64,000 bases of DNA from Bacteroidaceae bacterium (GTDB lineage: Bacteria > Bacteroidota > Bacteroidia > Bacteroidales > Barnesiellaceae_A): NCBI GenBank assembly GCA_017522135.1, contig JAFXAB010000029.1:3610-67609 (forward strand), written 5' to 3'. This document shows, one piece after another, positions 1 through 64,000 of the stretch. The notes under the pieces are model-generated. The model saw nothing but the letters and a program-made list of their open reading frames with translations. It did not search any database and was not told the DNA's origin. A program made the translations under genes and the position numbers. Each line of letters begins with the position of its first letter. Positions within the stretch are counted from its first letter, which is position 1.

Positions 1-774
1 CAGTCCGGTGCATTCACTGAAAGCATAACTTGGTATTGTCGTTACTTTATCGCCAATATTGATTGTGGAAAGATTGGAACATCTCATAAATACAGAATAA
101 GACAATGATGCTCCAGTTGTAATACAATTCTCTGCATTAAAGTTTACGGTAGTCAGTTTGGTGCAACTACCGAAAGCAGCCTTACCTATCGAAGTAACAC
201 TGTTAGGGATAGTAACAGATGTCAAGCCTTCGCAATAATAGAAAGCATGCTGACCTATCGAAGTGACACTATTTCCCATAATAACAGATGTCAATTTATT
301 GCAACTGCGAAATGCAAAATCACCTATCGAAGTTACACTGTTAGGGATAGTAACTGAAGTCAGTCCGGTGCAATCAGTGAAAGCACTATGACCTATCGAA
401 GTAACACTATTACCCAGCGTAATCGATGTCAATCCGGTGCAATTTTGGAAAGCATTCTGACCTATCGAAGTAACACTATTGGGGATAGTAATAGAAGTCA
501 ATCCGGTGTGATAACGGAAAGCATACTGACCTATCGAAGTGATGCTATAATCTACTTCTTCGTACGATACAGTTTCGGGTATTACTACCGAACCGCTGTA
601 TTTGTATTCTTCGGGTACATTATATTGATCCTCACCATAATAAGTTACCGCTACTTCATTCTCGGCTGTAATTTGATAATAAATACCATCGACCTCGAAG
701 TCGTGGGCCTGAATACCGATACTGCACAATAGGCATGCTATCGTAAGCAGTGATTTTAAGAGTTTTGTTTTCAT
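1..774 (-). CDS. BspA-type leucine-rich-repeat surface protein, N-terminal part (gene runs off the left edge)
   Basis: The reverse-strand ATG at 774-772 gives MKTKLLKSLLTIACLLCSIGIQAHDFEVDG, which matches 27/30 residues of the N-terminus of the 15232..19179 protein. The frame stays open where I translated it (1-120 gives NIGDKVTTIPSYAFSECTGL...) and has 23-aa/69-nt LRR periodicity. The + strand ORF 388..732 is its shadow. Confidence 0.8.
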   Translation of the reverse strand, partial: MKTKLLKSLLTIACLLCSIGIQAHDFEVDGIYYQITAENEVAVTYYGEDQYNVPEEYKYSGSVVIPETVSYEEVDYSITSIGQYAFRYHTGLTSITIPNSVTSIGQNAFQNCTGLTSITLGNSVTSIGHSAFTDCTGLTSVTIPNSVTSIGDFAFRSCNKLTSVIMGNSVTSIGQHAFYYCEGLTSVTIPNSVTSIGKAAFGSCTKLTTVNFNAENCITTGASLSYSVFMRCSNLSTINIGDKVTTIPSYAFSECTGL

Positions 775-1170
775 TTTTGTTGGGTTTATTAGGTTAGTAA
801 TAATTGTAAGCCTTAGGCTTGTCCTCCCAATCTCCCAACTTGGACGTGATTTTGTTTTTGCGCTCCGTTTCGCTGACAATAGGATATAAAAAAGGTGTGG
901 AGATTGCACCGTCTTATCCTCATATCAGGTCTTGGCGTACCTATGCAACAGACAAGACAACAGCCCCACACCGGTACAGCTATAACAAACTACTTGTATA
1001 GTAGTATTATAGACAATCGGTGTAGGTGCTACCGTCTATCATCTTCGTTGCATTACAAACCGCCAAGTTCGATATGAGAAGATAATATCAATAACACCTA
1101 ATTAAATAAAGCACAATGCAGGGACTGTCGCTACAATCCGTCGTAGCATTGAACTACAAAGTTATGAAAT
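775..1170 (-). promoter_or_regulatory. Promoter plus conserved long 5' leader of the BspA-like gene (copy A of a duplicated upstream region)
   Basis: A TAACTTTG (TAnnTTTG) -7 box lies on the minus strand at 1157-1164. An 87-nt block (1079-1165) differs at only 2 positions from 19495-19581. Further conserved blocks (821-845, 881-925, 955-973, 1017-1047) are separated by unrelated sequence. Confidence 0.55.
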
Positions 1171-1261
1171 AATTAATATGAAAAGCAAGAATGGTGTAAA
1201 AAATTCATGCAACTATATTTTTAGCAACCATGTGCGGACGTAATTTTATCGCATTTTTATT

Positions 1262-1870
1262 AGGCGTGAGTAGGGACACAATTGTATTGTGTCCGCAAAA
1301 ATACGATAGGATTTTATTGGGATCAGAATATTTGTTTTAGACATAAGTACATAAGAACATAAATTTTGCATGCGAGTCTTATACTCTTATGTCTTAATAA
1401 ATTATCCTTATGTCTGTTACGCGGACGCAATAAAATTGCGTGCCCTACGTGCGTGCTTCGCACGAGTTTTTGTCTCGCGATGGTAACCACGCCGATGGTA
1501 ACCTTTTCTCCCCATGTGTTTTACGCACGGAAAATATAGGGGGAGTGGCTGCAAGCCGAGGGGGTTGGAGGAAGACACCATACGTAGGGATGTCAATTAA
1601 CCCTTCAGTCACTTGTGTGACAGTTGTCTATCGACCAAGTTGCTCACGCTCGGCATAGCCCATGCTAGCACGGCTCTGCACTCGCTTAATCGCAACAGTC
1701 CCCTATCTCTACGAGCAGAGGAGGAAGAATATACCACTATCACAGAATATGTTCCTTATGTTCTTATGTCTTAATAAATTACCCTTTTGTCGGGTATGCG
1801 GACACAATAAAATTGTGTCCCTACGTGAGAGGATATCTCACACCCCTCAACCCGTGCTCCGCACGTATTC
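1262..1870. repeat. Cluster of MITE/REP-like hairpin repeats in an 800-bp non-coding gap
   Basis: A ~28-nt palindromic unit GCGGACRCAATAAAATTGYGTSCCTACG occurs at 1421-1449 and 1798-1825 (direct) and at 1270-1296 (inverted, GTAGGGACACAATTGTATTGTGTCCGC). Each unit is embedded in a longer repeat with CTTATGTCTTAATAAATTA (1386-1404, 1763-1781; inverted form near 1339-1362) and a second small hairpin CGTGCTYCGCACG (1452-1464, 1852-1864). Confidence 0.7.
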
Positions 1871-1909
1871 TGCTATGCCTGGGATTTTTTATCGGACACC
1901 AATATTAAT

Positions 1910-1943
1910 AAAAAAAAGGGTCGCACCCATCAAGATGCGACCC
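1910..1943 (-). terminator. Intrinsic terminator downstream of the RCC1-LRR gene
   Basis: The stem is GGGTCGCA (1918-1925) / TGCGACCC (1936-1943). It is followed on the minus strand by a U-tract (A-run 1910-1917). Confidence 0.75.
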
Positions 1944-1980
1944 ATGTACTTGTGAGGAAGTACTACCTATGTAGAAAATT

Positions 1981-4092
1981 TTACTTTCTAACAATCATCT
2001 TCTTGCCACCTACAATGTAGAGACCGTTGCCAAGTACGTCAGCAGCGTTTACACCGGGTTTCAATGTTGTGATGTATTGACCCTTGAAGTTGTATACGTC
2101 GCGAGCTACGTTGTTGTTGGTAGTAATACCTTCTATACCGCTGGCAGCCTTAACGTTGAGTCTCGACCAGTTTGCATCTGATGTGAAGAGTTCTACTGCA
2201 TCATCGGGAACAATGAGAGTGATAACGCTCAAGTCGTTGATGTATTGGAATACATCCCAGAATACCGATGTGGTGAATTGAGGAACTTCACCCTCAAAGC
2301 GAGACCAGTCAATCAAACGGAGTGCTTGGTTGTCACCAAAGAAGAACTTGCCTATAACGAGAGATTTGGGCAAGATGATAGTCTCGATTGAAGTACAGCA
2401 GTCAAACATACTTTCCGATGAAGCGATTACCTCACACTTAGAGATATCGGCCGATTTCAACGATGCACAACCAAAGAAAGCATCTGTGAAGTTGGTCACG
2501 TTTACGCAACCTGTCAAGTCGATAGCTTCCAAGCTTGAGCAGTTTTGGAATGCCGAGCGGAGGCTTACGAAATTGGCGGCTTGGTCGGCAGCAGGCATTT
2601 TTACTGTCTTGATAGAGCGGCAACCTTGGAATACACCATTCATGCTGGTACCCAATTCTACATACATCGAGGTGTTTGCAGCAACAGTTATTTGGCTCAT
2701 ATCTACCTCTTCGATTGTTGTGTTACCTGCAGGGGGGAAACCGCTGTTATTACCAATAGTAGTGGTAAGTGTTTGGAAGTCTTCTGTGCCCCATTCGCCG
2801 GTCAAGATAAGTTTCTTGGCCGATGAAACTGCGGTAGGAATGTTTTCGGCATCAAATGTATATACACCCTCAGTCTCAACAACCTCAGTTGCAAGAATAG
2901 GAGTTGCGCTGAATGTCATTTGGTCGAGTTCTACAAGGTTACCCAATTGGCCACCACGGTTTTTACCCCATGCGTAGATGCGACCTTCTTCGGTGAGTAC
3001 GTTGCTGTAGCATTGACCCGAAGCAAGTTGAGTAATCTTAAGACCCGATTCGAGCTTAACCTCAACGGGGCTGTAAGATATAGGATTTTGAGCAAGGTCT
3101 ATCGATTTGCCTTTGCCATCACCGAGTGCACCATCGTTGTTTGAACCCCAAGCATATACCTTGTTGATAATACCATTTTCACCAACGGCTACGATGCGAG
3201 TTTGCTCACAACCGCTTATGCTTAAGATTTTGCCCTCAACAGCTGTTACTTGGCGAGGTGTGTAGATAGCTGTTGTGTCGTTGCTTTGGTAGCCAAACAA
3301 GAGGTCATCTTGGTTGTTACCCCATGCCCATAGAGTACCGTCTGACTTGAGAGCGTATGAGCTGTAACCTACAGCAAATGTCTTGACCCAATCTTTGGCC
3401 TCACCATATTGCTTGGGTGTCTTAACAAAGAAGCTGCCGGTGCCATCAGTCATGTCGGCGAGTTGGCCTCTTTCGTTCCAACCCCACATCCACAATGAGC
3501 CGTCTTCTTTGATACCCATACCGTGAGCAACACCTATAGTTACCGATGCCCAGTCGGTGTCAGTACCTACTTGTGTGGGAGTAGTTTTGTTGGCAAAACC
3601 GCCCAAACCGAGGGCACACATTTCGCCTTCACCCCAAGCCCACAATGTACCGTCGGTCTTTATAGCCATTGCGCTGAAACCGAAGAAACGTGTAGCTGTC
3701 ACGTATTTCCAATTGCTGTCTGTACCTACTTGTGTAAGGTCTTGGTGGTTTTGTCCGTCACCTACACCTTGTACACCCTTAGTATTCAATCCGGCAGCCC
3801 AAAGAGTACCATCTTCTTTGATAAAGAATGCGTATGAAGAACCGGCGGCTACATAAGTCCACTTCTCAGAGCTTATTTGTTGGGGATAGCCATAGCGTTC
3901 GTTCGAGCCTTTGCCAAGGCCGAGTTGACCGTATTCGTTCCAACCCCAGCCCCACAATGTGCCATCTTGGTCAATAGCATACGTACTTGCATCACCGGCT
4001 GCTACAAATTTCCATGTATGTTCGTAAGCCGATGCGCTCATGAACATTGACAATCCTATTAAGGCTGCCAATAAAGTAAAAATCTTCTTCAT
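1981..4092 (-). CDS. Secreted RCC1-repeat beta-propeller / BspA-type LRR fusion protein with T9SS C-terminal sorting domain
   Basis: 703 aa with signal peptide MKKIFTLLAALIGLSMFMSASA. About seven RCC1-type blades are visible (DGTLWGWGWNEYGQLGLG, DGTLWAWGEGEMCALGLG, KVYAWGSNNDGALGDG, GRIYAWGKNRGGQLGN). LRR_5-like repeats follow (FQGCRSIKTVKMP, FQNCSSLEAIDL, FFGCASLKSADIS). The CTD tail is ...VYNFKGQYITTLKPGVNAADVLGNGLYIVGGKKMIVRK. Confidence 0.85.
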   Translation of the reverse strand: MKKIFTLLAALIGLSMFMSASAYEHTWKFVAAGDASTYAIDQDGTLWGWGWNEYGQLGLGKGSNERYGYPQQISSEKWTYVAAGSSYAFFIKEDGTLWAAGLNTKGVQGVGDGQNHQDLTQVGTDSNWKYVTATRFFGFSAMAIKTDGTLWAWGEGEMCALGLGGFANKTTPTQVGTDTDWASVTIGVAHGMGIKEDGSLWMWGWNERGQLADMTDGTGSFFVKTPKQYGEAKDWVKTFAVGYSSYALKSDGTLWAWGNNQDDLLFGYQSNDTTAIYTPRQVTAVEGKILSISGCEQTRIVAVGENGIINKVYAWGSNNDGALGDGKGKSIDLAQNPISYSPVEVKLESGLKITQLASGQCYSNVLTEEGRIYAWGKNRGGQLGNLVELDQMTFSATPILATEVVETEGVYTFDAENIPTAVSSAKKLILTGEWGTEDFQTLTTTIGNNSGFPPAGNTTIEEVDMSQITVAANTSMYVELGTSMNGVFQGCRSIKTVKMPAADQAANFVSLRSAFQNCSSLEAIDLTGCVNVTNFTDAFFGCASLKSADISKCEVIASSESMFDCCTSIETIILPKSLVIGKFFFGDNQALRLIDWSRFEGEVPQFTTSVFWDVFQYINDLSVITLIVPDDAVELFTSDANWSRLNVKAASGIEGITTNNNVARDVYNFKGQYITTLKPGVNAADVLGNGLYIVGGKKMIVRK

Positions 4093-4121
4093 GTTTGTTC
4101 TTTTTTTAGATATAGATTATA

Positions 4122-5543
4122 TTATTTGATTATTTTCACAGCATTACCATTGCTTGCACGTACAACGTAAATACCATTGCCAAGTGATTGTGCGTCGATT
4201 ACTGTCTCGCCCTTGTTGGCTTGTGCGCTCATAACGAGCTTACCTGAGATGTCATATACACCTACAGTGCATGCCTCGGCACTCATCATAACGATGTTGC
4301 CATTGTATACGCCGGCATTGAATGAGGGTAATCTTAGGGCTTCTACACTGCCATCGAAAGGATTTTCGACACGTGTAAGACCCGATGAGATAACGGGGCA
4401 GATGGCAAAGCTACCATTTCCACCTCCATAGTTCGATATAGGACGGAAGTAATCTATTTCGCCATCAAATCTACCAAAAGAGTTGTGGGCCAACAGATTG
4501 TATTGTTGCTCGGTTGTCAATTCTGCTCCTTTGATGTCGGAGAGCAAGCAGAAGTCCTCTGTGTCGGGGTCTTGTGAGAAGCCTTCGATTGAGACAAAGA
4601 AGTAGGGCTTTCCATAGAGGTCGATGGGTACTTCAAACTCGATGTTGGCTACAGCACCGTCATATGTGAGTGCCCATGCACCATCTTCACCATCCGACTT
4701 GAAATCTTCAAAGGGTATCATTACACCCTCAAGAGGAATATATGTAAAGAGTACGCCTTCGTCTGTGATAGACGGCATCCATACTTGCATTCTTATTTGT
4801 GCACCCTCTTGATATTTGGTGGGTTTGTGGTGGAGGTAGATGTTTACACCATCGAGGTAGGCATCGTCTTGGGCTATCATAAAGAGGTTACCCCAACCTA
4901 CTACTTGTGTGTTGTTTGTACCACCTACATATCCTTTTGCATCACCTTCGTTGTATGTGTTGGCTCCAAACATGTATGTAGCTGTTTGATCCAAGCCACC
5001 GAAGCTGTCATGACGACGCATATCGATAGTGGTAATCTCTACGGTACCACCGGTTTTTATTTTTTCGTTACCTTCGCTCGATGTCATGCTCATGGCCGGA
5101 GTGTATGAGCTGTTTGAGCCGTCGGCATATGTTACGTCGAGAGTAGGCATGTCATAGAGACCCTCTTCGAGATAGTAAGCCTCAATGTTTTGTGTTGTTA
5201 AGTCGGCTGCTACAGCACCGGGTGTGAACCATTGCCATGCAGTAGGGTTGCCTGTCGACATATCGTTATACTTTACAGGTACACCGAGGGGTGCCCACAA
5301 AAATGCTCCATCGTTAATGGCTTTGTGACGAGCCAAAAGGTTACATACAGGCTTGTTTTCGGTCGATTTTGCACCAAGGTTGCGCAATACTTCGGGTGTT
5401 GCATACATGGCACTTGCTTCTGTATCTTGCTCCATGGCAGGGGTGTTGTGTTTTACCTTGCTGAGCAATACGCTTGTTTCTTGTGCCGATACCGAACTCA
5501 TTGCGAACAATGACAATAATGAGATGAGGTAAAATTTTTTCAT
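4122..5543 (-). CDS. Secreted protein of unknown function with T9SS C-terminal sorting domain
   Basis: 473 aa with signal peptide MKKFYLISLLSLFAMSSVSAQ and CTD tail VGVYDISGKLVMSAQANKGETVIDAQSLGNGIYVVRASNGNAVKIIK. It lies 29 nt upstream of the RCC1-LRR gene on the same strand, so the two are a likely operon. Confidence 0.8.
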   Translation of the reverse strand: MKKFYLISLLSLFAMSSVSAQETSVLLSKVKHNTPAMEQDTEASAMYATPEVLRNLGAKSTENKPVCNLLARHKAINDGAFLWAPLGVPVKYNDMSTGNPTAWQWFTPGAVAADLTTQNIEAYYLEEGLYDMPTLDVTYADGSNSSYTPAMSMTSSEGNEKIKTGGTVEITTIDMRRHDSFGGLDQTATYMFGANTYNEGDAKGYVGGTNNTQVVGWGNLFMIAQDDAYLDGVNIYLHHKPTKYQEGAQIRMQVWMPSITDEGVLFTYIPLEGVMIPFEDFKSDGEDGAWALTYDGAVANIEFEVPIDLYGKPYFFVSIEGFSQDPDTEDFCLLSDIKGAELTTEQQYNLLAHNSFGRFDGEIDYFRPISNYGGGNGSFAICPVISSGLTRVENPFDGSVEALRLPSFNAGVYNGNIVMMSAEACTVGVYDISGKLVMSAQANKGETVIDAQSLGNGIYVVRASNGNAVKIIK

Positions 5544-5621
5544 AAATCTTTCTGGTATAAGAGTTAGTTATGTCACATAGTTAGTTTGCAATTGTTGCAA
5601 ATAGTTTCTTAATCACAGCAA

Positions 5622-5629
5622 CAAAAATA
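5622..5629 (-). promoter_or_regulatory. Candidate -7 promoter box (TATTTTTG) for the 5543..1981 cargo operon
   Basis: The minus-strand sequence TATTTTTG matches the Bacteroidota TAnnTTTG consensus. It lies ~80 nt upstream of ATG 5543. Confidence 0.4.
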
Positions 5630-5668
5630 TAATACTTTTTTGGCATGTGCAATACCCTTAATTCTTTT

Positions 5669-5682
5669 TTGATGTACATCAA
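5669..5682. promoter_or_regulatory. Perfect FNR/CRP-family box TTGAT-N4-ATCAA
   Basis: The sequence is TTGATGTACATCAA, at the core of a perfect 22-bp palindrome TTTTTTGATGTACATCAAAAAA (5665-5686). It lies between the Crp/Fnr-family gene and the cargo-operon promoter. Confidence 0.45.
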
Positions 5683-5711
5683 AAAACGGGTAATGTGTTA
5701 TACGACCCGTT
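5680..5711 (-). terminator. Terminator hairpin downstream of the Crp/Fnr-family gene
   Basis: The stem is AACGGGT (5685-5691) / ACCCGTT (5705-5711). It is flanked by an A-run on one side and a T-run on the other, so it could work in both directions. Confidence 0.6.
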
Positions 5712-5754
5712 TTTATTGTGTTAGAGATTAGTGATTTATTCCTTACATGGAGGC

Positions 5755-6333
5755 CTATTTTTCTTTGGCCAATTCGTTGCGCATGCGACTCAGGTGCGAC
5801 TGTGTAATGCCCAGATATGATGCGATGAACCCCAATGGCACCTTTTGGATGATTTCGGGACGATTTTTTATGAGCGACATGTACCGTTCTTTTACGTCAC
5901 CTTTGATTATACGAGACTTGAATTCCTGATAATAGAGTGTACCGTGTGCAAGGCTCAATGCCCATCGTGCAAACTCGTGTGAGGTGGCTATGAGCTCGTC
6001 AAACTTCTCTTTTGATACACGCATCAATACTGTGTCGCAACATGCCTGAAATTGTGAGTAGGAGGGTTGGTTGAAGTAGTAACAGTGCCATGATATAAGT
6101 ACCGAGCCTTTGATGGCAAAGCTGTTGGTCATAATCTTATCGCCTACCTCGTGTGTGCGACGGATGATTCCTTCCTTTACAACATATATGTTAGTGTCTA
6201 TATCGCCACTCTTTATCATGTAGTCATATCGCTTCAGGTGAATTTCTTCCATGCACGCGCAGAACTTATCCATTGTCTCTGCCGACAATTTATATTCTGC
6301 CTCTTCTGCCAGTATTTTCTTGAATTCCTCCAT
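5755..6333 (-). CDS. Crp/Fnr-family transcriptional regulator (cNMP-binding domain + C-terminal HTH)
   Basis: The overall pattern is Crp-like, including the C-terminal HTH ...PLGFIASYLGITQSHLSRMRNEL. I moved the start to ATG 6333 (MEEFKKIL...) because TAnnTTTG boxes (minus strand, 6382-6397) lie inside the longer ORF that starts at 6414. Confidence 0.85.
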   Translation of the reverse strand: MEEFKKILAEEAEYKLSAETMDKFCACMEEIHLKRYDYMIKSGDIDTNIYVVKEGIIRRTHEVGDKIMTNSFAIKGSVLISWHCYYFNQPSYSQFQACCDTVLMRVSKEKFDELIATSHEFARWALSLAHGTLYYQEFKSRIIKGDVKERYMSLIKNRPEIIQKVPLGFIASYLGITQSHLSRMRNELAKEK

Positions 6334-6445
6334 CCTTTTCCCTTTTTTGTATCTAACTATGCCGTGTGTATATATATCTTGCAAAGATACAAATTTAATT
6401 CGTGAATAAGGCAATATATGTGTGTATTATACATTAATAAAATAT

Positions 6446-6471
6446 AAAAGGAGGCTTTCTGCCTCCTTTTT
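6446..6471 (-). terminator. Intrinsic terminator after tdh (bidirectional shape)
   Basis: The stem is AAAAGGAGGC (6446-6455) / GCCTCCTTTT (6461-6470) with loop TTTCT. Confidence 0.75.
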
Positions 6472-6494
6472 GTACTATAAGCGTTGTAAACGCT

Positions 6495-7457
6495 TTACTT
6501 TTCGATACCAAATTTCAGTCTTAATTGCTTGAGCATATCTACTGTCATACTGTCAAGGTCGTATTGGGGTTTCCAATCCCACTCCTCGCGAGCACATGTG
6601 TCATCGAGCGAGTTGGGCCATGAGTCGGCAATGGCTTGACGCAAGGGGTCGTGTTTATACTCCATCTTAAATCCGGGTACATACTCGCATATCTTCTTGT
6701 AGATAATTTCGGGGTCGAAACTCATCGACGTTACGTTGAACGAGTTGCGGTGGATGAGGCGGTCGGGGTTGGCCTCCATAATCTCAATAGCGGCGCGCAA
6801 CGCATCGGGCATATACATCATATCCATAAATGTGCCGGGGTTGAGGGGGCATTGGAATGTCTCTCCTTTTACGGCCGAGTAGTATATATCTACTGCATAG
6901 TCGGTTGTTCCTCCCCCCGGAGGTGTTACGTATGATATAAGACCCGGAAAACGAACTGAACGAGTGTCTACTCCAAATCGACGAGTGTAATAGTCCGAGA
7001 GCATTTCGCCTGTTACCTTGGTTACACCATATATCGTGTCGGGACGTTGTATGGTGTCTTGAGGTGTGCGATCCTTGGGTGTACCTTTACCAAATGAGCC
7101 TATCGAGCTGGGAGTAAACACAGCACAATTCTTTTCGCGTGCTACCTCAAGTGTGTTGAATAGGCCTCCTACGCCTATCTTCCATGCCAATTGGGGCTTG
7201 GCTTCGGCTGTTGCACTCAGCAGTGCCGCAAGGTTGTATATGGTGTCTACTTTATATTTGTCTACGGCATCGGCTATTTGTTGGGCATCAGTAATATCTA
7301 CTTCGGCCGATGGACCGCTTTCGGCCAAAACTCCTTTGGGTTCGGCCCCTTTGATATAACCGGCTACAACATTGCCTCCGGAATACTCCTGACGTAGTTT
7401 CAATGTGAGTTCCGAACCTATCTGACCCGTAGCTCCGATTATGAGAATGTTTTTCAT
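6495..7457 (-). CDS. tdh: L-threonine 3-dehydrogenase, SDR/NAD-dependent epimerase-type
   Basis: 320 aa with an N-terminal GATGQIGS Rossmann motif, a YGVTK catalytic Tyr-x3-Lys, and PPGGGTTDYA. It is transcribed divergently from kbl, which is the usual genomic partner. Confidence 0.8.
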   Translation of the reverse strand: MKNILIIGATGQIGSELTLKLRQEYSGGNVVAGYIKGAEPKGVLAESGPSAEVDITDAQQIADAVDKYKVDTIYNLAALLSATAEAKPQLAWKIGVGGLFNTLEVAREKNCAVFTPSSIGSFGKGTPKDRTPQDTIQRPDTIYGVTKVTGEMLSDYYTRRFGVDTRSVRFPGLISYVTPPGGGTTDYAVDIYYSAVKGETFQCPLNPGTFMDMMYMPDALRAAIEIMEANPDRLIHRNSFNVTSMSFDPEIIYKKICEYVPGFKMEYKHDPLRQAIADSWPNSLDDTCAREEWDWKPQYDLDSMTVDMLKQLRLKFGIEK

Positions 7458-7569
7458 GATTGATATAGTTTTATGATATATTGTTTAATTTTTATTTTGC
7501 AAATATAGTTTTTTCCCGAAAAATAGCTAATTTTGGAGCAAAGAAATTTCAATTTTAATTCTAATAATT

Positions 7570-8763
7570 ATGTATAACGCATTTAAGTCTCACTTGACCA
7601 AAGAGTTACAAGACATCAAGGATGCCGGGCTCTATAAGCAAGAACGTATTATTACAACACCCCAAAAGGCCGGTATAAACGTGGCCGGAACCGATGGTGA
7701 AGTGCTTAACTTCTGTGCCAACAATTATTTGGGCTTGTCAGATAACAAGGCTCTCATTGAGGCTGCCAAGAAGGCCATGGATACTCATGGATATGGTATG
7801 TCGTCGGTGCGTTTTATCTGTGGTACTCAAGACTTGCACAAGGAGTTGGAGCGTGCTATAAGCGAATATTTCCATACCGAAGATACTATTCTCTATGCCG
7901 CATGTTTCGATGCCAACGGCGGACTTTTTGAGCCTCTCTTTACTGAGGAGGATGCCATTATCAGTGATGCTCTCAACCATGCCTCTATTATCGATGGTGT
8001 GCGCTTGTGTAAGGCCAAACGTTATCGCTATGCCAATGCCGATATGGCCGATCTTGAGCGTTGCTTGCAAGAGGCTCAGGCACAACGTTTCCGCGTGATT
8101 GCTACCGATGGTGTATTCTCGATGGATGGTAACGTTGCTCCTATGGATAAGATTGTTGAGTTGGCCGAGAAATACGATGCCCTTGTGATGGTTGATGAGA
8201 GTCACTCGGCCGGTGTTGTAGGTCCTACCGGTCGTGGTGTTGCCGAGCAATTCAATTGCTACGGTAAGATTGACATTTTTACCGGTACTTTGGGCAAATC
8301 GTTTGGTGGTGCCATGGGTGGTTTCACTACCGGTCGCAAAGAGATTATCGATATGTTGCGTCAACGCTCGCGTCCTTATCTTTTCTCAAACTCTGTAGCT
8401 CCTGCCATTGTGGGTGCTAGTATCGAGATGTTCCGTACCTTGCAAGCAAGCGATGCTTTGCACGACAAGTTGATTGAGAATGTTACTTACTTCCGCGATA
8501 AGATGTTGGCAGCCGGTTTTGACATCAAGCCTACTCAATCGGCTATTTGTGCCGTGATGTTGTATGATGCCAAGCTGTCGCAGGACTTTGCAGCCGAAAT
8601 GCAGAAGGAGGGTATCTATGTAACAGGTTTCTACTATCCTGTAGTGCCCAAAGATCAAGCCCGCATCCGTGTGCAACTCTCGGCCGGTCACGAGCGCGAG
8701 CATCTCGATCGTGCCATTGCTGCATTTATCAAGGTGGGCAAGAAATTGGGTGTGTTGAAATAA
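7570..8763 (+). CDS. kbl: Glycine C-acetyltransferase (2-amino-3-ketobutyrate CoA ligase)
   Basis: 397 aa, alignable by eye to Kbl/alpha-oxoamine synthases (NFCANNYLGL, DESHSAGVVG, PLP-lysine context GTLGKSFGG). A TAATTTTG box lies at 7528-7535. Confidence 0.95.
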   Translation: MYNAFKSHLTKELQDIKDAGLYKQERIITTPQKAGINVAGTDGEVLNFCANNYLGLSDNKALIEAAKKAMDTHGYGMSSVRFICGTQDLHKELERAISEYFHTEDTILYAACFDANGGLFEPLFTEEDAIISDALNHASIIDGVRLCKAKRYRYANADMADLERCLQEAQAQRFRVIATDGVFSMDGNVAPMDKIVELAEKYDALVMVDESHSAGVVGPTGRGVAEQFNCYGKIDIFTGTLGKSFGGAMGGFTTGRKEIIDMLRQRSRPYLFSNSVAPAIVGASIEMFRTLQASDALHDKLIENVTYFRDKMLAAGFDIKPTQSAICAVMLYDAKLSQDFAAEMQKEGIYVTGFYYPVVPKDQARIRVQLSAGHEREHLDRAIAAFIKVGKKLGVLK

Positions 8764-8787
8764 AGCATCTTCTTACAGAAACATACA

Positions 8788-8826
8788 GCGAGAGGCTGTG
8801 TCGGTTTTTTCGGCACAGCCTCTCGC
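8788..8826. terminator. Bidirectional terminator between convergent kbl and helicase genes
   Basis: A 16-bp stem GCGAGAGGCTGTGTCG (8788-8803) / CGGCACAGCCTCTCGC (8811-8826) with one G-U pair and loop GTTTTTT. Confidence 0.8.
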
Positions 8827-8870
8827 TTGTTATATAAGAGTCAATTGTGTGTGGTTTTATGGTAAGTCTT

Positions 8871-10199
8871 TCAGAATGCTCTGTTTACTTTTATACGACG
8901 ACCTTTTATTTTTTCGGTTTGGCTCTTTTCCAATACTTCGCGTATGTGGTTACGAGCTATGGCGGCATAGCTATAGTGGTCTTTTACCTCTATCAGTCCC
9001 ACATCTGTGGCGGGTAACTCGCACACACGTGTGAGAAATCCCAATATATCTGCTTTGCTCAACTTCTCGCGCTTGCCGGCTGCAAAATGAAGGGTTTCCA
9101 TGACAGGTGTAGCCGGTATATGTGGCTCACTGTCAAGTCGCAAGTAGCGTACTTCGTCGATATACATGGGTAGTTCCTCATGTGGAGCTACGATAAGGTA
9201 GGCATTACCCTTGTTATTCATGCGTGCCGTGCGACCATTGCGGTGTGTGTAGGCCTCGGCGTCTAAGGGTAGGTGATAGTGTATAACGTGTCCTACCGTA
9301 GCAACATCCAATCCACGTGCTGCCAAGTCGGTTGCCACACATATATTGGTGCTGCGATTGCGCAAGCGACATAGGGCGCGCTCACGGTCGGGTTGCTCCA
9401 TGCCGCCATGAAATGCCGCGCACACCACTCTCTTCTTTTTCAAGAAGTCGGTCACGCGTTCTACACTCTCACGTTGGTTGCAGAAAATAATTGTCGAACT
9501 GTCATCTATGCGACACAGCAATTCATAGAGTGTGTCGAGCTTGTCCTTTTGGGGCGATGCCACATGGTATACAGCAAGTTGCTCTTTTTGCTCGGTCTTG
9601 CGGGTATGATCTATGTAATAGAGCCTTTTGGCATTGGGCATAGCCACAAAGTCGGGTATCTCGGCAAGGTCGGTTGCCGATGTGAGTATGCGCATTTGCA
9701 ACCCTTTCATGGGACGTATAAGTGTGCGCATCTCGTTGTGAAAGCCGAGTTCGAGGCTTTTGTCAAATTCATCGAGTATAAGAGTCTCTATCTTTTCAAG
9801 CGATAGGCGACCCCGTTGTACGTGGTCGAGCAGACGCCCCGGTGTACCCAGTACAACGTCGGCTGCGGTCTCAAGGGAGCGAGCTTCGTCGCGAAACGAG
9901 TGCCCTCCATAGCAACATACTATGCGATACCCCGAGGCAATAGTGCGCGCAACCTGTTCTACCTGTTGTGCCAACTCGCGTGTGGGCACAATGATAACTG
10001 CCTGTGTGCGCAATGCTTGTGGTTGTATACGCGAAAATAGTGGTATGAGATATGCCAGCGTTTTACCCGACCCCGTTGGTGCCAGAAGTATAACATCCTT
10101 ATACGATTGACAACTTTCTATCGAGGCCTGTTGCATCGGGTTGAGCGATGTTATCCCAAGTCGCTCACATGCGTTTGCAATGAGTTGCTTGCTATCCAT
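8871..10199 (-). CDS. DEAD/DEAH-box ATP-dependent RNA helicase with DbpA-type C-terminal RNA-binding domain
   Basis: 442 aa with motifs APTGSGKT, DEFD (the DEAD position), TSAT, ARGLDV and HRNGRTAR. The C-terminus is DbpA-like (GKREKLSKADILGFL...IKGRRIKVNRA). Confidence 0.9.
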   Translation of the reverse strand: MDSKQLIANACERLGITSLNPMQQASIESCQSYKDVILLAPTGSGKTLAYLIPLFSRIQPQALRTQAVIIVPTRELAQQVEQVARTIASGYRIVCCYGGHSFRDEARSLETAADVVLGTPGRLLDHVQRGRLSLEKIETLILDEFDKSLELGFHNEMRTLIRPMKGLQMRILTSATDLAEIPDFVAMPNAKRLYYIDHTRKTEQKEQLAVYHVASPQKDKLDTLYELLCRIDDSSTIIFCNQRESVERVTDFLKKKRVVCAAFHGGMEQPDRERALCRLRNRSTNICVATDLAARGLDVATVGHVIHYHLPLDAEAYTHRNGRTARMNNKGNAYLIVAPHEELPMYIDEVRYLRLDSEPHIPATPVMETLHFAAGKREKLSKADILGFLTRVCELPATDVGLIEVKDHYSYAAIARNHIREVLEKSQTEKIKGRRIKVNRAF

Positions 10200-10234
10200 G
10201 TGTGTGCTCTGTATGTTGCTCTTACGGTTTGTGC

Positions 10235-10729
10235 TTATTGTTGTGTGCGCAATGCCGGGATAAATTTAGAGAGTGTTCGGTAGGCTACTTCGTGTGTTAT
10301 ACCCTCGGCGAGAATGATAATGATGGTGTCATCTCCGGCTACTGTGCCCAATATCTCTTTACTGTTGCCGTTGTCTATGTCATAAGCTATGCTTCCTGCA
10401 TAACCCGGGCTTGTCTTGATAACTACGAGGTTATATGAGAACGAGATGGAGAGAAAGCCTCCTAAGCCTACCATGGGCTGGTGGTTGAGTGAGGGTGTGT
10501 ATCTCATGTTTCCTCCTATTACTTCTTCCTTGGGGAGGGTATAGATGTAGCGTCCTGTCGAGTCTGGCACTTTGGCTATCTTCAGTTGTTTCAAGTCTCG
10601 CGATAGGGTGGCTTGAGTTACTTCTATTCCCATATCTGTCAAAGGTTGCAATAGTTCTACTTGGCAACTTATTTTTTGTGTGTTGATTATCTCTCGGATA
10701 ATCTCCAAGCGTTTTTTCTTTAATTTCAT
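10235..10729 (-). CDS. argR: Arginine repressor ArgR
   Basis: ArgR N-terminal wHTH: KKKRLEIIREIINTQKISCQVELLQPLTDMGIEVTQATLSRDLKQLKI. The C-terminal oligomerisation domain carries GTVAGDDTIIII. I set the start at ATG 10729 (MKLKKKRLE) because a TAATTTTG box lies inside the longer ORF that starts at 10768. Confidence 0.85.
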   Translation of the reverse strand: MKLKKKRLEIIREIINTQKISCQVELLQPLTDMGIEVTQATLSRDLKQLKIAKVPDSTGRYIYTLPKEEVIGGNMRYTPSLNHQPMVGLGGFLSISFSYNLVVIKTSPGYAGSIAYDIDNGNSKEILGTVAGDDTIIIILAEGITHEVAYRTLSKFIPALRTQQ

Positions 10730-10915
10730 TGTGTGTATATTTATGCTGATTTTCTGCAAAATTAGCAAAAGTAATTTTAAATAACAAATATAAAAAGATT
10801 AATTATTTAATAAAAATATTTTGATATGCATACTTGCTCTTGAAAGCATGCTCTTGAAAAGTTATATGAGAGATGTAGAAAATTTGCTATATGTTGTTAT
10901 GAAACTGTGCAATAT

Positions 10916-10955
10916 AAAAAAAACAATGGCCTCGATTGACAGCCATTGTTTTTTT
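10916..10955 (-). terminator. Intrinsic terminator downstream of rho
   Basis: The stem is ACAATGGC (10923-10930) / GCCATTGT (10942-10949). A-runs and T-runs on either side give a U-tract on the minus strand. Confidence 0.75.
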
Positions 10956-10976
10956 CTCAATTATTTGAATTACTCT

Positions 10977-11477
10977 TTAGTCGTTCATTGATAACAGAAA
11001 CTCTTCGTTTGAAGAAGTACGCTCAAGTCGCTCTTTGAGAAATTCCATCGCCTCTACCGAGTTCATATCGGCGAGATAGCGGCGCAGTATCCACATGCGG
11101 TTGAGTGTCTCTTTGTCGTGTAGGAGGTCGTCGCGGCGAGTACTTGAGGCGTTGATGTCTACTGCCGGGAAGATACGTTTGTTCGACAACTTGCGGTCGA
11201 GTTGCAACTCCATGTTACCTGTTCCCTTAAACTCTTCAAAGATTACTTCATCCATCTTTGAGCCTGTATCGATAAGGGCTGTGGCTATGATGGTGAGGCT
11301 GCCTCCGTTCTCGATATTGCGGGCTGCACCAAAGAAACGCTTGGGCTTGTGCAAGGCGTTGGCATCGACACCACCCGACAATACCTTGCCCGATGCCGGT
11401 GCTACAGTGTTAAAGGCTCGTGCCAATCGTGTGATAGAGTCGAGCAAGATAACTACGTCATGACCGCACTCTACCAT
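10977..11477 (-). CDS. rho: Transcription termination factor Rho, C-terminal fragment (gene interrupted by an in-frame TAA; possible pseudogene, readthrough or sequencing error)
   Basis: The 166-aa fragment [23 protein letters not shown]...[62 protein letters not shown] is the Walker-B to C-terminal part of Rho. It is in the same frame as 11490..13085 and is separated from it only by TAA plus 4 codons. Confidence 0.85.
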
Positions 11478-11489
11478 GCATTTGGCTTT

Positions 11490-13085
11490 TTAAAGTACGA
11501 TATTGGTTATCTTTACGTGGCGTTCGGCTGGTTCGTCAAAGGTAGAGGCTATAACCTCGGCCTTTACGCTGCGCGCCATGTCGGTTACCTCCTCGGGACG
11601 CTCGTCGATAAGTAGTATTATCATGTACACCTCGGGGTGATTTTCTGATATTGCATTGGCAATATCCTTGAGTATTACGGTTTTACCTGTCTTGGGTTGT
11701 GCCACTATCAGACCACGTTGTCCCTTGCCTATGGGCGAGAACATGTCTACTATGCGTGTCGAAAGGTTGCTCGGCTTGCCTCCGGTGAGATTGAATTTCT
11801 CTTGCGGAAACAAAGGGGTAAGGTGGTCGAATGGTACACGGTCGCGAACAAACTCCGGCAATCGACCATTGATGCGTTCTACCTTGGCCAGAGGGAAGTA
11901 TTTTTCTCCCTCTTTGGGCGGACGTATCGAACCCTCTACAACATCTCCGGTTTTCAGTCCGTAGTGCTTTATTTGTGATTGAGATACATATATGTCATCG
12001 GGCGATGTAAGGTAGTTATAGTCGGGCGAGCGAAGGAAACCATATCCGTCGGGCATCATTTCCAGTACACCCGAGCCCATCAGTATATCTTCAAAGTCAT
12101 ACAGACGCTCGCTCGGTATCATATCGTCGCGCAACGACTCTTCATGGCGCATCTCTTCTTGTGCCATGTTGCCGGCCGGCTTGTTGCGCTTGTTATTTTG
12201 TTTATTGTTGTTCTGCTTATTGTTGTAGTTATTGTTTCCACCGTTGTTGTCGCGATTTTGCGGCGTGAATTGTTGCTTGACAATATTGCCGTTCTTGTCG
12301 CGAGAGATAAAGCGAGTGGCTTTGGGGAAAAACGCCGACAAGCCCGGAGTGGGAGGGAGGGGTTGCTCCTGAGGAGTAGTTTCGTCCGATGCATTGTTTT
12401 CAGCCTCGGGGATGACCGGATCGGCTGGTGCGTTCTCTTGAGGCTCGGCTATAGTCTTCTCAACCTCTTTTTCGATTGTTGTATCTTCTTCTTTGATGGC
12501 AACTTTCTCTTCGCGAATTATACGTTTGCGACCGCGGCGAGGTTTCTCCACCTCAACATTGTTGGTTTCGGCCGGTGCAACCTCTTGGGGTTCTTCCTGT
12601 TTCGATTCTTGAGTTGTAGTTGTTGCTTCTTTAACCTCCTCGGTTGCAGGCTCTTCGACCTTTACTTTCTTCTTGCGACCGCGACGAGGTTTCTCTACGG
12701 GTGCTGCCTCTTCGGGGGTAGCCTCTGTTGCCGGAGTACTCTCTGATGCCGGAGTACTCTCTGATGCCTTCTCTTGGGGTGTATTATTTTTTTCTTCTAT
12801 AGCGTTGGGTTGTTCTTCTTTTACGGGTGCAACTTCGGGTTTTTGCACCTCTTTTGCTATCGAAGTTGTCGATTTTTCTTTTTCAACGGGGGTAGGTTGA
12901 GTTATTTTCTTCCTTTTCTTTCCTTCACCACCTTGTTTGCTGGCGCTGATGGCTTGCTCGTCGAGAATAGTATACACCAACTCGTCAATAGCAATATTGT
13001 TGCCGATATTGATACCCAATTGTGTAGCAATCTCTTTTAACTCCGGCAATGTTTTAGCCTCAAGGTCTTTCAAGTAATACATCAT
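11490..13085 (-). CDS. rho: Transcription termination factor Rho, N-terminal fragment (long disordered insertion, RNA-binding domain, Walker A), ending at an in-frame TAA
   Basis: The fragment contains ...[15 protein letters not shown]...[16 protein letters not shown] (CSD-like primary RNA-binding site) and [15 protein letters not shown] (P-loop). It stops at ...[11 protein letters not shown], where E. coli Rho continues ...[12 protein letters not shown]. The probable start is ATG 13085 ([20 protein letters not shown]); the ORF track extends to 13151. Confidence 0.85.
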
Positions 13086-13220
13086 AAATGAATTTTTAGG
13101 GGGCAATGACACACAATCTACTCTACGATTGTTGTTTTTATTGCCTATCAATTAACGGGGATTTCGTTTTTTTTGAGGTAAAGAGGACTCCGAGCGAGCA
13201 CCTCTTGGATTTTTCGTGTG

Positions 13221-13228
13221 CAAATATA
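13221..13228 (-). promoter_or_regulatory. Candidate -7 box (TATATTTG) for rho
   Basis: The minus-strand sequence TATATTTG matches TAnnTTTG. It would give a ~125-nt leader before ATG 13085. Confidence 0.4.
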
Positions 13229-13412
13229 ACGATTTTTTTGAAAAAAGTGTTCATGATACCTCTTTGTTTAATGATTGAACAAAAAAAATATTTAATAGCG
13301 ACGTAACAGAAAGCTCTGAACGCCCCATTGCTCTCGGCAATGAAGTAGAGAACGTCACCACATAAGTGTGCAATTGTATTACGACCAATAATTCCACTCA
13401 CCCCATATACAC

Positions 13413-13449
13413 AACGCAGGCCGTGCCTCTTATCCGGCACAGCCTGCGT
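13413..13449 (-). terminator. Terminator hairpin after the cohesin-like gene
   Basis: The stem is ACGCAGGCCGTGCC (13413-13426) / GGCACAGCCTGCGT (13436-13449) with one mismatch. There is no clear U-tract. Confidence 0.55.
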
Positions 13450-13482
13450 TTCACTTTATATAAATTTATTCACGGTGTTGTT

Positions 13483-15219
13483 TTACAAAGCCACTTTCAC
13501 CGCAGCATCGGCCACTTTCACCACATACACGGCATCGGTGGGCATGGCTATGCGCATGGTGTCGCTTGTGGCATAGATGGTGCGCAGCAATACGCCGTCT
13601 ACATCATATATGGCTATGCTCTCGCCACGCTCGCAACCGGCCACTACCACATCACCACGATGGCCGTAGGCCTTGATGCGACTGTTGTGCATAGGTGCAT
13701 TCTCTGCGGTTGGTATCTCAAAGCTTATGTTGATAACAGAATTTTCATTAAGTTTAGGGGTGATATAGACGCCTCCAACCAATTCATTTGTTACATCCTC
13801 ACCATTGAAAAGCACAGTGTTCAGCATATAGTAAACATCAGTAGGACTTACTTTTATCATCTGCTCAACACCTTTAGGCAAGTACAATGTCAGGTTGTTG
13901 TAATACGAATCTTGAATCATCAATTCAACGGTATTGCTCAACACGGTTACTACACAACTACTATTTACTAAGTTGTGCTCTGTGCCATTGGTATCTGCAA
14001 AGACAATGTTTTGCAATTGGATTGTATGTGTACCTGCAAAATCATCCGACGTATTGACGTATATATATACCAGCTCGCCTTCATATCCGACAAAAGCTTT
14101 ATTGTTTGACGATGCCGACAACTTTACGATGCCGTCACCTTGTGTCGTTGCGGTATAGGTGTGCATGTTATTGCGTGAAGTGCCCACCATGTAGTCTATT
14201 GCAGTCATTCCCTCGGGCAATATCAGGTCGGCTGTAAACCCTGTAAATTGTACGAGGTTATCGAGGCTTATTCCTATTTGATATTCCGATACTCCGGCTT
14301 CTATCTCAAAGTCTTCGATGTAAAAACGATTGGTAGGTGGTGCGGCAACGGTTACCACACACTCTTCATCCTCAAGGGGTACATTACTACCATCCTGTTG
14401 GGCAAATGCAGTGTTAGCAACTCTTATCGACAATGTATTACCTTGTTCAAGGCTCTTATCGGCTGTTACATCAAATGTCAACAACGCACCATCACTACCC
14501 TCAAAGAGTGATGAGGTCATCGATATACACACGATGCGCAGTGCGCCGTCGCTTTGTATTTTCGACATGATTGTTTGGTCGGTGGCACGAGCGGTAAGTG
14601 TCCAATTGGCGGCTGTAATACCTTCGGGCAAATAAATATCACTTTGAAAACCGGTGTACGCCTTTTTATTATCGAGTATAACACTCACACTTTGGGTTTC
14701 GCCGGGAGCCAACTCAAAATCTTCGATGTAGAAACGGTCGGCCGGTGGGGCTACTATTGTAGTTGTATTTTCTTCATCTTCAAAGTTGACAAAGGCACCG
14801 TTTGACTTGGCAAAAGCAGTGTTGGCTACAGTTATAGTGTGCGTTGTGCCTACTCTCAATCTGTCTGATGCTGTAACATCAAACGTCAACAATGCACCTT
14901 CATTACCCTCAAAGAGTGATGAGGTCATTGATATGCACACGATGCGCAATGCGCCATCTTCTTGTACTCTCGACGAGAATGACTGGTCGCTGGCACGGTC
15001 GGTAAGACTCCAATTATCGGCAGTGAGTCCGTCGGGCATTAGTATATCGCACTGAAAGCCGGTATATGACGAATTGTTGACAAGCATAACACTCACGCTC
15101 TTTGTTTCACCGGGCATTATTTCAAAGTCCTCTACGTAGAAACGATCAGTCGCAGTTGCCGATATTGCAGCAGTGGCAATTGCCACCACTGCAAGTAGGT
15201 TTTTAATTATATTTTTCAT
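13483..15219 (-). CDS. Secreted protein with three tandem cohesin-like modules, an Ig-like domain and a T9SS C-terminal sorting domain (scaffoldin-like)
   Basis: 578 aa with signal peptide MKNIIKNLLAVVAIATAAISATA. Three ~130-aa modules begin DRFYVEDFEIMPGETKSVSV..., DRFYIEDFELAPGETQSVSV..., NRFYIEDFEIEAGVSEYQIG..., with a cohesin-like pattern (YTGFQCDILMPDGL..., GALLTFDVTA...). The CTD tail is IAIYDVDGVLLRTIYATSDTMRIAMPTDAVYVVKVADAAVKVAL. Confidence 0.8.
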   Translation of the reverse strand: MKNIIKNLLAVVAIATAAISATATDRFYVEDFEIMPGETKSVSVMLVNNSSYTGFQCDILMPDGLTADNWSLTDRASDQSFSSRVQEDGALRIVCISMTSSLFEGNEGALLTFDVTASDRLRVGTTHTITVANTAFAKSNGAFVNFEDEENTTTIVAPPADRFYIEDFELAPGETQSVSVILDNKKAYTGFQSDIYLPEGITAANWTLTARATDQTIMSKIQSDGALRIVCISMTSSLFEGSDGALLTFDVTADKSLEQGNTLSIRVANTAFAQQDGSNVPLEDEECVVTVAAPPTNRFYIEDFEIEAGVSEYQIGISLDNLVQFTGFTADLILPEGMTAIDYMVGTSRNNMHTYTATTQGDGIVKLSASSNNKAFVGYEGELVYIYVNTSDDFAGTHTIQLQNIVFADTNGTEHNLVNSSCVVTVLSNTVELMIQDSYYNNLTLYLPKGVEQMIKVSPTDVYYMLNTVLFNGEDVTNELVGGVYITPKLNENSVINISFEIPTAENAPMHNSRIKAYGHRGDVVVAGCERGESIAIYDVDGVLLRTIYATSDTMRIAMPTDAVYVVKVADAAVKVAL

Positions 15220-15231
15220 CTCAATACGCTT

Positions 15232-18200
15232 TTATTTGATTACAACTTTGTGAGCAGTATCACCTATTACAACGATATATACACCTTGTTGCAGCATCGA
15301 TATCTCATTGCGACCGGCTTGCAACTCTACGCTTCGTGTTACACCGCTGGTGGTAGTTATATATGCAACTCGATTGCAAGTCGATTCCACAACAATTGCA
15401 TCACCTGCACTATATACTCTATCTATGGTATATATACGTTTTACATCGGTTGTATTATTTACGTTGCATGAAGAATTGTCAAGGTTGTGAATGGTGATAT
15501 TGCGTGTTGCAAACACAGCATTGTTTATCTCCACAACTCCGTTTTTAAATTTATTTTCGGCTACAACATCTATTGCAAGCAATACCCCGGTATTGTCAGC
15601 TATGGCTGCATTGTCGATAGCAAATGCTGCAATGCGCAACGAACCATCGGCTTGCTCTTTCCACATTACATGGTGGGTCGATGCGAGTCTGTTGCCGAGT
15701 GTTACACCTTGTGCTTTAAGACCTGCGGGCAATATTACATTCATTTGGAACGAAGTATACGGCATATTGTTGTCGAGTACAATTTCTATAGGAGTATTCT
15801 CATCACCACCTACAACGATATCCGATACTTGCAACTTACCCTTATTGCCTTGATAATAGGCAGGAGCCGAAGTACCCTCGTCGCCTAAGATAGTATTGAC
15901 AATACCTACAACGTCGCCCACGTTTATTATACCATCATTGTTCATGTCGGCATTATCCACGCGTTTCATGCCCTCTGTTTCACCCAGTATATAGTTCATG
16001 GTCACAACAGCATCGCTGATATTTACCAACTTGTCATCATTGGCATCACCGGCCAATATATAGTCGGGTTCTTCTTCGCCACTTTCATTGACAAACGATA
16101 CTTTCAGTACAGCGTTCTCGTTTACAGCATCGGTTGTAAATACACCATTTACTACTTGGTTTGTTACATCTTCTTCGCCGTAGTGCACACTACCTATGCT
16201 ATAACCCTCACGAGGCTCTATAAGGAATGTTACAACAGAGTCGGTGGGTACTCGCAAGCTCAGTCCGTCGCCAATGGTAGCATCTATACCGCTTATCTCT
16301 ACAATCTCTTCGTTTTCGGCTGCAGCATAGCGACGTGGTGCGTGATGTTTACCATGATGCTTGTGCCAGTCGCGGTCATACCAGATATGACCGCCGCGAT
16401 GATGTCTCTTGCATCCATGGCCTTCTTTGCAATCGTTACAATCGGCATCTTCCACCTCTACATCAATACTCTTGCGTGTCTCTATAAAGGCACCCCAGTG
16501 AGCCGATATGAGATAATCTACGTGCGATGCTGTAGGATATGAAAGCAAACAATTGTAGTTATCTACATTACTAAAGATTTTATCTCCCGCCTCGGGGGGG
16601 GTGGTTGCATATACCGATATATTGGCAAGCTTTTTACAGTTGGCAAAAGCCGATGAGCCTACCGCTTGCAAAGATGCCGGTAGGTTGAGGGTGGTGATAT
16701 TGCTGCATGACTCAAAGGCACTACTACCAATTGTAGTTAGTTTCTCGCAACCCGACAAGTCTACAAGTGTCATATTCTTACACCCGCTGAATGCCCTATA
16801 TCCTATTGTTTCTATGGTAACTGGGAATGATACATTGCTCAATTGAGCACAATCAGCGAATGTATAACTACCTATCGTTGTCAAGTTCTCAGGTAGTGTA
16901 ATAGACTTTATCTTCTTACAATTACTAAAAGCCGATTGACCTATCGATCCCACACTATTAGGCAATACAACGTCTTGCGCCATATTGCAATCCATGAAGG
17001 CCTCATATCCTATGGACACGAGTCCATCGGGAAATGCAATGCTGTCGCTCAACAATACACAACCGGCAAAAGCTCTATCGCCTATCACCTTACATTGTGT
17101 AGGCAGTACAACACTTTTCAGAGCTCTTTTATTACTGAATGCATCGGTGGGTATTTCATCACATTCGGCATCGCTGAGGTCTATCGAGTAGCACGATGTC
17201 ATGTTGTTTCTCATTACCGAGAAGTCGGTAAGGTTTATTTTGCCATGCACCTTCAGTATAGTAACATTCTTAAGTGCAATACCCTGATTGTCAACATCTA
17301 CAGCCAGGTATCCGGGTTTCGACACGGTTACCTCTACGGCATTGGCCGGATTGATGTCGATAATGTTGTATTCACTCCAATACTCGGCTGCTCGATAAGC
17401 AGCACCACAACCCGAGGGCACGAATATGCACACATCCTCACCAAAGTCGGCACCCGGAAGTTTAGGCGGTACAGTTGCAAGGCATTCAATACTCAATATC
17501 GGACATTGCAAGAAGGTGTTGTTGCCTATCTCGGCAACACTACTGCCGATGGTAACCTTTTGCAATTGATAGCAACACTGAAACACACTTTCTCCTATCG
17601 AAGTGACACTGTTTCCTATAGCAACTTCTGTTAAGCCGGTGCAATCTGAGAAAGCGTGATTACCTATCGAGGTAACACCCTCAGGTATACTAACACTTGT
17701 CAACCCGGTGCAATTATAAAAAGCTTGATCACCTATCGATGTAACACTATTGGGGATAGAAACAGAAGTCAATCCGGTGCAATTATTAAAAGCGTTATCA
17801 CCTATCGAAGTGACACTGTTTCCTATAGCAACTTCTGTTAAGCTGGTGCAAGATAAGAAAGCTCCACTACCTATCGAGGTAACACCCTCAGGTATACTAA
17901 CACTTGTCAACCCGGTGCAATTATCAAAAGCGTATTCACCTATCGAGGTAACACCCTCAGGTATACTAACACTTGTCAACTCGGTGCAATTTGAGAAAGC
18001 ACTACTACCTATCGAGGTAACACCCTCAGATATACTAACACTTGTCAATCCGGTGCAATTTGAGAAAGCGTAATCACCTATCGAAGTTACGCTGTTAGGG
18101 ATAGAAACAGAATTGATACTTTCGCAATTTTTGAATGCATTTTTAGCTATTGATGTAATACTGTCGGGAATAATTAAGTTTATAACCAACTCGTTATTTA

Positions 18201-19179
18201 AATAGAGATTAACCGATGTTGCGCGAGGAAGTTCTGACCATATATCGTTGCAAATAGTAGCTATATTATCTACATAAATATTGCTTATTTTACCATCTGG
18301 AAAAGCGTAATCACCTATCGATGTAACACTATTGGGGATGGTAATTTCAGTCAGTCCTGAGCAACCTTCAAAAGCACAACTCCCTATCGAAGTTACGCTG
18401 TTAGGGATATTGACAGAAGTCAGTCCTGAGCAACTACGGAAAGCACTACTACCTATCGATGTAACACTATTGGGGATGGTAATTTCAGTCAGTCCTGAGC
18501 AACTACGGAAAGCACTACTACCTATCGATGTAACACTATTGGGGATGGTAATTTCAGTCAGTCCTGAGCAACCATAGAAAGCAGACTCACCTATCGATGT
18601 AACACTATTGGGGATAGAAACAGAAGTCAACCCGGTGCAATTATAAAAAGCTTCATAAGCTATCGTGGTAACACCCTCTGGTATACTAACACTTGTCAAT
18701 CCGGTGCAATTATAAAAAGCGTAATTACCTATCCAAGTGACACTGTTTCCTATAGCAACTTCTGTTAAGCCGATACAACCATCAAAAGCTCTATTACCTA
18801 TCGTTAATACACTATTGGGGATAGTGACCGATGTCAACCCGGTGCAATTATAAAAAGCGTAATCACCTATCGATGTAACACCCTCAGGTATACTAACACT
18901 TGTCAACCCGGTGCAATTATAAAAAGCTTGATAACCTATCGAAGTGACACTATAAGTAACTCCTTCATAAGTAACACTCTCAGGTATTACAACCGAACCA
19001 GTGTACATATTTTTTGCGGGCACATTAGAATAATCCTCACCATAATAAATTACTGCAACTCTATTTTTGGCTGTAATTTGATAATAAATACCATCGACTT
19101 CGAAGTCGTGGGCATAGACACCGATACTGCACAACAGGCATGCTATTGCAAGCAGTGATTTTAATAATTTCGTTTTCAT
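15232..19179 (-). CDS. Giant BspA-type LRR surface protein with His-rich segment, dockerin-like module, cohesin-like module and T9SS C-terminal sorting domain
   Basis: 1315 aa with a signal peptide and more than 20 23-aa LRRs (IPNSVTSIGSSAFRSCSGLTEIT...). The His/Cys-rich stretch is CKEGHGCKRHHRGGHIWYDRDWHKHHGKHH. The dockerin-like duplicated Ca-loop/helix is GDANDDKLVNISDAVVTMNYILG...ADMNNDGIINVGDVVGIVNTILG. The cohesin-like module is LQVSDIVVGGDENTPIEIVLDNNMPYTSFQMNVILPAGL.... The CTD tail is ...GVYIVVIGDTAHKVVIK. The stop codon is 12 nt upstream of the next gene. Confidence 0.85.
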   Translation of the reverse strand: MKTKLLKSLLAIACLLCSIGVYAHDFEVDGIYYQITAKNRVAVIYYGEDYSNVPAKNMYTGSVVIPESVTYEGVTYSVTSIGYQAFYNCTGLTSVSIPEGVTSIGDYAFYNCTGLTSVTIPNSVLTIGNRAFDGCIGLTEVAIGNSVTWIGNYAFYNCTGLTSVSIPEGVTTIAYEAFYNCTGLTSVSIPNSVTSIGESAFYGCSGLTEITIPNSVTSIGSSAFRSCSGLTEITIPNSVTSIGSSAFRSCSGLTSVNIPNSVTSIGSCAFEGCSGLTEITIPNSVTSIGDYAFPDGKISNIYVDNIATICNDIWSELPRATSVNLYLNNELVINLIIPDSITSIAKNAFKNCESINSVSIPNSVTSIGDYAFSNCTGLTSVSISEGVTSIGSSAFSNCTELTSVSIPEGVTSIGEYAFDNCTGLTSVSIPEGVTSIGSGAFLSCTSLTEVAIGNSVTSIGDNAFNNCTGLTSVSIPNSVTSIGDQAFYNCTGLTSVSIPEGVTSIGNHAFSDCTGLTEVAIGNSVTSIGESVFQCCYQLQKVTIGSSVAEIGNNTFLQCPILSIECLATVPPKLPGADFGEDVCIFVPSGCGAAYRAAEYWSEYNIIDINPANAVEVTVSKPGYLAVDVDNQGIALKNVTILKVHGKINLTDFSVMRNNMTSCYSIDLSDAECDEIPTDAFSNKRALKSVVLPTQCKVIGDRAFAGCVLLSDSIAFPDGLVSIGYEAFMDCNMAQDVVLPNSVGSIGQSAFSNCKKIKSITLPENLTTIGSYTFADCAQLSNVSFPVTIETIGYRAFSGCKNMTLVDLSGCEKLTTIGSSAFESCSNITTLNLPASLQAVGSSAFANCKKLANISVYATTPPEAGDKIFSNVDNYNCLLSYPTASHVDYLISAHWGAFIETRKSIDVEVEDADCNDCKEGHGCKRHHRGGHIWYDRDWHKHHGKHHAPRRYAAAENEEIVEISGIDATIGDGLSLRVPTDSVVTFLIEPREGYSIGSVHYGEEDVTNQVVNGVFTTDAVNENAVLKVSFVNESGEEEPDYILAGDANDDKLVNISDAVVTMNYILGETEGMKRVDNADMNNDGIINVGDVVGIVNTILGDEGTSAPAYYQGNKGKLQVSDIVVGGDENTPIEIVLDNNMPYTSFQMNVILPAGLKAQGVTLGNRLASTHHVMWKEQADGSLRIAAFAIDNAAIADNTGVLLAIDVVAENKFKNGVVEINNAVFATRNITIHNLDNSSCNVNNTTDVKRIYTIDRVYSAGDAIVVESTCNRVAYITTTSGVTRSVELQAGRNEISMLQQGVYIVVIGDTAHKVVIK
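17547..19002 (-). repeat. In-frame 69-bp tandem repeat array encoding the LRRs
   Basis: The 69-nt period is visible throughout. Units 18421-18489 and 18490-18558 are identical at every base, and neighbouring units (18352-18420, 18559-18627) are diverged copies. Confidence 0.85.
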
Positions 19180-19585
19180 CTTTATTGGGTATTAGAGTGT
19201 TTAACAATTGCAATGTTTCTTGTGTCCTCCCAATCTCCCAACTTGGACAATTGTTATATATAATGTATATGTCGCTCGGTTTTGCTTGCGACAGGATATA
19301 AAAAAAGGTGTGGAGATTGCACTGTCTCATCTCATTCTCAGGTTTTGGCGAACCCCTATATTAGATAAGACAACAGCCCCACACCGCACTGCTATATAAG
19401 GTTATCGGTATGATAACAACAGTATATTGCCTCGGTGCAGGTGCTATCGTCTATCATCTTCAATATAGATTCAAATCGCCAAATTTGAGAATGGAAGATA
19501 ATATCAATAACACCTAATTTAATAAAGCGCAATGCAGGGACTGTCGCTACAATCCGTCGTAGCATTGAACTACAAAGTTATAAAA
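19180..19585 (-). promoter_or_regulatory. Promoter plus conserved long 5' leader of the giant LRR gene (copy B of the duplicated upstream region)
   Basis: A TAACTTTG box lies on the minus strand at 19573-19580. It shows the same pattern of conserved blocks and variable spacers as 775-1170, including the 87-nt block 19495-19581. Confidence 0.55.
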
Positions 19586-19689
19586 TATATAATAAGAAAA
19601 CCCAAAAAAGTGCAAAAAAATAGATTTACACGTGCTATTGACGTGTTATTGCAAGAATCGCAATACACCTCGTGTGAGGTGGAGGGTGG

Positions 19690-21015
19690 TTATTTCAACC
19701 GTTTCAGTTCTATAATCTGTGATGTATGCTTGGTTATGCGGGCATCGTTGCAGGGGCGTTGGCCTACAATCCACAAGATTTTCTCGCTATCGCACAACAG
19801 TAGGGCTTGCTCTTTCTCTATGAGCGAGTATTTGTGGTCGTTGAAGTAGTCGCTTACTTTCTTGCGACCTTGCATGCCGAAGGGTACAAATGTGTCGCCT
19901 TGTCGCCAGTGGCGCAGTATGAGCGGAAATTTTACTTTGTCGAGGTCAAAGCATGCTGTGTTGCTGTTACGGGCTATTGCATAACCCTCGGCAGGGTGGT
20001 ACGATAGGGTGATGTTGTACTGTGTGTGGCTTTCGCCTTCGCGCCATGTGGCGAGGACCTCTCCTACGGTTGGCTTTGTTGCAGGTGTAATGACAAGCTC
20101 GTCGCGATGGCTTATGATGCGATGGGTGGGTGATATGAATTGTCGGCCCGAGGGGATGCCTGCTGTTGCCATGGCCTCAATCTGTGTGGCATTGAAACCC
20201 AATGGCGATACTATCTCAAACAGCAATGTGGCAGGGGCGGGGGAGGTGTGTAGTTGTGATAGGTCGATGTGTATGTTGTCGCCTTCTTGTCGGCAAGTAC
20301 GATGTTTCCACTCCTCGATACATGTGCGGTAGAATTTTTCGCTGCCACGCAGATAGCCGATAGTACGCTCCATGCAATTGTCAAACGAAGGATTTACTTC
20401 TCGCAACATGGGTATGACCTCAAGACGCAGTTTGTTGCGTGTATAGATGGCCTCCAAATTGGTGCTGTCGGTTACATAATCGAGCTGTTCTTGTGTGAGG
20501 TATTCGACTATCTCATCGCGCGATGCACACAGCAGAGGGCGCACGATGTTACCATTACGGGGTTGCATGCCTGTTAGTCCTGCAAGGCCTGTGCCACGTG
20601 TGAGGTTGAGCAATACGGTCTCGGCGTTGTCGTCGCGATGGTGTGCCACAGCTATGGCTTGAGCATGGTGCTCGATGCGCATCTGCTCGAGCCATGTGTA
20701 GCGCAGTTCGCGTGCCGCCATTTCAATCGATATGCCATGCTCTTGGGCATAAGTCGTTGTGTCGAAGGTTGTTTCGATAAATGTCGATTGTAGCTTTTGG
20801 GCTGTTTGCTTTGCGTGGTTGCGGTCGCGCACACTCTCCTCGCCACGTAGCATGAAGTTGCAATGACACGCTATACAATCATAGCCCAGCTGCGATAGAA
20901 TGGCCAGCAGAGCCACCGAATCGGCGCCTCCGCTAAGCCCTACCACGACACGACAGCCCGGCACGAGCAACCGCTCTCGTGCGATGTAGGATTCTATGCG
21001 ACTTGCCAACTTCAT
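19690..21015 (-). CDS. tilS: tRNA(Ile)-lysidine synthetase
   Basis: 441 aa with the N-terminal PP-loop VVVGLSGGADSVAL and TilS-type central and C-terminal domains. Confidence 0.9.
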   Translation of the reverse strand: MKLASRIESYIARERLLVPGCRVVVGLSGGADSVALLAILSQLGYDCIACHCNFMLRGEESVRDRNHAKQTAQKLQSTFIETTFDTTTYAQEHGISIEMAARELRYTWLEQMRIEHHAQAIAVAHHRDDNAETVLLNLTRGTGLAGLTGMQPRNGNIVRPLLCASRDEIVEYLTQEQLDYVTDSTNLEAIYTRNKLRLEVIPMLREVNPSFDNCMERTIGYLRGSEKFYRTCIEEWKHRTCRQEGDNIHIDLSQLHTSPAPATLLFEIVSPLGFNATQIEAMATAGIPSGRQFISPTHRIISHRDELVITPATKPTVGEVLATWREGESHTQYNITLSYHPAEGYAIARNSNTACFDLDKVKFPLILRHWRQGDTFVPFGMQGRKKVSDYFNDHKYSLIEKEQALLLCDSEKILWIVGQRPCNDARITKHTSQIIELKRLK

Positions 21016-21081
21016 TGTTCAAAGAAAGGATACACCCCTTTCCTCGGGGCATATCCTTCTATCTTGTTTACTTGGTTTATC

Positions 21082-22068
21082 TTATTTAGCTGCTTCCCAA
21101 CCCAAGGCACTTGCACCGAGTACGGCAGCATCGGCCTCTTTGAGTTGTGAGAAGATTACCTCGGTCTTGCCACGGAAGTTTTTCAAGATGTGACGATCGA
21201 GGCTCTCGCGGATGGGGCGCATAATCAAGTCGCCCGATTTGGTAAGACCACCGAAGAGGATAATGGCTTTGGGGCTTGAGAAGGCGATAAAGTCGGCAAA
21301 TGCTTCGCCCAATATCTCACCGGTAAAGTTAAATACCTCGCGAGCCAAGTTGTCGCCTGCCATGGCGGCATCGTAAACATCCTTCGATGTAATGGTGTCG
21401 ATGGGCATATTGCGCAACAATGAAGCCTCGGTGCGAGTCTCTAAGTATTCGCGTGCTGTGCGAGCCACACCTGTTGCCGATGCGTATGCCTCAAGGCAAC
21501 CATTGCGACCGCAACCGCATATACGACCATTCTCGCGACGCATTGTCACGTGACCCAATTCGCCGGCAAAGCCGTCATGTCCGTATAGCAATTGTCCGTT
21601 TACCACGATACCGCTACCTACACCTGTACCCAATGTTATCATGATAAAGTCCTTCATGCCACGAGCTGCACCGTAAGTCATCTCACCGATAGCGGCGGCA
21701 TTGGCATCATTGGTAATAGCAACAGGTACACCAAACTTCTCTTTAAGAATTGCTGCGAAAGGTATTACCTCAAGTCGCTCGCCATTTTCGGTCCAATAGA
21801 GGTTGGCAGGTTTCTCTATATTGCCTGTGTAGTAGCATGCGTTGGGCGCACCTACACCTATACCGGCTATCTTGCCCTCGTAACCTTCATTTTTTATAAG
21901 AGTACTCAGTGCTGTGTAGAGTTGGTCGATATACTCTTTCAACTCGGCTTTGGCAGGTGTCTTGATAGAACTGCTTGCAAGCACATTGCCGGTGGCATCT
22001 ACAATGCCGAATACTGTATTGGTACCGCCTATATCGATACCTACTACATATTGTTTAGTCTCTGACAT
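21082..22068 (-). CDS. ROK-family glucokinase
   Basis: It carries VGIDIGGTNTV (ATP-binding), the ROK signature and the zinc motif CGCGRNGCLE. I set the start at ATG 22068 (MSETKQYVV) because a TATATTTG box overlaps the longer ORF start at 22107. Confidence 0.85.
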   Translation of the reverse strand: MSETKQYVVGIDIGGTNTVFGIVDATGNVLASSSIKTPAKAELKEYIDQLYTALSTLIKNEGYEGKIAGIGVGAPNACYYTGNIEKPANLYWTENGERLEVIPFAAILKEKFGVPVAITNDANAAAIGEMTYGAARGMKDFIMITLGTGVGSGIVVNGQLLYGHDGFAGELGHVTMRRENGRICGCGRNGCLEAYASATGVARTAREYLETRTEASLLRNMPIDTITSKDVYDAAMAGDNLAREVFNFTGEILGEAFADFIAFSSPKAIILFGGLTKSGDLIMRPIRESLDRHILKNFRGKTEVIFSQLKEADAAVLGASALGWEAAK

Positions 22069-22144
22069 GATGTATAGTATTTGAGGTTTGTATTCTATAA
22101 TGCGCAAATATAATGAAAAATTCAGTCCGCAACTTCTTTTTGAT

Positions 22145-22181
22145 ATAAAAATGGGTGGTCGATTTTATTCAACCACCCATT
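22145..22181 (-). terminator. Intrinsic terminator after the 22205..25216 gene
   Basis: A 10-bp stem AATGGGTGGT (22150-22159) / ACCACCCATT (22172-22181) is followed by a U-rich tail on the minus strand. Confidence 0.75.
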
Positions 22182-22204
22182 GTTGTTATTGATTGCTCAA
22201 CAAA

Positions 22205-25200
22205 TTATCTTACGTGTACTTTAGTCACGTTGTTTTGGTATACTACAACGTAGATACCGGGAGCTACATTCTCACGGCCTGTTTCGATACCTTGTACGTT
22301 GTATATCTTGACATCGGCAGGAGCAATGATGTTGTGGTTTATTACATAGATTACAACATCATTCTCGATGCTTTCTACAGCAGAGAGACTAAGGCCGTAA
22401 CCAAATTCAAACTCGGCATTAACCATTCCGTATGTAAAGTCTGAAGCAAATGCTGTCTCATCACCAAATGTGCCGGCAGGAACTACAAAGCGGTAATCGC
22501 CCAATTTCGAGTCTTCATTCCACTCCATTGAGAATGACCACTTGCTGTTGTCATTCTCATCAGCAATGAGGGTTACATTATATTTAGTACCATCTCCAAC
22601 ATACTCTGCATAAGCCATATTCTCGGTGTCTTGTGCATATACATTGCGATCGAATGTAAACGCTAACTTAATAACATCCATGTCTTTGGTGTTTATTATA
22701 GTACCGTCAGGCAATTCGGGAGTAGGCGCGGGAAGGTCGTATGTGAGTTCGGCTGCGGTATAGTCGGCTGTTATTGATGTGAGGTAGCTCGACTCCGAAC
22801 CGTTGTACAACGACATTACAGTAAATGTAAATCGACCACTGGGGATATTCTCAATCTTTATCGAAGTCTCCTCGGTGTCGGCATAGGGTATGTTGTTGAC
22901 AAATATTCTATAGCCGGTGGGTATCATGTTGGGGTTGGTAGGAAGACTCCATGAGAGGATGCTGCCGTCAAATGCAATGTTTGTGGGAGCTTTGATGCGA
23001 CCATACTCTTTCGAGGCTACGTAAGTTGTAGTCTCTACGAGCGATTTATTGCCTGTCTCGCTTACCAATGACACAGTTTGTGATGTGACGAGTTGTGTTT
23101 GATGATTGGTGGTTTGTTCCATTGTTTCAATCTTTATAAACTCGCCGTTCTCATATCTGTAAGTGTCTTTAGAAGTGAGTGCTTGTGACAACAAGTAGCC
23201 ATAATCTTTATTGAATGTAGCGTAGTAGTGATATTCGACAAGGCCGGTTATTGTTGTCATGTCGGCGGCATACAATGTGTCGGTGGCAAATGAGTAGTCG
23301 TTGGCTGCATAGTGCTTGATGTATGATGTCAACACTTCCTCGCCATTTTCGTACTTATAGTTCGATGTGCTCACCAATACTACGCGATAGCCGGTCTCCA
23401 TAGTACAGATGCTATGTTGTTTTACCTTTTCGGTTGCAATATAGCTGTCGCTTTCGGCATCATATACTTTGGTTGTTGTATAGTTGTAGATGGTTTCACC
23501 CACATCAAATGTTTCATATTCTCTTTCTTTGATGCTGTACTTTTCCCATTGCATAGTCTCGGCGTTCCATTTCTCGGTGTAGTCGGTGCCTTCGATGCTT
23601 GTGTGGCGCAATGTGGGCTTGTTGTTAGCATCGTATTCGATTGTCGATTCCAATACCTCTCCTGTAGCATTGGATGTATAGTAGTAGTGCTTGCTGTCGA
23701 GCAATACGCCATTGGCATCAGTGCGTTCTGAACGCTCATTACGCCACTTAACAATGATTTGATCTTCAGTGTCGCGGAGGTCCAATTCAAATGTAAGAGG
23801 TTCCGATTCACCCTCGGTATATACAGCAAACAACTCGACTGTACACAAGTTCTTTTCATTGTCCAAGGTGTTGGGATATAGTTGGCTGAAAGCAATCTTT
23901 TCGGCTTTAGCGTCTGCAGTACCGTTTTTACCACCATTACCACCTGTTACTTTATAGCGATAGCCGGTCAATGTCAGTTCTTCTGAGTATACGGGAGGTG
24001 TGAATGTAAATGCTATGCTCCATCCGTATGCAGTTCCCGAGTACTCTTTCGACTCAATGACGGCATTGGTGGGTGAGGCAAGCACTACCTCGATGGTAAG
24101 TTCGGTTGCATCTGATGTTGTGGCGGCTATAGAGTCGTACAATGCAAATATACGATATTGGTGTGTTCCTTTTACTTGGTTTTCGATAAAGAACGACTCG
24201 GTTGTGTATACGGTATCGAGCAATACGTTGTCGGCAATTACCTGATAGCCTACGAGGTCGTCGGTATTGGCAGGTTTCTCAAGTGTTACAGGCACTTTGG
24301 TGATAGATGTACCCAGCGAGATATTGATGTTTTGAGGCATATAATCACTGCCATATCTGTTGCTTGTGGTATACTCGTCATGCTCGTATATTTCAAACTT
24401 TTCTTTCTCGGTGCTCCATTGGTATATCTCTTTGCGAGAGAGCTTGTTGCTTGTACCTTCATACAGATAGACATACTTCTCTTTGCCTGTCCATCCTGTT
24501 ATACCTTCGTTCTTGCTTATGGTAGCAGTTTCGTTTGTCTCCTCATAGAGGCGACCTTGCTCGTCGTAGGTATAGAGTATGCGGGTAGCACCACTTATCA
24601 TACCGGCCGAGGCACCCGAAGCTCTCACCGATGTATCGCACTCTGCAACGAGGCGACCGGCATTGTCATACACGTATGCCATATTGCCTGTTTTTTGATC
24701 GTTCTTGTTGTATTTGAGGCGATTGGTTACTACTCCGTTATTGTCATATTGATAGACATAGTAGAGTGACAACTCGTTGTTTGAGTTGTATTTCGATTCT
24801 TTTGTCAAGAAGCCGTCGGTGTACTCATAGTTGACGCTTTCGCTTATCTCGCCCGAGTTGTACTTTTCGCTTCGGCTCATTGTACCGTCTTCGTTGTAGC
24901 TATACGCATAGCGAGTATTGCCGTCAATCTTCTCTACAAGAAGGTTCTTCTCATTATATTGATATGAGATATAAGTAGTGGTACGATTGGCATTATATAT
25001 GCGCTTACGCTCCAAGATTTTGTTGCCATTGGCATCATAGAAGTAGTGAATGATGTGCTGGTCGTCATAGCGGAAGTCGCTCTCGGTCATGGCATCATCT
25101 TTCCAGAAGAATGTGTGACGAATTTTCTTTACGTGAGAAACCTGTTCATTATTTCCTTGAGCAAATGCCGACAGTGCAAATATAGCTATCAGCAGTGTAA

Positions 25201-25216
25201 GAATGTTTCTTCTCAT
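22205..25216 (-). CDS. T9SS cargo, class A: YD-like repeat / FN3-like module protein
   Basis: 1003 aa with signal peptide MRRNILTLLIAIFALSAFAQG. It has YD-like repeats (YFYDANGNKILER, YAYSYNEDGTMSRSEKY, YVYDNAGRLVAECD, YTYDEQGRLYEE) and FN3-like segments (LVGYQVIADNVLLDTVYTTESFFIENQVKGTHQYRIFALYDS). The CTD tail is VKIYNVQGIETGRENVAPGIYVVVYQNNVTKVHVR. Confidence 0.8.
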   Translation of the reverse strand: MRRNILTLLIAIFALSAFAQGNNEQVSHVKKIRHTFFWKDDAMTESDFRYDDQHIIHYFYDANGNKILERKRIYNANRTTTYISYQYNEKNLLVEKIDGNTRYAYSYNEDGTMSRSEKYNSGEISESVNYEYTDGFLTKESKYNSNNELSLYYVYQYDNNGVVTNRLKYNKNDQKTGNMAYVYDNAGRLVAECDTSVRASGASAGMISGATRILYTYDEQGRLYEETNETATISKNEGITGWTGKEKYVYLYEGTSNKLSRKEIYQWSTEKEKFEIYEHDEYTTSNRYGSDYMPQNINISLGTSITKVPVTLEKPANTDDLVGYQVIADNVLLDTVYTTESFFIENQVKGTHQYRIFALYDSIAATTSDATELTIEVVLASPTNAVIESKEYSGTAYGWSIAFTFTPPVYSEELTLTGYRYKVTGGNGGKNGTADAKAEKIAFSQLYPNTLDNEKNLCTVELFAVYTEGESEPLTFELDLRDTEDQIIVKWRNERSERTDANGVLLDSKHYYYTSNATGEVLESTIEYDANNKPTLRHTSIEGTDYTEKWNAETMQWEKYSIKEREYETFDVGETIYNYTTTKVYDAESDSYIATEKVKQHSICTMETGYRVVLVSTSNYKYENGEEVLTSYIKHYAANDYSFATDTLYAADMTTITGLVEYHYYATFNKDYGYLLSQALTSKDTYRYENGEFIKIETMEQTTNHQTQLVTSQTVSLVSETGNKSLVETTTYVASKEYGRIKAPTNIAFDGSILSWSLPTNPNMIPTGYRIFVNNIPYADTEETSIKIENIPSGRFTFTVMSLYNGSESSYLTSITADYTAAELTYDLPAPTPELPDGTIINTKDMDVIKLAFTFDRNVYAQDTENMAYAEYVGDGTKYNVTLIADENDNSKWSFSMEWNEDSKLGDYRFVVPAGTFGDETAFASDFTYGMVNAEFEFGYGLSLSAVESIENDVVIYVINHNIIAPADVKIYNVQGIETGRENVAPGIYVVVYQNNVTKVHVR

Positions 25217-25298
25217 TTTAAGATTGTGTTTATAAATTGTGAATATTAAACGCTACGCCGACACTCTTATAGGGTGTCGGCGTGAGCGTTTGTGCTTG

Positions 25299-27182
25299 TT
25301 ATAATATTACTTTGTAACTGTTGCCGTCAACTCTGACAATGTAGATACCGTTGTTTTCAACGTCGATTGTCGTGCTTCCTTCTACAACTGTTACCAAGCG
25401 ACCGTCGATGGCAAATACTTCGGCTTGATGGTATGTACCTGCTATGTATATCTTGCCGTTGGCAGCCCATACGCTCACAGCGTCATTCTCGATTTTTTCG
25501 GCCGACGAGTCGTAGTTGAGGTCTTTGTACTCGGTATTATATACATTGCAATTGTTGATGTCTTTACCGTCGTAGTGTGCAATAAAAGCTATCACCTCCA
25601 TGTTTTCGGGGTCCCACTTTTCGCTCAACTCATAGGTGTATGTTACATCATATTGGTTGTTGGTAATGTCAAGCTCGTCGCCCCAAGTGCTGGTCAGTAC
25701 CGCACGGATGGCATGGTTGTGCTCATAGTCATTGCCACCGCCTTGTTGAAAGTTGATCATGCCACTCTCGGTAACAAAGATATTGATGTAGGGTGTTTGA
25801 GGCAGATCTATTACACTCTCGCCATACACTCTCACGGTGAGTTCGCGAGTCTCGGCGTTGTATACATCATCGATGTTTACGGTTACAAATGCGGGTTGGT
25901 CGAGGCTGTAGTTGATGAAATCTTGTACATCATCTTTGTTGGTAATTCCAAATACAGGACCTTCGGCCGGTCCGCTGTAGCCCATAGCACCTTGCTCGGC
26001 AAGGTTGCGACGATCCAACATGAGGGCGGGTGCATAGGTCGAGCCTCCATAGAATGAGAGGTATGAGCGTGAGGCCGAGATTGTGTAGTTGTCTTGTCCG
26101 TAACCTGCGTGGTGTACCACAAGAGCTATATCATTGCGACCTTCGCGTATCTCTTTCATGATGGTGTGTGCGCGAGGACAGTTTACACATTGTGTTGTCG
26201 AGAACTCCTCTGCAAGAACTTTGCGAGGTACGAGGTTCGACATGCTGTTTACGCTCTTGGTGAATGTGTTGTTTGCCGGATTTTCGTCGGCATTGCCCTC
26301 TATGCTGGTTATCTCTACTGTTACGTCATATATACCGTCTTCTTCAATCGAAACAATACCCTCTATTGCAAAGTTGCTTGTCTCACCCGAGGCTATTGAG
26401 GTTGTAACGGTATACATTATAGGTGCGTTGTCACCTATGGTTATGGCTGTTTCAAATGAAGATATATTCATTGCAGCCACATTCTTCACTGTACCATATA
26501 TATTGAGGTAATCTCCTGTGCGTACATATTCCTTTATGCTCACGTTTTGCAATTCAAGGTCATACTTGGGAAGATTGTCGCCCGAGAGTGTAAACTTGAT
26601 ACAGTTGTTACCAAAGTTATAGTCGGCCAAGTGTTCCCACACCCACGATTGGCTCTCAATGTCATAGAGGGCACAAATGTCACCATAAGGATTGGCATCG
26701 TTTGCATCTACACCTACAGGATAAGCATCTTCTTTTGTAACGGTCAGTTCATAGCCGATAAAGAATCCTTCTCCGTCGAGTGTGTAAGGTGTCTCCAATT
26801 CTATTTCGTTCCATTGTTGTGCGGTGAATTTGACACTTTGAGAGTATAGCAACTCGTCGCTATCCAACGAACGGAATATGATTATTTGTGCATCGCTACC
26901 GGCATTATTACCCAATCCGGCCCAAAATTTGGTGATTTGAGAGCCTTGATATCTGGCTGCTACCTCTTGGGGCACTTCTATCACGGCGCGTATCGAACCG
27001 GCTACACCCCAACCAATTTGGCTTTCGATGTCACCGCAATAGCTATACTCCATGCTGAGAGTCTCCTCGCTTGTAGCTTGCGGAGCTGCCATGGCGCAAG
27101 GTGCTTGCTGTATGCGTAGTTGTTGTGCGTTGAGCATGATTGCCATTGTGGCAACCATGCTCAATATGATACTTCTTTTCAT
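25299..27182 (-). CDS. T9SS cargo, class B: thioredoxin-like C-x-x-C (Omp28-related-like) protein
   Basis: 627 aa with signal peptide MKRSIILSMVATMAIMLNAQQ and central motif VLAEEFSTTQCVNCPRAH. The CTD tail is AEVFAIDGRLVTVVEGSTTIDVENNGIYIVRVDGNSYKVIL. Confidence 0.75.
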   Translation of the reverse strand: MKRSIILSMVATMAIMLNAQQLRIQQAPCAMAAPQATSEETLSMEYSYCGDIESQIGWGVAGSIRAVIEVPQEVAARYQGSQITKFWAGLGNNAGSDAQIIIFRSLDSDELLYSQSVKFTAQQWNEIELETPYTLDGEGFFIGYELTVTKEDAYPVGVDANDANPYGDICALYDIESQSWVWEHLADYNFGNNCIKFTLSGDNLPKYDLELQNVSIKEYVRTGDYLNIYGTVKNVAAMNISSFETAITIGDNAPIMYTVTTSIASGETSNFAIEGIVSIEEDGIYDVTVEITSIEGNADENPANNTFTKSVNSMSNLVPRKVLAEEFSTTQCVNCPRAHTIMKEIREGRNDIALVVHHAGYGQDNYTISASRSYLSFYGGSTYAPALMLDRRNLAEQGAMGYSGPAEGPVFGITNKDDVQDFINYSLDQPAFVTVNIDDVYNAETRELTVRVYGESVIDLPQTPYINIFVTESGMINFQQGGGNDYEHNHAIRAVLTSTWGDELDITNNQYDVTYTYELSEKWDPENMEVIAFIAHYDGKDINNCNVYNTEYKDLNYDSSAEKIENDAVSVWAANGKIYIAGTYHQAEVFAIDGRLVTVVEGSTTIDVENNGIYIVRVDGNSYKVIL

Positions 27183-27194
27183 ATCAGTCTATTA

Positions 27195-28748
27195 TTACAA
27201 TTTGTACACTTTACCTGTTACCGATACACCGTTCATTTCGGCAGTTACCACATATACACCGTTTGAGAGGTTCTCTACGTTCAATGTTGTAGCTTTTCCG
27301 TTGTGTATCATGGCTTGTTTGCCACAGATGTCATAAATTACAATGTTGCTTGCCTCGTTGCCAAAGCGCAACTCGTTGCCGGCCAATACAATGTCGTTGT
27401 TTTGGGGTGTGTCGAGTGTTTTCTTGATGTCGCTCATGAAGCCGGGCAATTTCACGCAGAATACCTCTTTGTTTTCGAGGTCGCCCTCGGGTGTTACCGA
27501 GCGATATACACCTACGATTACTGACATATCGGGAGCTACGCTGCTACATTCGATATACTCGGTGTTGGGGGGAAGGTATGACCAAAGGTCGAGTTTGTAC
27601 TCATCGTGCAACCACTCCGACAATTCTATTGCCTCTGTGCTGCCTGCAGGCTTGAGATAGAAGTTGATACCGTCGGTCGAAATGAGGTCGCCGTCGTTGC
27701 TCACACCGTATGTATACCAGCCGTTGCCGATATTCTCGTATTTTGTGAGTTCGCCTGTTTCAAGGTTGAAGAGTACGGGATAGCTATGTGAGGTCTTCTC
27801 GAGTGACAAGTCGCCGGGTTCCCATGTATACTCCGACTCGGTTGCCATAGGAGCAATCCACTTGCCGTTGCAACTCATGATGATAGGTACTGCTGTTACT
27901 TCAAAGCCTGTTTTCCATTCGGTCCAGAAGTTGTATTGCCACTCGGCAAATGCACATTGATACTCCTCTACTTGATACATGTATTCGGGGTCGCCGGGCT
28001 CTACGGTTATGTAGTCATACATGTTGGGCTCTTGAGCCATCCACTTGTCGTATATTTCGTTTCCATTGAAGGTGAGGTCGAAGAATGGATATTCGTATGT
28101 CCATTCGCCATTGTTGTATGTGTATACAATGGGTTGATAGTAGCGACCCTTCTTCTCAACGCACACGCCTATTACGGTATTACCGTCGGCCGAGATGGTA
28201 CGTGTAGAGATAAATTGAGTCTTTGTGCCAAGGAAGTCGGTCGAGGGATTGGGGAGCTCCTCATAAATCCATGAGCCGTCTTCTTGCAATCGCCATATAC
28301 AGGGGAATACTGTGTAGGGCTTGTCGGTGTCTATTGTACCCATAATAAAACCAACGATAATGGTACCGTCGGGGGTAATTTCATTGGCATATCCTTCTGT
28401 GATGCCGGTGTAAGGGAAGGGGAGTCGCTCCCACTCTTGACGGTCAGCGTGGAAGATGGCGGGCATCATATCGTGGTCTTTACCAACAATAAGTCCGTCG
28501 TCCGATACGTCAGAGAAACACATGTCGTCATACTCACCTGTGGCGGGTAGTACCATCAATCGCTCTTCCAATACATCGAAACGATATGCCTCGGTGTATT
28601 GACGTGTACCCACAATAAAACGTCCGTTACCCGATATACCCATGGTAAACCAAGGTGTGCCGGTAAAAATCACATCGCACTCTTCTGTTGCGAACGATGA
28701 AATAGCCATCAGTAGTGACAAGGCTAAAATGGTAAATTTCTTTCTCAT
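27195..28748 (-). CDS. T9SS cargo, class C: propeller-like (HAF-like) repeat protein
   Basis: 517 aa with signal peptide MRKKFTILALSLLMAISSFA. The recurring motif is ISGNGRFIVGT, VSDDGLIVGK, ITPDGTIIVGF, ISADGNTVIGV. The CTD tail is IVIYDICGKQAMIHNGKATTLNVENLSNGVYVVTAEMNGVSVTGKVYKL. Confidence 0.75.
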   Translation of the reverse strand: MRKKFTILALSLLMAISSFATEECDVIFTGTPWFTMGISGNGRFIVGTRQYTEAYRFDVLEERLMVLPATGEYDDMCFSDVSDDGLIVGKDHDMMPAIFHADRQEWERLPFPYTGITEGYANEITPDGTIIVGFIMGTIDTDKPYTVFPCIWRLQEDGSWIYEELPNPSTDFLGTKTQFISTRTISADGNTVIGVCVEKKGRYYQPIVYTYNNGEWTYEYPFFDLTFNGNEIYDKWMAQEPNMYDYITVEPGDPEYMYQVEEYQCAFAEWQYNFWTEWKTGFEVTAVPIIMSCNGKWIAPMATESEYTWEPGDLSLEKTSHSYPVLFNLETGELTKYENIGNGWYTYGVSNDGDLISTDGINFYLKPAGSTEAIELSEWLHDEYKLDLWSYLPPNTEYIECSSVAPDMSVIVGVYRSVTPEGDLENKEVFCVKLPGFMSDIKKTLDTPQNNDIVLAGNELRFGNEASNIVIYDICGKQAMIHNGKATTLNVENLSNGVYVVTAEMNGVSVTGKVYKL

Positions 28749-28813
28749 AAGTCGTTATAAATAGGTTTGTGTTAAATCTTTGAAAGATATGGTGTTTACA
28801 TCAATAGCAACTG

Positions 28814-28821
28814 CAAAATTA
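28814..28821 (-). promoter_or_regulatory. Candidate -7 box (TAATTTTG) for the minus-arm cargo operon
   Basis: The minus-strand sequence TAATTTTG lies ~66 nt upstream of ATG 28748. Confidence 0.45.
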
Positions 28822-28971
28822 GTCAATATTTTTTAATCTGCTTTATATTAATGCATGTTTTTTTTGCTAATGTATAATCTTAAAGTTTGAGAAGGTTGTT
28901 TGTTCTGTTTAATATTCTGTGCTGCCACGTGAAAAAACGAATGAAAATGTGTATTTTTTGTGAATTATGTA

Positions 28972-28979
28972 TATATTTG
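28972..28979 (+). promoter_or_regulatory. Candidate -7 box (TATATTTG) for the plus-arm cargo genes
   Basis: The plus-strand sequence TATATTTG lies 68 nt upstream of ATG 29047. Confidence 0.45.
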
Positions 28980-29046
28980 CACAGTGAAATATTCTTAATG
29001 TCTGCTTCTTTAAGAGGCTATGTAAAAACCTAATAATAATAAGCTT

Positions 29047-32000
29047 ATGAAAATGAGATTACTTGCAATGAGTATGGGCTTTATTGTTGCCATGGCATCA
29101 ATGATGGCCCGGGCCGATGTGACGCTCACCTACAAGGAAAAGTATGGCGACCACATGGGCGTTTCTTCGGCTTGTCAAGCCAAAGATTACTATTTCTACG
29201 ATGCACAAGGTCGTGTAGTACGTCATGTATTCCACACTGCCGGCACATCGGGTCACTTTGAGGTTCAAAATGTCTATTATTACAACTTCGACGACAAAGG
29301 CAACTTGACAAGTGTAGTCAACTATCAATGGCGACCCGCTTATTCCGACTGGTCGTTGAGCGATAGTATTGCGTATGAGTACGACGACAAGGGCAATTGT
29401 ATTGCCGAGATAGGTGGACGCGACACATACAAGTACACCTATGATGAGAATGGTAATATTGTTACCAAAATCGCTTCGGTTACTGCTACCGGTCAAGTAC
29501 TTCAGACATTGACTTACTCCGATTTTGTCCCCGGTGTTGTCAACAAGCCTCGTGCCTATGAGTCGCAAGGTGCTTTCTCCAACTATGCCTATTCAGGCAC
29601 AATGGAGTATGATGCCGCCTATCGTCTTGTGGTAGACGACCGTCTCACTGCCACCGGCTCAAAGATGCAACGCATCGAGTATACCTACGACGAAAAGGGT
29701 GTGTGCACAGCCGAGAAGTGGTATACATCGCCCAGCTGGACTCCCGAGGAAATAGAGGCCGGTAGTGAAGCCGATACATTGTTCTTCAGTCGCGAGATTA
29801 CCCGCACACTCACCGATGGTAAGTACTATCGAGTTGCCGAGCGCGCCAAGGAGGCTGTAGACTTTGACCCCGTCGATTTCAGCCCCATCTATGCATGGGT
29901 CAATCAACCCTCCAACTATCATGAGTATTATGCCGAGACAAATGAGAATACAGCTCCCACTGCATTGAGCCTCTCTAATGCCTCTACTGCCGAATCACCC
30001 AATTCTGTTAAGATTACAGCACAAGCTCCTGCCGGCATGACAGGTGCTCAATACATCATCTGGCGCAACTGGGAGATTGTAGCCACTGTTGAGGCTGTTG
30101 ATGGTGTTATAGAGTATACCGACAGCAATGTGGAGAGTCGCACTCACACCTACTTTGTGCAGACCTACGATCCCCAAACAGGTGCCTACTACAATGTTAC
30201 CGACCTCACTACTATCAATATGTCGGTCTACTTGGCTCCGGTTGTCAATATTCGTCTGGTAGCCGGTCGCAAAGATACTGCTAAGGATGCCATGACAGGT
30301 GTTACTTATGACACATATTATATCACACTCGAGTGGGATGCTCCTGCATGTGACTATCAGGTGAAAACTTACCAAATCTTCCAAAAACCCTTTGCAATGC
30401 CTGTAGCAACCGTTGAGGGTGATGTGTGCCGTGTTGAGTTGAACATGCCCGATGAAGAGACTGCCGATATCCGCATCGATGCTGTCTACGAATTGGGTAC
30501 AGTTACAGGCCAATATGTTACATTCAATTGGGATAGATCTGAGGACTTTGAGGGTGAGCAACCCGCCGATGTGTTGACTCTTGTTAAGGAAGATCATGGT
30601 GGCGAACTCATCAACAACCTTTACAATGCCGACAACAACCTGTATCGTGTCAAGAACTTGATGGGTACAAGTAGCGGTTACGGACCCAACTACCAATACT
30701 ATTACAACTACGAGAATGGATTGCTCAGCGAGTACTACTTTATCCAATACAAAGAAATGGGTGTGTGGACCGATCCCAAAGATCGCACCATATATGAGTA
30801 TGACGAGCAAGGTCGTCTCGTAAGAAAAGAGAGCCTCTATACCTACAACGATATGTATGAGTATACCTACGATGAACAAGGTCGCCTCGTGTCGTATACC
30901 AAGTATGGTAAGACCGACCGTAACAATCCCGATGCCGAGTACGATAAGCTTTATCACACAGTGAATTATAGCGAATTTGATGCCAATAACAATCCCTTGC
31001 GCTCCGATTATATCGACCACCTCTATGCCACCGGTACATACTATGTATTGTATACCTACGACGAGCAAGGTCGTGTGCTTGTAGAAGAATCTTGGAAACC
31101 CAATCTCAATACCGAAGACGAGAACGATAGAATACCGAACTATAAGTATGAAAATACATACGACGAGAACGGCATAATAGTCGACCGCATCAAGTCAAAT
31201 AAGGATTGGGAGTCGGATGCCTTTGTGTATGCTTCGCGCGAAACCCGCACCAAGGTGTCGGATACACAATACGATTTCCAAAGCTACAACTACGACGTGT
31301 ATGACCTCGTATGGGCTCCCTTTAGAAGTCACACCGAATATTATGCAGTGCTTGATGGTGCATACGCTCCTCTCGACCTCAAGGTCGATTATATCAGTAA
31401 TGTCAACTTTACCAACGCTGTACAATTGACTTGCACAGTTCCTGCCAAGGAAGTGCCCAATGCTCAATATATCGTATGGTACGATTGGCAACCGGTCGAT
31501 ACCATTGCTCCGGTAAACGGTAAGATTACCTATATTGCCGAGAACTTGCCCAATGGTCGCGAAATAGAGTTCCTCGTTCAGTCGTACGATGCTGTCAACG
31601 ATGTTATGTACAACGTATCTAATGCCGTAACAGCCAGCTATACAGTCGAGTTGCCTCCTGTTACCAACTTGCGTTATGTAAAAACTACCGAAGGCGAGTT
31701 TGCCGATGCACAAGGCTCTATGCACCCCGCCTATTGGGTACACTTCGAGTGGGATGCTCCCGAGACCGACCTCGCAATTGTGCGCTACAATGTGTATGAG
31801 CAAGGTTGGGCTGTTCCTTTGAGTACTACAACCAACACTTGCGACAGCCTCTCGGTATACCGTGAGAAGAACTTCGACTCTCCCGATCAACAACGCAATA
31901 TCGTTGTAGAGGTATCGGTAGTATACGAAATAGGCGAGTCGGAGCTTGTATCGCAATCGTTCAATGTCGAGCACTCGGGCGTTGAGGATGTTGCTGTAAG

Positions 32001-32196
32001 ACGTGTATATGTCGATGGCGACTACCTCTATATCGACGGTGTTGCCGATGTGGTTATTTACAATACCGCAGGTGTTGTCGTTGAAAACCGTAGCAATGTT
32101 GCCGGTGTCAACCTTTCGGCGTTGCACAACGGTGTTTATGTTGCGGTTGTGAGAATTGCCGATAAGTTGCAAATTGTAAAGTTTGTTCGCAATTAA
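29047..32196 (+). CDS. T9SS cargo, class A: YD-like repeat / FN3-like module protein (tandem paralog 1)
   Basis: 1049 aa with a signal peptide and YD-like repeats (YKYTYDENGNIVTK, YEYDDKGNCIAE, YEYDEQGRLVRKE, YEYTYDEQGRLVSY, YTYDEQGRVLVEE). The block [YD region + two FN3-like modules] occurs twice. The CTD tail is VVIYNTAGVVVENRSNVAGVNLSALHNGVYVAVVRIADKLQIVKFVRN. Confidence 0.8.
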   Translation: MKMRLLAMSMGFIVAMASMMARADVTLTYKEKYGDHMGVSSACQAKDYYFYDAQGRVVRHVFHTAGTSGHFEVQNVYYYNFDDKGNLTSVVNYQWRPAYSDWSLSDSIAYEYDDKGNCIAEIGGRDTYKYTYDENGNIVTKIASVTATGQVLQTLTYSDFVPGVVNKPRAYESQGAFSNYAYSGTMEYDAAYRLVVDDRLTATGSKMQRIEYTYDEKGVCTAEKWYTSPSWTPEEIEAGSEADTLFFSREITRTLTDGKYYRVAERAKEAVDFDPVDFSPIYAWVNQPSNYHEYYAETNENTAPTALSLSNASTAESPNSVKITAQAPAGMTGAQYIIWRNWEIVATVEAVDGVIEYTDSNVESRTHTYFVQTYDPQTGAYYNVTDLTTINMSVYLAPVVNIRLVAGRKDTAKDAMTGVTYDTYYITLEWDAPACDYQVKTYQIFQKPFAMPVATVEGDVCRVELNMPDEETADIRIDAVYELGTVTGQYVTFNWDRSEDFEGEQPADVLTLVKEDHGGELINNLYNADNNLYRVKNLMGTSSGYGPNYQYYYNYENGLLSEYYFIQYKEMGVWTDPKDRTIYEYDEQGRLVRKESLYTYNDMYEYTYDEQGRLVSYTKYGKTDRNNPDAEYDKLYHTVNYSEFDANNNPLRSDYIDHLYATGTYYVLYTYDEQGRVLVEESWKPNLNTEDENDRIPNYKYENTYDENGIIVDRIKSNKDWESDAFVYASRETRTKVSDTQYDFQSYNYDVYDLVWAPFRSHTEYYAVLDGAYAPLDLKVDYISNVNFTNAVQLTCTVPAKEVPNAQYIVWYDWQPVDTIAPVNGKITYIAENLPNGREIEFLVQSYDAVNDVMYNVSNAVTASYTVELPPVTNLRYVKTTEGEFADAQGSMHPAYWVHFEWDAPETDLAIVRYNVYEQGWAVPLSTTTNTCDSLSVYREKNFDSPDQQRNIVVEVSVVYEIGESELVSQSFNVEHSGVEDVAVRRVYVDGDYLYIDGVADVVIYNTAGVVVENRSNVAGVNLSALHNGVYVAVVRIADKLQIVKFVRN

Positions 32197-32225
32197 AAGC
32201 CCATAGATACGATTAGTATCTTTCC

Positions 32226-32268
32226 AAGGTCGCATTGGTGTAAGTACAATGCGACCTTTTGTATTTTT
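32226..32268 (+). terminator. Intrinsic terminator between the two class-A paralogs
   Basis: A 12-bp stem AAGGTCGCATTG (32226-32237) / CAATGCGACCTT (32247-32258) is followed by TTGTATTTTT. Confidence 0.8.
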
Positions 32269-32350
32269 GGGGATTATTCTTGGTTGTCAATAAATGTTAA
32301 AATGTAATCTTAAAAAACGCCTCTTTTATATATAATATATAATCTTTATA

Positions 32351-32358
32351 TATCTTTG
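32351..32358 (+). promoter_or_regulatory. Candidate -7 box (TATCTTTG) for the 32396 gene
   Basis: The plus-strand sequence TATCTTTG lies 38 nt upstream of ATG 32396. Confidence 0.45.
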
Positions 32359-32395
32359 CGCCAAGAAACTATATTTTTAACCTAATAGTAAGAAC

Positions 32396-35300
32396 ATGAA
32401 GAAAAATCTACTCGCAAAGGGGTTGTGTGCATTGATGTTTGCATCGGCCCTTCAGGTGAATGCCGATCCTACTATGGTTGCCTCTTACAAGATAGGCGAC
32501 AGTATGGGAGCCGAGGGTGTTACACTCAAGTCTGTTAATCTTTATGACGGACAAAACAAAGTAATCCGCACATACAACGTAGCTACCGACTATGCCGGAG
32601 ATTCATACACCGAGACTGTTGTTCGTTATGAATACAACGAGCAAGGCTTGTTGGTAAAAGATCGTGCCTCGCAATATCGTCCTGCCTATGGCGACTGGGT
32701 CGATGGCGATGAAAACGTATATCAATACGACGAGCAAGGTCGTCTCATCCAAATTGACGATGCCAATCGTGGTTATAAATATACCTACGATGAGAATGGT
32801 AATTTGACCAACGAGAAGTATTACTCAAACAGTACTACCACCACCATTCAAGACATTAGCTACTTCGACTTCGATGCCAATGGCAATCCCGCACGCAGCG
32901 AGTCGGACGGTTATTATTCGGACTATCGCTTCGACGGTGTATATACTTATGATGCACAAGGTCGTTGCATAGACATCATGCGCCATTGTGTTGCCGGTAC
33001 AGTACACAGCCGCGACACTTACGAGTTTGACGAGGCCGGTATCTTGACTCACAACTACAAGTACATGTCGGCTTATGGTGCCGGTGGTCGCGAAGGTGGT
33101 CAAGTAGGTGGTACTAAGGATACATTGCGTTACGACCAACACATTGAGCGTGTAAACCTCGGTAACGGTTGGTATCAAAAGACTGTGTGGACTTGGACAT
33201 ACTACATCAGCCAATGGACTAAGGGTAGCACTGTCTTCAACGAGCTCTATGTAAACCTCGATGGTGCTTATGCACCCCGCAACATCGTTGCCGAGAATAT
33301 CTCTACCGACGAGCAACCCAATACTGCCAAGGTTACAGCCGACGTTCCCGCTACACTCCCCGTAGAGGCTACAAGCTACATCATCTGGCGTAACGGTATG
33401 ATGGTAGGTGTTGTAGAGGCTGTCAATGGCAAGATCGAATTTGTAGAGTCAAACCTTGCCAACGACACTTACGAATACATCGTTCAAGCCTACGATGCAG
33501 CCAACGATGTATACTACAACTGCTCTGATATTGCTACAGTTGCCATTACAGTACCCCTCAGCCCCGCCAAGAACGTGCGCGTAGTGGGTGGTTATCATGG
33601 CACATACGAAGATCCCCAAGCCGGTGCTTATGAGACATTCTTTATCAAGCTCGCATGGGATGTAGACCCCTGTGACGATACTATTCTCGGTTACAAAGTA
33701 TGGCAATATCCTTGGGCTTATCCCGCTGTAGAGGTTACAGGTGACGTGAGAAATTGTGAGTTGAATATGGCCGACGATGAGGCTGTAAATGTTCGCGTCG
33801 ATGTTGTGTATGAGCACGGTGTGAAAGAGGGTGAGTACGTACCCTTGTTCTGGGACAACAGCGAGGACTTCGAGGGCGAGCCTATGCCCAAGTATTACCT
33901 CACTTATGAGAAAAACTATGGCGACCACATGGGTACTGCCGGTGCTTCAAGCATCAACTACTACATCTACGACAACAACAACAATATCTCTCGTCGTGTA
34001 GACTATGGCTATCAAACCGATGGTACTGCCGTGCCTACATACCACTACTTCTATGACTATAACAGCAATGGTCAGCTCATTTCTGAGTTCTACCGCCAAA
34101 TGAATGCTCTTGGCGAGTGGGGTAAGAACAAAATGACTTATGTCTATACATACGATATGTTTGGCCGCTTGGCTACCAAAGAAGATACAACATCAAATCG
34201 CTTGTATGAGTACTCATACGATGCTCAAGGTCACCTTGTAACTGTTACCGATAAGGGTAAGAGCTGGGGTGCAGAGGAGTATGACAAGTTGTATTCGACT
34301 ACTACCTACAGCCAATTTGACGAGAACGGCAATCCTGCCTATGCCGAGTTTGTACACGCTATGTATGCAAGCAGCAGCTACAATACTACTTATACATACG
34401 ACAGCGAAGGTCGCATCCTCGTTCAAGAGTCGCGTACTCCCGAAGGTATGGCTTATGAAAAACTCGAGTTTACTTATGATAAATATGGTGTAGAGACTTT
34501 AAGAGTACGTTATACTCCCTGGTATGACGAGAAGACTTATCAAGCTACCGAGCGTTTTGTGATGTCTACTCGCACCGTACGCGAAGCACAAGAGGGTATG
34601 GTATACAAACGTTACGAAGAGAACTACGACCTCAAGAGCGAAACTTGGTCTAACAACGGTCGTTATACTATGGAGACCTACTCACCCCTCAACGGTGGCT
34701 TGACTCCTCAAAATCTTGTTGTGACAGATGCCTCTACTCCCGAGTCGCCCAACACAATCGAGATCGAATGTAACTTCCCCAAAATCAAACTTGCCAACGC
34801 TCAATACATCATCTGGCGTGGTTGGATACCCGTTGACACTGTTACTGCTACAGCCGCTCAAGGTATCATCCGCTTCCGTGATGTGAATGTAGAGAACGGT
34901 ACTTACGAGTACATCGTGCAAACATACGATGCCGCTACTCAACAATCGTTCAACGCTACAGCTCCCGTTGTATTTACATTGGAAGTTCAATTGGATCCCA
35001 TCAGCAACCTTCGCTACACAGGTACTACCGAAGGCGAATACAAAGATGCCGAGCTCGGCTCGATGCCCGCATATTGGATACACTTCGCATGGGATGCTCC
35101 CCAAACTGCATTGCCCATCCTCAACTACAACATCTATCAAGATGGTTTCAAGATTCCTGTATCGCAAACTACCAACACCAACGACAGCGTATGGGTTTAT
35201 CGTGAGGATGAGGAAAATATTGCCAACCAAACTACTACTACAAGCGTAGAGGTGAAAGTTGTATACTCTTTCGGTGAGTCGGAAGGTGTGAGTCAAGAAT

Positions 35301-35536
35301 TCGTACTTGAACTTGGTGCTCTCGAAAATGCTACTCTCGAAGGCTCGGCTTATGTAGCCGGTAAGACTCTCTTTACTGAGCCCGATGCCAACGTTGTTGT
35401 ATACAACACTGCCGGTGTTGCTGTAGTTACCTACAACAACAAGCAACAATACGACCTTGGTACATTACCCGCAGGTGTATATCTTGCCGTTGTGAAAGTA
35501 GGCGAAAAAGCTCAAGTTGTAAAACTTGCCCTTTAA
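32396..35536 (+). CDS. T9SS cargo, class A: YD-like repeat / FN3-like module protein (tandem paralog 2)
   Basis: 1046 aa, alignable by eye end-to-end with the 29047 protein (YKYTYDENGNLTNE, YQYDEQGRLIQID, YEYSYDAQGHLVTV, YTYDSEGRILVQE). The CTD tail is VVVYNTAGVAVVTYNNKQQYDLGTLPAGVYLAVVKVGEKAQVVKLAL. Confidence 0.8.
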   Translation: MKKNLLAKGLCALMFASALQVNADPTMVASYKIGDSMGAEGVTLKSVNLYDGQNKVIRTYNVATDYAGDSYTETVVRYEYNEQGLLVKDRASQYRPAYGDWVDGDENVYQYDEQGRLIQIDDANRGYKYTYDENGNLTNEKYYSNSTTTTIQDISYFDFDANGNPARSESDGYYSDYRFDGVYTYDAQGRCIDIMRHCVAGTVHSRDTYEFDEAGILTHNYKYMSAYGAGGREGGQVGGTKDTLRYDQHIERVNLGNGWYQKTVWTWTYYISQWTKGSTVFNELYVNLDGAYAPRNIVAENISTDEQPNTAKVTADVPATLPVEATSYIIWRNGMMVGVVEAVNGKIEFVESNLANDTYEYIVQAYDAANDVYYNCSDIATVAITVPLSPAKNVRVVGGYHGTYEDPQAGAYETFFIKLAWDVDPCDDTILGYKVWQYPWAYPAVEVTGDVRNCELNMADDEAVNVRVDVVYEHGVKEGEYVPLFWDNSEDFEGEPMPKYYLTYEKNYGDHMGTAGASSINYYIYDNNNNISRRVDYGYQTDGTAVPTYHYFYDYNSNGQLISEFYRQMNALGEWGKNKMTYVYTYDMFGRLATKEDTTSNRLYEYSYDAQGHLVTVTDKGKSWGAEEYDKLYSTTTYSQFDENGNPAYAEFVHAMYASSSYNTTYTYDSEGRILVQESRTPEGMAYEKLEFTYDKYGVETLRVRYTPWYDEKTYQATERFVMSTRTVREAQEGMVYKRYEENYDLKSETWSNNGRYTMETYSPLNGGLTPQNLVVTDASTPESPNTIEIECNFPKIKLANAQYIIWRGWIPVDTVTATAAQGIIRFRDVNVENGTYEYIVQTYDAATQQSFNATAPVVFTLEVQLDPISNLRYTGTTEGEYKDAELGSMPAYWIHFAWDAPQTALPILNYNIYQDGFKIPVSQTTNTNDSVWVYREDEENIANQTTTTSVEVKVVYSFGESEGVSQEFVLELGALENATLEGSAYVAGKTLFTEPDANVVVYNTAGVAVVTYNNKQQYDLGTLPAGVYLAVVKVGEKAQVVKLAL

Positions 35537-35577
35537 GATAACTGTGGTAAACAATAACTAATTATTTATATGTGTAT

Positions 35578-35602
35578 GAGTGTGCGCTTGATGCGCACAC
35601 TC
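35578..35602 (+). terminator. GC-rich hairpin between class-A and class-B genes (terminator/attenuator-like, no U-tract)
   Basis: A perfect 10-bp stem GAGTGTGCGC / GCGCACACTC with loop TTGAT. It lies 42 nt after stop 35536 and 21 nt before ATG 35623. Confidence 0.4.
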
Positions 35603-35622
35603 GTACCTATTTGAAACATTAT

Positions 35623-37515
35623 ATGAAAAATTTATTCTCTGTTCTCTTATTCTCGGCAGCCATAGCTCTTCCTGCTGTGGCCGATGATATTTATTTTGAG
35701 GCTGACTTTGAAAAAGGAATTCCATCGACCTTCAAGCTCATTGACCGAGATGAAAATCCTACCAAGAGTGGCGTATCTCGCATCGACCTATCCAAAGGCT
35801 CTTGGGCTACAGGACAGTATGACAAGGGCTGTACTGCAGCAATGAGTTCGGCTTTTTGTACCTATGACTACCCTGTCGAAGACTGGATGATTTTGCCACA
35901 AATCAACATCAAAGATGCCATGGCTGTGCTTGCATGGGATGCCATGTCGGTACACTACGACTTCCGCGAAGATTATAAAGTAATGATTTCGCAAAGCGGA
36001 AATTCTACTTCCGACTTTGTCGAAGTTTATTCTGTTCAAGAAGAAGATTATTTCATTCGTCGTCATGCCATCTCTTTGGCCGACTATGAAGGAAAAGATA
36101 TATATATTGCCTTTGTGCACACAGGTCAAGACAAGTTCTTGCTTGGTATCGACAATATCAAGGTGGGTGAGTTCAGAGGCGATTACACCTTTACCAATAC
36201 TACCGATGTAACTGCCAAAGGTGGTCAAAACATTACTATCAGCGGTACTATTCGCAACATGTCGAGCGAGGACTACTTCGAGCCTGTTGTTAAGGTAGGC
36301 GACGTGGAGTACACATGGACCGGCACAGTTATGCCTACTCTCTGGGAGGTAGGTGAGGAGGTTCCTTTCTCATTCAGCGTTCCCGCCCCCGAGGAGGGTA
36401 CTGTCGACTACACTGTAGGTGTTAAGTATTCGCGCAACGATAGCGAAATGGTGTGGAGCACTACCGATACTGTATATTGCTCGGCTTTCCCCCGCAATAT
36501 CCTTGTTGAGAAGTTTACAGGTACTTGGTGCAACAACTGTCCCGAAGGTACTATCACATTGCACAAGTATGAGCAACGCTTGCGCAATCGTATCATCACC
36601 GTCGAGGGTCACTGTGCATCGGGCGCATCGGAGCCTATGGCCGATGCCACCTATCACAATGGTCTTGCATATTGGATTCACAACCTCCCCGGTATGATTT
36701 ACGACCGTCGTTTGGGTATGATTTCGCAACAAGCCAAGGATGATGGCAATGTATATAAAGCCATGCGTAAGCCTGTTACTGCCGAGATTATCCCCACTGT
36801 AAAGTACACAGCCGAAGGCAGCTTCGAGGTGAGCAGTATAGTACGATTCTCGCAAGAGTATGACAACTCGGGCGACCGCTACCGTGTAGGTTACATTGTT
36901 ACAGAAAACGTTGTACATCAACCCGATAATTCCAAGTATTCGCAATCAAACAGTTGCCAATATGCAAGTTGTCGCGAGTACAATTTCTTGCCCAGCTCTA
37001 TTCCCGCCGAGATGGCATATTTCCACAACGTAGGTCGTGGCGATGTCACTGCTTTTGACGGTGTTCCTCTTTCGCTCCCCAAGGAGACTCTCACTGCCTA
37101 TACCGATTATCAAGTGATAGATACCGTCGCCATGCCTTCAACTCCGTTGTTTGACAGCGAGTATGTATACGACCCCAAGAACATCTCTATCACAGCGGTT
37201 CTTATCTTTACTCGCGACAAGAGTGTCATGGCTGCATGTCGTGTCAATACCGATGATATCGACTGGAGTGCCGGCGTAGCCGACAACTTGCAAGATGCCG
37301 AGCGTTGCGATGTGAAAGCTGCCGATGGTACAGTATACGTGAGCAACCTCGATAGCCGTGCCACTGTGCGTGTATATGCTGTAGACGGTCGCATGTTGGC
37401 TCAAGCTCACGGTGCACGTGTGGTTGCTGTCGATGTTGCGCAATATACCGGTGTCGCTATCGTTTCGATTGAAACCGAAAATGGTGTTGTTACTGAAAAA
37501 ATCTTAATCAAATAA
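35623..37515 (+). CDS. T9SS cargo, class B: choice-of-anchor-J-like N-terminal domain + thioredoxin-like C-x-x-C (Omp28-related-like) protein
   Basis: I set the start at ATG 35623 (MKNLFSVLLFSAAIALPAVA signal peptide) rather than the ORF-track GTG 35572, which lies inside the hairpin. The central motif is ILVEKFTGTWCNNCPEG. The CTD tail is TVRVYAVDGRMLAQAHGARVVAVDVAQYTGVAIVSIETENGVVTEKILIK. Confidence 0.75.
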   Translation: MKNLFSVLLFSAAIALPAVADDIYFEADFEKGIPSTFKLIDRDENPTKSGVSRIDLSKGSWATGQYDKGCTAAMSSAFCTYDYPVEDWMILPQINIKDAMAVLAWDAMSVHYDFREDYKVMISQSGNSTSDFVEVYSVQEEDYFIRRHAISLADYEGKDIYIAFVHTGQDKFLLGIDNIKVGEFRGDYTFTNTTDVTAKGGQNITISGTIRNMSSEDYFEPVVKVGDVEYTWTGTVMPTLWEVGEEVPFSFSVPAPEEGTVDYTVGVKYSRNDSEMVWSTTDTVYCSAFPRNILVEKFTGTWCNNCPEGTITLHKYEQRLRNRIITVEGHCASGASEPMADATYHNGLAYWIHNLPGMIYDRRLGMISQQAKDDGNVYKAMRKPVTAEIIPTVKYTAEGSFEVSSIVRFSQEYDNSGDRYRVGYIVTENVVHQPDNSKYSQSNSCQYASCREYNFLPSSIPAEMAYFHNVGRGDVTAFDGVPLSLPKETLTAYTDYQVIDTVAMPSTPLFDSEYVYDPKNISITAVLIFTRDKSVMAACRVNTDDIDWSAGVADNLQDAERCDVKAADGTVYVSNLDSRATVRVYAVDGRMLAQAHGARVVAVDVAQYTGVAIVSIETENGVVTEKILIK

Positions 37516-37539
37516 TTCTCAAACTAAATTCAAAAACCA

Positions 37540-40500
37540 ATGAAAAAATTATCTATTCTTTTTGCTGCTTTACTTGTGACAATGAGTGCTGTGGCCGAGA
37601 AAGGAGCTATGTTCCTTACCAGCCCTACAGCCTTTCAAGTAATGTCGTTGTCGCCCAATGGTAAATGGGCTTGCGGTATCTTGGGCGATGGATACTCTAT
37701 CAACCAAGGTCTGCTCTGGAACCTTGAGACAAGTGAGATTACCTATCTCTCTACTACCGACGAGTCCAAAGCCTTTGCTGTTACCGACGAAGGTGTTGTA
37801 TGTGGTGCTTACACCGACTATACCCTTCATCCCGCAGGTTTGGGCGTGTATGTAGCCGGTATCTACAAAGATGGCGAGTGGCATCGTCTCGACAACTCGG
37901 GCTTCGAGGATGAGGGCGTGCTTATGTACGGTTCTGAGGCTTCTGCTATCTCGGCCGATGGTCGTGTAGTGGTAGGTTATGTACAAAACGGTCCTTCTGA
38001 TAGCAAGCTTGCACCCGCTCGTTGGGTAGATGGCAAGCTCGATGCTATTCTCCCTTACGAGAGAGCCGGTGTATGCTACGCTATTACTCGCGATGGTTCT
38101 AAAGTTGCAGGTTGGAGCTATGAAACTTTCATAGACGAGAAAGGTGAAGATGCTTACAATCGTTCAATCTCTTTGTGGACAGCTGATGGCTTAGAGTATC
38201 TCAGCCCCGTGCCTACAGCATTCGAAGCCGGTCGTTTCTTCTCGGCCGACGGTAGCAAACTTCTTTGTGAGTCTTTCGGTCACAAATTTATTTATGACTT
38301 AACAACTCAAGAAAAAACTGAAGTACCTTGGTTACATCCCATGTGCTGGAGCCAAAGTGTATTCTATGTGAATAACGATGGTATTGTGTTGGGTGGTGAG
38401 GAATTCCAAGACGATGCTACCGGTGCAAGAGGTTTCTATGGCTATGTATTTGATTCAAAGGCCAACAAAATGCAAAAATTTGATGAGTGGTTGAAGAACG
38501 AATATGGTGCCGAGATTGATTCGGAGTCTTTCATGACTCAACATGCTGTTGCCATGAGCGACGATGCCAAGACATTTGCTATCTTGGGCTATCCTATGGA
38601 AAACGGTATTCCCATGGGTGATTGGGCTTCTATGATTATCAAACTCGACCAAGAGATTACCTATTGCGAACCCTCTTTGCTCAAAGCCGAGAAACTCCTC
38701 GGTGTGAACAACGTGCGTCTTACTTGGGGTGCTCCCTTGATGAATGCCGAGAATGTATTGGGCTATCGCGTATATCGCAACAACGAGATGGTTGAAGAAA
38801 TCTCGGCCGACTTGCTTGCTTATATGGATGCCAACCTTGCCGATGGCGAGTATACTTACGCTATCTCTGCAATCTATGAAGGCGAAACAGGCGATATCGT
38901 TGAGTCGGCACCATGCTCGGCTGTAAATGTTGTTGTGGCTAAAGATCCTCTCAACAAAGCTCAAAACATCGAGTATCGTTCAGCCAACTACAACGACATG
39001 CGTTTACGTTGGAATGCTCCCGCTTCTAACCTCCCCTCGGTTAAATATTATGACCTTGAGAATGCTACACTCACCGGATTTGGTGGTGGTATCATCTCTT
39101 TCTTGGTTGGTATCAAATTGCCTACCGACATGGTAGCAATCTATAGCGAAACTCACTCTATCGCACGCGTTGGTTTCTTCCCCATCAACAAAGAGGCTAT
39201 TTATACAATCCGCGTTATTGTTGATGGTACTGAAAAGGCTGCTAAGACTTTGGATACCAATACTTTGAATTTGGGTGAGGTTAATCTTGTAGACCTCGAT
39301 ACTCCTGTAGCTTTCGATGCCTTGAGCGATGTACTCGTTGTAGTTGATGTTGATGCCTCTAACTTTACAGTTCCTTCAAACGAGGTTATTGCAGCTCAAT
39401 ATGGCGTAGCTACTCCCGGTTATTCCGACCTCTTGCGTCAAGCCAGTGAGACCGAGATGTACTCTCTCTACGAGGCCAGCAAGGGTACTCCCGCCGAAAT
39501 GTCTGTTTCTTGGATTATCTCGGCTATCCTCTCCGATGGTACCAACGGTGCCGACAGCGATGTTATCTTGGGTTATGACATCTACCGCAATGGCGAGATG
39601 ATTGCCTCTGTTGAGGAGCAAAAATATGTTGACGAGAATGTAAGCGAAGGTTCTTATACATACGGTATCGTTGCTAAGTATCTCAATGGCGAGTCGGAGC
39701 CTGCCAACGTACAAATCAATCACGTATGCAAGCCCGAGTCTTTGAAGGCTATCGACGAGGTTGAGGTTTATGCCGGTACTTCAGAGTTGGCTGCTTTCTG
39801 GCAAGCTCCTATTAAGAATGACGAGTCGGTTGTTTCTTACGCTATGGGTGCTAACTCAGGCAAAGGTATCAGCTTGAGCGGTGCTACCGATCTTATCGAG
39901 TATACAGTTGCTCATGCTTATCCCTACTCGGTATTGAACTGGTACGAAGGTTATACTATCGATGCTCTCCGTTTCTATCCCTCGGCCGAGGCAACCTTTG
40001 CTATCGCTCTCGAAGTAAACGGTGTGGACCATGAGATGGTTGTATTGGGTCAAGTTGGCGAAGAGAACGGCTATCAACTCAATACTTGGAACAATGTTAA
40101 GCTCGAAAATCCCTACACCATCAAGAATGGTGACTACATCCGCGTGAAACTTTTGTGTACCGATGTTGACCCCACAACTTATCCTATCACTCTCGACGAC
40201 CAAGTAGGTGCTATGGGCGTTTCTGACTTGTATAGCTGGGACTACTACGGAAATTACAGCTCGGCTATGTCGGATGGTGGTCACTCTAAGGGTAACTGGA
40301 TGATTGGTATGATTGTTTCTAACGACAATACCGAACTTCTCCCCGTTGATCACTACACAGTAGTTCTCGATGGTGAAGAGCGTGACGAAGTTATCACTGA
40401 GCCCGAATTTAAGGCTGAGGGTTACAACTGGAGCGATGGCTCAACTCACCGCATCAAAGTAAACACTGTGTACAACTTCAATGGCGAGAATGTTACTGCC

Positions 40501-40767
40501 GAAGGTAAGCAAGTTATATTTAACGTTAAGGCCGGTGTTGAAAACATCGAAGTAAACCTCGTTAACGTTTATCCCAACCCCGCTACTTCTTACATCAACG
40601 TAGAAGGTGCTGTTGAGAAACTTGCTTTGTATGATATGAACGGTCGCCTTGTAGCCGAAACTGCTGCCAACACTATCGATGTTACAGCTCTCGCTGCCGG
40701 CAACTACTTGCTCAATATCACTAACAACGGCAACGTACGCACTGTTAAGGTACTCGTTGTTCGCTAA
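37540..40767 (+). CDS. T9SS cargo, class C: propeller-like (HAF-like) repeat + FN3-like module protein (tandem paralog 1)
   Basis: 1075 aa with signal peptide MKKLSILFAALLVTMSAVA. The N-terminal repeats are LSPNGKWACGI, ISADGRVVVGY, ITRDGSKVAGW, FSADGSKLLCE. FN3-like segments are present (VLGYRVYRNNEMV, ILGYDIYRNGEMI). The classical CTD is VNVYPNPATSYINVEG...GNYLLNITNNGNVRTVKVLVVR. It starts 24 nt after the class-B gene. Confidence 0.8.
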   Translation: MKKLSILFAALLVTMSAVAEKGAMFLTSPTAFQVMSLSPNGKWACGILGDGYSINQGLLWNLETSEITYLSTTDESKAFAVTDEGVVCGAYTDYTLHPAGLGVYVAGIYKDGEWHRLDNSGFEDEGVLMYGSEASAISADGRVVVGYVQNGPSDSKLAPARWVDGKLDAILPYERAGVCYAITRDGSKVAGWSYETFIDEKGEDAYNRSISLWTADGLEYLSPVPTAFEAGRFFSADGSKLLCESFGHKFIYDLTTQEKTEVPWLHPMCWSQSVFYVNNDGIVLGGEEFQDDATGARGFYGYVFDSKANKMQKFDEWLKNEYGAEIDSESFMTQHAVAMSDDAKTFAILGYPMENGIPMGDWASMIIKLDQEITYCEPSLLKAEKLLGVNNVRLTWGAPLMNAENVLGYRVYRNNEMVEEISADLLAYMDANLADGEYTYAISAIYEGETGDIVESAPCSAVNVVVAKDPLNKAQNIEYRSANYNDMRLRWNAPASNLPSVKYYDLENATLTGFGGGIISFLVGIKLPTDMVAIYSETHSIARVGFFPINKEAIYTIRVIVDGTEKAAKTLDTNTLNLGEVNLVDLDTPVAFDALSDVLVVVDVDASNFTVPSNEVIAAQYGVATPGYSDLLRQASETEMYSLYEASKGTPAEMSVSWIISAILSDGTNGADSDVILGYDIYRNGEMIASVEEQKYVDENVSEGSYTYGIVAKYLNGESEPANVQINHVCKPESLKAIDEVEVYAGTSELAAFWQAPIKNDESVVSYAMGANSGKGISLSGATDLIEYTVAHAYPYSVLNWYEGYTIDALRFYPSAEATFAIALEVNGVDHEMVVLGQVGEENGYQLNTWNNVKLENPYTIKNGDYIRVKLLCTDVDPTTYPITLDDQVGAMGVSDLYSWDYYGNYSSAMSDGGHSKGNWMIGMIVSNDNTELLPVDHYTVVLDGEERDEVITEPEFKAEGYNWSDGSTHRIKVNTVYNFNGENVTAEGKQVIFNVKAGVENIEVNLVNVYPNPATSYINVEGAVEKLALYDMNGRLVAETAANTIDVTALAAGNYLLNITNNGNVRTVKVLVVR

Positions 40768-40790
40768 TTAGTTCGATATATTACATCTTT

Positions 40791-40828
40791 GGAGGTGCGT
40801 TCCCATAAGGGGATGCACCTCCTTTTTT
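40791..40828 (+). terminator. Intrinsic terminator between the two class-C paralogs
   Basis: The stem is GGAGGTGC (40791-40798) / GCACCTCC (40815-40822), followed by TTTTTT. Confidence 0.85.
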
Positions 40829-40959
40829 AATTATATGCAGTACACTGCAAACTTGTTACCTTTATTTACTCACTTTTTCGATATTTTTATCTACCTTTAC
40901 AACCACATGAAACATCAATTGCATTTATCTTAACCATATTGAAACATATCATTAAAACA

Positions 40960-43900
40960 ATGAAAAAAATCTCTATTCTTTTTGCTGCTATATTTGTGGC
41001 GATTAGTGCATTTGCCGAGAAGGGTGCTATTGTGCTCACCAGTCCCGTCAATTTTCAAGTATTGGCAATTTCGCCCAACGGACAATGGGCGTGTGGTATC
41101 TCGGGTGATGGTGTAACATCGACCGAGAAGGGAGTACTGTGGAACTTGCAAACAGGCGAGTTTACCTACCTCTCTACTTCGGGTAGCTCTACAGCCTATG
41201 ACGTAGCCGATGATGGTACTGTAGTGGGCTCGGGTGGTTATTACAAGGATGGTCGCTGGCACTCGTTGGGCGGGCAAGCCATGTCTATCTCGCGCGATGG
41301 TCGCACTATCGTAGGATACTCGATGATGGGTGGCGGATATGCTCCTACCAAGTGGGTCGACGGCAAGTATGCCCTTACATATCCCTATGACAACGATGTA
41401 GCTCAATGTTATACCGTATCGGACGATGGTACGCTTGCTGCCGGATGGGGGTACACAACCATTGGTGGCTCTACACTCAACCGCACCATAGCCCTGTGGA
41501 ACGACTCGACTGTTGAGTATCTTAGCCCTCGCGCTACATTTACCGAGGCCGGTCGTCGATTCTCGCCCGATGGTACAAAACTTGTGTGCGAAACTTGGGG
41601 TCGCCCGTTTGTATACGACCTCACTACAAAGGAAAAGTTCCAGATACCTTTCTATTGTGAGTATGCCACCAAAGATGAGATATGCTCAGGCTATCTTGTT
41701 TGCTATGTCAATGACGAAGGTACAGTATTGGGACAAGAGCAGATGACCAATCCTCTTACCAACGCATCCGATACTTATGCCTTTATTTATGATGCCAAGG
41801 CCGGTCACCCTCGCAAGCTCGTTGAGTGGCTCAAGACAGAGCATGGCGTAGAGATAGATGCCAATGAACAAATACCCTGTCGTGGTGTGGAGATGAGCAA
41901 CGATGGTAAAGTTATATCGATGCTCAGTAATGTGTGCGAAAATGGTCTCATGACGGGCGACTATGTATCGATAGTGGTACTGCTTGACCGTGAGGTTGAT
42001 ATATGTCCTCCCGTAACACTCCAGACCGAGAAATTACGTGGCCTCAACAGTGTGCGCCTCACTTGGAAAGAGCCCATTATGAATGCTACCAATGTCTTGG
42101 GCTACAACATCTATCGCGACGGACAACGTATTGTAGAGGCTCAGCCCGAGTTGGCATACATCGACGCTGTTCCTGCCGAGGGACAATATACCTATACCGT
42201 AACAGCCCTATATCCCGGCGAGGGTGATGAACTTATCGAGTCGGAGCAAGCCGAGCCTGTTACCATAGACGTATATGCCGAGCCTCTCAACACGGCTCGC
42301 AACATCCAAATGCATCCTGTCAATTTCAACGATATGAAATTGCGTTGGGGTGAGCCCGAGCCCAATTCTCCTTCATTCACCTACTACGACTACGACGAGC
42401 AGACAACAGGATTTGGAGGTGGTGTCGTATCGTTCTCGGTAGCCATGCGCTTACCTATCGATATTGTAGCCAACTATTCCGAGGATTTTGTTATCTCGCG
42501 AGTATCGTTCATGCCCCGCAATCCCGAGGCCAAATTTACCATCAAGGTATATGTAAATGGCGAAGAGAAGGCTGTGCAAGCTGTCGATAATGACCTCTTG
42601 TCGTATAACAACATGAATACAATCGACCTTGATGCGCCTGTCAAGTTTGATTCATTAGACGATGTGATGATAGCCATTGATGTCGATGCAACAGGATTTT
42701 CGGCCTCATCCAATGATGTTATAGGCATGTGCTATGGCCAGGCAACGCCCGGATATTCCGACCTCTTGCGTCAAGCAGCCGAGCCGGAGTTCTACTCGCT
42801 CAACCAATCATCTCTCGACAGTGGTTATGGCGAGTTCTTGGTAAGCTGGGCTATCAATGCCGTGCTTTCTAAAGTAGATGCCAATGGCAATGTCAACTTC
42901 GATAGCGATGTTGTAGCCAATTATGAAATATTCCGCGACGACAACAAGTTGGCCGATGTTACAACTACCCACTATTTCGATACCAACCTTACAACCGGTC
43001 GCCACGAATACAAGATAGTAGTGCATTATGCCGATGGCTCTGTGTCGGCTCCCGCCACTACTCTTGTCAATTTTGCGCCTAAGTATGAGGTGCTTCGTGC
43101 CATCAACGATGTCAAAGTATCGGTCGACGAAAATGCCGATGCCCTGGATGCCGAGTGGTTGGCTCCTATCAACAACGACGCAACAGTATTATCGTATGCT
43201 CGAGGCAATAGCTCGGGCAAGGGTATGACACGCTCGGGTGCTACCGATCTTATCGAGTATACCGTTGCACACGAATATCCATACACTTACTTCGATTGGT
43301 ATGAAGGTTACGACATCGTGGCATTGCGTTTCTATCCTACTGCCGAGGCTGTTTTTGGACTTGTGCTGGAGGTGGATGGTATAGACCAAGAGATGATTGT
43401 TCTCAGCGAAATGGATGTAGAAGGTGGTTATGTACTCAATAAGTGGAATGAAGTAAAACTTACCAATCCTCACAAGATAACTTCGGGTGAAAACATTCGC
43501 ATCAAACTCGTTTGTACCGAGGTAGATCCCACCACATATCCTATTACCATGGACAGCGGTAGAGGCAATGTAGGTATGTCGGACTTGTATTCGTTTAACT
43601 ATTCTACATTCAGCTCGGCATACTCCGATGGCGGATTGTCGGGCAACTGGATGTTGGGTATGGTTGTTGCCAACGACAATACCGACCCATTGCCTGTCGA
43701 CGGTTACAATGTAGAGTTGGACGGTGAGCAAGCCAATAGCGAGTTGATTACCACAACACAATTCAGAAAAGAAGGTCTTGGATGGAAAAATGCTCAGACC
43801 CACCGTATACGCGTCAACACTATCTATAATATAGATGGTAATGTGCAAGAAGTAAAGGGCGAGCAGCTTGTGTTTAACGTCTTGACCGGTGTAGAGCGCA

Positions 43901-44121
43901 TTGATATAGACCGCGTAAACGTATATCCCAATCCTGCAACCTCTATTATCAACGTCGATGGTGTAATAGAGCAACTTGCCTTGTACGATATGCAAGGTCG
44001 TATCGTGACAAAGACCCTCGAGAATTCTCTCGATGTAACGGCTCTTCCCGTTGGTAATTATTTGCTCAAGATAAGCGATAAAGAAGGTACTCGCACAGTG
44101 AAAGTACTCATCGCTCGATAA
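40960..44121 (+). CDS. T9SS cargo, class C: propeller-like (HAF-like) repeat + FN3-like module protein (tandem paralog 2)
   Basis: I set the start at ATG 40960 (MKKISILFAAIFVAISAFA) by analogy with the 37540 paralog; the ORF-track start 40939 is a TTG. The protein is alignable throughout with paralog 1. The CTD is VNVYPNPATSIINVDG...GNYLLKISDKEGTRTVKVLIAR. Confidence 0.8.
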   Translation: MKKISILFAAIFVAISAFAEKGAIVLTSPVNFQVLAISPNGQWACGISGDGVTSTEKGVLWNLQTGEFTYLSTSGSSTAYDVADDGTVVGSGGYYKDGRWHSLGGQAMSISRDGRTIVGYSMMGGGYAPTKWVDGKYALTYPYDNDVAQCYTVSDDGTLAAGWGYTTIGGSTLNRTIALWNDSTVEYLSPRATFTEAGRRFSPDGTKLVCETWGRPFVYDLTTKEKFQIPFYCEYATKDEICSGYLVCYVNDEGTVLGQEQMTNPLTNASDTYAFIYDAKAGHPRKLVEWLKTEHGVEIDANEQIPCRGVEMSNDGKVISMLSNVCENGLMTGDYVSIVVLLDREVDICPPVTLQTEKLRGLNSVRLTWKEPIMNATNVLGYNIYRDGQRIVEAQPELAYIDAVPAEGQYTYTVTALYPGEGDELIESEQAEPVTIDVYAEPLNTARNIQMHPVNFNDMKLRWGEPEPNSPSFTYYDYDEQTTGFGGGVVSFSVAMRLPIDIVANYSEDFVISRVSFMPRNPEAKFTIKVYVNGEEKAVQAVDNDLLSYNNMNTIDLDAPVKFDSLDDVMIAIDVDATGFSASSNDVIGMCYGQATPGYSDLLRQAAEPEFYSLNQSSLDSGYGEFLVSWAINAVLSKVDANGNVNFDSDVVANYEIFRDDNKLADVTTTHYFDTNLTTGRHEYKIVVHYADGSVSAPATTLVNFAPKYEVLRAINDVKVSVDENADALDAEWLAPINNDATVLSYARGNSSGKGMTRSGATDLIEYTVAHEYPYTYFDWYEGYDIVALRFYPTAEAVFGLVLEVDGIDQEMIVLSEMDVEGGYVLNKWNEVKLTNPHKITSGENIRIKLVCTEVDPTTYPITMDSGRGNVGMSDLYSFNYSTFSSAYSDGGLSGNWMLGMVVANDNTDPLPVDGYNVELDGEQANSELITTTQFRKEGLGWKNAQTHRIRVNTIYNIDGNVQEVKGEQLVFNVLTGVERIDIDRVNVYPNPATSIINVDGVIEQLALYDMQGRIVTKTLENSLDVTALPVGNYLLKISDKEGTRTVKVLIAR

Positions 44122-44146
44122 CGTATAATACTTATACAGCTTATAT

Positions 44147-44184
44147 AGCCACCACAATCATGTCAGGTTGTGGTGGCTTGTTTT
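44147..44184 (+). terminator. Intrinsic terminator at the end of the cargo island
   Basis: An 11-bp stem AGCCACCACAA (44147-44157) / TTGTGGTGGCT (44168-44178) is followed by TGTTTT. Confidence 0.8.
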
Positions 44185-44286
44185 ATGATAGAGTATGATA
44201 TACTGTTTGTGCGCTTGTTGTGAAATAACAAACCAAGTTTTGTATATTTCACACGTTTGTCGTATCTTTACCCACACAAATACTGA

Positions 44287-44856
44287 ATGAATATGGTACT
44301 AAATGAACGTATAGTACGCCACGAACTTGTTGTAGAGGCCGGTCGTCGCATGATGATGGCGGCTCGTACTGCCCCCAAAGCCCGTGGTGTAGATATTATT
44401 GAGATAGCATTGGTGAGTGAGCGTGCCGACCTTGAAAAGCTATCGGCTGTGATGCGTAGCAAAGGCGAGGAGAGCGGTATGCAATTCTTGTTGCGCGACT
44501 CGGAGAATATATTGCAGGGTGATGCCGTATTGCTCATAGGTACACCCATTGCCAACCAAGGCCTTAATTGTGCATACTGTGGCTGCGAAAAGTGTGTCGA
44601 TAAGCCTATGATGGCTCCTTGTGCAATGAACTCGGTCGACTTGGGTATTGCCGTAGGCTCGGCCTGTTCTCTTGCCGCTACTCTTTGTGTAGATACTCGT
44701 GTGATGTTCTCGGCCGGTTGGTCGTCTTTGTCGCTCGATTGGTTGCCCGGTTGCACACAAGTTATAGCCATCGCGCTGAGTTGTACTTCCAAAAATCCCT
44801 TCTTCGACCGACAACCTCGAGTCGAGACCAATACATCTGAGAATGAAAAAAAATAA
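44287..44856 (+). CDS. DUF2148-type ferredoxin-domain protein
   Basis: 189 aa. AARTAPKARGVD...GLNCAYCGCEKC matches my recollection of the DUF2148 family. It overlaps the aguA start by 14 nt. Confidence 0.65.
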   Translation: MNMVLNERIVRHELVVEAGRRMMMAARTAPKARGVDIIEIALVSERADLEKLSAVMRSKGEESGMQFLLRDSENILQGDAVLLIGTPIANQGLNCAYCGCEKCVDKPMMAPCAMNSVDLGIAVGSACSLAATLCVDTRVMFSAGWSSLSLDWLPGCTQVIAIALSCTSKNPFFDRQPRVETNTSENEKK

Positions 44857-45877
44857 TATCATACTGCCTGCCGAATGGGATAGACAGAGTGCCATTCAAC
44901 TTACATGGCCTCACAAAGACACCGATTGGGCATATATGCTCGACGAGGTAGAAGAGTGCTTTGTAAACTTGGCGCGTGAGATAGCTGCGCGACAACTCTT
45001 GCTCATCGTTACGCCCGAGCCGGAGCAAGTACGCAACCGCATTGCCCATGTCGTAAACATGGATAACGTGCGCATTGTTGAGTGTAATAGCAACGACACT
45101 TGGGCACGCGATCATGGAGGTATTACGGTATATGTCGATGGAGAGCCTGTAGTGTATGATTTTGCCTTCAACGGTTGGGGGCTCAAGTTTGCTGCCTGTC
45201 ACGACAACCTCATTACTTCGCAATTGAACAAGCAGGGTCTATTGCACGCACTCTATCAAAATCGCCTCAACTTCATTATAGAAGGAGGTTCTATCGAGAG
45301 CGATGGGTGTGGAACAATGCTTACCACAAGCGAGTGTCTGCTCTCGCCCAACCGCAATGGTGAGTGGGGTAGAGAAGATATTGAGCAATATCTGTGTGAT
45401 GCCTTTGGCTTATTACAAATCCTATGGCTCGATCATGGCTATTTGGTAGGTGACGATACCGATAGTCACATCGATACTTTGGCGCGATTGGCCCCCGACA
45501 ATACCATCTTGTATGTACGTTGCGAGGACGAGACCGACGAGCATTACAAAGCACTGCAAGCCATGGAGCAGCAGTTGCGCACATTCACTACCATCGATGG
45601 TGAGCCTTACAGACTCTTGCCGCTTCCTATGGCCGCGGCCGCCTATGACGAGGAGGGTGAGCGACTCCCTGCTACTTATGCCAACTTCCTCATCATGAAC
45701 GATGCCGTACTCTATCCCACCTACGGTGTGCCGACTCTCGACGACGAGGCGGCGCGCGTCATTGCCGAGGCCTTTCCCGGTCGCGAAGTTGTGGGTGTAG
45801 ATTGCCAAGCCCTTATAAAACAACACGGTTCGTTGCACTGTGTAACAATGCAATATCCGTCGAATGTGATAGAATAA
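44843..45877 (+). CDS. aguA: Agmatine deiminase
   Basis: 344 aa with ILPAEWDRQSAIQLTWPH, DTWARDHGG, DSHIDTLARL and the catalytic-Cys context HGSLHCVTMQ. Confidence 0.9.
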   Translation: MKKNNIILPAEWDRQSAIQLTWPHKDTDWAYMLDEVEECFVNLAREIAARQLLLIVTPEPEQVRNRIAHVVNMDNVRIVECNSNDTWARDHGGITVYVDGEPVVYDFAFNGWGLKFAACHDNLITSQLNKQGLLHALYQNRLNFIIEGGSIESDGCGTMLTTSECLLSPNRNGEWGREDIEQYLCDAFGLLQILWLDHGYLVGDDTDSHIDTLARLAPDNTILYVRCEDETDEHYKALQAMEQQLRTFTTIDGEPYRLLPLPMAAAAYDEEGERLPATYANFLIMNDAVLYPTYGVPTLDDEAARVIAEAFPGREVVGVDCQALIKQHGSLHCVTMQYPSNVIE

Positions 45878-45893
45878 AAAAAACAACGATAAT

Positions 45894-46781
45894 ATGAGCA
45901 AGATATTGAAAGTAGGCATTGTACAGCAAAGCAACACTGCCGATATAGAACAAAACAAAGCCTCGTTGCGTGCCGGTATTGAGCGTTGTGCCGAGCAAGG
46001 TGCACAACTTGTTGTGTTGCAAGAATTGCACAACTCGTTATACTTTTGCCAGACAGAGAATACCGACCTCTTTGACCTCGCCGAGCCCATTCCCGGCCCC
46101 TCTACCGACTTCTACAGTGCGATAGCACGTGCATGTGGTGTTGTATTGGTCACCTCTCTCTTTGAACGTCGTGCCCCGGGATTGTATCACAACACGGCCG
46201 TGGTATTCGATAGCGACGGATCGATGGCCGGAAAGTATCGCAAGATGCATATACCCGACGACCCTGCCTATTATGAGAAGTTCTATTTTACCCCCGGTGA
46301 TTTGGGCTTTGAGCCTATCAATACATCGTTAGGTAAGTTGGGTGTATTGGTGTGTTGGGACCAATGGTACCCCGAAGCTGCACGACTCATGGCATTGCGT
46401 GGAGCCGAGCTACTCATCTATCCCACTGCCATAGGTTGGGAGAGTAGCGATACCGATGCCGAGAAGGCTCGCCAGCAAGGTGCTTGGGAGACAGTGCAGC
46501 GTGGTCATGCCGTAGCCAATGGATTGCCCGTCATTACAGTCAATCGCGTAGGACATGAGCCCGACCCTTCGGGACAAACACGCGGTATACAATTCTGGGG
46601 ACATAGTTTCGTGGCAGGACCGCAAGGCGAACTCATATTTATGGCTCCCGATGATGCTCCCTGTACAACAGTTGTTGAGGTCGATATGGAACGTAGCGAG
46701 CAAGTGCGTCGCTGGTGGCCCTTCCTGCGTGATCGTCGCATAGAGAATTATGGCGATATAGTGAAGCGTTTCAGAGATTGA
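45894..46781 (+). CDS. aguB: N-carbamoylputrescine amidase (nitrilase superfamily)
   Basis: 295 aa with Glu-Lys-Cys triad contexts VVLQELH, YRKMHIPD and VLVCWDQWYPE. It lies directly downstream of aguA. Confidence 0.9.
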   Translation: MSKILKVGIVQQSNTADIEQNKASLRAGIERCAEQGAQLVVLQELHNSLYFCQTENTDLFDLAEPIPGPSTDFYSAIARACGVVLVTSLFERRAPGLYHNTAVVFDSDGSMAGKYRKMHIPDDPAYYEKFYFTPGDLGFEPINTSLGKLGVLVCWDQWYPEAARLMALRGAELLIYPTAIGWESSDTDAEKARQQGAWETVQRGHAVANGLPVITVNRVGHEPDPSGQTRGIQFWGHSFVAGPQGELIFMAPDDAPCTTVVEVDMERSEQVRRWWPFLRDRRIENYGDIVKRFRD

Positions 46782-46815
46782 GGTATATACCCTTGTATAT
46801 TGCCTACTTCTTTAT

Positions 46816-46864
46816 ACCATGAGAGACTGTGCCAAAATCCTATTTTGTTACAGTCTCTCATGGT
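46816..46864. terminator. Bidirectional terminator between convergent aguB and the yiiX-like gene
   Basis: A 15-bp stem ACCATGAGAGACTGT (46816-46830) / ACAGTCTCTCATGGT (46850-46864). Confidence 0.75.
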
Positions 46865-46867
46865 GTG

Positions 46868-47473
46868 TTATTTCTTGTTATTCTTTGAATTCTCTTTGTC
46901 GACCTGTGGTTGTGTCTTATAGGCCTTGAGTTTCTTGGAGTTATATAAGTCGATAGGTGCAACTATCGGTCGGTCAAATTCTATACGCCTTTCGCTCAAC
47001 GTACCCTCAAGTCCTTTGATGTTATACTCGTTGATAGAACGTGGTTGGCACAACTCTATATTCAAGTCATTCTTGTATATTTCGTATACAAGTTCTGCAT
47101 TATAGTATCGCTTGTTATCAAATTTCAATAGGTGGTCATACTCGGCAAGCATATATTTCTTTAAGTCTATTTTTACTTCTTTGTTGGTAGCTCGCATAAG
47201 GGTGTATTCCGACTTGACACCATGATTGATAAAACTTTGTAGTGGAGTGATGGTAACAATTCGGTCTACATGCAATACGTATGGAGCGTTATCACGCATC
47301 ACAATGATGCCACAGTGTGTAATGGGTGATCCTGTAACATGCTCGATAAGTTCCGATTGCTCGTTTATTGCTTTCTGGAAGATAATGTCACCTTCGCGAG
47401 GGTTATCTACATTGTTACATCCAATGCACAACAATAGGAGTAGGGCACAATAAATATTTTTCATCTGTTTCAT
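46868..47473 (-). CDS. YiiX-family permuted papain-like (NlpC/P60 superfamily) lipoprotein
   Basis: 201 aa with lipobox LLLCIGC. GDIIFQ...SPITHCGIIV resembles the YiiX family. This is a recollection-level assignment. Confidence 0.6.
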   Translation of the reverse strand: MKQMKNIYCALLLLLCIGCNNVDNPREGDIIFQKAINEQSELIEHVTGSPITHCGIIVMRDNAPYVLHVDRIVTITPLQSFINHGVKSEYTLMRATNKEVKIDLKKYMLAEYDHLLKFDNKRYYNAELVYEIYKNDLNIELCQPRSINEYNIKGLEGTLSERRIEFDRPIVAPIDLYNSKKLKAYKTQPQVDKENSKNNKK

Positions 47474-47712
47474 TGTTTGTTGTTTTAGTTGTTTTTGGGA
47501 GTGCTAAGATAAGCATTATTGTCGATATGTGCGCACTATCATGATGACAAAATGACTTGTAAAACTGTAATTTTGTCTTGCAATACGTTGGTTATCATGA
47601 CTTTCTGTCTTGTTTTGGTGCGTGGTATCGCTTTTGCTTTTATGTAAGCGAACATCGTTGCCTACGATGTGTTTATTGTATAATGCCAAGTTAAAAGAAA
47701 GGAGATATAAAG

Positions 47713-50301
47713 ATGAATTTCAACAATTTCACAATCAAGTCGCAAGAGGCTGTACAGAAAGCCATTGATTATACCGTCAGAGGCGGATGCCAGTCGGTTG
47801 AGCCGGTGCATCTGCTACGTGCCACTATTGATGTGGGTGATAGTTTGATAGATTTTATCTTCCAAAAGTTGGGCGTTGCCAAGCAGTCGCTCATACAGTG
47901 GTGCGATCGCTCTATCGCGGCACAACCTCGTGTGAGTGGTGGAGAGCCATTCTTGAGTCGCGAAAGCAACAAAGTATTGCAACGAGCTGTCGATTATTCG
48001 ACTCAGCAAGGCGACCGCTTTGTTGCTATCGAATCATTGTTGATGGCTCTCTTTCTTGTCAAGAGCGAGGCTTCGACCTATCTCAAGGATGCCGGCATTA
48101 CCGAGAAGGAATTGGGGGCTGCCATCGACGAGTTGCGCCGTGGGAAGAATGTTACCGACCAAGGGGCCGAAGGTAGTTACAATGCCTTGTCGAAGTATGC
48201 CATCAACCTCAATGAGCGAGCTCGCACCGGTAAGTTAGATCCTGTTATAGGTCGTGACGATGAGATACGTCGTGTATTGCAGATATTGAGTCGTCGCACC
48301 AAGAACAACCCCATTCTCATAGGCGAGCCGGGTACCGGAAAAACTGCTATTGCCGAGGGACTCGCACACCGCATTGTACGTGGCGACGTGCCCGAGAACC
48401 TCAAGACCAAGCAAATCTTCTCGCTCGATATGGGTGCTCTCGTTGCAGGTGCCAAGTATAAGGGTGAGTTTGAAGAACGCCTCAAAGCTGTTGTAAATGA
48501 AGTAATTGAAGCCAATGGCGAGATTATACTCTTTATCGACGAAATACACACCCTCGTAGGAGCCGGTAAAGGCGAGGGTGCTATGGATGCTGCCAACATT
48601 CTCAAGCCTGCATTGGCGCGTGGCGAGTTGCGCTCGATAGGTGCTACTACGCTCAATGAGTATCAGAAGTATTTTGAGAAAGACAAGGCATTGGAGCGTC
48701 GTTTCCAGATTGTTATGGTCGATGAACCCGATGAGTTGAGTACAATATCTATCCTGCGCGGATTGAAAGAACGCTACGAAAACCACCACAAAGTACGCAT
48801 TAAAGACGATGCGATTATTGCAGCGGTACAGCTCTCACAACGATATATTACCGACCGTTTCTTGCCCGATAAGGCCATTGACCTCATGGATGAAGCTGCT
48901 GCCAAGTTGCGTCTGGAGGTCGATTCGGTGCCCGAGGCCCTCGATGAGATAAGTCGCAAACTCAAGCAGTTGGAGATAGAGCGTGAAGCGATAAAACGCG
49001 AAAACGATAAAGACAAGATAGATACCCTCGGTCGCGAAATTGCCGACCTGCGAGAGGAGGAAACAAGTTTGCAGGCCAAGTGGAAGGCTGAGAAGGAGTT
49101 GGTCAACCGTATTCAACAAAACAAGGTTGATATTGAAAACCTTCGTTTTGAGGCCGAGCGCGCCGAGCGTGAAGGCGACTATGGTCGTGTAGCCGAGATA
49201 CGCTATGCCAAAATCAAACAAAAGGAAGATGAAATTGCCGAAATACAAAATCGTTTGCACGAAATGCAAGGCGATAAGGCCATGATTAAGGAAGAGGTCG
49301 AAGCCGAAGATATTGCCGACATCGTTTCGCGTTGGACCGGTATTCCGGTGAGCAAGATGATGCAGAGCGAGCGCGAAAAATTGTTGCATCTCGAAGAGGA
49401 GTTGCATCGTCGTGTGGTAGGCCAGGAAGAGGCTATACGTGCCATTTCCGATGCTGTGCGTCGCAGTCGTGCCGGATTGAACGACCCTCGCCGTCCTATT
49501 GGCTCATTTATTTTCTTAGGTACTACCGGTGTGGGAAAGACCGAGTTGGCAAAGGCACTCGCCGAATATCTCTTTGATGATGAAAACATGCTCACACGCA
49601 TAGATATGAGTGAGTATCAAGAGAAGTTCAGTGCTACACGGCTTATAGGTTCTCCTCCGGGATATGTGGGTTACGACGAGGGTGGTCAGCTCACCGAGGC
49701 TATACGTCGCAAACCCTATTCGGTAGTATTGTTTGACGAAATAGAGAAAGCGCATCCCGATATTTTCAATGTCTTGTTGCAGGTTCTCGACGATGGACGT
49801 CTCACCGACAACAAAGGTCGACTTGTCAACTTCAAGAATACCATTATCATCATGACATCTAATATGGGTTCGCAACTCATTCGCGACAACTTCTCGCGCA
49901 TGACAGCCGACAATCGAGAGCAAGTCATAGATACTACCCGCGAGGCTGTCTTGGCGATGCTCAAGCAGACTGTTCGTCCCGAGTTTCTCAATCGCATCGA
50001 CGAGACAATTATGTTTACACCCCTTAGCGAGAATGAGATACGGGAGATTGTCCATTTGCAGATAGATGCTCTGTGCAATATGCTTGCCAAGAATGGTGTA
50101 CAGTTGCAGGTGACTCCCCAAGCCCTCACTCTACTCTCGCGAGAAGGGTATGACCCGGAGTTTGGTGCGCGCCCTGTCAAGCGTGTCATTCAACGACAGC
50201 TGCTCAATGCTCTATCTAAGCAACTCCTTTCGGGCACCATCGACAATACACGACCCATTGTGGTCGATGTGCAAGACGAGGCGTTGATTTTCAAAAACTG
50301 A
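47713..50301 (+). CDS. clpB: ATP-dependent chaperone ClpB
   Basis: 862 aa with two AAA+ modules (GEPGTGKTAI, GTTGVGKTEL), a long coiled-coil M-domain and a Clp N-domain. Confidence 0.97.
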   Translation: MNFNNFTIKSQEAVQKAIDYTVRGGCQSVEPVHLLRATIDVGDSLIDFIFQKLGVAKQSLIQWCDRSIAAQPRVSGGEPFLSRESNKVLQRAVDYSTQQGDRFVAIESLLMALFLVKSEASTYLKDAGITEKELGAAIDELRRGKNVTDQGAEGSYNALSKYAINLNERARTGKLDPVIGRDDEIRRVLQILSRRTKNNPILIGEPGTGKTAIAEGLAHRIVRGDVPENLKTKQIFSLDMGALVAGAKYKGEFEERLKAVVNEVIEANGEIILFIDEIHTLVGAGKGEGAMDAANILKPALARGELRSIGATTLNEYQKYFEKDKALERRFQIVMVDEPDELSTISILRGLKERYENHHKVRIKDDAIIAAVQLSQRYITDRFLPDKAIDLMDEAAAKLRLEVDSVPEALDEISRKLKQLEIEREAIKRENDKDKIDTLGREIADLREEETSLQAKWKAEKELVNRIQQNKVDIENLRFEAERAEREGDYGRVAEIRYAKIKQKEDEIAEIQNRLHEMQGDKAMIKEEVEAEDIADIVSRWTGIPVSKMMQSEREKLLHLEEELHRRVVGQEEAIRAISDAVRRSRAGLNDPRRPIGSFIFLGTTGVGKTELAKALAEYLFDDENMLTRIDMSEYQEKFSATRLIGSPPGYVGYDEGGQLTEAIRRKPYSVVLFDEIEKAHPDIFNVLLQVLDDGRLTDNKGRLVNFKNTIIIMTSNMGSQLIRDNFSRMTADNREQVIDTTREAVLAMLKQTVRPEFLNRIDETIMFTPLSENEIREIVHLQIDALCNMLAKNGVQLQVTPQALTLLSREGYDPEFGARPVKRVIQRQLLNALSKQLLSGTIDNTRPIVVDVQDEALIFKN

Positions 50302-50555
50302 TATAGAGAACACCGAGGTATAGTTGTCATATATCTCGGTTTCTTTCTTTTGTGCCGGTATCTATACAATCTCTACTTTGTGTTTGTTGCAGAACCGTGC
50401 AATATATACGCAATATGTAAGCGAAATGATTGAATATGTTAAATAAATAAAAAACAGTGGATATTTATGATGCTTTAAAACATGTTTTTCGTTCCTTATT
50501 GCTAATTTTGCCGAGTGTTTTTCATAGTATTAGATTAAGATTAAGGTTAACGAAG

Positions 50556-50587
50556 ATTGGTTGTCGGGAGGCAATCAATTTTTTTAT
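50556..50587 (+). terminator. Orphan intrinsic terminator in the clpB-dxr intergenic region
   Basis: The stem is ATTGGTTG (50556-50563) / CAATCAAT (50572-50579) with one G-U pair and loop TCGGGAGG, followed by T7 (50580-50586). It lies ~45 nt downstream of a TAATTTTG box at 50503-50510. Confidence 0.55.
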
Positions 50588-50755
50588 ACCCACATCATCC
50601 CTCTGTTTCATGTAGCTAATATCCAATCGGGTAGATTTTTAGTGCCAATTTAAAAACTTTTTTAAAAGTTGCCTTTACGGCAGGTTTCTTTATGGTCATC
50701 CCGAAAATTTTGCGTACATTTGTAGTTTGTAACAAATAAGCACTTTCATAACGAC

Positions 50756-51922
50756 ATGGAACAACAAAAACGATTGGCAATATTAGGCTCAACAGGTTCA
50801 ATTGGACGACAAACGCTTGAGACAGTAGATGCATATCCCCACCTCTTTGAGGTATATATGATTACAGCCAATAGTAGCTTAGACCTTCTTATCGAACAGG
50901 CTCGTAAGTATCAGCCCGAAGTTGTGATAATAGCCAATGAAAACTATTATGCACAATTGCGAGATGCACTTGCCGACCTTCCCATCAAGGTATATGCCGG
51001 AGCACAAGCCATCGCCGATGCAGTTACGTTGCCCGAGATTGACATCGTTGTTACGGCCATGGTGGGCTATGCAGGTTTGTTACCTACCATACGTGCTATC
51101 GAGGCCAAGAAAACCATTGCTTTGGCCAATAAAGAGACGCTTGTTGTTGCCGGCGACCTTATTACACAGTTGGCTGTTGAACACCGTGTACCTATTATCC
51201 CTGTCGATTCGGAACACTCGGCTATCTTCCAATGTTTGGTAGGTGAGGGCGATAACCCTATCGAGAAGATTATTCTCACCGCATCGGGTGGCCCGTTCCG
51301 TTGTCACACACAAGAGCAATTGCTCAAGGTGACTCGTGCCGATGCTTTGCGTCACCCCAACTGGAAGATGGGTCATAAAATTACCATCGACTCGGCTACT
51401 CTAATGAATAAAGGTTTTGAGATGATAGAGGCCAAGTGGCTGTTTGGTGTAGCTCCTTCGCAGATTGAGGTTGTCGTTCATCCGCAATCTATTGTGCACT
51501 CAATGGTCGAGTTTGCCGACGGTGCTGTCAAAGCCCAGTTGGGAACACCCGACATGAAGTTACCCATCAGATATGCTTTGTCATACCCCGATCGTCTCGT
51601 ATCGACCGACCGTAAGTTGTCGCTTACCGATTATGCCACACTCACTTTCGAGCGTCCCGATATGGTACGTTTCCCGCTTCTTCAATATGCCTTCGACGCT
51701 GTCGAAAAAGGTGGCAACATGCCTTGCATCATGAATGCTGCCAATGAAATTGCCGTGGCTGCTTTCTTGGCCGACCGTATAGGATTCTGCCAGATAGCCG
51801 AGACGGTAGCACATGCCATGAACACAGTCGATTATGTAGCATCACCGCTTCTTGACGACTATATTGCCACCAACAGCGAGGCTCGCAACTGTGCCGCTCG
51901 CTATATCGAAACACTCAAATAA
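50756..51922 (+). CDS. dxr: 1-deoxy-D-xylulose 5-phosphate reductoisomerase
   Basis: 388 aa with the NADPH motif ILGSTGSIG and the Dxr core (NKETLV, DSEHSAIFQC, HPNWKMG). A TACATTTG box lies at 50715-50722. Confidence 0.95.
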   Translation: MEQQKRLAILGSTGSIGRQTLETVDAYPHLFEVYMITANSSLDLLIEQARKYQPEVVIIANENYYAQLRDALADLPIKVYAGAQAIADAVTLPEIDIVVTAMVGYAGLLPTIRAIEAKKTIALANKETLVVAGDLITQLAVEHRVPIIPVDSEHSAIFQCLVGEGDNPIEKIILTASGGPFRCHTQEQLLKVTRADALRHPNWKMGHKITIDSATLMNKGFEMIEAKWLFGVAPSQIEVVVHPQSIVHSMVEFADGAVKAQLGTPDMKLPIRYALSYPDRLVSTDRKLSLTDYATLTFERPDMVRFPLLQYAFDAVEKGGNMPCIMNAANEIAVAAFLADRIGFCQIAETVAHAMNTVDYVASPLLDDYIATNSEARNCAARYIETLK

Positions 51923-51936
51923 CAATATAACAACGT

Positions 51937-53325
51937 ATGGAATCATTTCTTATTAAAGCCCTGCAATTGATGCTAAGTTTGTCTATCCTCGTTGGTTTTC
52001 ACGAGTTCGGACACTACATTTTTGCTCGCATTTTCGGCATCAGAGTAGAGCGATTTTTCTTGTTTTTCGATTACAAATTTGCCCTCTTAAGTTTCAAGCG
52101 CGAAGCCAAGTCGCTTGTGGTGAAAGTGTGCGATAAACTCAAGTTCGACATCCCCATGTGGGCTGCCAAACCCTCCGATACCGAGTTTGGTGTGGGATGG
52201 ATACCCTTTGGTGGATATGTCAAGATTGCAGGTATGATAGATGAGTCGATGGACCTCGAGCAGATGAAGCAACCCATGCAACCTTGGGAATTTCGCTCTA
52301 AGCCGGCATGGCAACGTCTGCTTGTAATGGTGGCCGGTGTATTGTTCAATTTCATTCTTGCTATTATCATATACGCTGCCGTTACATTCCATTGGGGCGA
52401 GACCTATCTGCCCTTTGAGAATGCCACGGCCGGTATGGAATTCAGCCAACCGGCTTTGGATAGCGGTTTTCGCAATGGCGACATCATTTTGGCTGCCGAT
52501 GGCGAGAAACTTGAGTATCTCAACAACGAGACACTACATGCCATTATTGAGGCACAGCAGGTCTCTGTATTGCGCGATGGTGCTGAGGTTGCTGTTGCCA
52601 TCGACGACAGTATGATGTTGAAGATTATGCAACAGAACACCGGCTTTGCTTCATATCGCATACCGCCCGTTGTGTACATGGTCGAGGAGAATATGGGTGC
52701 TCATGCAGCCGGTATTGTCAAGGGCGACAAAATCGTGGGTATCGACAGCACGGCTGTAGGTAGCCTTACCGAACTTCGTCTGGCATTGGAGTCTTACAAG
52801 TCGCAGACAGTCGATGTTACTTTTATGCGTGCCGACAGCCTAATGACTGCATCGGTGGCAGTTGACTCTTTGGCTCGTATAGGTGTCGCCATTACTCCTA
52901 TCAATCAGCTCTTTACATTTGTTACCAAGAAATATACTTTCTGGGAGTCTATACCTCGCGGTGTAGAGATAGGTGTAAGCCGCCTTACCAACTATGTGAG
53001 TGACTTCAAGTATGTGTTTACCAAGGAGGGTGCACAGAGTCTGGGTGGATTTGGTTCTATTGGCAGTCTTTTTGCTCCATCGTGGGATTGGTATTCGTTC
53101 TGGAGCATGACAGCCTTCCTCTCGGTAATTCTTGCGTTTATGAATATATTGCCTATACCCGCCCTCGATGGTGGCCATGTGCTTTTCCTCTTGTATGAGG
53201 TAATCACACGCCGTAAGCCCGGTGATAAATTCCTGGAGATTGCTCAGACTATAGGACTCTTCCTCTTGTTTGGTCTACTCATCTATGCCAATGCCAATGA
53301 TATTGTCAGATTTTTCTTTAAGTAA
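51937..53325 (+). CDS. rseP: RIP site-2 metalloprotease RseP
   Basis: 462 aa with the HEFGH zinc motif at the N-terminus, a PDZ region, and the NILPIPALDGGH motif near the C-terminus. Confidence 0.9.
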   Translation: MESFLIKALQLMLSLSILVGFHEFGHYIFARIFGIRVERFFLFFDYKFALLSFKREAKSLVVKVCDKLKFDIPMWAAKPSDTEFGVGWIPFGGYVKIAGMIDESMDLEQMKQPMQPWEFRSKPAWQRLLVMVAGVLFNFILAIIIYAAVTFHWGETYLPFENATAGMEFSQPALDSGFRNGDIILAADGEKLEYLNNETLHAIIEAQQVSVLRDGAEVAVAIDDSMMLKIMQQNTGFASYRIPPVVYMVEENMGAHAAGIVKGDKIVGIDSTAVGSLTELRLALESYKSQTVDVTFMRADSLMTASVAVDSLARIGVAITPINQLFTFVTKKYTFWESIPRGVEIGVSRLTNYVSDFKYVFTKEGAQSLGGFGSIGSLFAPSWDWYSFWSMTAFLSVILAFMNILPIPALDGGHVLFLLYEVITRRKPGDKFLEIAQTIGLFLLFGLLIYANANDIVRFFFK

Positions 53326-53339
53326 CCTACCATTTCTTT

Positions 53340-54524
53340 ATGTCACAAAGCAGATTTATACTCAAGCCCGGAAAGGAAGACTCGTTTCGCCGATTTCACC
53401 CATGGGTGTTTTCCGGAGCTATACAACGTGTTATTGGTGAGCCTGTAGAGGGTGACGTTGTCACCGTCGAAGATTGGCAAGGAAACTTTATAGGTGTGGG
53501 GCACTATCAGATAGGTAGCATTGCTGTGCGCATCCTTTCATTTGCTCCTGTCGATGTTGACTATACTTTCTATTTCGAAAGGCTCAGTGTAGCCTACCGA
53601 ATGCGTCGCAGTCTTGGACTGGAGAATGGCGACTACAACAATGCCTATCGCTTGGTACATGGCGAAGGTGATAATCTGCCCGGCCTTATCATAGATATAT
53701 ATCGCAATACGGCAGTGATGCAGGCTCACAGCCCGGGTATGCACTATGCTCGTCATATATTGGCCAAGGCTCTCAAAGATGTAATGGGCGATAAGCTCGA
53801 TAATATTTATTATAAATCGGAGACTACACTGCCTTATAAGGCGGCTCTCGAGCAAGAGAATGAATATCTGTTGGGTGGAATAGGAGAGGATACTGCAACC
53901 GAAAATGGCCTGACATTCCATGTCGATTGGTTACGAGGACAGAAGACCGGCTTCTTTGTCGATCAACGCGACAACCGCTCGCTTCTTGAACGCTATTCTC
54001 GTGGTCGCAAAGTGCTCAATATGTTCTGCTATACCGGAGGCTTTTCGTTCTATGCAATGCGTGGCGGTGCCGAGTTGGTGCACTCGGTAGATAGTTCGGC
54101 CAAGGCCATAGACCTTACATGTCAGAACGTAGAGCTGAACTTCCCCGGCGACCCCCGTCACAAAGCCTTTGCCGAAGATGCCTTCAAATATCTCGATGCC
54201 ATGGGTGACAACTACGACCTCATCATCCTCGATCCTCCGGCCTTTGCCAAGCATCGCAAGGTGCTGAATAATGCCCTGCAAGGCTATCGCAAGCTCAATG
54301 CCAAGGCATTCGAGAAGATACGTCCCGGTGGCATACTTTTTACATTCTCATGTTCGCAGGTGGTGAGCAAGGAAAACTTCCGTTTGGCGGTCTTTACAGC
54401 CGCAGCCCAGTCGGGTCGCAAGGTGCGTATCCTCCACCAGCTTACTCAGCCGGCCGATCATCCTGTCAATATCTACCATCCCGAGGGTGAGTATCTCAAA
54501 GGATTGGTACTATATGTCGAATAA
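53340..54524 (+). CDS. rlmI: Class I SAM-dependent 23S rRNA (cytosine-C5) methyltransferase RlmI-like
   Basis: 394 aa with a PUA-like N-terminus (HPWVFSGAI), an MTase core (LNMFCYTGGFS, ILDPPAF), and an RlmI-type C-terminus. Confidence 0.8.
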   Translation: MSQSRFILKPGKEDSFRRFHPWVFSGAIQRVIGEPVEGDVVTVEDWQGNFIGVGHYQIGSIAVRILSFAPVDVDYTFYFERLSVAYRMRRSLGLENGDYNNAYRLVHGEGDNLPGLIIDIYRNTAVMQAHSPGMHYARHILAKALKDVMGDKLDNIYYKSETTLPYKAALEQENEYLLGGIGEDTATENGLTFHVDWLRGQKTGFFVDQRDNRSLLERYSRGRKVLNMFCYTGGFSFYAMRGGAELVHSVDSSAKAIDLTCQNVELNFPGDPRHKAFAEDAFKYLDAMGDNYDLIILDPPAFAKHRKVLNNALQGYRKLNAKAFEKIRPGGILFTFSCSQVVSKENFRLAVFTAAAQSGRKVRILHQLTQPADHPVNIYHPEGEYLKGLVLYVE

Positions 54525-54568
54525 ATTTTATATTATAAAGTAAACTATAACCAATTAATTGTTTTTCT

Positions 54569-56611
54569 ATGAAAAAAAACATCTGTATCATGTTGGCTTC
54601 ATTGTCACTCATGGCTTGCGCTCCCGGTGCAAACCAAAAAGAAAATGCGGAGTTTGACTACACTGTTGAGCGTTTTGCCGACCTCGAAGTGCTCCGCTAT
54701 CAAGTTAAAGGTTTTGACGAGTTGTCGCTCGATCAAAAGAAACTTATCTACTACCTGCAAGAGTCGGCTCTCTATGGTCGTGATATCCTTTTCGACCAAA
54801 ACAGTAAGTGGAGCTTGCCCATTCGTTATACCCTTGAGGCTATATATACCGGTTATCAAGGCGACAAAACTACAGCAGACTGGGCTGCTTTCGAGACCTA
54901 TATCAAGCAAATTTGGTTTGCCAATGGATTGCACCACCACTATTCAAGCGACAAGATTATTCCCGCCTTCTCGCAAGAGTTTTTTGCCGAGGCTGTTAAG
55001 GCTGTCGATGTTGCCAAGTTGCCCTTGCGCGATGGACAATCTGTAGAGGAGTTCTTGGCTACAATCACTCCCATTATGTTTGACCCCACTGTAATGCCCA
55101 AGCGTACCAATCAAGCCGATGGCGAAGATGTTGTGGCTACTTCGGCCGGTAATTACTACGATGGCGTGACACAAGCCGAGGCTGAGGCTTTCTACAATGC
55201 TATGAAAGACCCCAACGATGCTACACCTATCTCTTACGGACTCAACAGCCGTCTTGTTAAGCGCAATGGCAAAATCTATGAAGAGGTATACAAAATCGAT
55301 GGTCGCTACGGTCAAGCTATTGCTCGCATCGTCGAGTATCTCGAAAAAGCTGCAACTGTTGCCGAGAATGAGCAACAAAAGGCTGTTATCGAAAAACTTA
55401 TAGAGTACTATCGCACAGGCGATTTGAAAACATTTGATGAGTATGCAATTTTGTGGGTCAAAGACCTTGATAGTCGCATCGACTTTGTAAACGGTTTCAC
55501 TGAGTCTTATGGCGACCCCCTCGGCATGAAAGCCAGCTGGGAGTCTGTTGTGAACTTCAAGGACCTCGAGGCCTCTCGTCGCACAGAACTTATCAGCGAA
55601 AATGCCCAATGGTTTGAGGACAACTCACCCACAGAGCCTCGTTTCAAGAAAGAGAGCGTCAAGGGTGTTTCGGCCAAGGTTATCACTGCCGCTATCCTTG
55701 CCGGTGACTGCTATCCTTCAACTGCTATCGGTATCAACCTCCCCAATGCCAACTGGATACGTGCCACTCATGGCTCTAAGTCGGTTACTATCGACAACAT
55801 AACCGAGGCTTATGCCGAGGCTGCCAAGGGTAACGGTTTCAACGAAGAGTTTGTTTACAGCGATGTTGAGCGTAAATTGCTCGAAGAGTATGGTGGTATT
55901 ACAGGTGACTTGCACACCGACTTGCATGAGTGCTTGGGACACGGCTCGGGCAAGTTGCTCCCCGGTGTCGACCCCGACGCTTTGAAGGCTCACGGTTCTA
56001 CTCTCGAAGAGGCTCGCGCCGACCTTTTTGCTCTCTATTACATGGCCGATGCCAAGTTGGTAGAGTTGGGTATCATTCCCAATGCCGAGGCTTATAAGGC
56101 TTGCTACTACCAACAAATGATGAATGGTTTGATGACTCAATTGCACCGCATCGAGCCGGGTAAGGATATTGAAGAAAGCCACATGCGCGACCGTCAACTT
56201 ATCGCTGCTTGGGCTTACGACTTGGGTAAAGCCGACAACGTAATAGAGTTTGTAAACGTCGATGGCAAACACTATGTGAAGATTAACGACTACGTGAAAT
56301 TGCGCGAAATATTCGGTAAACAACTTGCCGAAATCCAACGCATCAAGAGCGAGGGTGACTATGAAGCCGGTCGTATCTTGGTTGAGAAATATGCTGTGAA
56401 GGTAGACCCCCAACTCCACCAAGAGGTGTTGGCTCGCTACGAGGCTCTCAACCTTGCTCCATACAAGGGCTTTGTAAACCCCGTATACACTGCTCATTAC
56501 GATGCCGAGGGTAACATTATCGATGTTACACTTGATTATACCGAGGGTTATGCCGAGCAAATGTTGCGTTACTCTAAAGACTACGCTACATTGCCTGCAT
56601 ATAACGACTGA
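54569..56611 (+). CDS. Dipeptidyl-peptidase III (M49 family) lipoprotein
   Basis: 680 aa with lipobox LSLMAC. The M49 zinc motifs are HECLGHGSG and EEARADLF. Confidence 0.85.
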   Translation: MKKNICIMLASLSLMACAPGANQKENAEFDYTVERFADLEVLRYQVKGFDELSLDQKKLIYYLQESALYGRDILFDQNSKWSLPIRYTLEAIYTGYQGDKTTADWAAFETYIKQIWFANGLHHHYSSDKIIPAFSQEFFAEAVKAVDVAKLPLRDGQSVEEFLATITPIMFDPTVMPKRTNQADGEDVVATSAGNYYDGVTQAEAEAFYNAMKDPNDATPISYGLNSRLVKRNGKIYEEVYKIDGRYGQAIARIVEYLEKAATVAENEQQKAVIEKLIEYYRTGDLKTFDEYAILWVKDLDSRIDFVNGFTESYGDPLGMKASWESVVNFKDLEASRRTELISENAQWFEDNSPTEPRFKKESVKGVSAKVITAAILAGDCYPSTAIGINLPNANWIRATHGSKSVTIDNITEAYAEAAKGNGFNEEFVYSDVERKLLEEYGGITGDLHTDLHECLGHGSGKLLPGVDPDALKAHGSTLEEARADLFALYYMADAKLVELGIIPNAEAYKACYYQQMMNGLMTQLHRIEPGKDIEESHMRDRQLIAAWAYDLGKADNVIEFVNVDGKHYVKINDYVKLREIFGKQLAEIQRIKSEGDYEAGRILVEKYAVKVDPQLHQEVLARYEALNLAPYKGFVNPVYTAHYDAEGNIIDVTLDYTEGYAEQMLRYSKDYATLPAYND

Positions 56612-56652
56612 TAAAACTGTGCAGGCTCATTAAGCCCGCAATCGTATATTAT

Positions 56653-56697
56653 ATTGCCCGTGCTGTGCTTTACGACACAGCATGGGCAATTTTTTTG
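56653..56697 (+). terminator. Intrinsic terminator after the DPP3 gene
   Basis: The stem is ATTGCCCGTGCTGTG (56653-56667) / CACAGCATGGGCAAT (56676-56690), followed by T7. Confidence 0.85.
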
Positions 56698-56752
56698 TAA
56701 TTTAGAATATTTTGTTATTTTTGCATTCTGTGTATAATCATATTATAATGTA

Positions 56753-59245
56753 ATGTGTATGCGTAATCTCTCTCTTATTACTCTTCTTCTCTTATGGAGT
56801 TGCGTCGCTGCAGTAGCGCAAGACCTCACCTTACAACGTGGCGAAAAGCAAGACTTTGGTGTGTTGCTGGGTGAAAAAATCGATCATGATGGTTTGGTTA
56901 TTAATCCTACACCGCAAGAATTGAAACGCTATGATACAACACTCGATATTTCGCATGGTGTGCTACTTGAGGGCAAGGCTGTAGGGTATGAGAAAGAGTT
57001 GGACTTCCTTGTGACAGCTCATGACGGGGTCGCATTGAGAGTAGACCAAGATGTAAACATGCCCGCACACTATGGCGTGAAGCTATTGCCCGGAGCCTAT
57101 CGGCTCGATATCACCGACCGAGGAATAGAAATAAAAGCGCATGATGACGCGGGTGTATTTTATGCTATCCAGACATTGCGGCAGATTACAGAGAGTGAAA
57201 TTGCCAAAGGTGGAAAATTGCCATCTCTTACCATCAACGATTGGCCTCAGTTGCCTTGCAGAGGTGTGGTAGAAGGTTTTTATGGAACACCTTGGTCGCA
57301 TCAGACACGCTTGTCGCTCATCGATTTTTATGGTCGATACAAAATGAACTACTACATATATGGGCCCAAAGACGACCCATATCACAGTTCGCCCAACTGG
57401 CGCGAGCCTTATCCCGATAATCAAGCCGAGAATATACGCCAACTGGTAGAGGCCTGTCGACGCAATCGTGTCAATTTTGTGTGGGCTATTCATCCCGGGC
57501 AGGATATTCGTTGGGATGAGGAGGATTATAACAATTTATTGCGTAAGTTTGAGTATATGTATAGCTTGGGTGTGCGAGCGTTTGCTATACACTTTGACGA
57601 TATATCGGGTGCAGGAGCCAATCCCATTCATCAGATAGCGTTGCTTAACCGTCTCAACGAAGAGTTTGTGGCCACACAGGGCGATATTGCACCGCTTATC
57701 GTGTGTCCCACCGATTATACACGTCTATGGGCCAATCCCACCCCCAATGGCAGCTTGGTACAATATGGCAACATGTTGCACCCATCGATAGATATTTTCT
57801 GGACAGGCGATGCCGTATGTAGCGACCTCACCGAAGAGACCGTTGCATGGGTAGGCGAGCGTGTGCAACGTCCTATTCTATTCTGGTGGAATTATCCTGT
57901 TACCGACTATGTTCGTCACATATTGCTGCAAGCACCGGTATATGGGCTCTCTCCGACAATGAACGTCGACAAAGTGCGAGGCATCGTCAGCAACCCGATG
58001 GAGCATGGCGAAGCCTCAAAGCTGGCTCTGTATAGTGTTGCCGACTATGCGTGGAATACCCTCGCATACAATCCCATCGACAGTTGGGAGCGTGCTATGG
58101 AGGTTATGGCTCCCGATGTCAGCGATGCATATCGTAAATTTGCTATTCACTCGTGCGATACCGAAACAGGCTATCGTCGCATAGAATCGTGGGAGACCGA
58201 GACCTTTACCCTCGATACCTATACTCCGCAACTTGCCGAGAAACTCAAGGCCGAGTGTGTGGCTATAGAGGCTGTTCCGTCGCAAATGCAAGGGTGTCAT
58301 AACAAAGCCCTGCTTGCCGAGTTGAGTCCCTGGTTGATTGAATTTGGTAAGCTGGGTACTCGCTGTCGTCAAGCCATTGAAACCTTAGAATTGTATAACG
58401 CCGGGCAATATCAATCCTTCTGGAGTGCTTATGTAGATAATCTTATGACACAAGAAGAGATTGAGGCATACAATGCACACAGCAGTGGAACAATGAAGTT
58501 GCAACCTTTCTACAAGAACCTGATGGACGAGATGGCGGCATCGTTCTATGAGTTGTTGTCGGGAAATAAAGCCTCGGTATATGAGCCTATCGGTACATAC
58601 TCATCGTTACAAGCTCCGCAAGCCAAGTATATGTTTGACGACGATACCGCTACCTATTACCATTCGGGTGCAGGACAGCGCACCGACCACTATGTCGCTA
58701 TCGATATGGGGTTTGTGCAAGAAGTCAATCATGTGCACATTCTGCAAGGGCGCAATTCGGTCGATGATGTCGATTACTTCGACCATGCCATTCTCGAATA
58801 TTCTATCGATGGTGATACTTGGTGTGCTCTCTCCGATACTCTCGTTGGTGTATATGATATTACATGGAAGGGCGAACCCGTTGAGGCGCGTTATGTGCGC
58901 ATGCGCAAACTGCCTTCGCGCAAGACCAATTGGCTTGCAATTCGCTCTTTTGAGATAAACCCCGTCGAAAAATCCTTATATCATATCGACCAAAATCCCT
59001 ATACAGCCTTATCTGCAACCTCAACTGTGTATGTCGAGCTGCCACATGAAACCTCGCGCTGTGTGTTGCTCATGGGCGATATAGACCCGGCTCAAAATCC
59101 TACATGCAGCTTGTATAAGCGAGATGGCAAATTGTTGCGAAAAATAGATATTCACTCGTCTCTGTTGGAAATCGATATCACCCATGCAACTACCTTGCAT
59201 ATCGATGGGGTAGATACAATATACGAGATAATACTCCTTCCATAA
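56753..59245 (+). CDS. GH84 beta-N-acetylglucosaminidase (O-GlcNAcase-like) with C-terminal discoidin/F5-8-type-C-like domain
   Basis: 830 aa. GVVEGFYGTPWSHQTRLSLIDFYGRYKMNYYIYGPKDDPYH and IHFDDISG (catalytic Asp-Asp) are typical of GH84. The start could instead be ATG 56759 (MRNLSLITLLL). Confidence 0.85.
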   Translation: MCMRNLSLITLLLLWSCVAAVAQDLTLQRGEKQDFGVLLGEKIDHDGLVINPTPQELKRYDTTLDISHGVLLEGKAVGYEKELDFLVTAHDGVALRVDQDVNMPAHYGVKLLPGAYRLDITDRGIEIKAHDDAGVFYAIQTLRQITESEIAKGGKLPSLTINDWPQLPCRGVVEGFYGTPWSHQTRLSLIDFYGRYKMNYYIYGPKDDPYHSSPNWREPYPDNQAENIRQLVEACRRNRVNFVWAIHPGQDIRWDEEDYNNLLRKFEYMYSLGVRAFAIHFDDISGAGANPIHQIALLNRLNEEFVATQGDIAPLIVCPTDYTRLWANPTPNGSLVQYGNMLHPSIDIFWTGDAVCSDLTEETVAWVGERVQRPILFWWNYPVTDYVRHILLQAPVYGLSPTMNVDKVRGIVSNPMEHGEASKLALYSVADYAWNTLAYNPIDSWERAMEVMAPDVSDAYRKFAIHSCDTETGYRRIESWETETFTLDTYTPQLAEKLKAECVAIEAVPSQMQGCHNKALLAELSPWLIEFGKLGTRCRQAIETLELYNAGQYQSFWSAYVDNLMTQEEIEAYNAHSSGTMKLQPFYKNLMDEMAASFYELLSGNKASVYEPIGTYSSLQAPQAKYMFDDDTATYYHSGAGQRTDHYVAIDMGFVQEVNHVHILQGRNSVDDVDYFDHAILEYSIDGDTWCALSDTLVGVYDITWKGEPVEARYVRMRKLPSRKTNWLAIRSFEINPVEKSLYHIDQNPYTALSATSTVYVELPHETSRCVLLMGDIDPAQNPTCSLYKRDGKLLRKIDIHSSLLEIDITHATTLHIDGVDTIYEIILLP

Positions 59246-59293
59246 CCATCGTAGCCCGCAACACAATTGTGCTGCGGGCTACGATGGTTATGG
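59240..59293. terminator. Very long perfect hairpin (21-bp stem) between convergent GH84 and phosphatase genes
   Basis: The stem is CCATAACCATCGTAGCCCGCA (59240-59260) / TGCGGGCTACGATGGTTATGG (59273-59293). The GH84 stop codon (59243-59245) lies inside the left arm. Confidence 0.7.
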
Positions 59294-59320
59294 AATTGTC
59301 GGATGACAACCTCCTATTTC

Positions 59321-60064
59321 CTAAAACTGTATCTTATTGTTGAGGATATTGGCGGCTTTTTCTTCCAGCTTACGATATTCGCGCGTCTTCATATACTCCT
59401 TAATGTGTCGTGCATGACCTATATTGTGCATGTCGCTACCAATAAACGACACCATACCATCGTTGAGCATCTTCCATGCCATCTCTTTCACTTGCGGATA
59501 GTAATAGCCACTGAGCGAGAGGAAGTTTACTTGGAATAGGCATCCATAGTCGTACAACTCCTTGTAAATTTTGGGTGTCTTGTGGTAGTAGACATATCGC
59601 TCGGGGTGTGCCAATATAGGGGTATAACCCTTCATCTTAAGGTCAAAGATAAGCTCCTTGATCTCCCAGTAAGGTTGAAAGAACGAGTTTTCTATCAAGA
59701 TAAAATCTTCGGGAAAAGGGAGTAGCTTGTTTGTCTTTATTTGATTAAGAAAATATTCGTCCATACGATATTCGGCCGAGGTGTGTATCTCCATCTCAAT
59801 CCCCTCGGCATCAAGAGCACTCCTCAACTTCTTGTATGCTCCTTGAATTGTTTCCGGCGTATTCTCAAAGGTGCTTTCGGTAACGTGCGATGTGGTAATG
59901 ATGCGACGAATACCCAAATTTTTCATCTCTTTAACCAACTCAACCGATGTAGCCACATCTGGCGAACCATCGTCAATGCCCGGTAGGATATGACAGTGCA
60001 CCTCGGTATCGTAAAACAATGTGGTGTTATTATCTTTTTTCTTGAATATATCAAATATTCCCAT
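59321..60064 (-). CDS. PHP-family protein-tyrosine phosphatase (CpsB/CapC/YwqE-like)
   Basis: 247 aa with N-terminal DTEVHCHILPGIDDGS, plus AHPERY and GSDMHN motifs. A TAACTTTG box lies at 60093-60100 on the minus strand. Confidence 0.85.
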   Translation of the reverse strand: MGIFDIFKKKDNNTTLFYDTEVHCHILPGIDDGSPDVATSVELVKEMKNLGIRRIITTSHVTESTFENTPETIQGAYKKLRSALDAEGIEMEIHTSAEYRMDEYFLNQIKTNKLLPFPEDFILIENSFFQPYWEIKELIFDLKMKGYTPILAHPERYVYYHKTPKIYKELYDYGCLFQVNFLSLSGYYYPQVKEMAWKMLNDGMVSFIGSDMHNIGHARHIKEYMKTREYRKLEEKAANILNNKIQF

Positions 60065-60325
60065 AGTATACTACATATTATATTTCACCTTACAAAGTTA
60101 GCGATAATCGCATAGAGAACAAAAAAACTTGATTGTTTTTTCAGAATTTTATCTGTAGCGAAGAGTGACGAAGAGTGCTTGTGACAAAAAAAATAACGAT
60201 GTACACTGATTTTTTTGCTTAGAATATTTGTTCGATTTCTCGAAAGTTCGTACATTTGCAAGCCATTACAAAGTATCACGCTTTACCAACGTGGTTAAAT
60301 GTATAACTATTAAGAACTTAGAACA

Positions 60326-60574
60326 ATGAAAAAAGGAATACATCCCGAGAATTATCGTCCCGTAGTCTTCAAAGACATGTCGAACGAGGAAATTTTCATC
60401 AGCCGTAGCACTATCGCTACTAAAGAGACCATCGAGGTAAACGGTGAAACTTACCCCTTAGTAAAACTTGAAATCACCAGCGCATCGCACCCCTTCTACA
60501 CAGGTAAGCAAAAACTTGTGGATACTGCCGGTCGCGTTGATAAGTTCATGAGCCGTTACGGTCGTAAGAAATAA
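60326..60574 (+). CDS. rpmE: 50S ribosomal protein L31, type B (no CxxC zinc motif)
   Basis: 82 aa: [15 protein letters not shown]...[29 protein letters not shown] box lies at 60251-60258. Confidence 0.95.
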
Positions 60575-60601
60575 TGTGAATTCACATTGTATTTACATAT
60601 C

Positions 60602-60638
60602 GAGGCTGTGTCGTTTTCGACACAGCCTCTTTATCTTT
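60602..60638 (+). terminator. Intrinsic terminator after rpmE
   Basis: A 12-bp stem GAGGCTGTGTCG (60602-60613) / CGACACAGCCTC (60618-60629) is followed by a T-rich tail. Confidence 0.85.
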
Positions 60639-60689
60639 GTAAGATTTTTATTTTCCTGCAATTGTCTTTGAATTTTATCTGCAAGTGAT

Positions 60690-61586
60690 ATGATACAGAA
60701 ACTACGCACATACGCTCTCCCCATCGCTATGATAGCCGGTTTTCTTGCACATGATTTTGCCGCTTCTATAGCCTTTCTTACTCCCTATCTGCTATTTGCC
60801 ATGTTGTTGGTGTCATATTGCAAGATCGACATGCATTCGCTTAGTATCAAGCCCTTGTATGCATGGTTGCTTGCAATACAGTTTATTGGCGCATGGGGAG
60901 TATATTTTTTGCTCAAAATGTACGACCCCATTGTGGCTCAAGGTGCGTTTATATGCCTCTTTTGTCCTACGGCCACCTCGGCACCGGTGGTGGCGGCAAT
61001 GTTGGGCGGCAACCTTTCGCTCTTGGTAGGGTATAGTCTTCTGTGTAATTTGTCGGTTGCGATCGCGGCTCCACTCTTTTTTTCGCTTATTGGCATACAC
61101 ACCGAGCTGGCATTTTTCGACTCGGTAATGATTATTTGTAAGCAAGTGTTGCCGTTGTTGCTTTTGCCTCTTCTCTTGGCTGCTCTCATGCAACGATACC
61201 TGCCACGCTTGCACATGGCTCTCCGTTCTCGTCCTTCTATATCCTTTTATCTGTGGGTGGTTGCCCTGTTTATAGTTGTGGGCAAGTCGCTAAACTTTGT
61301 TATGCAACAGTCGCTTTCTTCTCTTCAGCAGGAAATTGTGCTTGCGATAGTGGCCTTGCTGTGTTGTATAGTACAGTTTGTATTGGGGCGCGTCTTGGGA
61401 GCGCGTTACGGTGACAAGGTGTCGGGTGCTCAAGGATTGGGTCAGAAAAATACGGTGCTTGCTATTTGGATGGCATTGACCTATTTGCATCCTATTGCCT
61501 CTGTTGCACCGGCATCTTATGTTATTTGGCAAAATATTATCAACTCGAGTCAAATAATGCTGAATAATAAAAAAATAAAACAATAG
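60690..61586 (+). CDS. Polytopic membrane transporter, bile-acid:Na+ symporter (BASS/SBF-like) family
   Basis: 298 aa and strongly hydrophobic with ~9-10 predicted helices. Motifs such as CPTATSAPVVAAMLGGN and GLGQKNTVLAIW resemble SBF-like transporters. The family call is tentative. Confidence 0.55.
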   Translation: MIQKLRTYALPIAMIAGFLAHDFAASIAFLTPYLLFAMLLVSYCKIDMHSLSIKPLYAWLLAIQFIGAWGVYFLLKMYDPIVAQGAFICLFCPTATSAPVVAAMLGGNLSLLVGYSLLCNLSVAIAAPLFFSLIGIHTELAFFDSVMIICKQVLPLLLLPLLLAALMQRYLPRLHMALRSRPSISFYLWVVALFIVVGKSLNFVMQQSLSSLQQEIVLAIVALLCCIVQFVLGRVLGARYGDKVSGAQGLGQKNTVLAIWMALTYLHPIASVAPASYVIWQNIINSSQIMLNNKKIKQ

Positions 61587-61804
61587 ATGACGTAAAGTTA
61601 TGAAAACTAAATATATTCGGTTAAATAATGTATATTTATAAGTGTATTAACATTATTTAACTCTAATTTCTTGTTTTATGATATAATTTCTCACAAAATG
61701 CCCGTTGTTTTCGGTATTTTATCTTAAATTTGCACCGTATTTCCGTTGTAGAAAAAAATATATAAGTTTTAATCAATAATACTAACAATTTAATAGAGCT
61801 AATT

Positions 61805-61981
61805 ATGGTAACATTAGTTGAAAAAATCAAACAAGAGTGGGCTGCATTTGAGACTAACGCAAATGCTGTGGTAGAAAAAGGCAATAAAGCCGCAGGTGTT
61901 CGTGCTCGCAAAAGTTCTTTGGAGTTGGAAAAACTCTTCAAAGAGTTCCGTAAAGCTTCTGTAGAAGCTGCAAAGAAATAA
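61805..61981 (+). CDS. Small histone H1/Hc1-like basic protein (58 aa, below the ORF-track cutoff)
   Basis: ATG 61805 to TAA 61979-61981 gives MVTLVEKIKQEWAAFETNANAVVEKGNKAAGVRARKSSLELEKLFKEFRKASVEAAKK. A TAAATTTG box lies at 61725-61732. A hairpin plus T-run follows the stop (about 62006-62045). Confidence 0.65.
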   Translation: MVTLVEKIKQEWAAFETNANAVVEKGNKAAGVRARKSSLELEKLFKEFRKASVEAAKK

Positions 61982-62058
61982 TTATTCTTTTATCGGCAAA
62001 TAAAAGGCCTTCACACGCCCCTATCGGGGAGTTGGAAGGCTTTTTAAGTATCTGTTTT

Positions 62059-62520
62059 ATGAAACTCAGTGACGAATGGTTTACGGCTGTAGCCGAGAGT
62101 GAAGTGGGCAACGATACTATCTTCGTGTCGGGGCGTTGCAATATTGACGAATTTATAAAATCGGGTAAGTTCAAAGAACGTGCCGAGGTGACTTGGTCCT
62201 ATCAGGCCGACGCAAAGGGCATGCCCGATGATGAGGTTGCACAACGCATGGAGGAGGTGCAACTTGTGCTCAAGCGTGCCATGGAGAAAAACAAGTTGGC
62301 CATCCTTACGGGTGTTTACACCGGTGCCGGAGAGCGCAATATGGTCTTTTATACGCGCAATATACCTGCTTTTGGTACTACTCTCAACGAGGCTTTGGCT
62401 ACCTTTGAGTTGTTGCCTCTTACAATATATACCGAGAAAGACCCCGATTGGAACGAATATTGCGAGATGTGTATGTTGCGCAACGACGATGTGGAGGATA
62501 TGATCGACGATGAAGTATGA
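62059..62520 (+). CDS. DUF695-like protein
   Basis: I set the start at ATG 62059 (MKLSDEWFTAVAE...) because the ORF-track start 62032 lies inside the upstream terminator. The family assignment is from memory of DUF695 architecture. Confidence 0.55.
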   Translation: MKLSDEWFTAVAESEVGNDTIFVSGRCNIDEFIKSGKFKERAEVTWSYQADAKGMPDDEVAQRMEEVQLVLKRAMEKNKLAILTGVYTGAGERNMVFYTRNIPAFGTTLNEALATFELLPLTIYTEKDPDWNEYCEMCMLRNDDVEDMIDDEV

Positions 62521-62571
62521 TATCGTCGCGCTTTCTCTTTTTTGCTATCACACTGCTATAACATATAATTT

Positions 62572-63744
62572 ATGAAATACAATTTTGACGAGTCTGTTAT
62601 TCGTCACAATACCGATTGTATCAAATACGATGCTCTGCAAGAGTTTTATGGCACTGAAGATTTGTTGCCCATGTGGATTGCCGATATGGACTTCAAGTCG
62701 CCACCATGTGTTACCGAAGTATTGCGTCGTAGAGTAGAGCACGAAATATACGGATACTCTGTAGTCAATGCACAGTGGAAGCCGGCTATCGTCAATTGGT
62801 TGTTACGTCGTCACGGATGGCATGTAGAAGAGTATGAGATAGGGTTTGTTGGAGGTATAGTACCGGCTTTGGCTTTTGTGCTTGAGGTTTTTACCGAGGT
62901 GGGCGACAAGGTGTTGATGCAACCTCCTGTATATCACCCATACAACTTCGTCACACGCGACATGCAACGCGAGCCGGTTATCAACCCTCTCTTGCTTGTC
63001 GACGGGCAGTATCAAATAGACTTTGACGACTTTGAGCAAAAAGCATCTCAATGTAAGATTTTCTTTTTGTGCAACCCTCACAACCCCGGTGGACGTGTGT
63101 GGACTCCCGATGAGTTGACTCGCATGGCACAAATTTGTGTGCGGCACAATGTCTTGGTTGTTTCCGACGAAATTCACTGTGATATGCCTCTGAAGGGATA
63201 CAAGCATACACCTTTTGCTATGGTTGGTGATATTGCCGCTCAAAATTGTATAACCCTCATGGCTGCCAGCAAAACTTTCAATATTGCCGGTCTCAAAAGC
63301 TCCTATCACATTATTCATAATACCGCACTACGCGAACAATTTGCCCGATATTTGCGTCACAGAGAGCTCGATACGGCTCACCTCTTTGCTACCGAAGCTG
63401 TCGCTGCTGCGTATACACATGGAGAGGAGTGGCTCGGTCAAATGTTGGAGTATGTAGAGGCTAATATCGACTATATGCAAGAGTATATTCGTGTTCACAT
63501 GCCTCGCCTCGGTATGATACGTCCCCAGGCCTCCTATTTGGTATTTCTCGATGCTCGAGCTCTGCAACTATCCGATGAGGAGTTGGCGCGTTTCTTTATT
63601 CAAGAGGCTCGTGTGGCGGTCAATCCCGGGGCTCTCTTTGGTGAGGGTGGCAGCGGATTTGTTCGTATGAATTTGGGGTGTCCCCGTTCTACCTTGCAAT
63701 CGGCTCTCCATCGCATCAAGGTGGCGTATGACAAACTTCTATAA
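62572..63744 (+). CDS. PLP-dependent C-S lyase / aminotransferase class I-II (MalY/PatB-like cystathionine beta-lyase)
   Basis: 390 aa with the typical MalY/PatB N-terminus (FDESVIRHNTDCIKYD...LPMWIADMDF), SDEIHCD, and PLP-Lys context SKTFNIAGLK. Confidence 0.85.
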   Translation: MKYNFDESVIRHNTDCIKYDALQEFYGTEDLLPMWIADMDFKSPPCVTEVLRRRVEHEIYGYSVVNAQWKPAIVNWLLRRHGWHVEEYEIGFVGGIVPALAFVLEVFTEVGDKVLMQPPVYHPYNFVTRDMQREPVINPLLLVDGQYQIDFDDFEQKASQCKIFFLCNPHNPGGRVWTPDELTRMAQICVRHNVLVVSDEIHCDMPLKGYKHTPFAMVGDIAAQNCITLMAASKTFNIAGLKSSYHIIHNTALREQFARYLRHRELDTAHLFATEAVAAAYTHGEEWLGQMLEYVEANIDYMQEYIRVHMPRLGMIRPQASYLVFLDARALQLSDEELARFFIQEARVAVNPGALFGEGGSGFVRMNLGCPRSTLQSALHRIKVAYDKLL

Positions 63745-63766
63745 TTTTCTATAGCACATAAAATAC

Positions 63767-63801
63767 AGCCGTTGTGTCATCTTCCCGATACAACGGCTTT
63801 G
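63767..63801 (+). terminator. Terminator hairpin after the MalY/PatB-like gene
   Basis: The stem is AGCCGTTGT (63767-63775) / ACAACGGCT (63790-63798), followed by TTTG. Confidence 0.6.
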
Positions 63802-63876
63802 TCAATATTATCCCTTTTATGTGCTCCATTTCATCGAAAATAATGTATCTTTGTGCTAACATTCAATCGTAAAAAA

Positions 63877-64000
63877 GTGGAACAAAAAGAACTTGTAAAA
63901 AGGTTGCAACAACAGCTTGGTAAAAGTCGCGAAGAGGTAGAAGCTATGCTTGATGCCTTTTGCGATACGGTTGTAGAGCGATGTTCGCTCATGGATAGTA
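63877..64000 (+). CDS. HU/IHF-family DNA-binding protein, N-terminal part (runs off the right edge)
   Basis: The GTG at 63877 gives (M)EQKELVKRLQQQLGKSREEVEAMLDAFCDTVVERCSLMDS, which shows the HU-type helix1-helix2 pattern. A TATCTTTG box lies at 63845-63852. Confidence 0.5.
   Translation, partial: MEQKELVKRLQQQLGKSREEVEAMLDAFCDTVVERCSLMDS

Follow-up and report, generated by a model that had tools for sequence, protein, structure and literature searches.

In the conditional-lethal amber rho mutants of Escherichia coli, a nonsense codon in the gene for the terminator Rho must be suppressed for the cell to be viable, and these laboratory alleles are sustained by suppressor tRNAs. Among gut Bacteroides, Rho has been reported to be essential in Bacteroides thetaiotaomicron (PMC13269538), whose protein, BtRho, belongs to the atypical 'Type 2' Rho proteins and contains a disordered insert (Krypotou et al.; PMC13269538; typology in PMC11347177). 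Metagenome-assembled genomes (MAGs) offer a further point of comparison, as they contain 'internal stop' pseudogenes, most of which are frameshifts or truncations at contig ends. The rho gene described here resembles such pseudogenes in that a single disruptive base falls in a conserved housekeeping gene that has no protein accession and is intact in relatives; unlike most of them, it is broken by a substitution, a less common type of Illumina error.

We analysed a 64-kb stretch of DNA (referred to as the window in the rest of the text) from an NCBI MAG with the label "Bacteroidaceae bacterium" (locus-tag prefix IKJ79_, 80,328-bp contig). The rho frame lies on the minus strand at 10977-13151 and comprises 725 codons interrupted by a single TAA at 11490-11492, in the context CAC GTA AAG ATA ACC AAT ATC GTA CTT TAA AAA GCC AAA TGC ATG GTA GAG. 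Counted from the ATG ATG at 13085, where the start is also called in the sister assemblies, the gene has 702 codons. The open reading frames on either side of the stop (11490-13151 and 10977-11477) share one frame. The upstream part (11493-13085, 531 codons) encodes an N-terminal helix bundle, an insert, the RNA-binding domain, the Walker A GKT and the DERPEE motif with its catalytic Glu, while the downstream part (10977-11489) consists of 170 codons followed by the natural TAA at 10977-10979 and encodes the Walker B motif LLDS, the Q-loop, the R-loop and the Arg finger. The first ATG past the internal stop is only 15 nt away (11475-11477, MVECG...), and a gene caller would place the beginning of a C-terminal fragment of 166 aa there. 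A hairpin (AACAATGGC...GCCATTGTT) followed by a T run is located at about 10915-10950 on the minus strand, some 30 nt past the terminator codon of rho; it resembles an intrinsic terminator and is conserved in L001, a sister assembly from the same species.

A phmmer search against solved structures aligned the gene product with residues 47-415 of E. coli Rho (PDB 1pv4, E = 1e-151), and this alignment is colinear across the stop. Counting along it places the TAA in the Glu248 column, after the strand that terminates in ...STFDEP and before DVIILLDS, the strand of Walker B. The Walker A/P-loop (K181-T185) and the catalytic E211/R212 (E. coli numbering) are encoded upstream of the stop, whereas Walker B (D265), the Q-loop, the R-loop and the Arg finger are encoded downstream, and all of these elements align with their E. 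coli counterparts. Profile searches gave the same picture. The N-terminal fragment matches positions 3-244 of the NCBIfam Rho model NF006886 / TIGR00767 (413 positions) with 325.6 bits and the C-terminal fragment positions 250-413 with 308.6 bits, so that the two together form a colinear match over the whole length of this equivalog model. Pfam recognizes Rho_N, Rho_RNA_bind and ATP-synt_ab, the last one in two halves, the first of which (positions 3-66) is in the upstream part. The uninterrupted frame for a whole protomer that is expected of a rho gene is thus broken in the window copy by the TAA.

The gene product also resembles BtRho, with its N-terminal helix bundle, a charged, N/Q-rich insert some 300 residues long, the RNA-binding domain and the RecA-type ATPase; the same architecture is encoded intact, in 702 aa, by the sister assemblies. 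Located between the N-terminal domain and the RNA-binding domain, the insert is rich in K, E, P and T (residues ~50-340) and then in N and Q, has no Pfam match, and is presumed to be disordered. E. coli Rho lacks such an insert and has Arg252 where the strain group of the window has Cys. What sets the window copy apart from BtRho is the TAA in the ATPase domain. These observations bear out the description given in the sequence-only reading of this DNA, which had reported an essential rho interrupted by an in-frame TAA at a conserved Glu, with both halves in one frame and the split falling between Walker A and Walker B.

The neighbours of rho encode Kbl (MBR3951137), a DEAD helicase (MBR3951138), ArgR (MBR3951139) and a 578-aa hypothetical protein (MBR3951140, IKJ79_04430). 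These accessions are consecutive and leave none for rho between ArgR and IKJ79_04430, from which we infer that rho was annotated as a pseudogene by the submitter. All sister contigs share the gene order of this locus (LRR gene, hypothetical gene, rho, argR, DEAD helicase, kbl). The LRR/dockerin-like gene at 15232-19179 contains a repeat patch that assembles differently from one assembly to another (1315 aa in the window versus 1292 aa in L085), and in L086 a 1-nt deletion at 16594 splits it into 871 and 438 aa.

Comparison with close relatives, which the sequence-only reading had called for, was made with 13 independent assemblies of the same species that cover the stop site (L001, L085-L089 and L107-L113). 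They come from ENA, Logan and NCBI (GCA_937885535.1), share from 98.9% to ~99.99% DNA identity with the window, and were found by looking up neighbouring proteins that are exactly identical; all allele counts were read from them. Every one of the 13 carries GAA (Glu) at the site of the stop. Ten of them cover rho from end to end, and in each of these the encoded Rho is intact (702 aa in nine cases, 696 aa in L001); in the other three the frame is unbroken through the stop site until the contig edge ends it. The stop allele is therefore present in one of 14 assemblies of the species. Two related species (L003 and L084) have GAA at this position too.

The Glu is also well conserved at greater distances. 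Among the matches listed, the Glu248 column is E in 126 of 126 homologues; of 64 wider Bacteroidota genomes, again among the matches listed, 58 have E and 6 have N there. The relatives from the genome-contig collection that were used for the conservation count belong to other genera and have Rho proteins of at most 87% identity among the matches listed. The 166 aa encoded downstream of the first ATG past the stop are identical to those of another species with only 81% DNA identity, which shows strong purifying selection on this part of the protein.

The exact DNA pattern with N at the stop base had no match in the genome-contig or metagenome-contig collections; under that exact string, the species is absent there. 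In a collection of 15 billion proteins that includes Logan assemblies of runs carrying the strain of the window, neither the 166-aa C-terminal product nor the 531/530-aa N-terminal product was found in any other same-species assembly. Exact look-up did not find the 702-aa intact Rho or the Glu-repaired haplotype of the window in this collection either, and it is for this reason that the allele frequencies were read through the neighbouring genes.

To see how the window departs from its closest relative, we used the sister assembly ERZ27256862:k141_91608, of which three pieces (L085, L091 and L101) tile positions 7483-60301 (52.8 kb) of the window. Leaving out the repeat patch of the LRR gene (18340-18960, 69-nt period), exactly three differences were counted over this span, and no other assembly covering these positions shares any of the three window alleles. 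The first is the stop itself, a G-to-T change on the coding strand at 11492 (A on the plus strand) that turns GAA into TAA. The second, at 12904, converts AAA into ATA (12903-12905), replaces Lys by Ile in GKKRKKK, a motif at the start of the insert, and breaks a run of seven A found in 12 of 12 other covering assemblies. The third is a synonymous transition in dxr (CTG to TTG, 51236), which looks like a genuine SNP, so that the assembly does stand for a slightly distinct strain. Downstream of the stop, rho shows no difference at all from the assemblies of the same strain group.

Two of the three private alleles thus lie in rho, a gene that makes up 4% of the span compared. Each of these two is non-synonymous and, read on the coding strand, a transversion to T. 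The chance of two hits out of three is ~0.005 for rho and ~0.04 for any single gene. Moreover, rho is the most polymorphic gene of the compared region, with about 6 of the ~27 variant events within the group. An 18-nt indel at 12729-12746, corresponding to one ASESTP repeat unit of the insert, distinguishes the strain group of the window (702 aa) from L001 (696 aa). Elsewhere in the window, five very large genes of about 650-1075 aa form a run at 29047-44121 on the plus strand; their copies on sister contigs give faint matches to RHS-repeat, RGI_lyase and Por_Secre_tail (type IX secretion signal). Within this run, L094 has five clustered SNPs (35257-35304) and L093 a 16-nt deletion (35618-35633).

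Four residues from the stop, the codon at 11478-11480 separates two strain groups. It is TGC (Cys) in L085-L089, L105, L106 and L109, that is, at eight loci on six distinct contigs labelled XIEF21/ERZ272568xx, and CGC (Arg) in L001, L107, L108 and L110-L113. The corresponding column of E. coli Rho, Arg252, is Arg in 126 of 126 homologues among the matches listed. The Cys, which the window has in EKAK[C], is a real, non-conservative polymorphism, since it is common to the whole strain group, unlike the stop, which is private.

Taken together, the relatives favour a simple explanation: the stop is probably an error of consensus or assembly in a single short-read MAG, or else a minor allele that does not represent the population, and the organism probably makes a normal Rho. 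With GAA in 13 of 13 sister assemblies, and an intact rho at the same syntenic locus in each of those that span the gene, the stop is unlikely to be a biological feature of the organism. The T at 11492 is observed to be private among 14 assemblies; it would be an artefact of assembly or sequencing, or else a minor allele that the assembler selected, and hence a wrong or unrepresentative consensus base of an unpolished MAG. The organism itself would carry GAA and produce an ordinary full-length 702-aa Rho of the Bacteroidota type, in which case no mechanism would have to be explained, be it recoding, a split enzyme or pseudogenization in a lineage. An unfiltered error would land on a stop fairly often, as ~4.1% of all single-base substitutions in the rho coding sequence create one.

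Labels of the sister contigs (XIEF21-1 with SAMN158300xx numbers; Logan runs SRR125292xx-SRR125293xx) suggest, as the origin of the data, the work of Xie et al. on the ruminant gut (PMC8199421), in which NovaSeq 150-bp reads were assembled with MEGAHIT both as single samples and as co-assemblies. The strain was seen in runs that include SRR12529277, SRR12529279, SRR12529305, SRR12529307 and SRR12529308; if that work is the source, the raw reads belong to PRJNA657455. The word 'polish' is not mentioned in that study (PMC8199421). The high polymorphism of rho and the 18-nt repeat indel between the strain groups would favour bubbles in a de Bruijn graph. Some observations nevertheless speak against an error. 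A contig of about 80 kb suggests a reasonable depth, and Illumina assemblies of good depth rarely contain substitution errors. In addition, randomly placed errors would rarely put two of three private bases in rho. This clustering may reflect either a local assembly problem or a real rho-mutant sub-lineage.

Broken rho genes were encountered in two other assemblies. Both belong to other species and yield a 166-aa 'MVECG' fragment (L084 and L115, the two others that were inspected). In L084 the lesion is a 26-nt deletion (~960-1040) on a contig covered 3.6x, and in L115 it is a frameshift (~1300-1330) on a contig covered 2.2x. Both lesions are located a few tens of nucleotides upstream of the same ATG, at which the start of the 166-aa frame is called, and both are very likely assembly errors due to low coverage. 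The fragment recurs because any lesion just upstream of that ATG yields the same open reading frame. We thus rejected the idea of a recurrent split rho, given that these cases involve other species, indels and contigs at 2.2x and 3.6x; rather, the combination of low coverage and indels indicates that broken rho genes in metagenome assemblies of this clade track poor assembly.

The strongest competing explanation, although an unlikely one, is that the TAA is real and arose very recently in a single natural sub-lineage of this Bacteroidaceae species from the gut, as an allele that leaves rho null or strongly hypomorphic. Either the allele would be tolerated, Rho being dispensable or compensated in the species, or it would be a transient, doomed variant that dominated one sample. 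In favour of this explanation are the excess of private changes in rho, both of which alter the coding sequence (E to stop and K to I), and the general concentration of variant events in this gene. The strain group already had an unusual Arg-to-Cys substitution in the immediate vicinity of the stop, and the genuine appearance of the private dxr allele argues for some real divergence of the sampled strain. A narrower version, in which the TAA is not only real but dominant in the gut population of one animal, amounting to a natural rho-null or readthrough-dependent Bacteroidaceae lineage that arose on the background of the ATPase-domain Arg-to-Cys change together with the Lys-to-Ile change at the start of the insert, is in our estimation less probable still.

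Several lines of evidence weigh against a real allele. The 13 assemblies with GAA include some that are ~99.99% identical to the window and come from samples labelled as one study, and the fragment products encoded by the stop allele were seen in no other assembly of the species. The stop removes Walker B, the Q-loop, the R-loop and the Arg finger, and a product truncated in this way would be a full null, with Rho function abolished. Given that Rho is reported to be essential in B. thetaiotaomicron, a real nonsense allele should be purged by selection, and one of the type seen in the window would not be expected to persist. Finally, the absence of any change downstream of the stop, along with the identity of the C-terminal 166 aa with those of another species, leaves no sign of decay. 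Instead of the several lesions, relaxed constraint or lesion shared among relatives that would mark a pseudogene of the lineage, rho has one lesion that is private and is followed by none.

It is very improbable that the window copy is a paralogue in the course of being lost while a second, intact rho resides elsewhere in the genome, an option raised by the sequence-only reading. Two rho genes are known in some bacteria (PMC11347177), and the 64 kb examined here represent only a part of the genome. However, the copy in the window occupies the conserved rho-argR-DEAD helicase-kbl locus, where every spanning sister assembly has an intact and strongly conserved rho. A single nonsense base without other damage, followed by undecayed sequence, does not constitute decay, and a tblastn search of the 64-kb window for the second copy envisaged in that reading found none.

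As for a functional arrangement of the interrupted gene, the two halves are in frame and undamaged, and the ATG located 15 nt past the stop could in principle serve for re-initiation. Yet TAA terminates 25 of the 31 genes of the window, including kbl, the LRR gene and rho itself (...LLSMND*), in agreement with what had been claimed for kbl and the LRR gene, and the TAA in rho is the sole internal stop in 18,325 codons of these 31 genes. An alternative genetic code with TAA reassigned was rejected on these counts. A suppressor tRNA or a recoding RNA inside the window is likewise unsupported: we found no tRNA gene in the 64 kb and no Rfam element near the stop, and the 100 nt from the stop fold no better than shuffled sequences (z = -1.35). 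The situation therefore differs from that of the E. coli amber mutants in that nothing in the window points to a suppressor. The one Rfam match of the whole window, at ~50.5 kb, is FopS, a Bacteroidetes sRNA family (50515-50588 on the plus strand, 68.8 bits against a gathering score of 56), located between clpB and dxr. Furthermore, a recoding site would be expected to keep its stop in relatives, which instead encode one polypeptide with GAA in all 13 same-species assemblies and Glu in all 126 homologues among the matches listed, and the cut would run through a single RecA fold, with Walker A and the catalytic Glu left on one side and Walker B and the Arg finger on the other. That UAA is read through or suppressed, or that re-initiation gives 531-aa and 166-aa products that reassemble, is accordingly very improbable, the least probable of all the readings considered. 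The description in the sequence-only reading thus held throughout and the error it allowed for is favoured by the relatives, while nothing came to light in support of readthrough or reassociation.

On the assemblies compared here, the stop is a singleton of one MAG rather than a property of the species, and as such it is ordinary. The practical value of the finding is that of a quality flag, as at least one, and probably two, bases of rho in this assembly are doubtful; the gene is best read as intact, with Glu at the stop and Lys at 12903-12905. If the TAA were real, Rho would be conditionally dispensable or compensated in the gut, in a family where it is regarded as essential. A genuine stop would then mean that nature has knocked out a terminator whose essentiality is reported for a model gut Bacteroides, and would bear on how dispensable Rho is in vivo.

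Follow-up and report, generated by a model that had tools for sequence, protein, structure and literature searches.

A structured leader RNA ahead of surface-protein genes in gut Bacteroidales: a candidate two-state transcription switch

Both BspA-like LRR genes in the window (the whole 64-kb stretch of DNA analyzed here) are preceded by a structured leader RNA, whose core we also found in 14 copies beyond the window, in MAGs of ruminant Bacteroidaceae and in gut Muribaculaceae contigs. The core likely has two conserved, mutually exclusive folds, a long rod and a set of three hairpins of which the last looks like an intrinsic terminator. We read the leader as a large terminator/antiterminator switch that would gate read-through into surface-protein genes, and give this reading a probability of roughly 0.6. 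The leader belongs to no catalogued family; we regard it as a new family of RNA whose type of regulation is already known.

Leader loci and promoters

The two leaders, copy A and copy B, lie on the minus strand together with the following genes and signals.

19180–19580 (minus strand): copy A of the leader, complete; it begins with the -7 box and ends one base before the ATG of a BspA-like LRR gene
775–1164 (minus strand): copy B of the leader, complete; the BspA-like gene behind it begins at 774 and extends past the window edge
15232–19179 (minus strand): BspA-like LRR gene behind copy A, 1315 aa with six LRR_5 stretches
<1–774 (minus strand): BspA-like LRR gene behind copy B, partial in the window
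19573–19580 (minus strand): -7 promoter box TAACTTTG of copy A, Bacteroidetes type
1157–1164 (minus strand): -7 promoter box TAACTTTG of copy B, Bacteroidetes type
19628–19646 (minus strand): terminator-like hairpin and T-run after tilS, 5′ of the copy A leader promoter

The Bacteroidetes -7 promoter consensus is TAnnTTTG. The box TAACTTTG is 393 nt from the ATG in copy A (ATG at 19179) and 382 nt in copy B (ATG at 774), so that the original prediction of a leader of ~390 nt with its own -7 box ahead of both genes holds in coordinates and sequence. A TAnnTTTG box also lies 13–96 nt 5′ of the core in all 15 family members for which upstream sequence is available. Because the hairpin and T-run after tilS would end that gene before the -7 box, the copy A leader looks like a separate transcription unit. 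The TilS protein encoded in the window is identical to that of a "Bacteroidaceae bacterium" MAG.

The prediction had also described near-identical blocks separated by unrelated spacers. The blocks are as described: alignment of the two copies shows 2 differing positions in the block adjoining the promoter, and a 38-nt and a 25-nt block each occur exactly twice in the window (0 matches in 100 dinucleotide shuffles). The spacers within the core are not unrelated, being the covarying arms of helices P3, P5, and P7 (see below). All three complementarities proposed between blocks proved real. CAATGC/GCATTG forms the outer stem of P0, a hairpin at the 5′ end, GGTGTGG/CCACACC the base of the putative terminator hairpin (H3), and CAATCTCC/GGAGATTG a covarying long-range pairing with a loop 3′ of a U-tract. 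Parts of the leader RNA, numbered by segment in the order of transcription, are as follows.

19530–19567 (minus strand): P0 of copy A, a two-tier hairpin at the predicted RNA 5′ end
1114–1151 (minus strand): 5′ hairpin P0 of copy B
19439–19515 (minus strand): 5′ half of the core (segments 1 and 2), copy A; forms hairpin H1 or the rod 5′ strands P1–P6
19477–19483 (minus strand): UUUGGCG of copy A, H1 loop or P4 strand
1024–1099 (minus strand): 5′ half of the core, copy B; H1 or rod 5′ strands
19387–19432 (minus strand): apical hairpin P7/H2, copy A; variable in sequence, covarying, and common to both folds
974–1017 (minus strand): apical hairpin, copy B
19307–19385 (minus strand): 3′ half of the core (segments 3 and 4), copy A; H3 or rod 3′ strands
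894–972 (minus strand): 3′ half of the core, copy B; H3 or rod 3′ strands
19312–19319 (copy A) and 899–906 (copy B) (minus strand): strand CAAUCUCC, which also pairs with the downstream loop
19300–19306 (minus strand): U-tract of copy A, 7 U, directly 3′ of the last helix
888–893 (minus strand): U-tract of copy B, 6 U
19224–19248 (minus strand): hairpin GUCC...GGAC of the downstream element, copy A; its loop carries GGAGAUUG at 19231–19238
821–845 (minus strand): hairpin of the downstream element, copy B, with GGAGAUUG at 828–835

In copy A, P0 consists of an outer stem CAAUGC/GCAUUG and an inner stem GGAUUGU/ACAGUCC closed by the loop AGCG; most relatives have a comparable 5′ hairpin, several of them with the loop AGAG or AGCG. 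The U-tract comprises 6 or 7 U in the 11 close members, with the run broken by one C in L012, and three divergent members have U-rich, interrupted tracts (UUUCUUU, UUUCUGU).

Relatives and distribution

Relatives were collected by three routes. With a 20-nt pattern from the 5′ hairpin, two ruminant MAGs labeled "Bacteroidaceae bacterium" yielded three further leaders, each ahead of an LRR gene; one of the MAGs with the core, RGIG7723, has two copies. On metagenome contigs, the 19-nt central pattern GGTGTGGGGCTGTTGTCTT, which lies inside segment 3, gave seven contigs with a core of 211–234 nt and one chance match; an earlier pattern, CCAAGTTGGGAGATTGGGAGG, gave no matches there. By exact-protein look-up, three of the seven contigs belong to Muribaculaceae (Muribaculum, Paramuribaculum, and Muribaculaceae). 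Finally, a covariance model of the core (R1) detected divergent members ahead of other LRR_5 genes reached via protein look-ups, with scores of 80 bits for L027, 55 for L022/L023, 33 for L026 and L021, and 16 for L018. The core measures 195–266 nt across the family and 211–234 nt among its close members, with ~215 nt typical; a mini-variant of ~180 nt occurs at L018 and at L135 (the locus of P0059), the latter missed by R1.

The leader is not specific to BspA-like genes, as had been supposed. In L007, L010, L011, and L012 the ORFs after the core are non-LRR signal-peptide or lipoprotein genes, and those behind the core in the metagenome contigs are mutually non-homologous, matching DUF5036, matching DUF7387 weakly, or belonging to no family. 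A protein search with the N-terminal 120 aa returned mainly small LRR_5 proteins. Several other LRR_5 genes have short leaders without the element, and the loci of P0012, P0118, and P0024 do not contain it. Position relative to the gene is constant: the orientation is the same in 16 of 16 copies, and the next ORF of at least 60 aa starts about 10–120 nt from the end of the core in all but L013, where it encodes trigger factor, 485 nt off. By eye, the spacers between core and gene contain no TAnnTTTG box.

Phage, plasmid, and viral collections did not contain the element. BLASTN gave no match to the core in plasmids or phages; three scans of viral contigs yielded chance matches only, and covariance-model searches of the loci so obtained (3, then 82) gave one short chance-level match (16 bits). 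Within the 64-kb window R1 detected two copies and no more, also when run without filters. At E ≤ 10, window positions 19100–19700 matched none of the 4227 Rfam 15 models, so that the leader falls into no Rfam 15 family; L011 positions 6600–7100 gave chance-level matches only (≤14 bits), and neither the window nor 10 loci had a gathering-level match at the motif. Rfam did place FopS elsewhere in the window. We found no description of the leader in the literature, including Weinberg 2010/2017 and Narunsky 2024, nor in the text and part of the candidate catalogue of Fremin & Bhatt 2021.

The rod fold

The RNA structure itself is near certain. Both window leaders fold better than their dinucleotide shuffles (z = -6.1 and -5.0), and RNAalifold, applied to a MAFFT alignment of 11 cores (A2), returned one long irregular hairpin, the rod (fold R), with helices P1–P7 and 70 pairs, 25 of them with compensatory changes. 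In the covariance-model alignment of 15 sequences, 48 of the 70 rod pairs have double changes, an alignment that leans towards the rod because it was fitted to the model. The rod leaves 93% of alignment cells in A2 paired, compared to 35–48% if partners are slid by 1–3 columns, and none of 500 shuffles reached the observed values. Covariation among homologous leaders, the check suggested for the original prediction, is thus abundant, and it supports a structured cis-regulatory leader under selection.

A comparison of the two window copies leads the same way. They differ at 21 of the 70 rod pairs, the changes sitting in P3, P5, and P7; 11 of these are double compensatory changes, 8 one-sided (wobble), and 2 broken. 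With 19 of 21 differing pairs still able to form, the conservation does not come from simple recent duplication, as had been argued from the blocks. Neither does an overlapping gene account for it, no frame being open across the family on either strand. The signal is also strand-specific because G.U pairs are conserved: R1 scores 165–222 bits on the sense strand and 12–29 bits on the antisense strand. Among the rod helices, P6 is a near-continuous duplex of ~20 bp; P1b (UAUUG/CAAU) was rejected as a firm helix, being without covariation and broken in divergent members.

A second conserved fold

Pairings of the ATCTTC/GAAGAT type, as well as GGTGTGG/CCACACC, lie outside the rod. Forcing AUCUUC:GAAGAU gave one and the same alternative fold in every sequence (fold H). 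Its first hairpin, H1, is made by the 5′ half alone and contains AGGUGUUAUUG/CRAUAGCACCU, AUCUUC/GAAGAU, and a small hairpin loop UUGGCG. The 3′ half alone makes H3, which in copy A consists of GGUGUGGGG/CUCCACACC and GUCUUAUC/GAUGAGAC, and in its family form of GGUGUGGGG/CUCCACACC, GUCUUAUC/GAUAAGAC, and a small hairpin AGGU/ACCU with the loop CGCCAAG. The apical hairpin is kept.

On A2, fold H leaves 93.4% of cells paired vs. 39–50% with partners slid, a control that is inflated since the fold was derived from the same sequences. More specific evidence comes from pairs that only fold H contains. Four of them (28:65, 29:64, 40:47, and 178:211) covary and none is formed by the rod, in which columns 28, 29, 47, and 65 are unpaired; 28:65 and 29:64 change together from UC/GA to CA/UG in L012/L013. 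In 10 of 11 sequences, column 40 can pair with column 47, as in fold H, and equally with column 199, as in the rod. Folded half by half, 15 of 15 members give a long hairpin, with z between -2.6 and -6.9 in 14 of them. Seven of the 11 close members were ascertained with the 19-nt seed in segment 3; long half-hairpins are also present in four divergent members that were found via proteins, without an RNA seed.

Changes in the strand that precedes the U-tract are matched in its rod partner and in its H3 partner alike. The three strands read GGUGU / GGUGUGG / CCACACC in the main family, GGACGU / GGCGUGGG / CCCACGUC in L027, AGCGU / GCGUGG / CCACGC in L022/L021, and AAGUG / GUGUGGG / CCGCAC in L026. 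Conservation, calculated with the seed columns excluded, is highest for columns paired in both folds (0.84 vs. 0.68 for rod-only columns), and all invariant columns bar one A fall in an R or H helix or in the U-tract. This explains the block pattern, the blocks being strands that pair doubly and the spacers helices under a single constraint or linkers. The two halves of the core resemble each other, and the pairing potential of fold H follows in part from this likeness, which is itself to be expected because dual pairing requires it. Taken together, the data make it likely that the core is a two-state RNA.

Terminator and energetics

The base of H3, GGUGUGGGG/CUCCACACC, has 9 bp, mostly G-C, and is followed at once by U6–7 in close members, which by sequence and structure makes it a canonical intrinsic terminator; stems equivalent to the H3 base, followed by U-rich runs, occur in the divergent members. 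A simple terminator scanner misses H3 because its loop is long, and the same kind of scan detected no small local terminator beside the U-tract.

For the 11 close members, the final 10 nt are worth -14 to -17 kcal/mol as part of H3 vs. -4.5 to -6 as part of the rod; in the four divergent members there is little or no difference between the folds. The rod is the global minimum, 2–17 kcal/mol below the three hairpins. As the chain grows, H1 has fully formed by about nt 90 and stays the minimum-energy structure until about nt 140–150, after which the rod pairs take its place. Between H1 and the apical hairpin lie 6 unpaired nt, GCACCG, whose complement is found in the first bases of segment 3. 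The calculated barrier to invading H1 is 0–4 kcal/mol and that between the finished folds 33–48 kcal/mol, both upper bounds because findpath values are heuristic.

Pairings 1:2, 2:3, and 3:4, by which an attenuator is recognized, are present, conserved, and mutually exclusive, and both folds can form in 15 of 15 members. The rod itself ends in P1a (AGGUGU/ACACCU, 6 bp), which is flush with the U-tract and covaries, so that the rod may also terminate, only less well. The predicted ~10 kcal/mol weaker base is the sole ground on which read-through would be assigned to the rod.

A loop beyond the U-tract

An 8-nt stretch located 20–60 nt past the U-tract, usually in a hairpin loop, is the perfect complement of the strand 5′ of P1a. 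Five covarying versions of this complementarity were found.

CAAUCUCC:GGAGAUUG, in the window copies, L003–L005, and L010
CAAUCCUC:GAGGAUUG, in L009 and L011
CAUCCCUC:GAGGGAUG, in L007
CGAUCCUC:GGGGAUCG, in L013
UUCUCCC:GGGAGAA, in L027

For 11 of the 16 members, the downstream region beats about 93–100% of its own shuffles; L008, L012, L018, L021, and L026 have weak complementarity. Strands of the CAAUCUCC type occupy an internal loop and a non-covarying 4-bp helix in the rod and lie inside the stem of H3. Being free or nearly so in the one fold and engaged in the other, they could meet the loop in a way compatible with the rod and competing with H3. The loop is made after the terminator and would therefore have no say in the decision to terminate, acting on read-through transcripts only. 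Its locus-specific covariation with the core implies that such transcripts are under selection. That it serves as a lock on the read-through conformer is a guess.

Proposed mechanism

In the following model we infer which fold permits read-through, in what order the steps take place, and that there is an effector. The leader would be transcribed from its own -7-box promoter, and the RNA of ~215 nt would switch co-transcriptionally between arrangements of four segments around the apical hairpin. Fold H would combine 1:2 (H1) with 3:4 (H3, the terminator), and fold R would combine 2:3 with 1:4 into a long rod in which the terminator's 5′ arm is sequestered and only the weak P1a is left beside the U-tract. 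H1 would form first. On the presumed default path, nascent segment 3 would bind the GCACCG toehold and displace H1 by branch migration, giving the rod and read-through; if H1 were stabilized or the toehold blocked, whether by a protein or through elongation speed, segment 3 would be left free for H3 and transcription would stop. Once made, the choice of fold would be irreversible. After read-through the 8-nt downstream loop would pair with CAAUCUCC and, since the rod holds this strand weakly or not at all, could lock the read-through conformer. The spacers, judged by eye, hold no second promoter, and expression of the gene should therefore need read-through.

Looking for what might set such a switch, we found no conserved leader peptide and no frame conserved on either strand (the window copies have an AUG in P0, after which L005 has a stop), nor a conserved unpaired ligand pocket among the invariant columns. 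A wider proposal, put forward tentatively and at somewhat less than even odds, is that the leader represents a new class of effector-responsive transcription switch of gut Bacteroidales (Muribaculaceae and ruminant Bacteroidaceae), in which a protein or elongation kinetics would set a rod/three-hairpin toggle by toehold strand displacement and so co-ordinate a regulon of unrelated, recombination-shuffled surface proteins.

Alternative explanations

An unlikely rival is a stand-alone or dual-function sRNA of ~280 nt, made up of P0 and the core. It would invariably end at the U-tract, refold to the rod, and work in trans, perhaps by decoying a protein that binds dsRNA or RNA, and its location ahead of genes for surface proteins would be secondary. 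Every member has its own promoter and a strong terminator-like end, the rod is a global minimum behind a barrier of 33–48 kcal/mol, genomes hold multiple copies (two in the window, two in RGIG7723), and L013 has no closely following ORF of at least 60 aa. Against a secondary role for position, all 16 copies share one orientation and, L013 apart, are followed by an ORF within about 10–120 nt; the gene would depend on read-through, with no TAnnTTTG box seen by eye in the spacers, and the downstream loop covaries with the core locus by locus. The leader could additionally yield a discrete RNA of ~280 nt.

We give less credence to a 5′ stabilizer or processing element of the mRNA, in which the rod and P0 would block 5′-end-dependent decay or RNase III would cut, with no regulated termination. 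The 5′-terminal P0 of most members, the P6 duplex of ~20 bp, and the long (4 kb) surface-protein genes behind the leader would suit such an element, which leaves unexplained why each half folds on its own, why U6–7 abuts the 3′ hairpin, and why one strand covaries with two partners.

Being large, conserved, and bistable, and having a terminator that could serve as expression platform, the leader also brings to mind a riboswitch for a metabolite or ion, with the rod-specific internal loop GUUUGAA/AGGUA between P4 and P5 as aptamer. This is improbable: helices of one fold or the other explain the invariant positions, the rod "loops" being stems in fold H, the downstream genes encode non-homologous surface proteins with no common metabolic theme, and no Rfam riboswitch model matches at E ≤ 10.

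The element is a long quasi-palindrome, recombination has left a sharp boundary shortly after the start of the coding region, and tyrosine integrase genes sit beside many related small LRR genes. These features might point to a DNA element, either an inverted-repeat, MITE-like sequence or a cruciform or recombinase site of a system that shuffles LRR genes. We consider this very improbable, since many of the conserved G.U pairs would be A-C mismatches on the opposite strand and the antisense score is 12–29 bits against 165–222 for the sense strand. Moreover, the orientation to promoter and gene is constant, only two copies turn up in 64 kb with filters off, phage, plasmid, and viral collections hold no matches, and the recombination boundary lies ~100 nt 3′ of the ATG, outside the element. 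Hardly credible at all is a functionless trace of recent duplication or gene conversion between paralogous 5′ ends: copy B and another MAG share ~99% identity over the leader and the first 32 codons but not over the gene bodies, so that a 5′ cassette has clearly been exchanged by recombination, but 19 of the 21 rod pairs that differ between copies A and B keep their pairing, and the architecture is retained ahead of unrelated genes in Muribaculaceae and in members of divergent sequence.

Three identities were considered and rejected. GCCAAGACCUGA superficially resembles a B12 box, but a cobalamin riboswitch has no Rfam match here and its GGGAA/GCAAC core is missing; a 6S-like or SRP-like RNA does not agree with an element that is multi-copy and in cis, and no such model matches; and a leader peptide would require a conserved reading frame, of which there is none.

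Comparison with known systems

The reading we prefer, a terminator/antiterminator switch, has well-known counterparts in the E. coli trp leader, a 1:2 / 2:3 / 3:4 attenuator, and in the B. subtilis pyr leaders, where PyrR stabilizes an anti-antiterminator. The core shares with them a 1:2 hairpin, a 2:3 antiterminator, and a 3:4 terminator with U-tract that are mutually exclusive, and a decision that would be made during transcription. It differs in its size (~215 nt vs. ~100) and in a conserved fourth pairing, 1:4, which extends the structure to a full rod ending at the U-tract. Its two hairpin loops are complementary to each other (P4, possibly a kissing contact), it has an extra covarying pairing with a loop past the terminator, and it lacks a leader peptide and any PyrR, TRAP, or other known binding motif. 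Riboswitch expression platforms are likewise cis leaders in which alternative folds decide on an intrinsic terminator; unlike them, the core has no conserved unpaired pocket, no association with metabolic genes, and no Rfam match.

For hok-family mRNAs (type I toxin-antitoxin), Gultyaev, Franch and Gerdes reportedly described "coupled covariations" and metastable hairpins in 1997. There too, one strand covaries with two partners, and a metastable 5′ hairpin later gives way to long-range 5′–3′ pairing. However, what refolding controls in hok is how a toxin mRNA is translated and bound by antisense RNA, whereas refolding of the core surrounds a terminator before genes for secreted proteins, with no toxin or antisense RNA.

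Operons for surface structures can be under leader-dependent antitermination: the UpxY proteins of Bacteroides, which are NusG paralogs, act at the leaders of capsule operons (PMC11685472), and leader hairpins are involved in the case of LoaP (PMC12691694). The UpxY and LoaP systems and the EAR and put RNAs resemble the present system in that long 5′ leaders with terminators lie ahead of cell-surface operons; leaders of this type are known control points in Bacteroides. These systems differ in needing an operon-encoded NusG paralog or an RNA that modifies RNA polymerase; no gene of the NusG-paralog type adjoins the leaders, which have no sequence or Rfam similarity to these systems. The Bacteroidetes motifs in Rfam (Bacteroidales-1, Bacteroides-1, Bacteroid-trp, and BTnc sRNAs such as FopS) have the phylum in common with the leader, yet 0 of 4227 models match it, even at E ≤ 10.

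Significance

Gut Bacteroidales vary and regulate their surface proteins intensively. To our knowledge, little has been established on this control beyond invertible promoters and the UpxY/UpxZ capsule system, and we know of hardly any work on Muribaculaceae at the RNA level. A family-database entry could annotate many intergenic regions that now appear "empty". As an unusually clean natural four-segment RNA with all four pairings conserved, the core is useful for work on co-transcriptional folding and strand displacement. In at least two families, the leader provides a testable control element ahead of genes for lipoproteins and adhesin-like (BspA/LRR) proteins.

Shared 5' Cassette Between LRR Genes

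Copy B, one of the two minus-strand leaders of the window (predicted 5' untranslated RNAs preceding BspA-like LRR genes), was compared by sequence with locus L003, from a different MAG (water deer), over these intervals:

Window 450-1200, minus strand: copy B with its flanks
L003 900-1640, minus strand: L003 counterpart

Identity of approximately 99% holds from some 30 nt before the -7 box, across the leader, to codon 32 at GATGGTATTTATTAT (DGIYY); past that codon it falls sharply to about 45%. A conserved cassette of promoter, leader and signal peptide therefore stands before different LRR gene bodies, and the step in identity looks like a recombination breakpoint.

Leader Variants and the 5' Hairpin

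A shorter leader of about 180 nt also precedes LRR genes, and several members have a U-rich run after P0, the 5' hairpin upstream of the leader core (U8 in L005, U6 in L011).

L018 3-185, plus strand: short leader variant
L135 about 290-590, plus strand: short leader variant
Window 19530-19567, minus strand: P0, copy A
Window 1114-1151, minus strand: P0, copy B
L005 932-985, plus strand: P0

The long-range helix of the short variant is formed by CCGCCAA and UUGGCGG and is followed by CCGCC and a U-tract, so that the GGCGG strand has two possible partners and could pair either way. The covariance model of the leader core (R1) barely detected the variant in L018 (16 bits) and gave no match to that in L135. 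P0 itself may be a first, weaker site of termination or pausing, beyond a mere 5' cap structure.

Gene Surroundings and Other Features of the Window

Genes and RNAs in the window and at the related loci are as follows:

Window 13483-15219, minus strand: gene after the BspA-like gene, product ending in DUF6383
L005 5624-6988, plus strand: gene in the same position, product ending in DUF6383
Window, within 1981-5543, minus strand: RCC1-repeat protein with an LRR_5 stretch, 703 aa, upstream of copy B
Window, within 1981-5543, minus strand: protein with a T9SS C-terminal sorting domain, 473 aa, upstream of copy B
L009 638-745, minus strand: Bacteroidales small SRP RNA gene
Window 11490-11492, minus strand: in-frame TAA within rho (10977-13151)
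Window 50515-50588, plus strand: FopS-family small RNA (Rfam RF04319), 68.8 bits vs. a gathering score of 56

That a DUF6383 gene comes after the BspA-like gene on the same strand suggests that both belong to one surface-protein unit of two genes under a common leader. Secreted proteins are abundant upstream of copy B (1981-5543), and the leader is absent before both the RCC1-repeat/LRR_5 gene and the T9SS-sorting-domain gene there. The SRP RNA gene lies on the same strand as the L009 leader core, about 200 nt upstream, probably by coincidence.

FopS was the only Rfam match in the window. The TAA divides rho into two ORFs of 553 and 166 aa in the same frame (…NIVL*KAKCMVE…), at what we take to be a conserved Glu of the Rho consensus, and could reflect assembly error, a pseudogene or recoding.

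Small LRR_5 ORFs and Integrase Neighbors

Small LRR_5 ORFs (170-186 aa) whose N-termini are of the same kind were found at nine loci (L017, L019, L020, L027, L132, L135-L137 and L139), and versions of 170, 182 and 518 aa fall within one 90% cluster. A recurring arrangement places genes for an HTH_17 protein (about 320 aa) and a tyrosine integrase (Phage_int_SAM_5/Phage_integrase) after the small ORFs. Together, these genes may be a system that varies LRR surface proteins by means of a recombinase, or a mobile element for such proteins.
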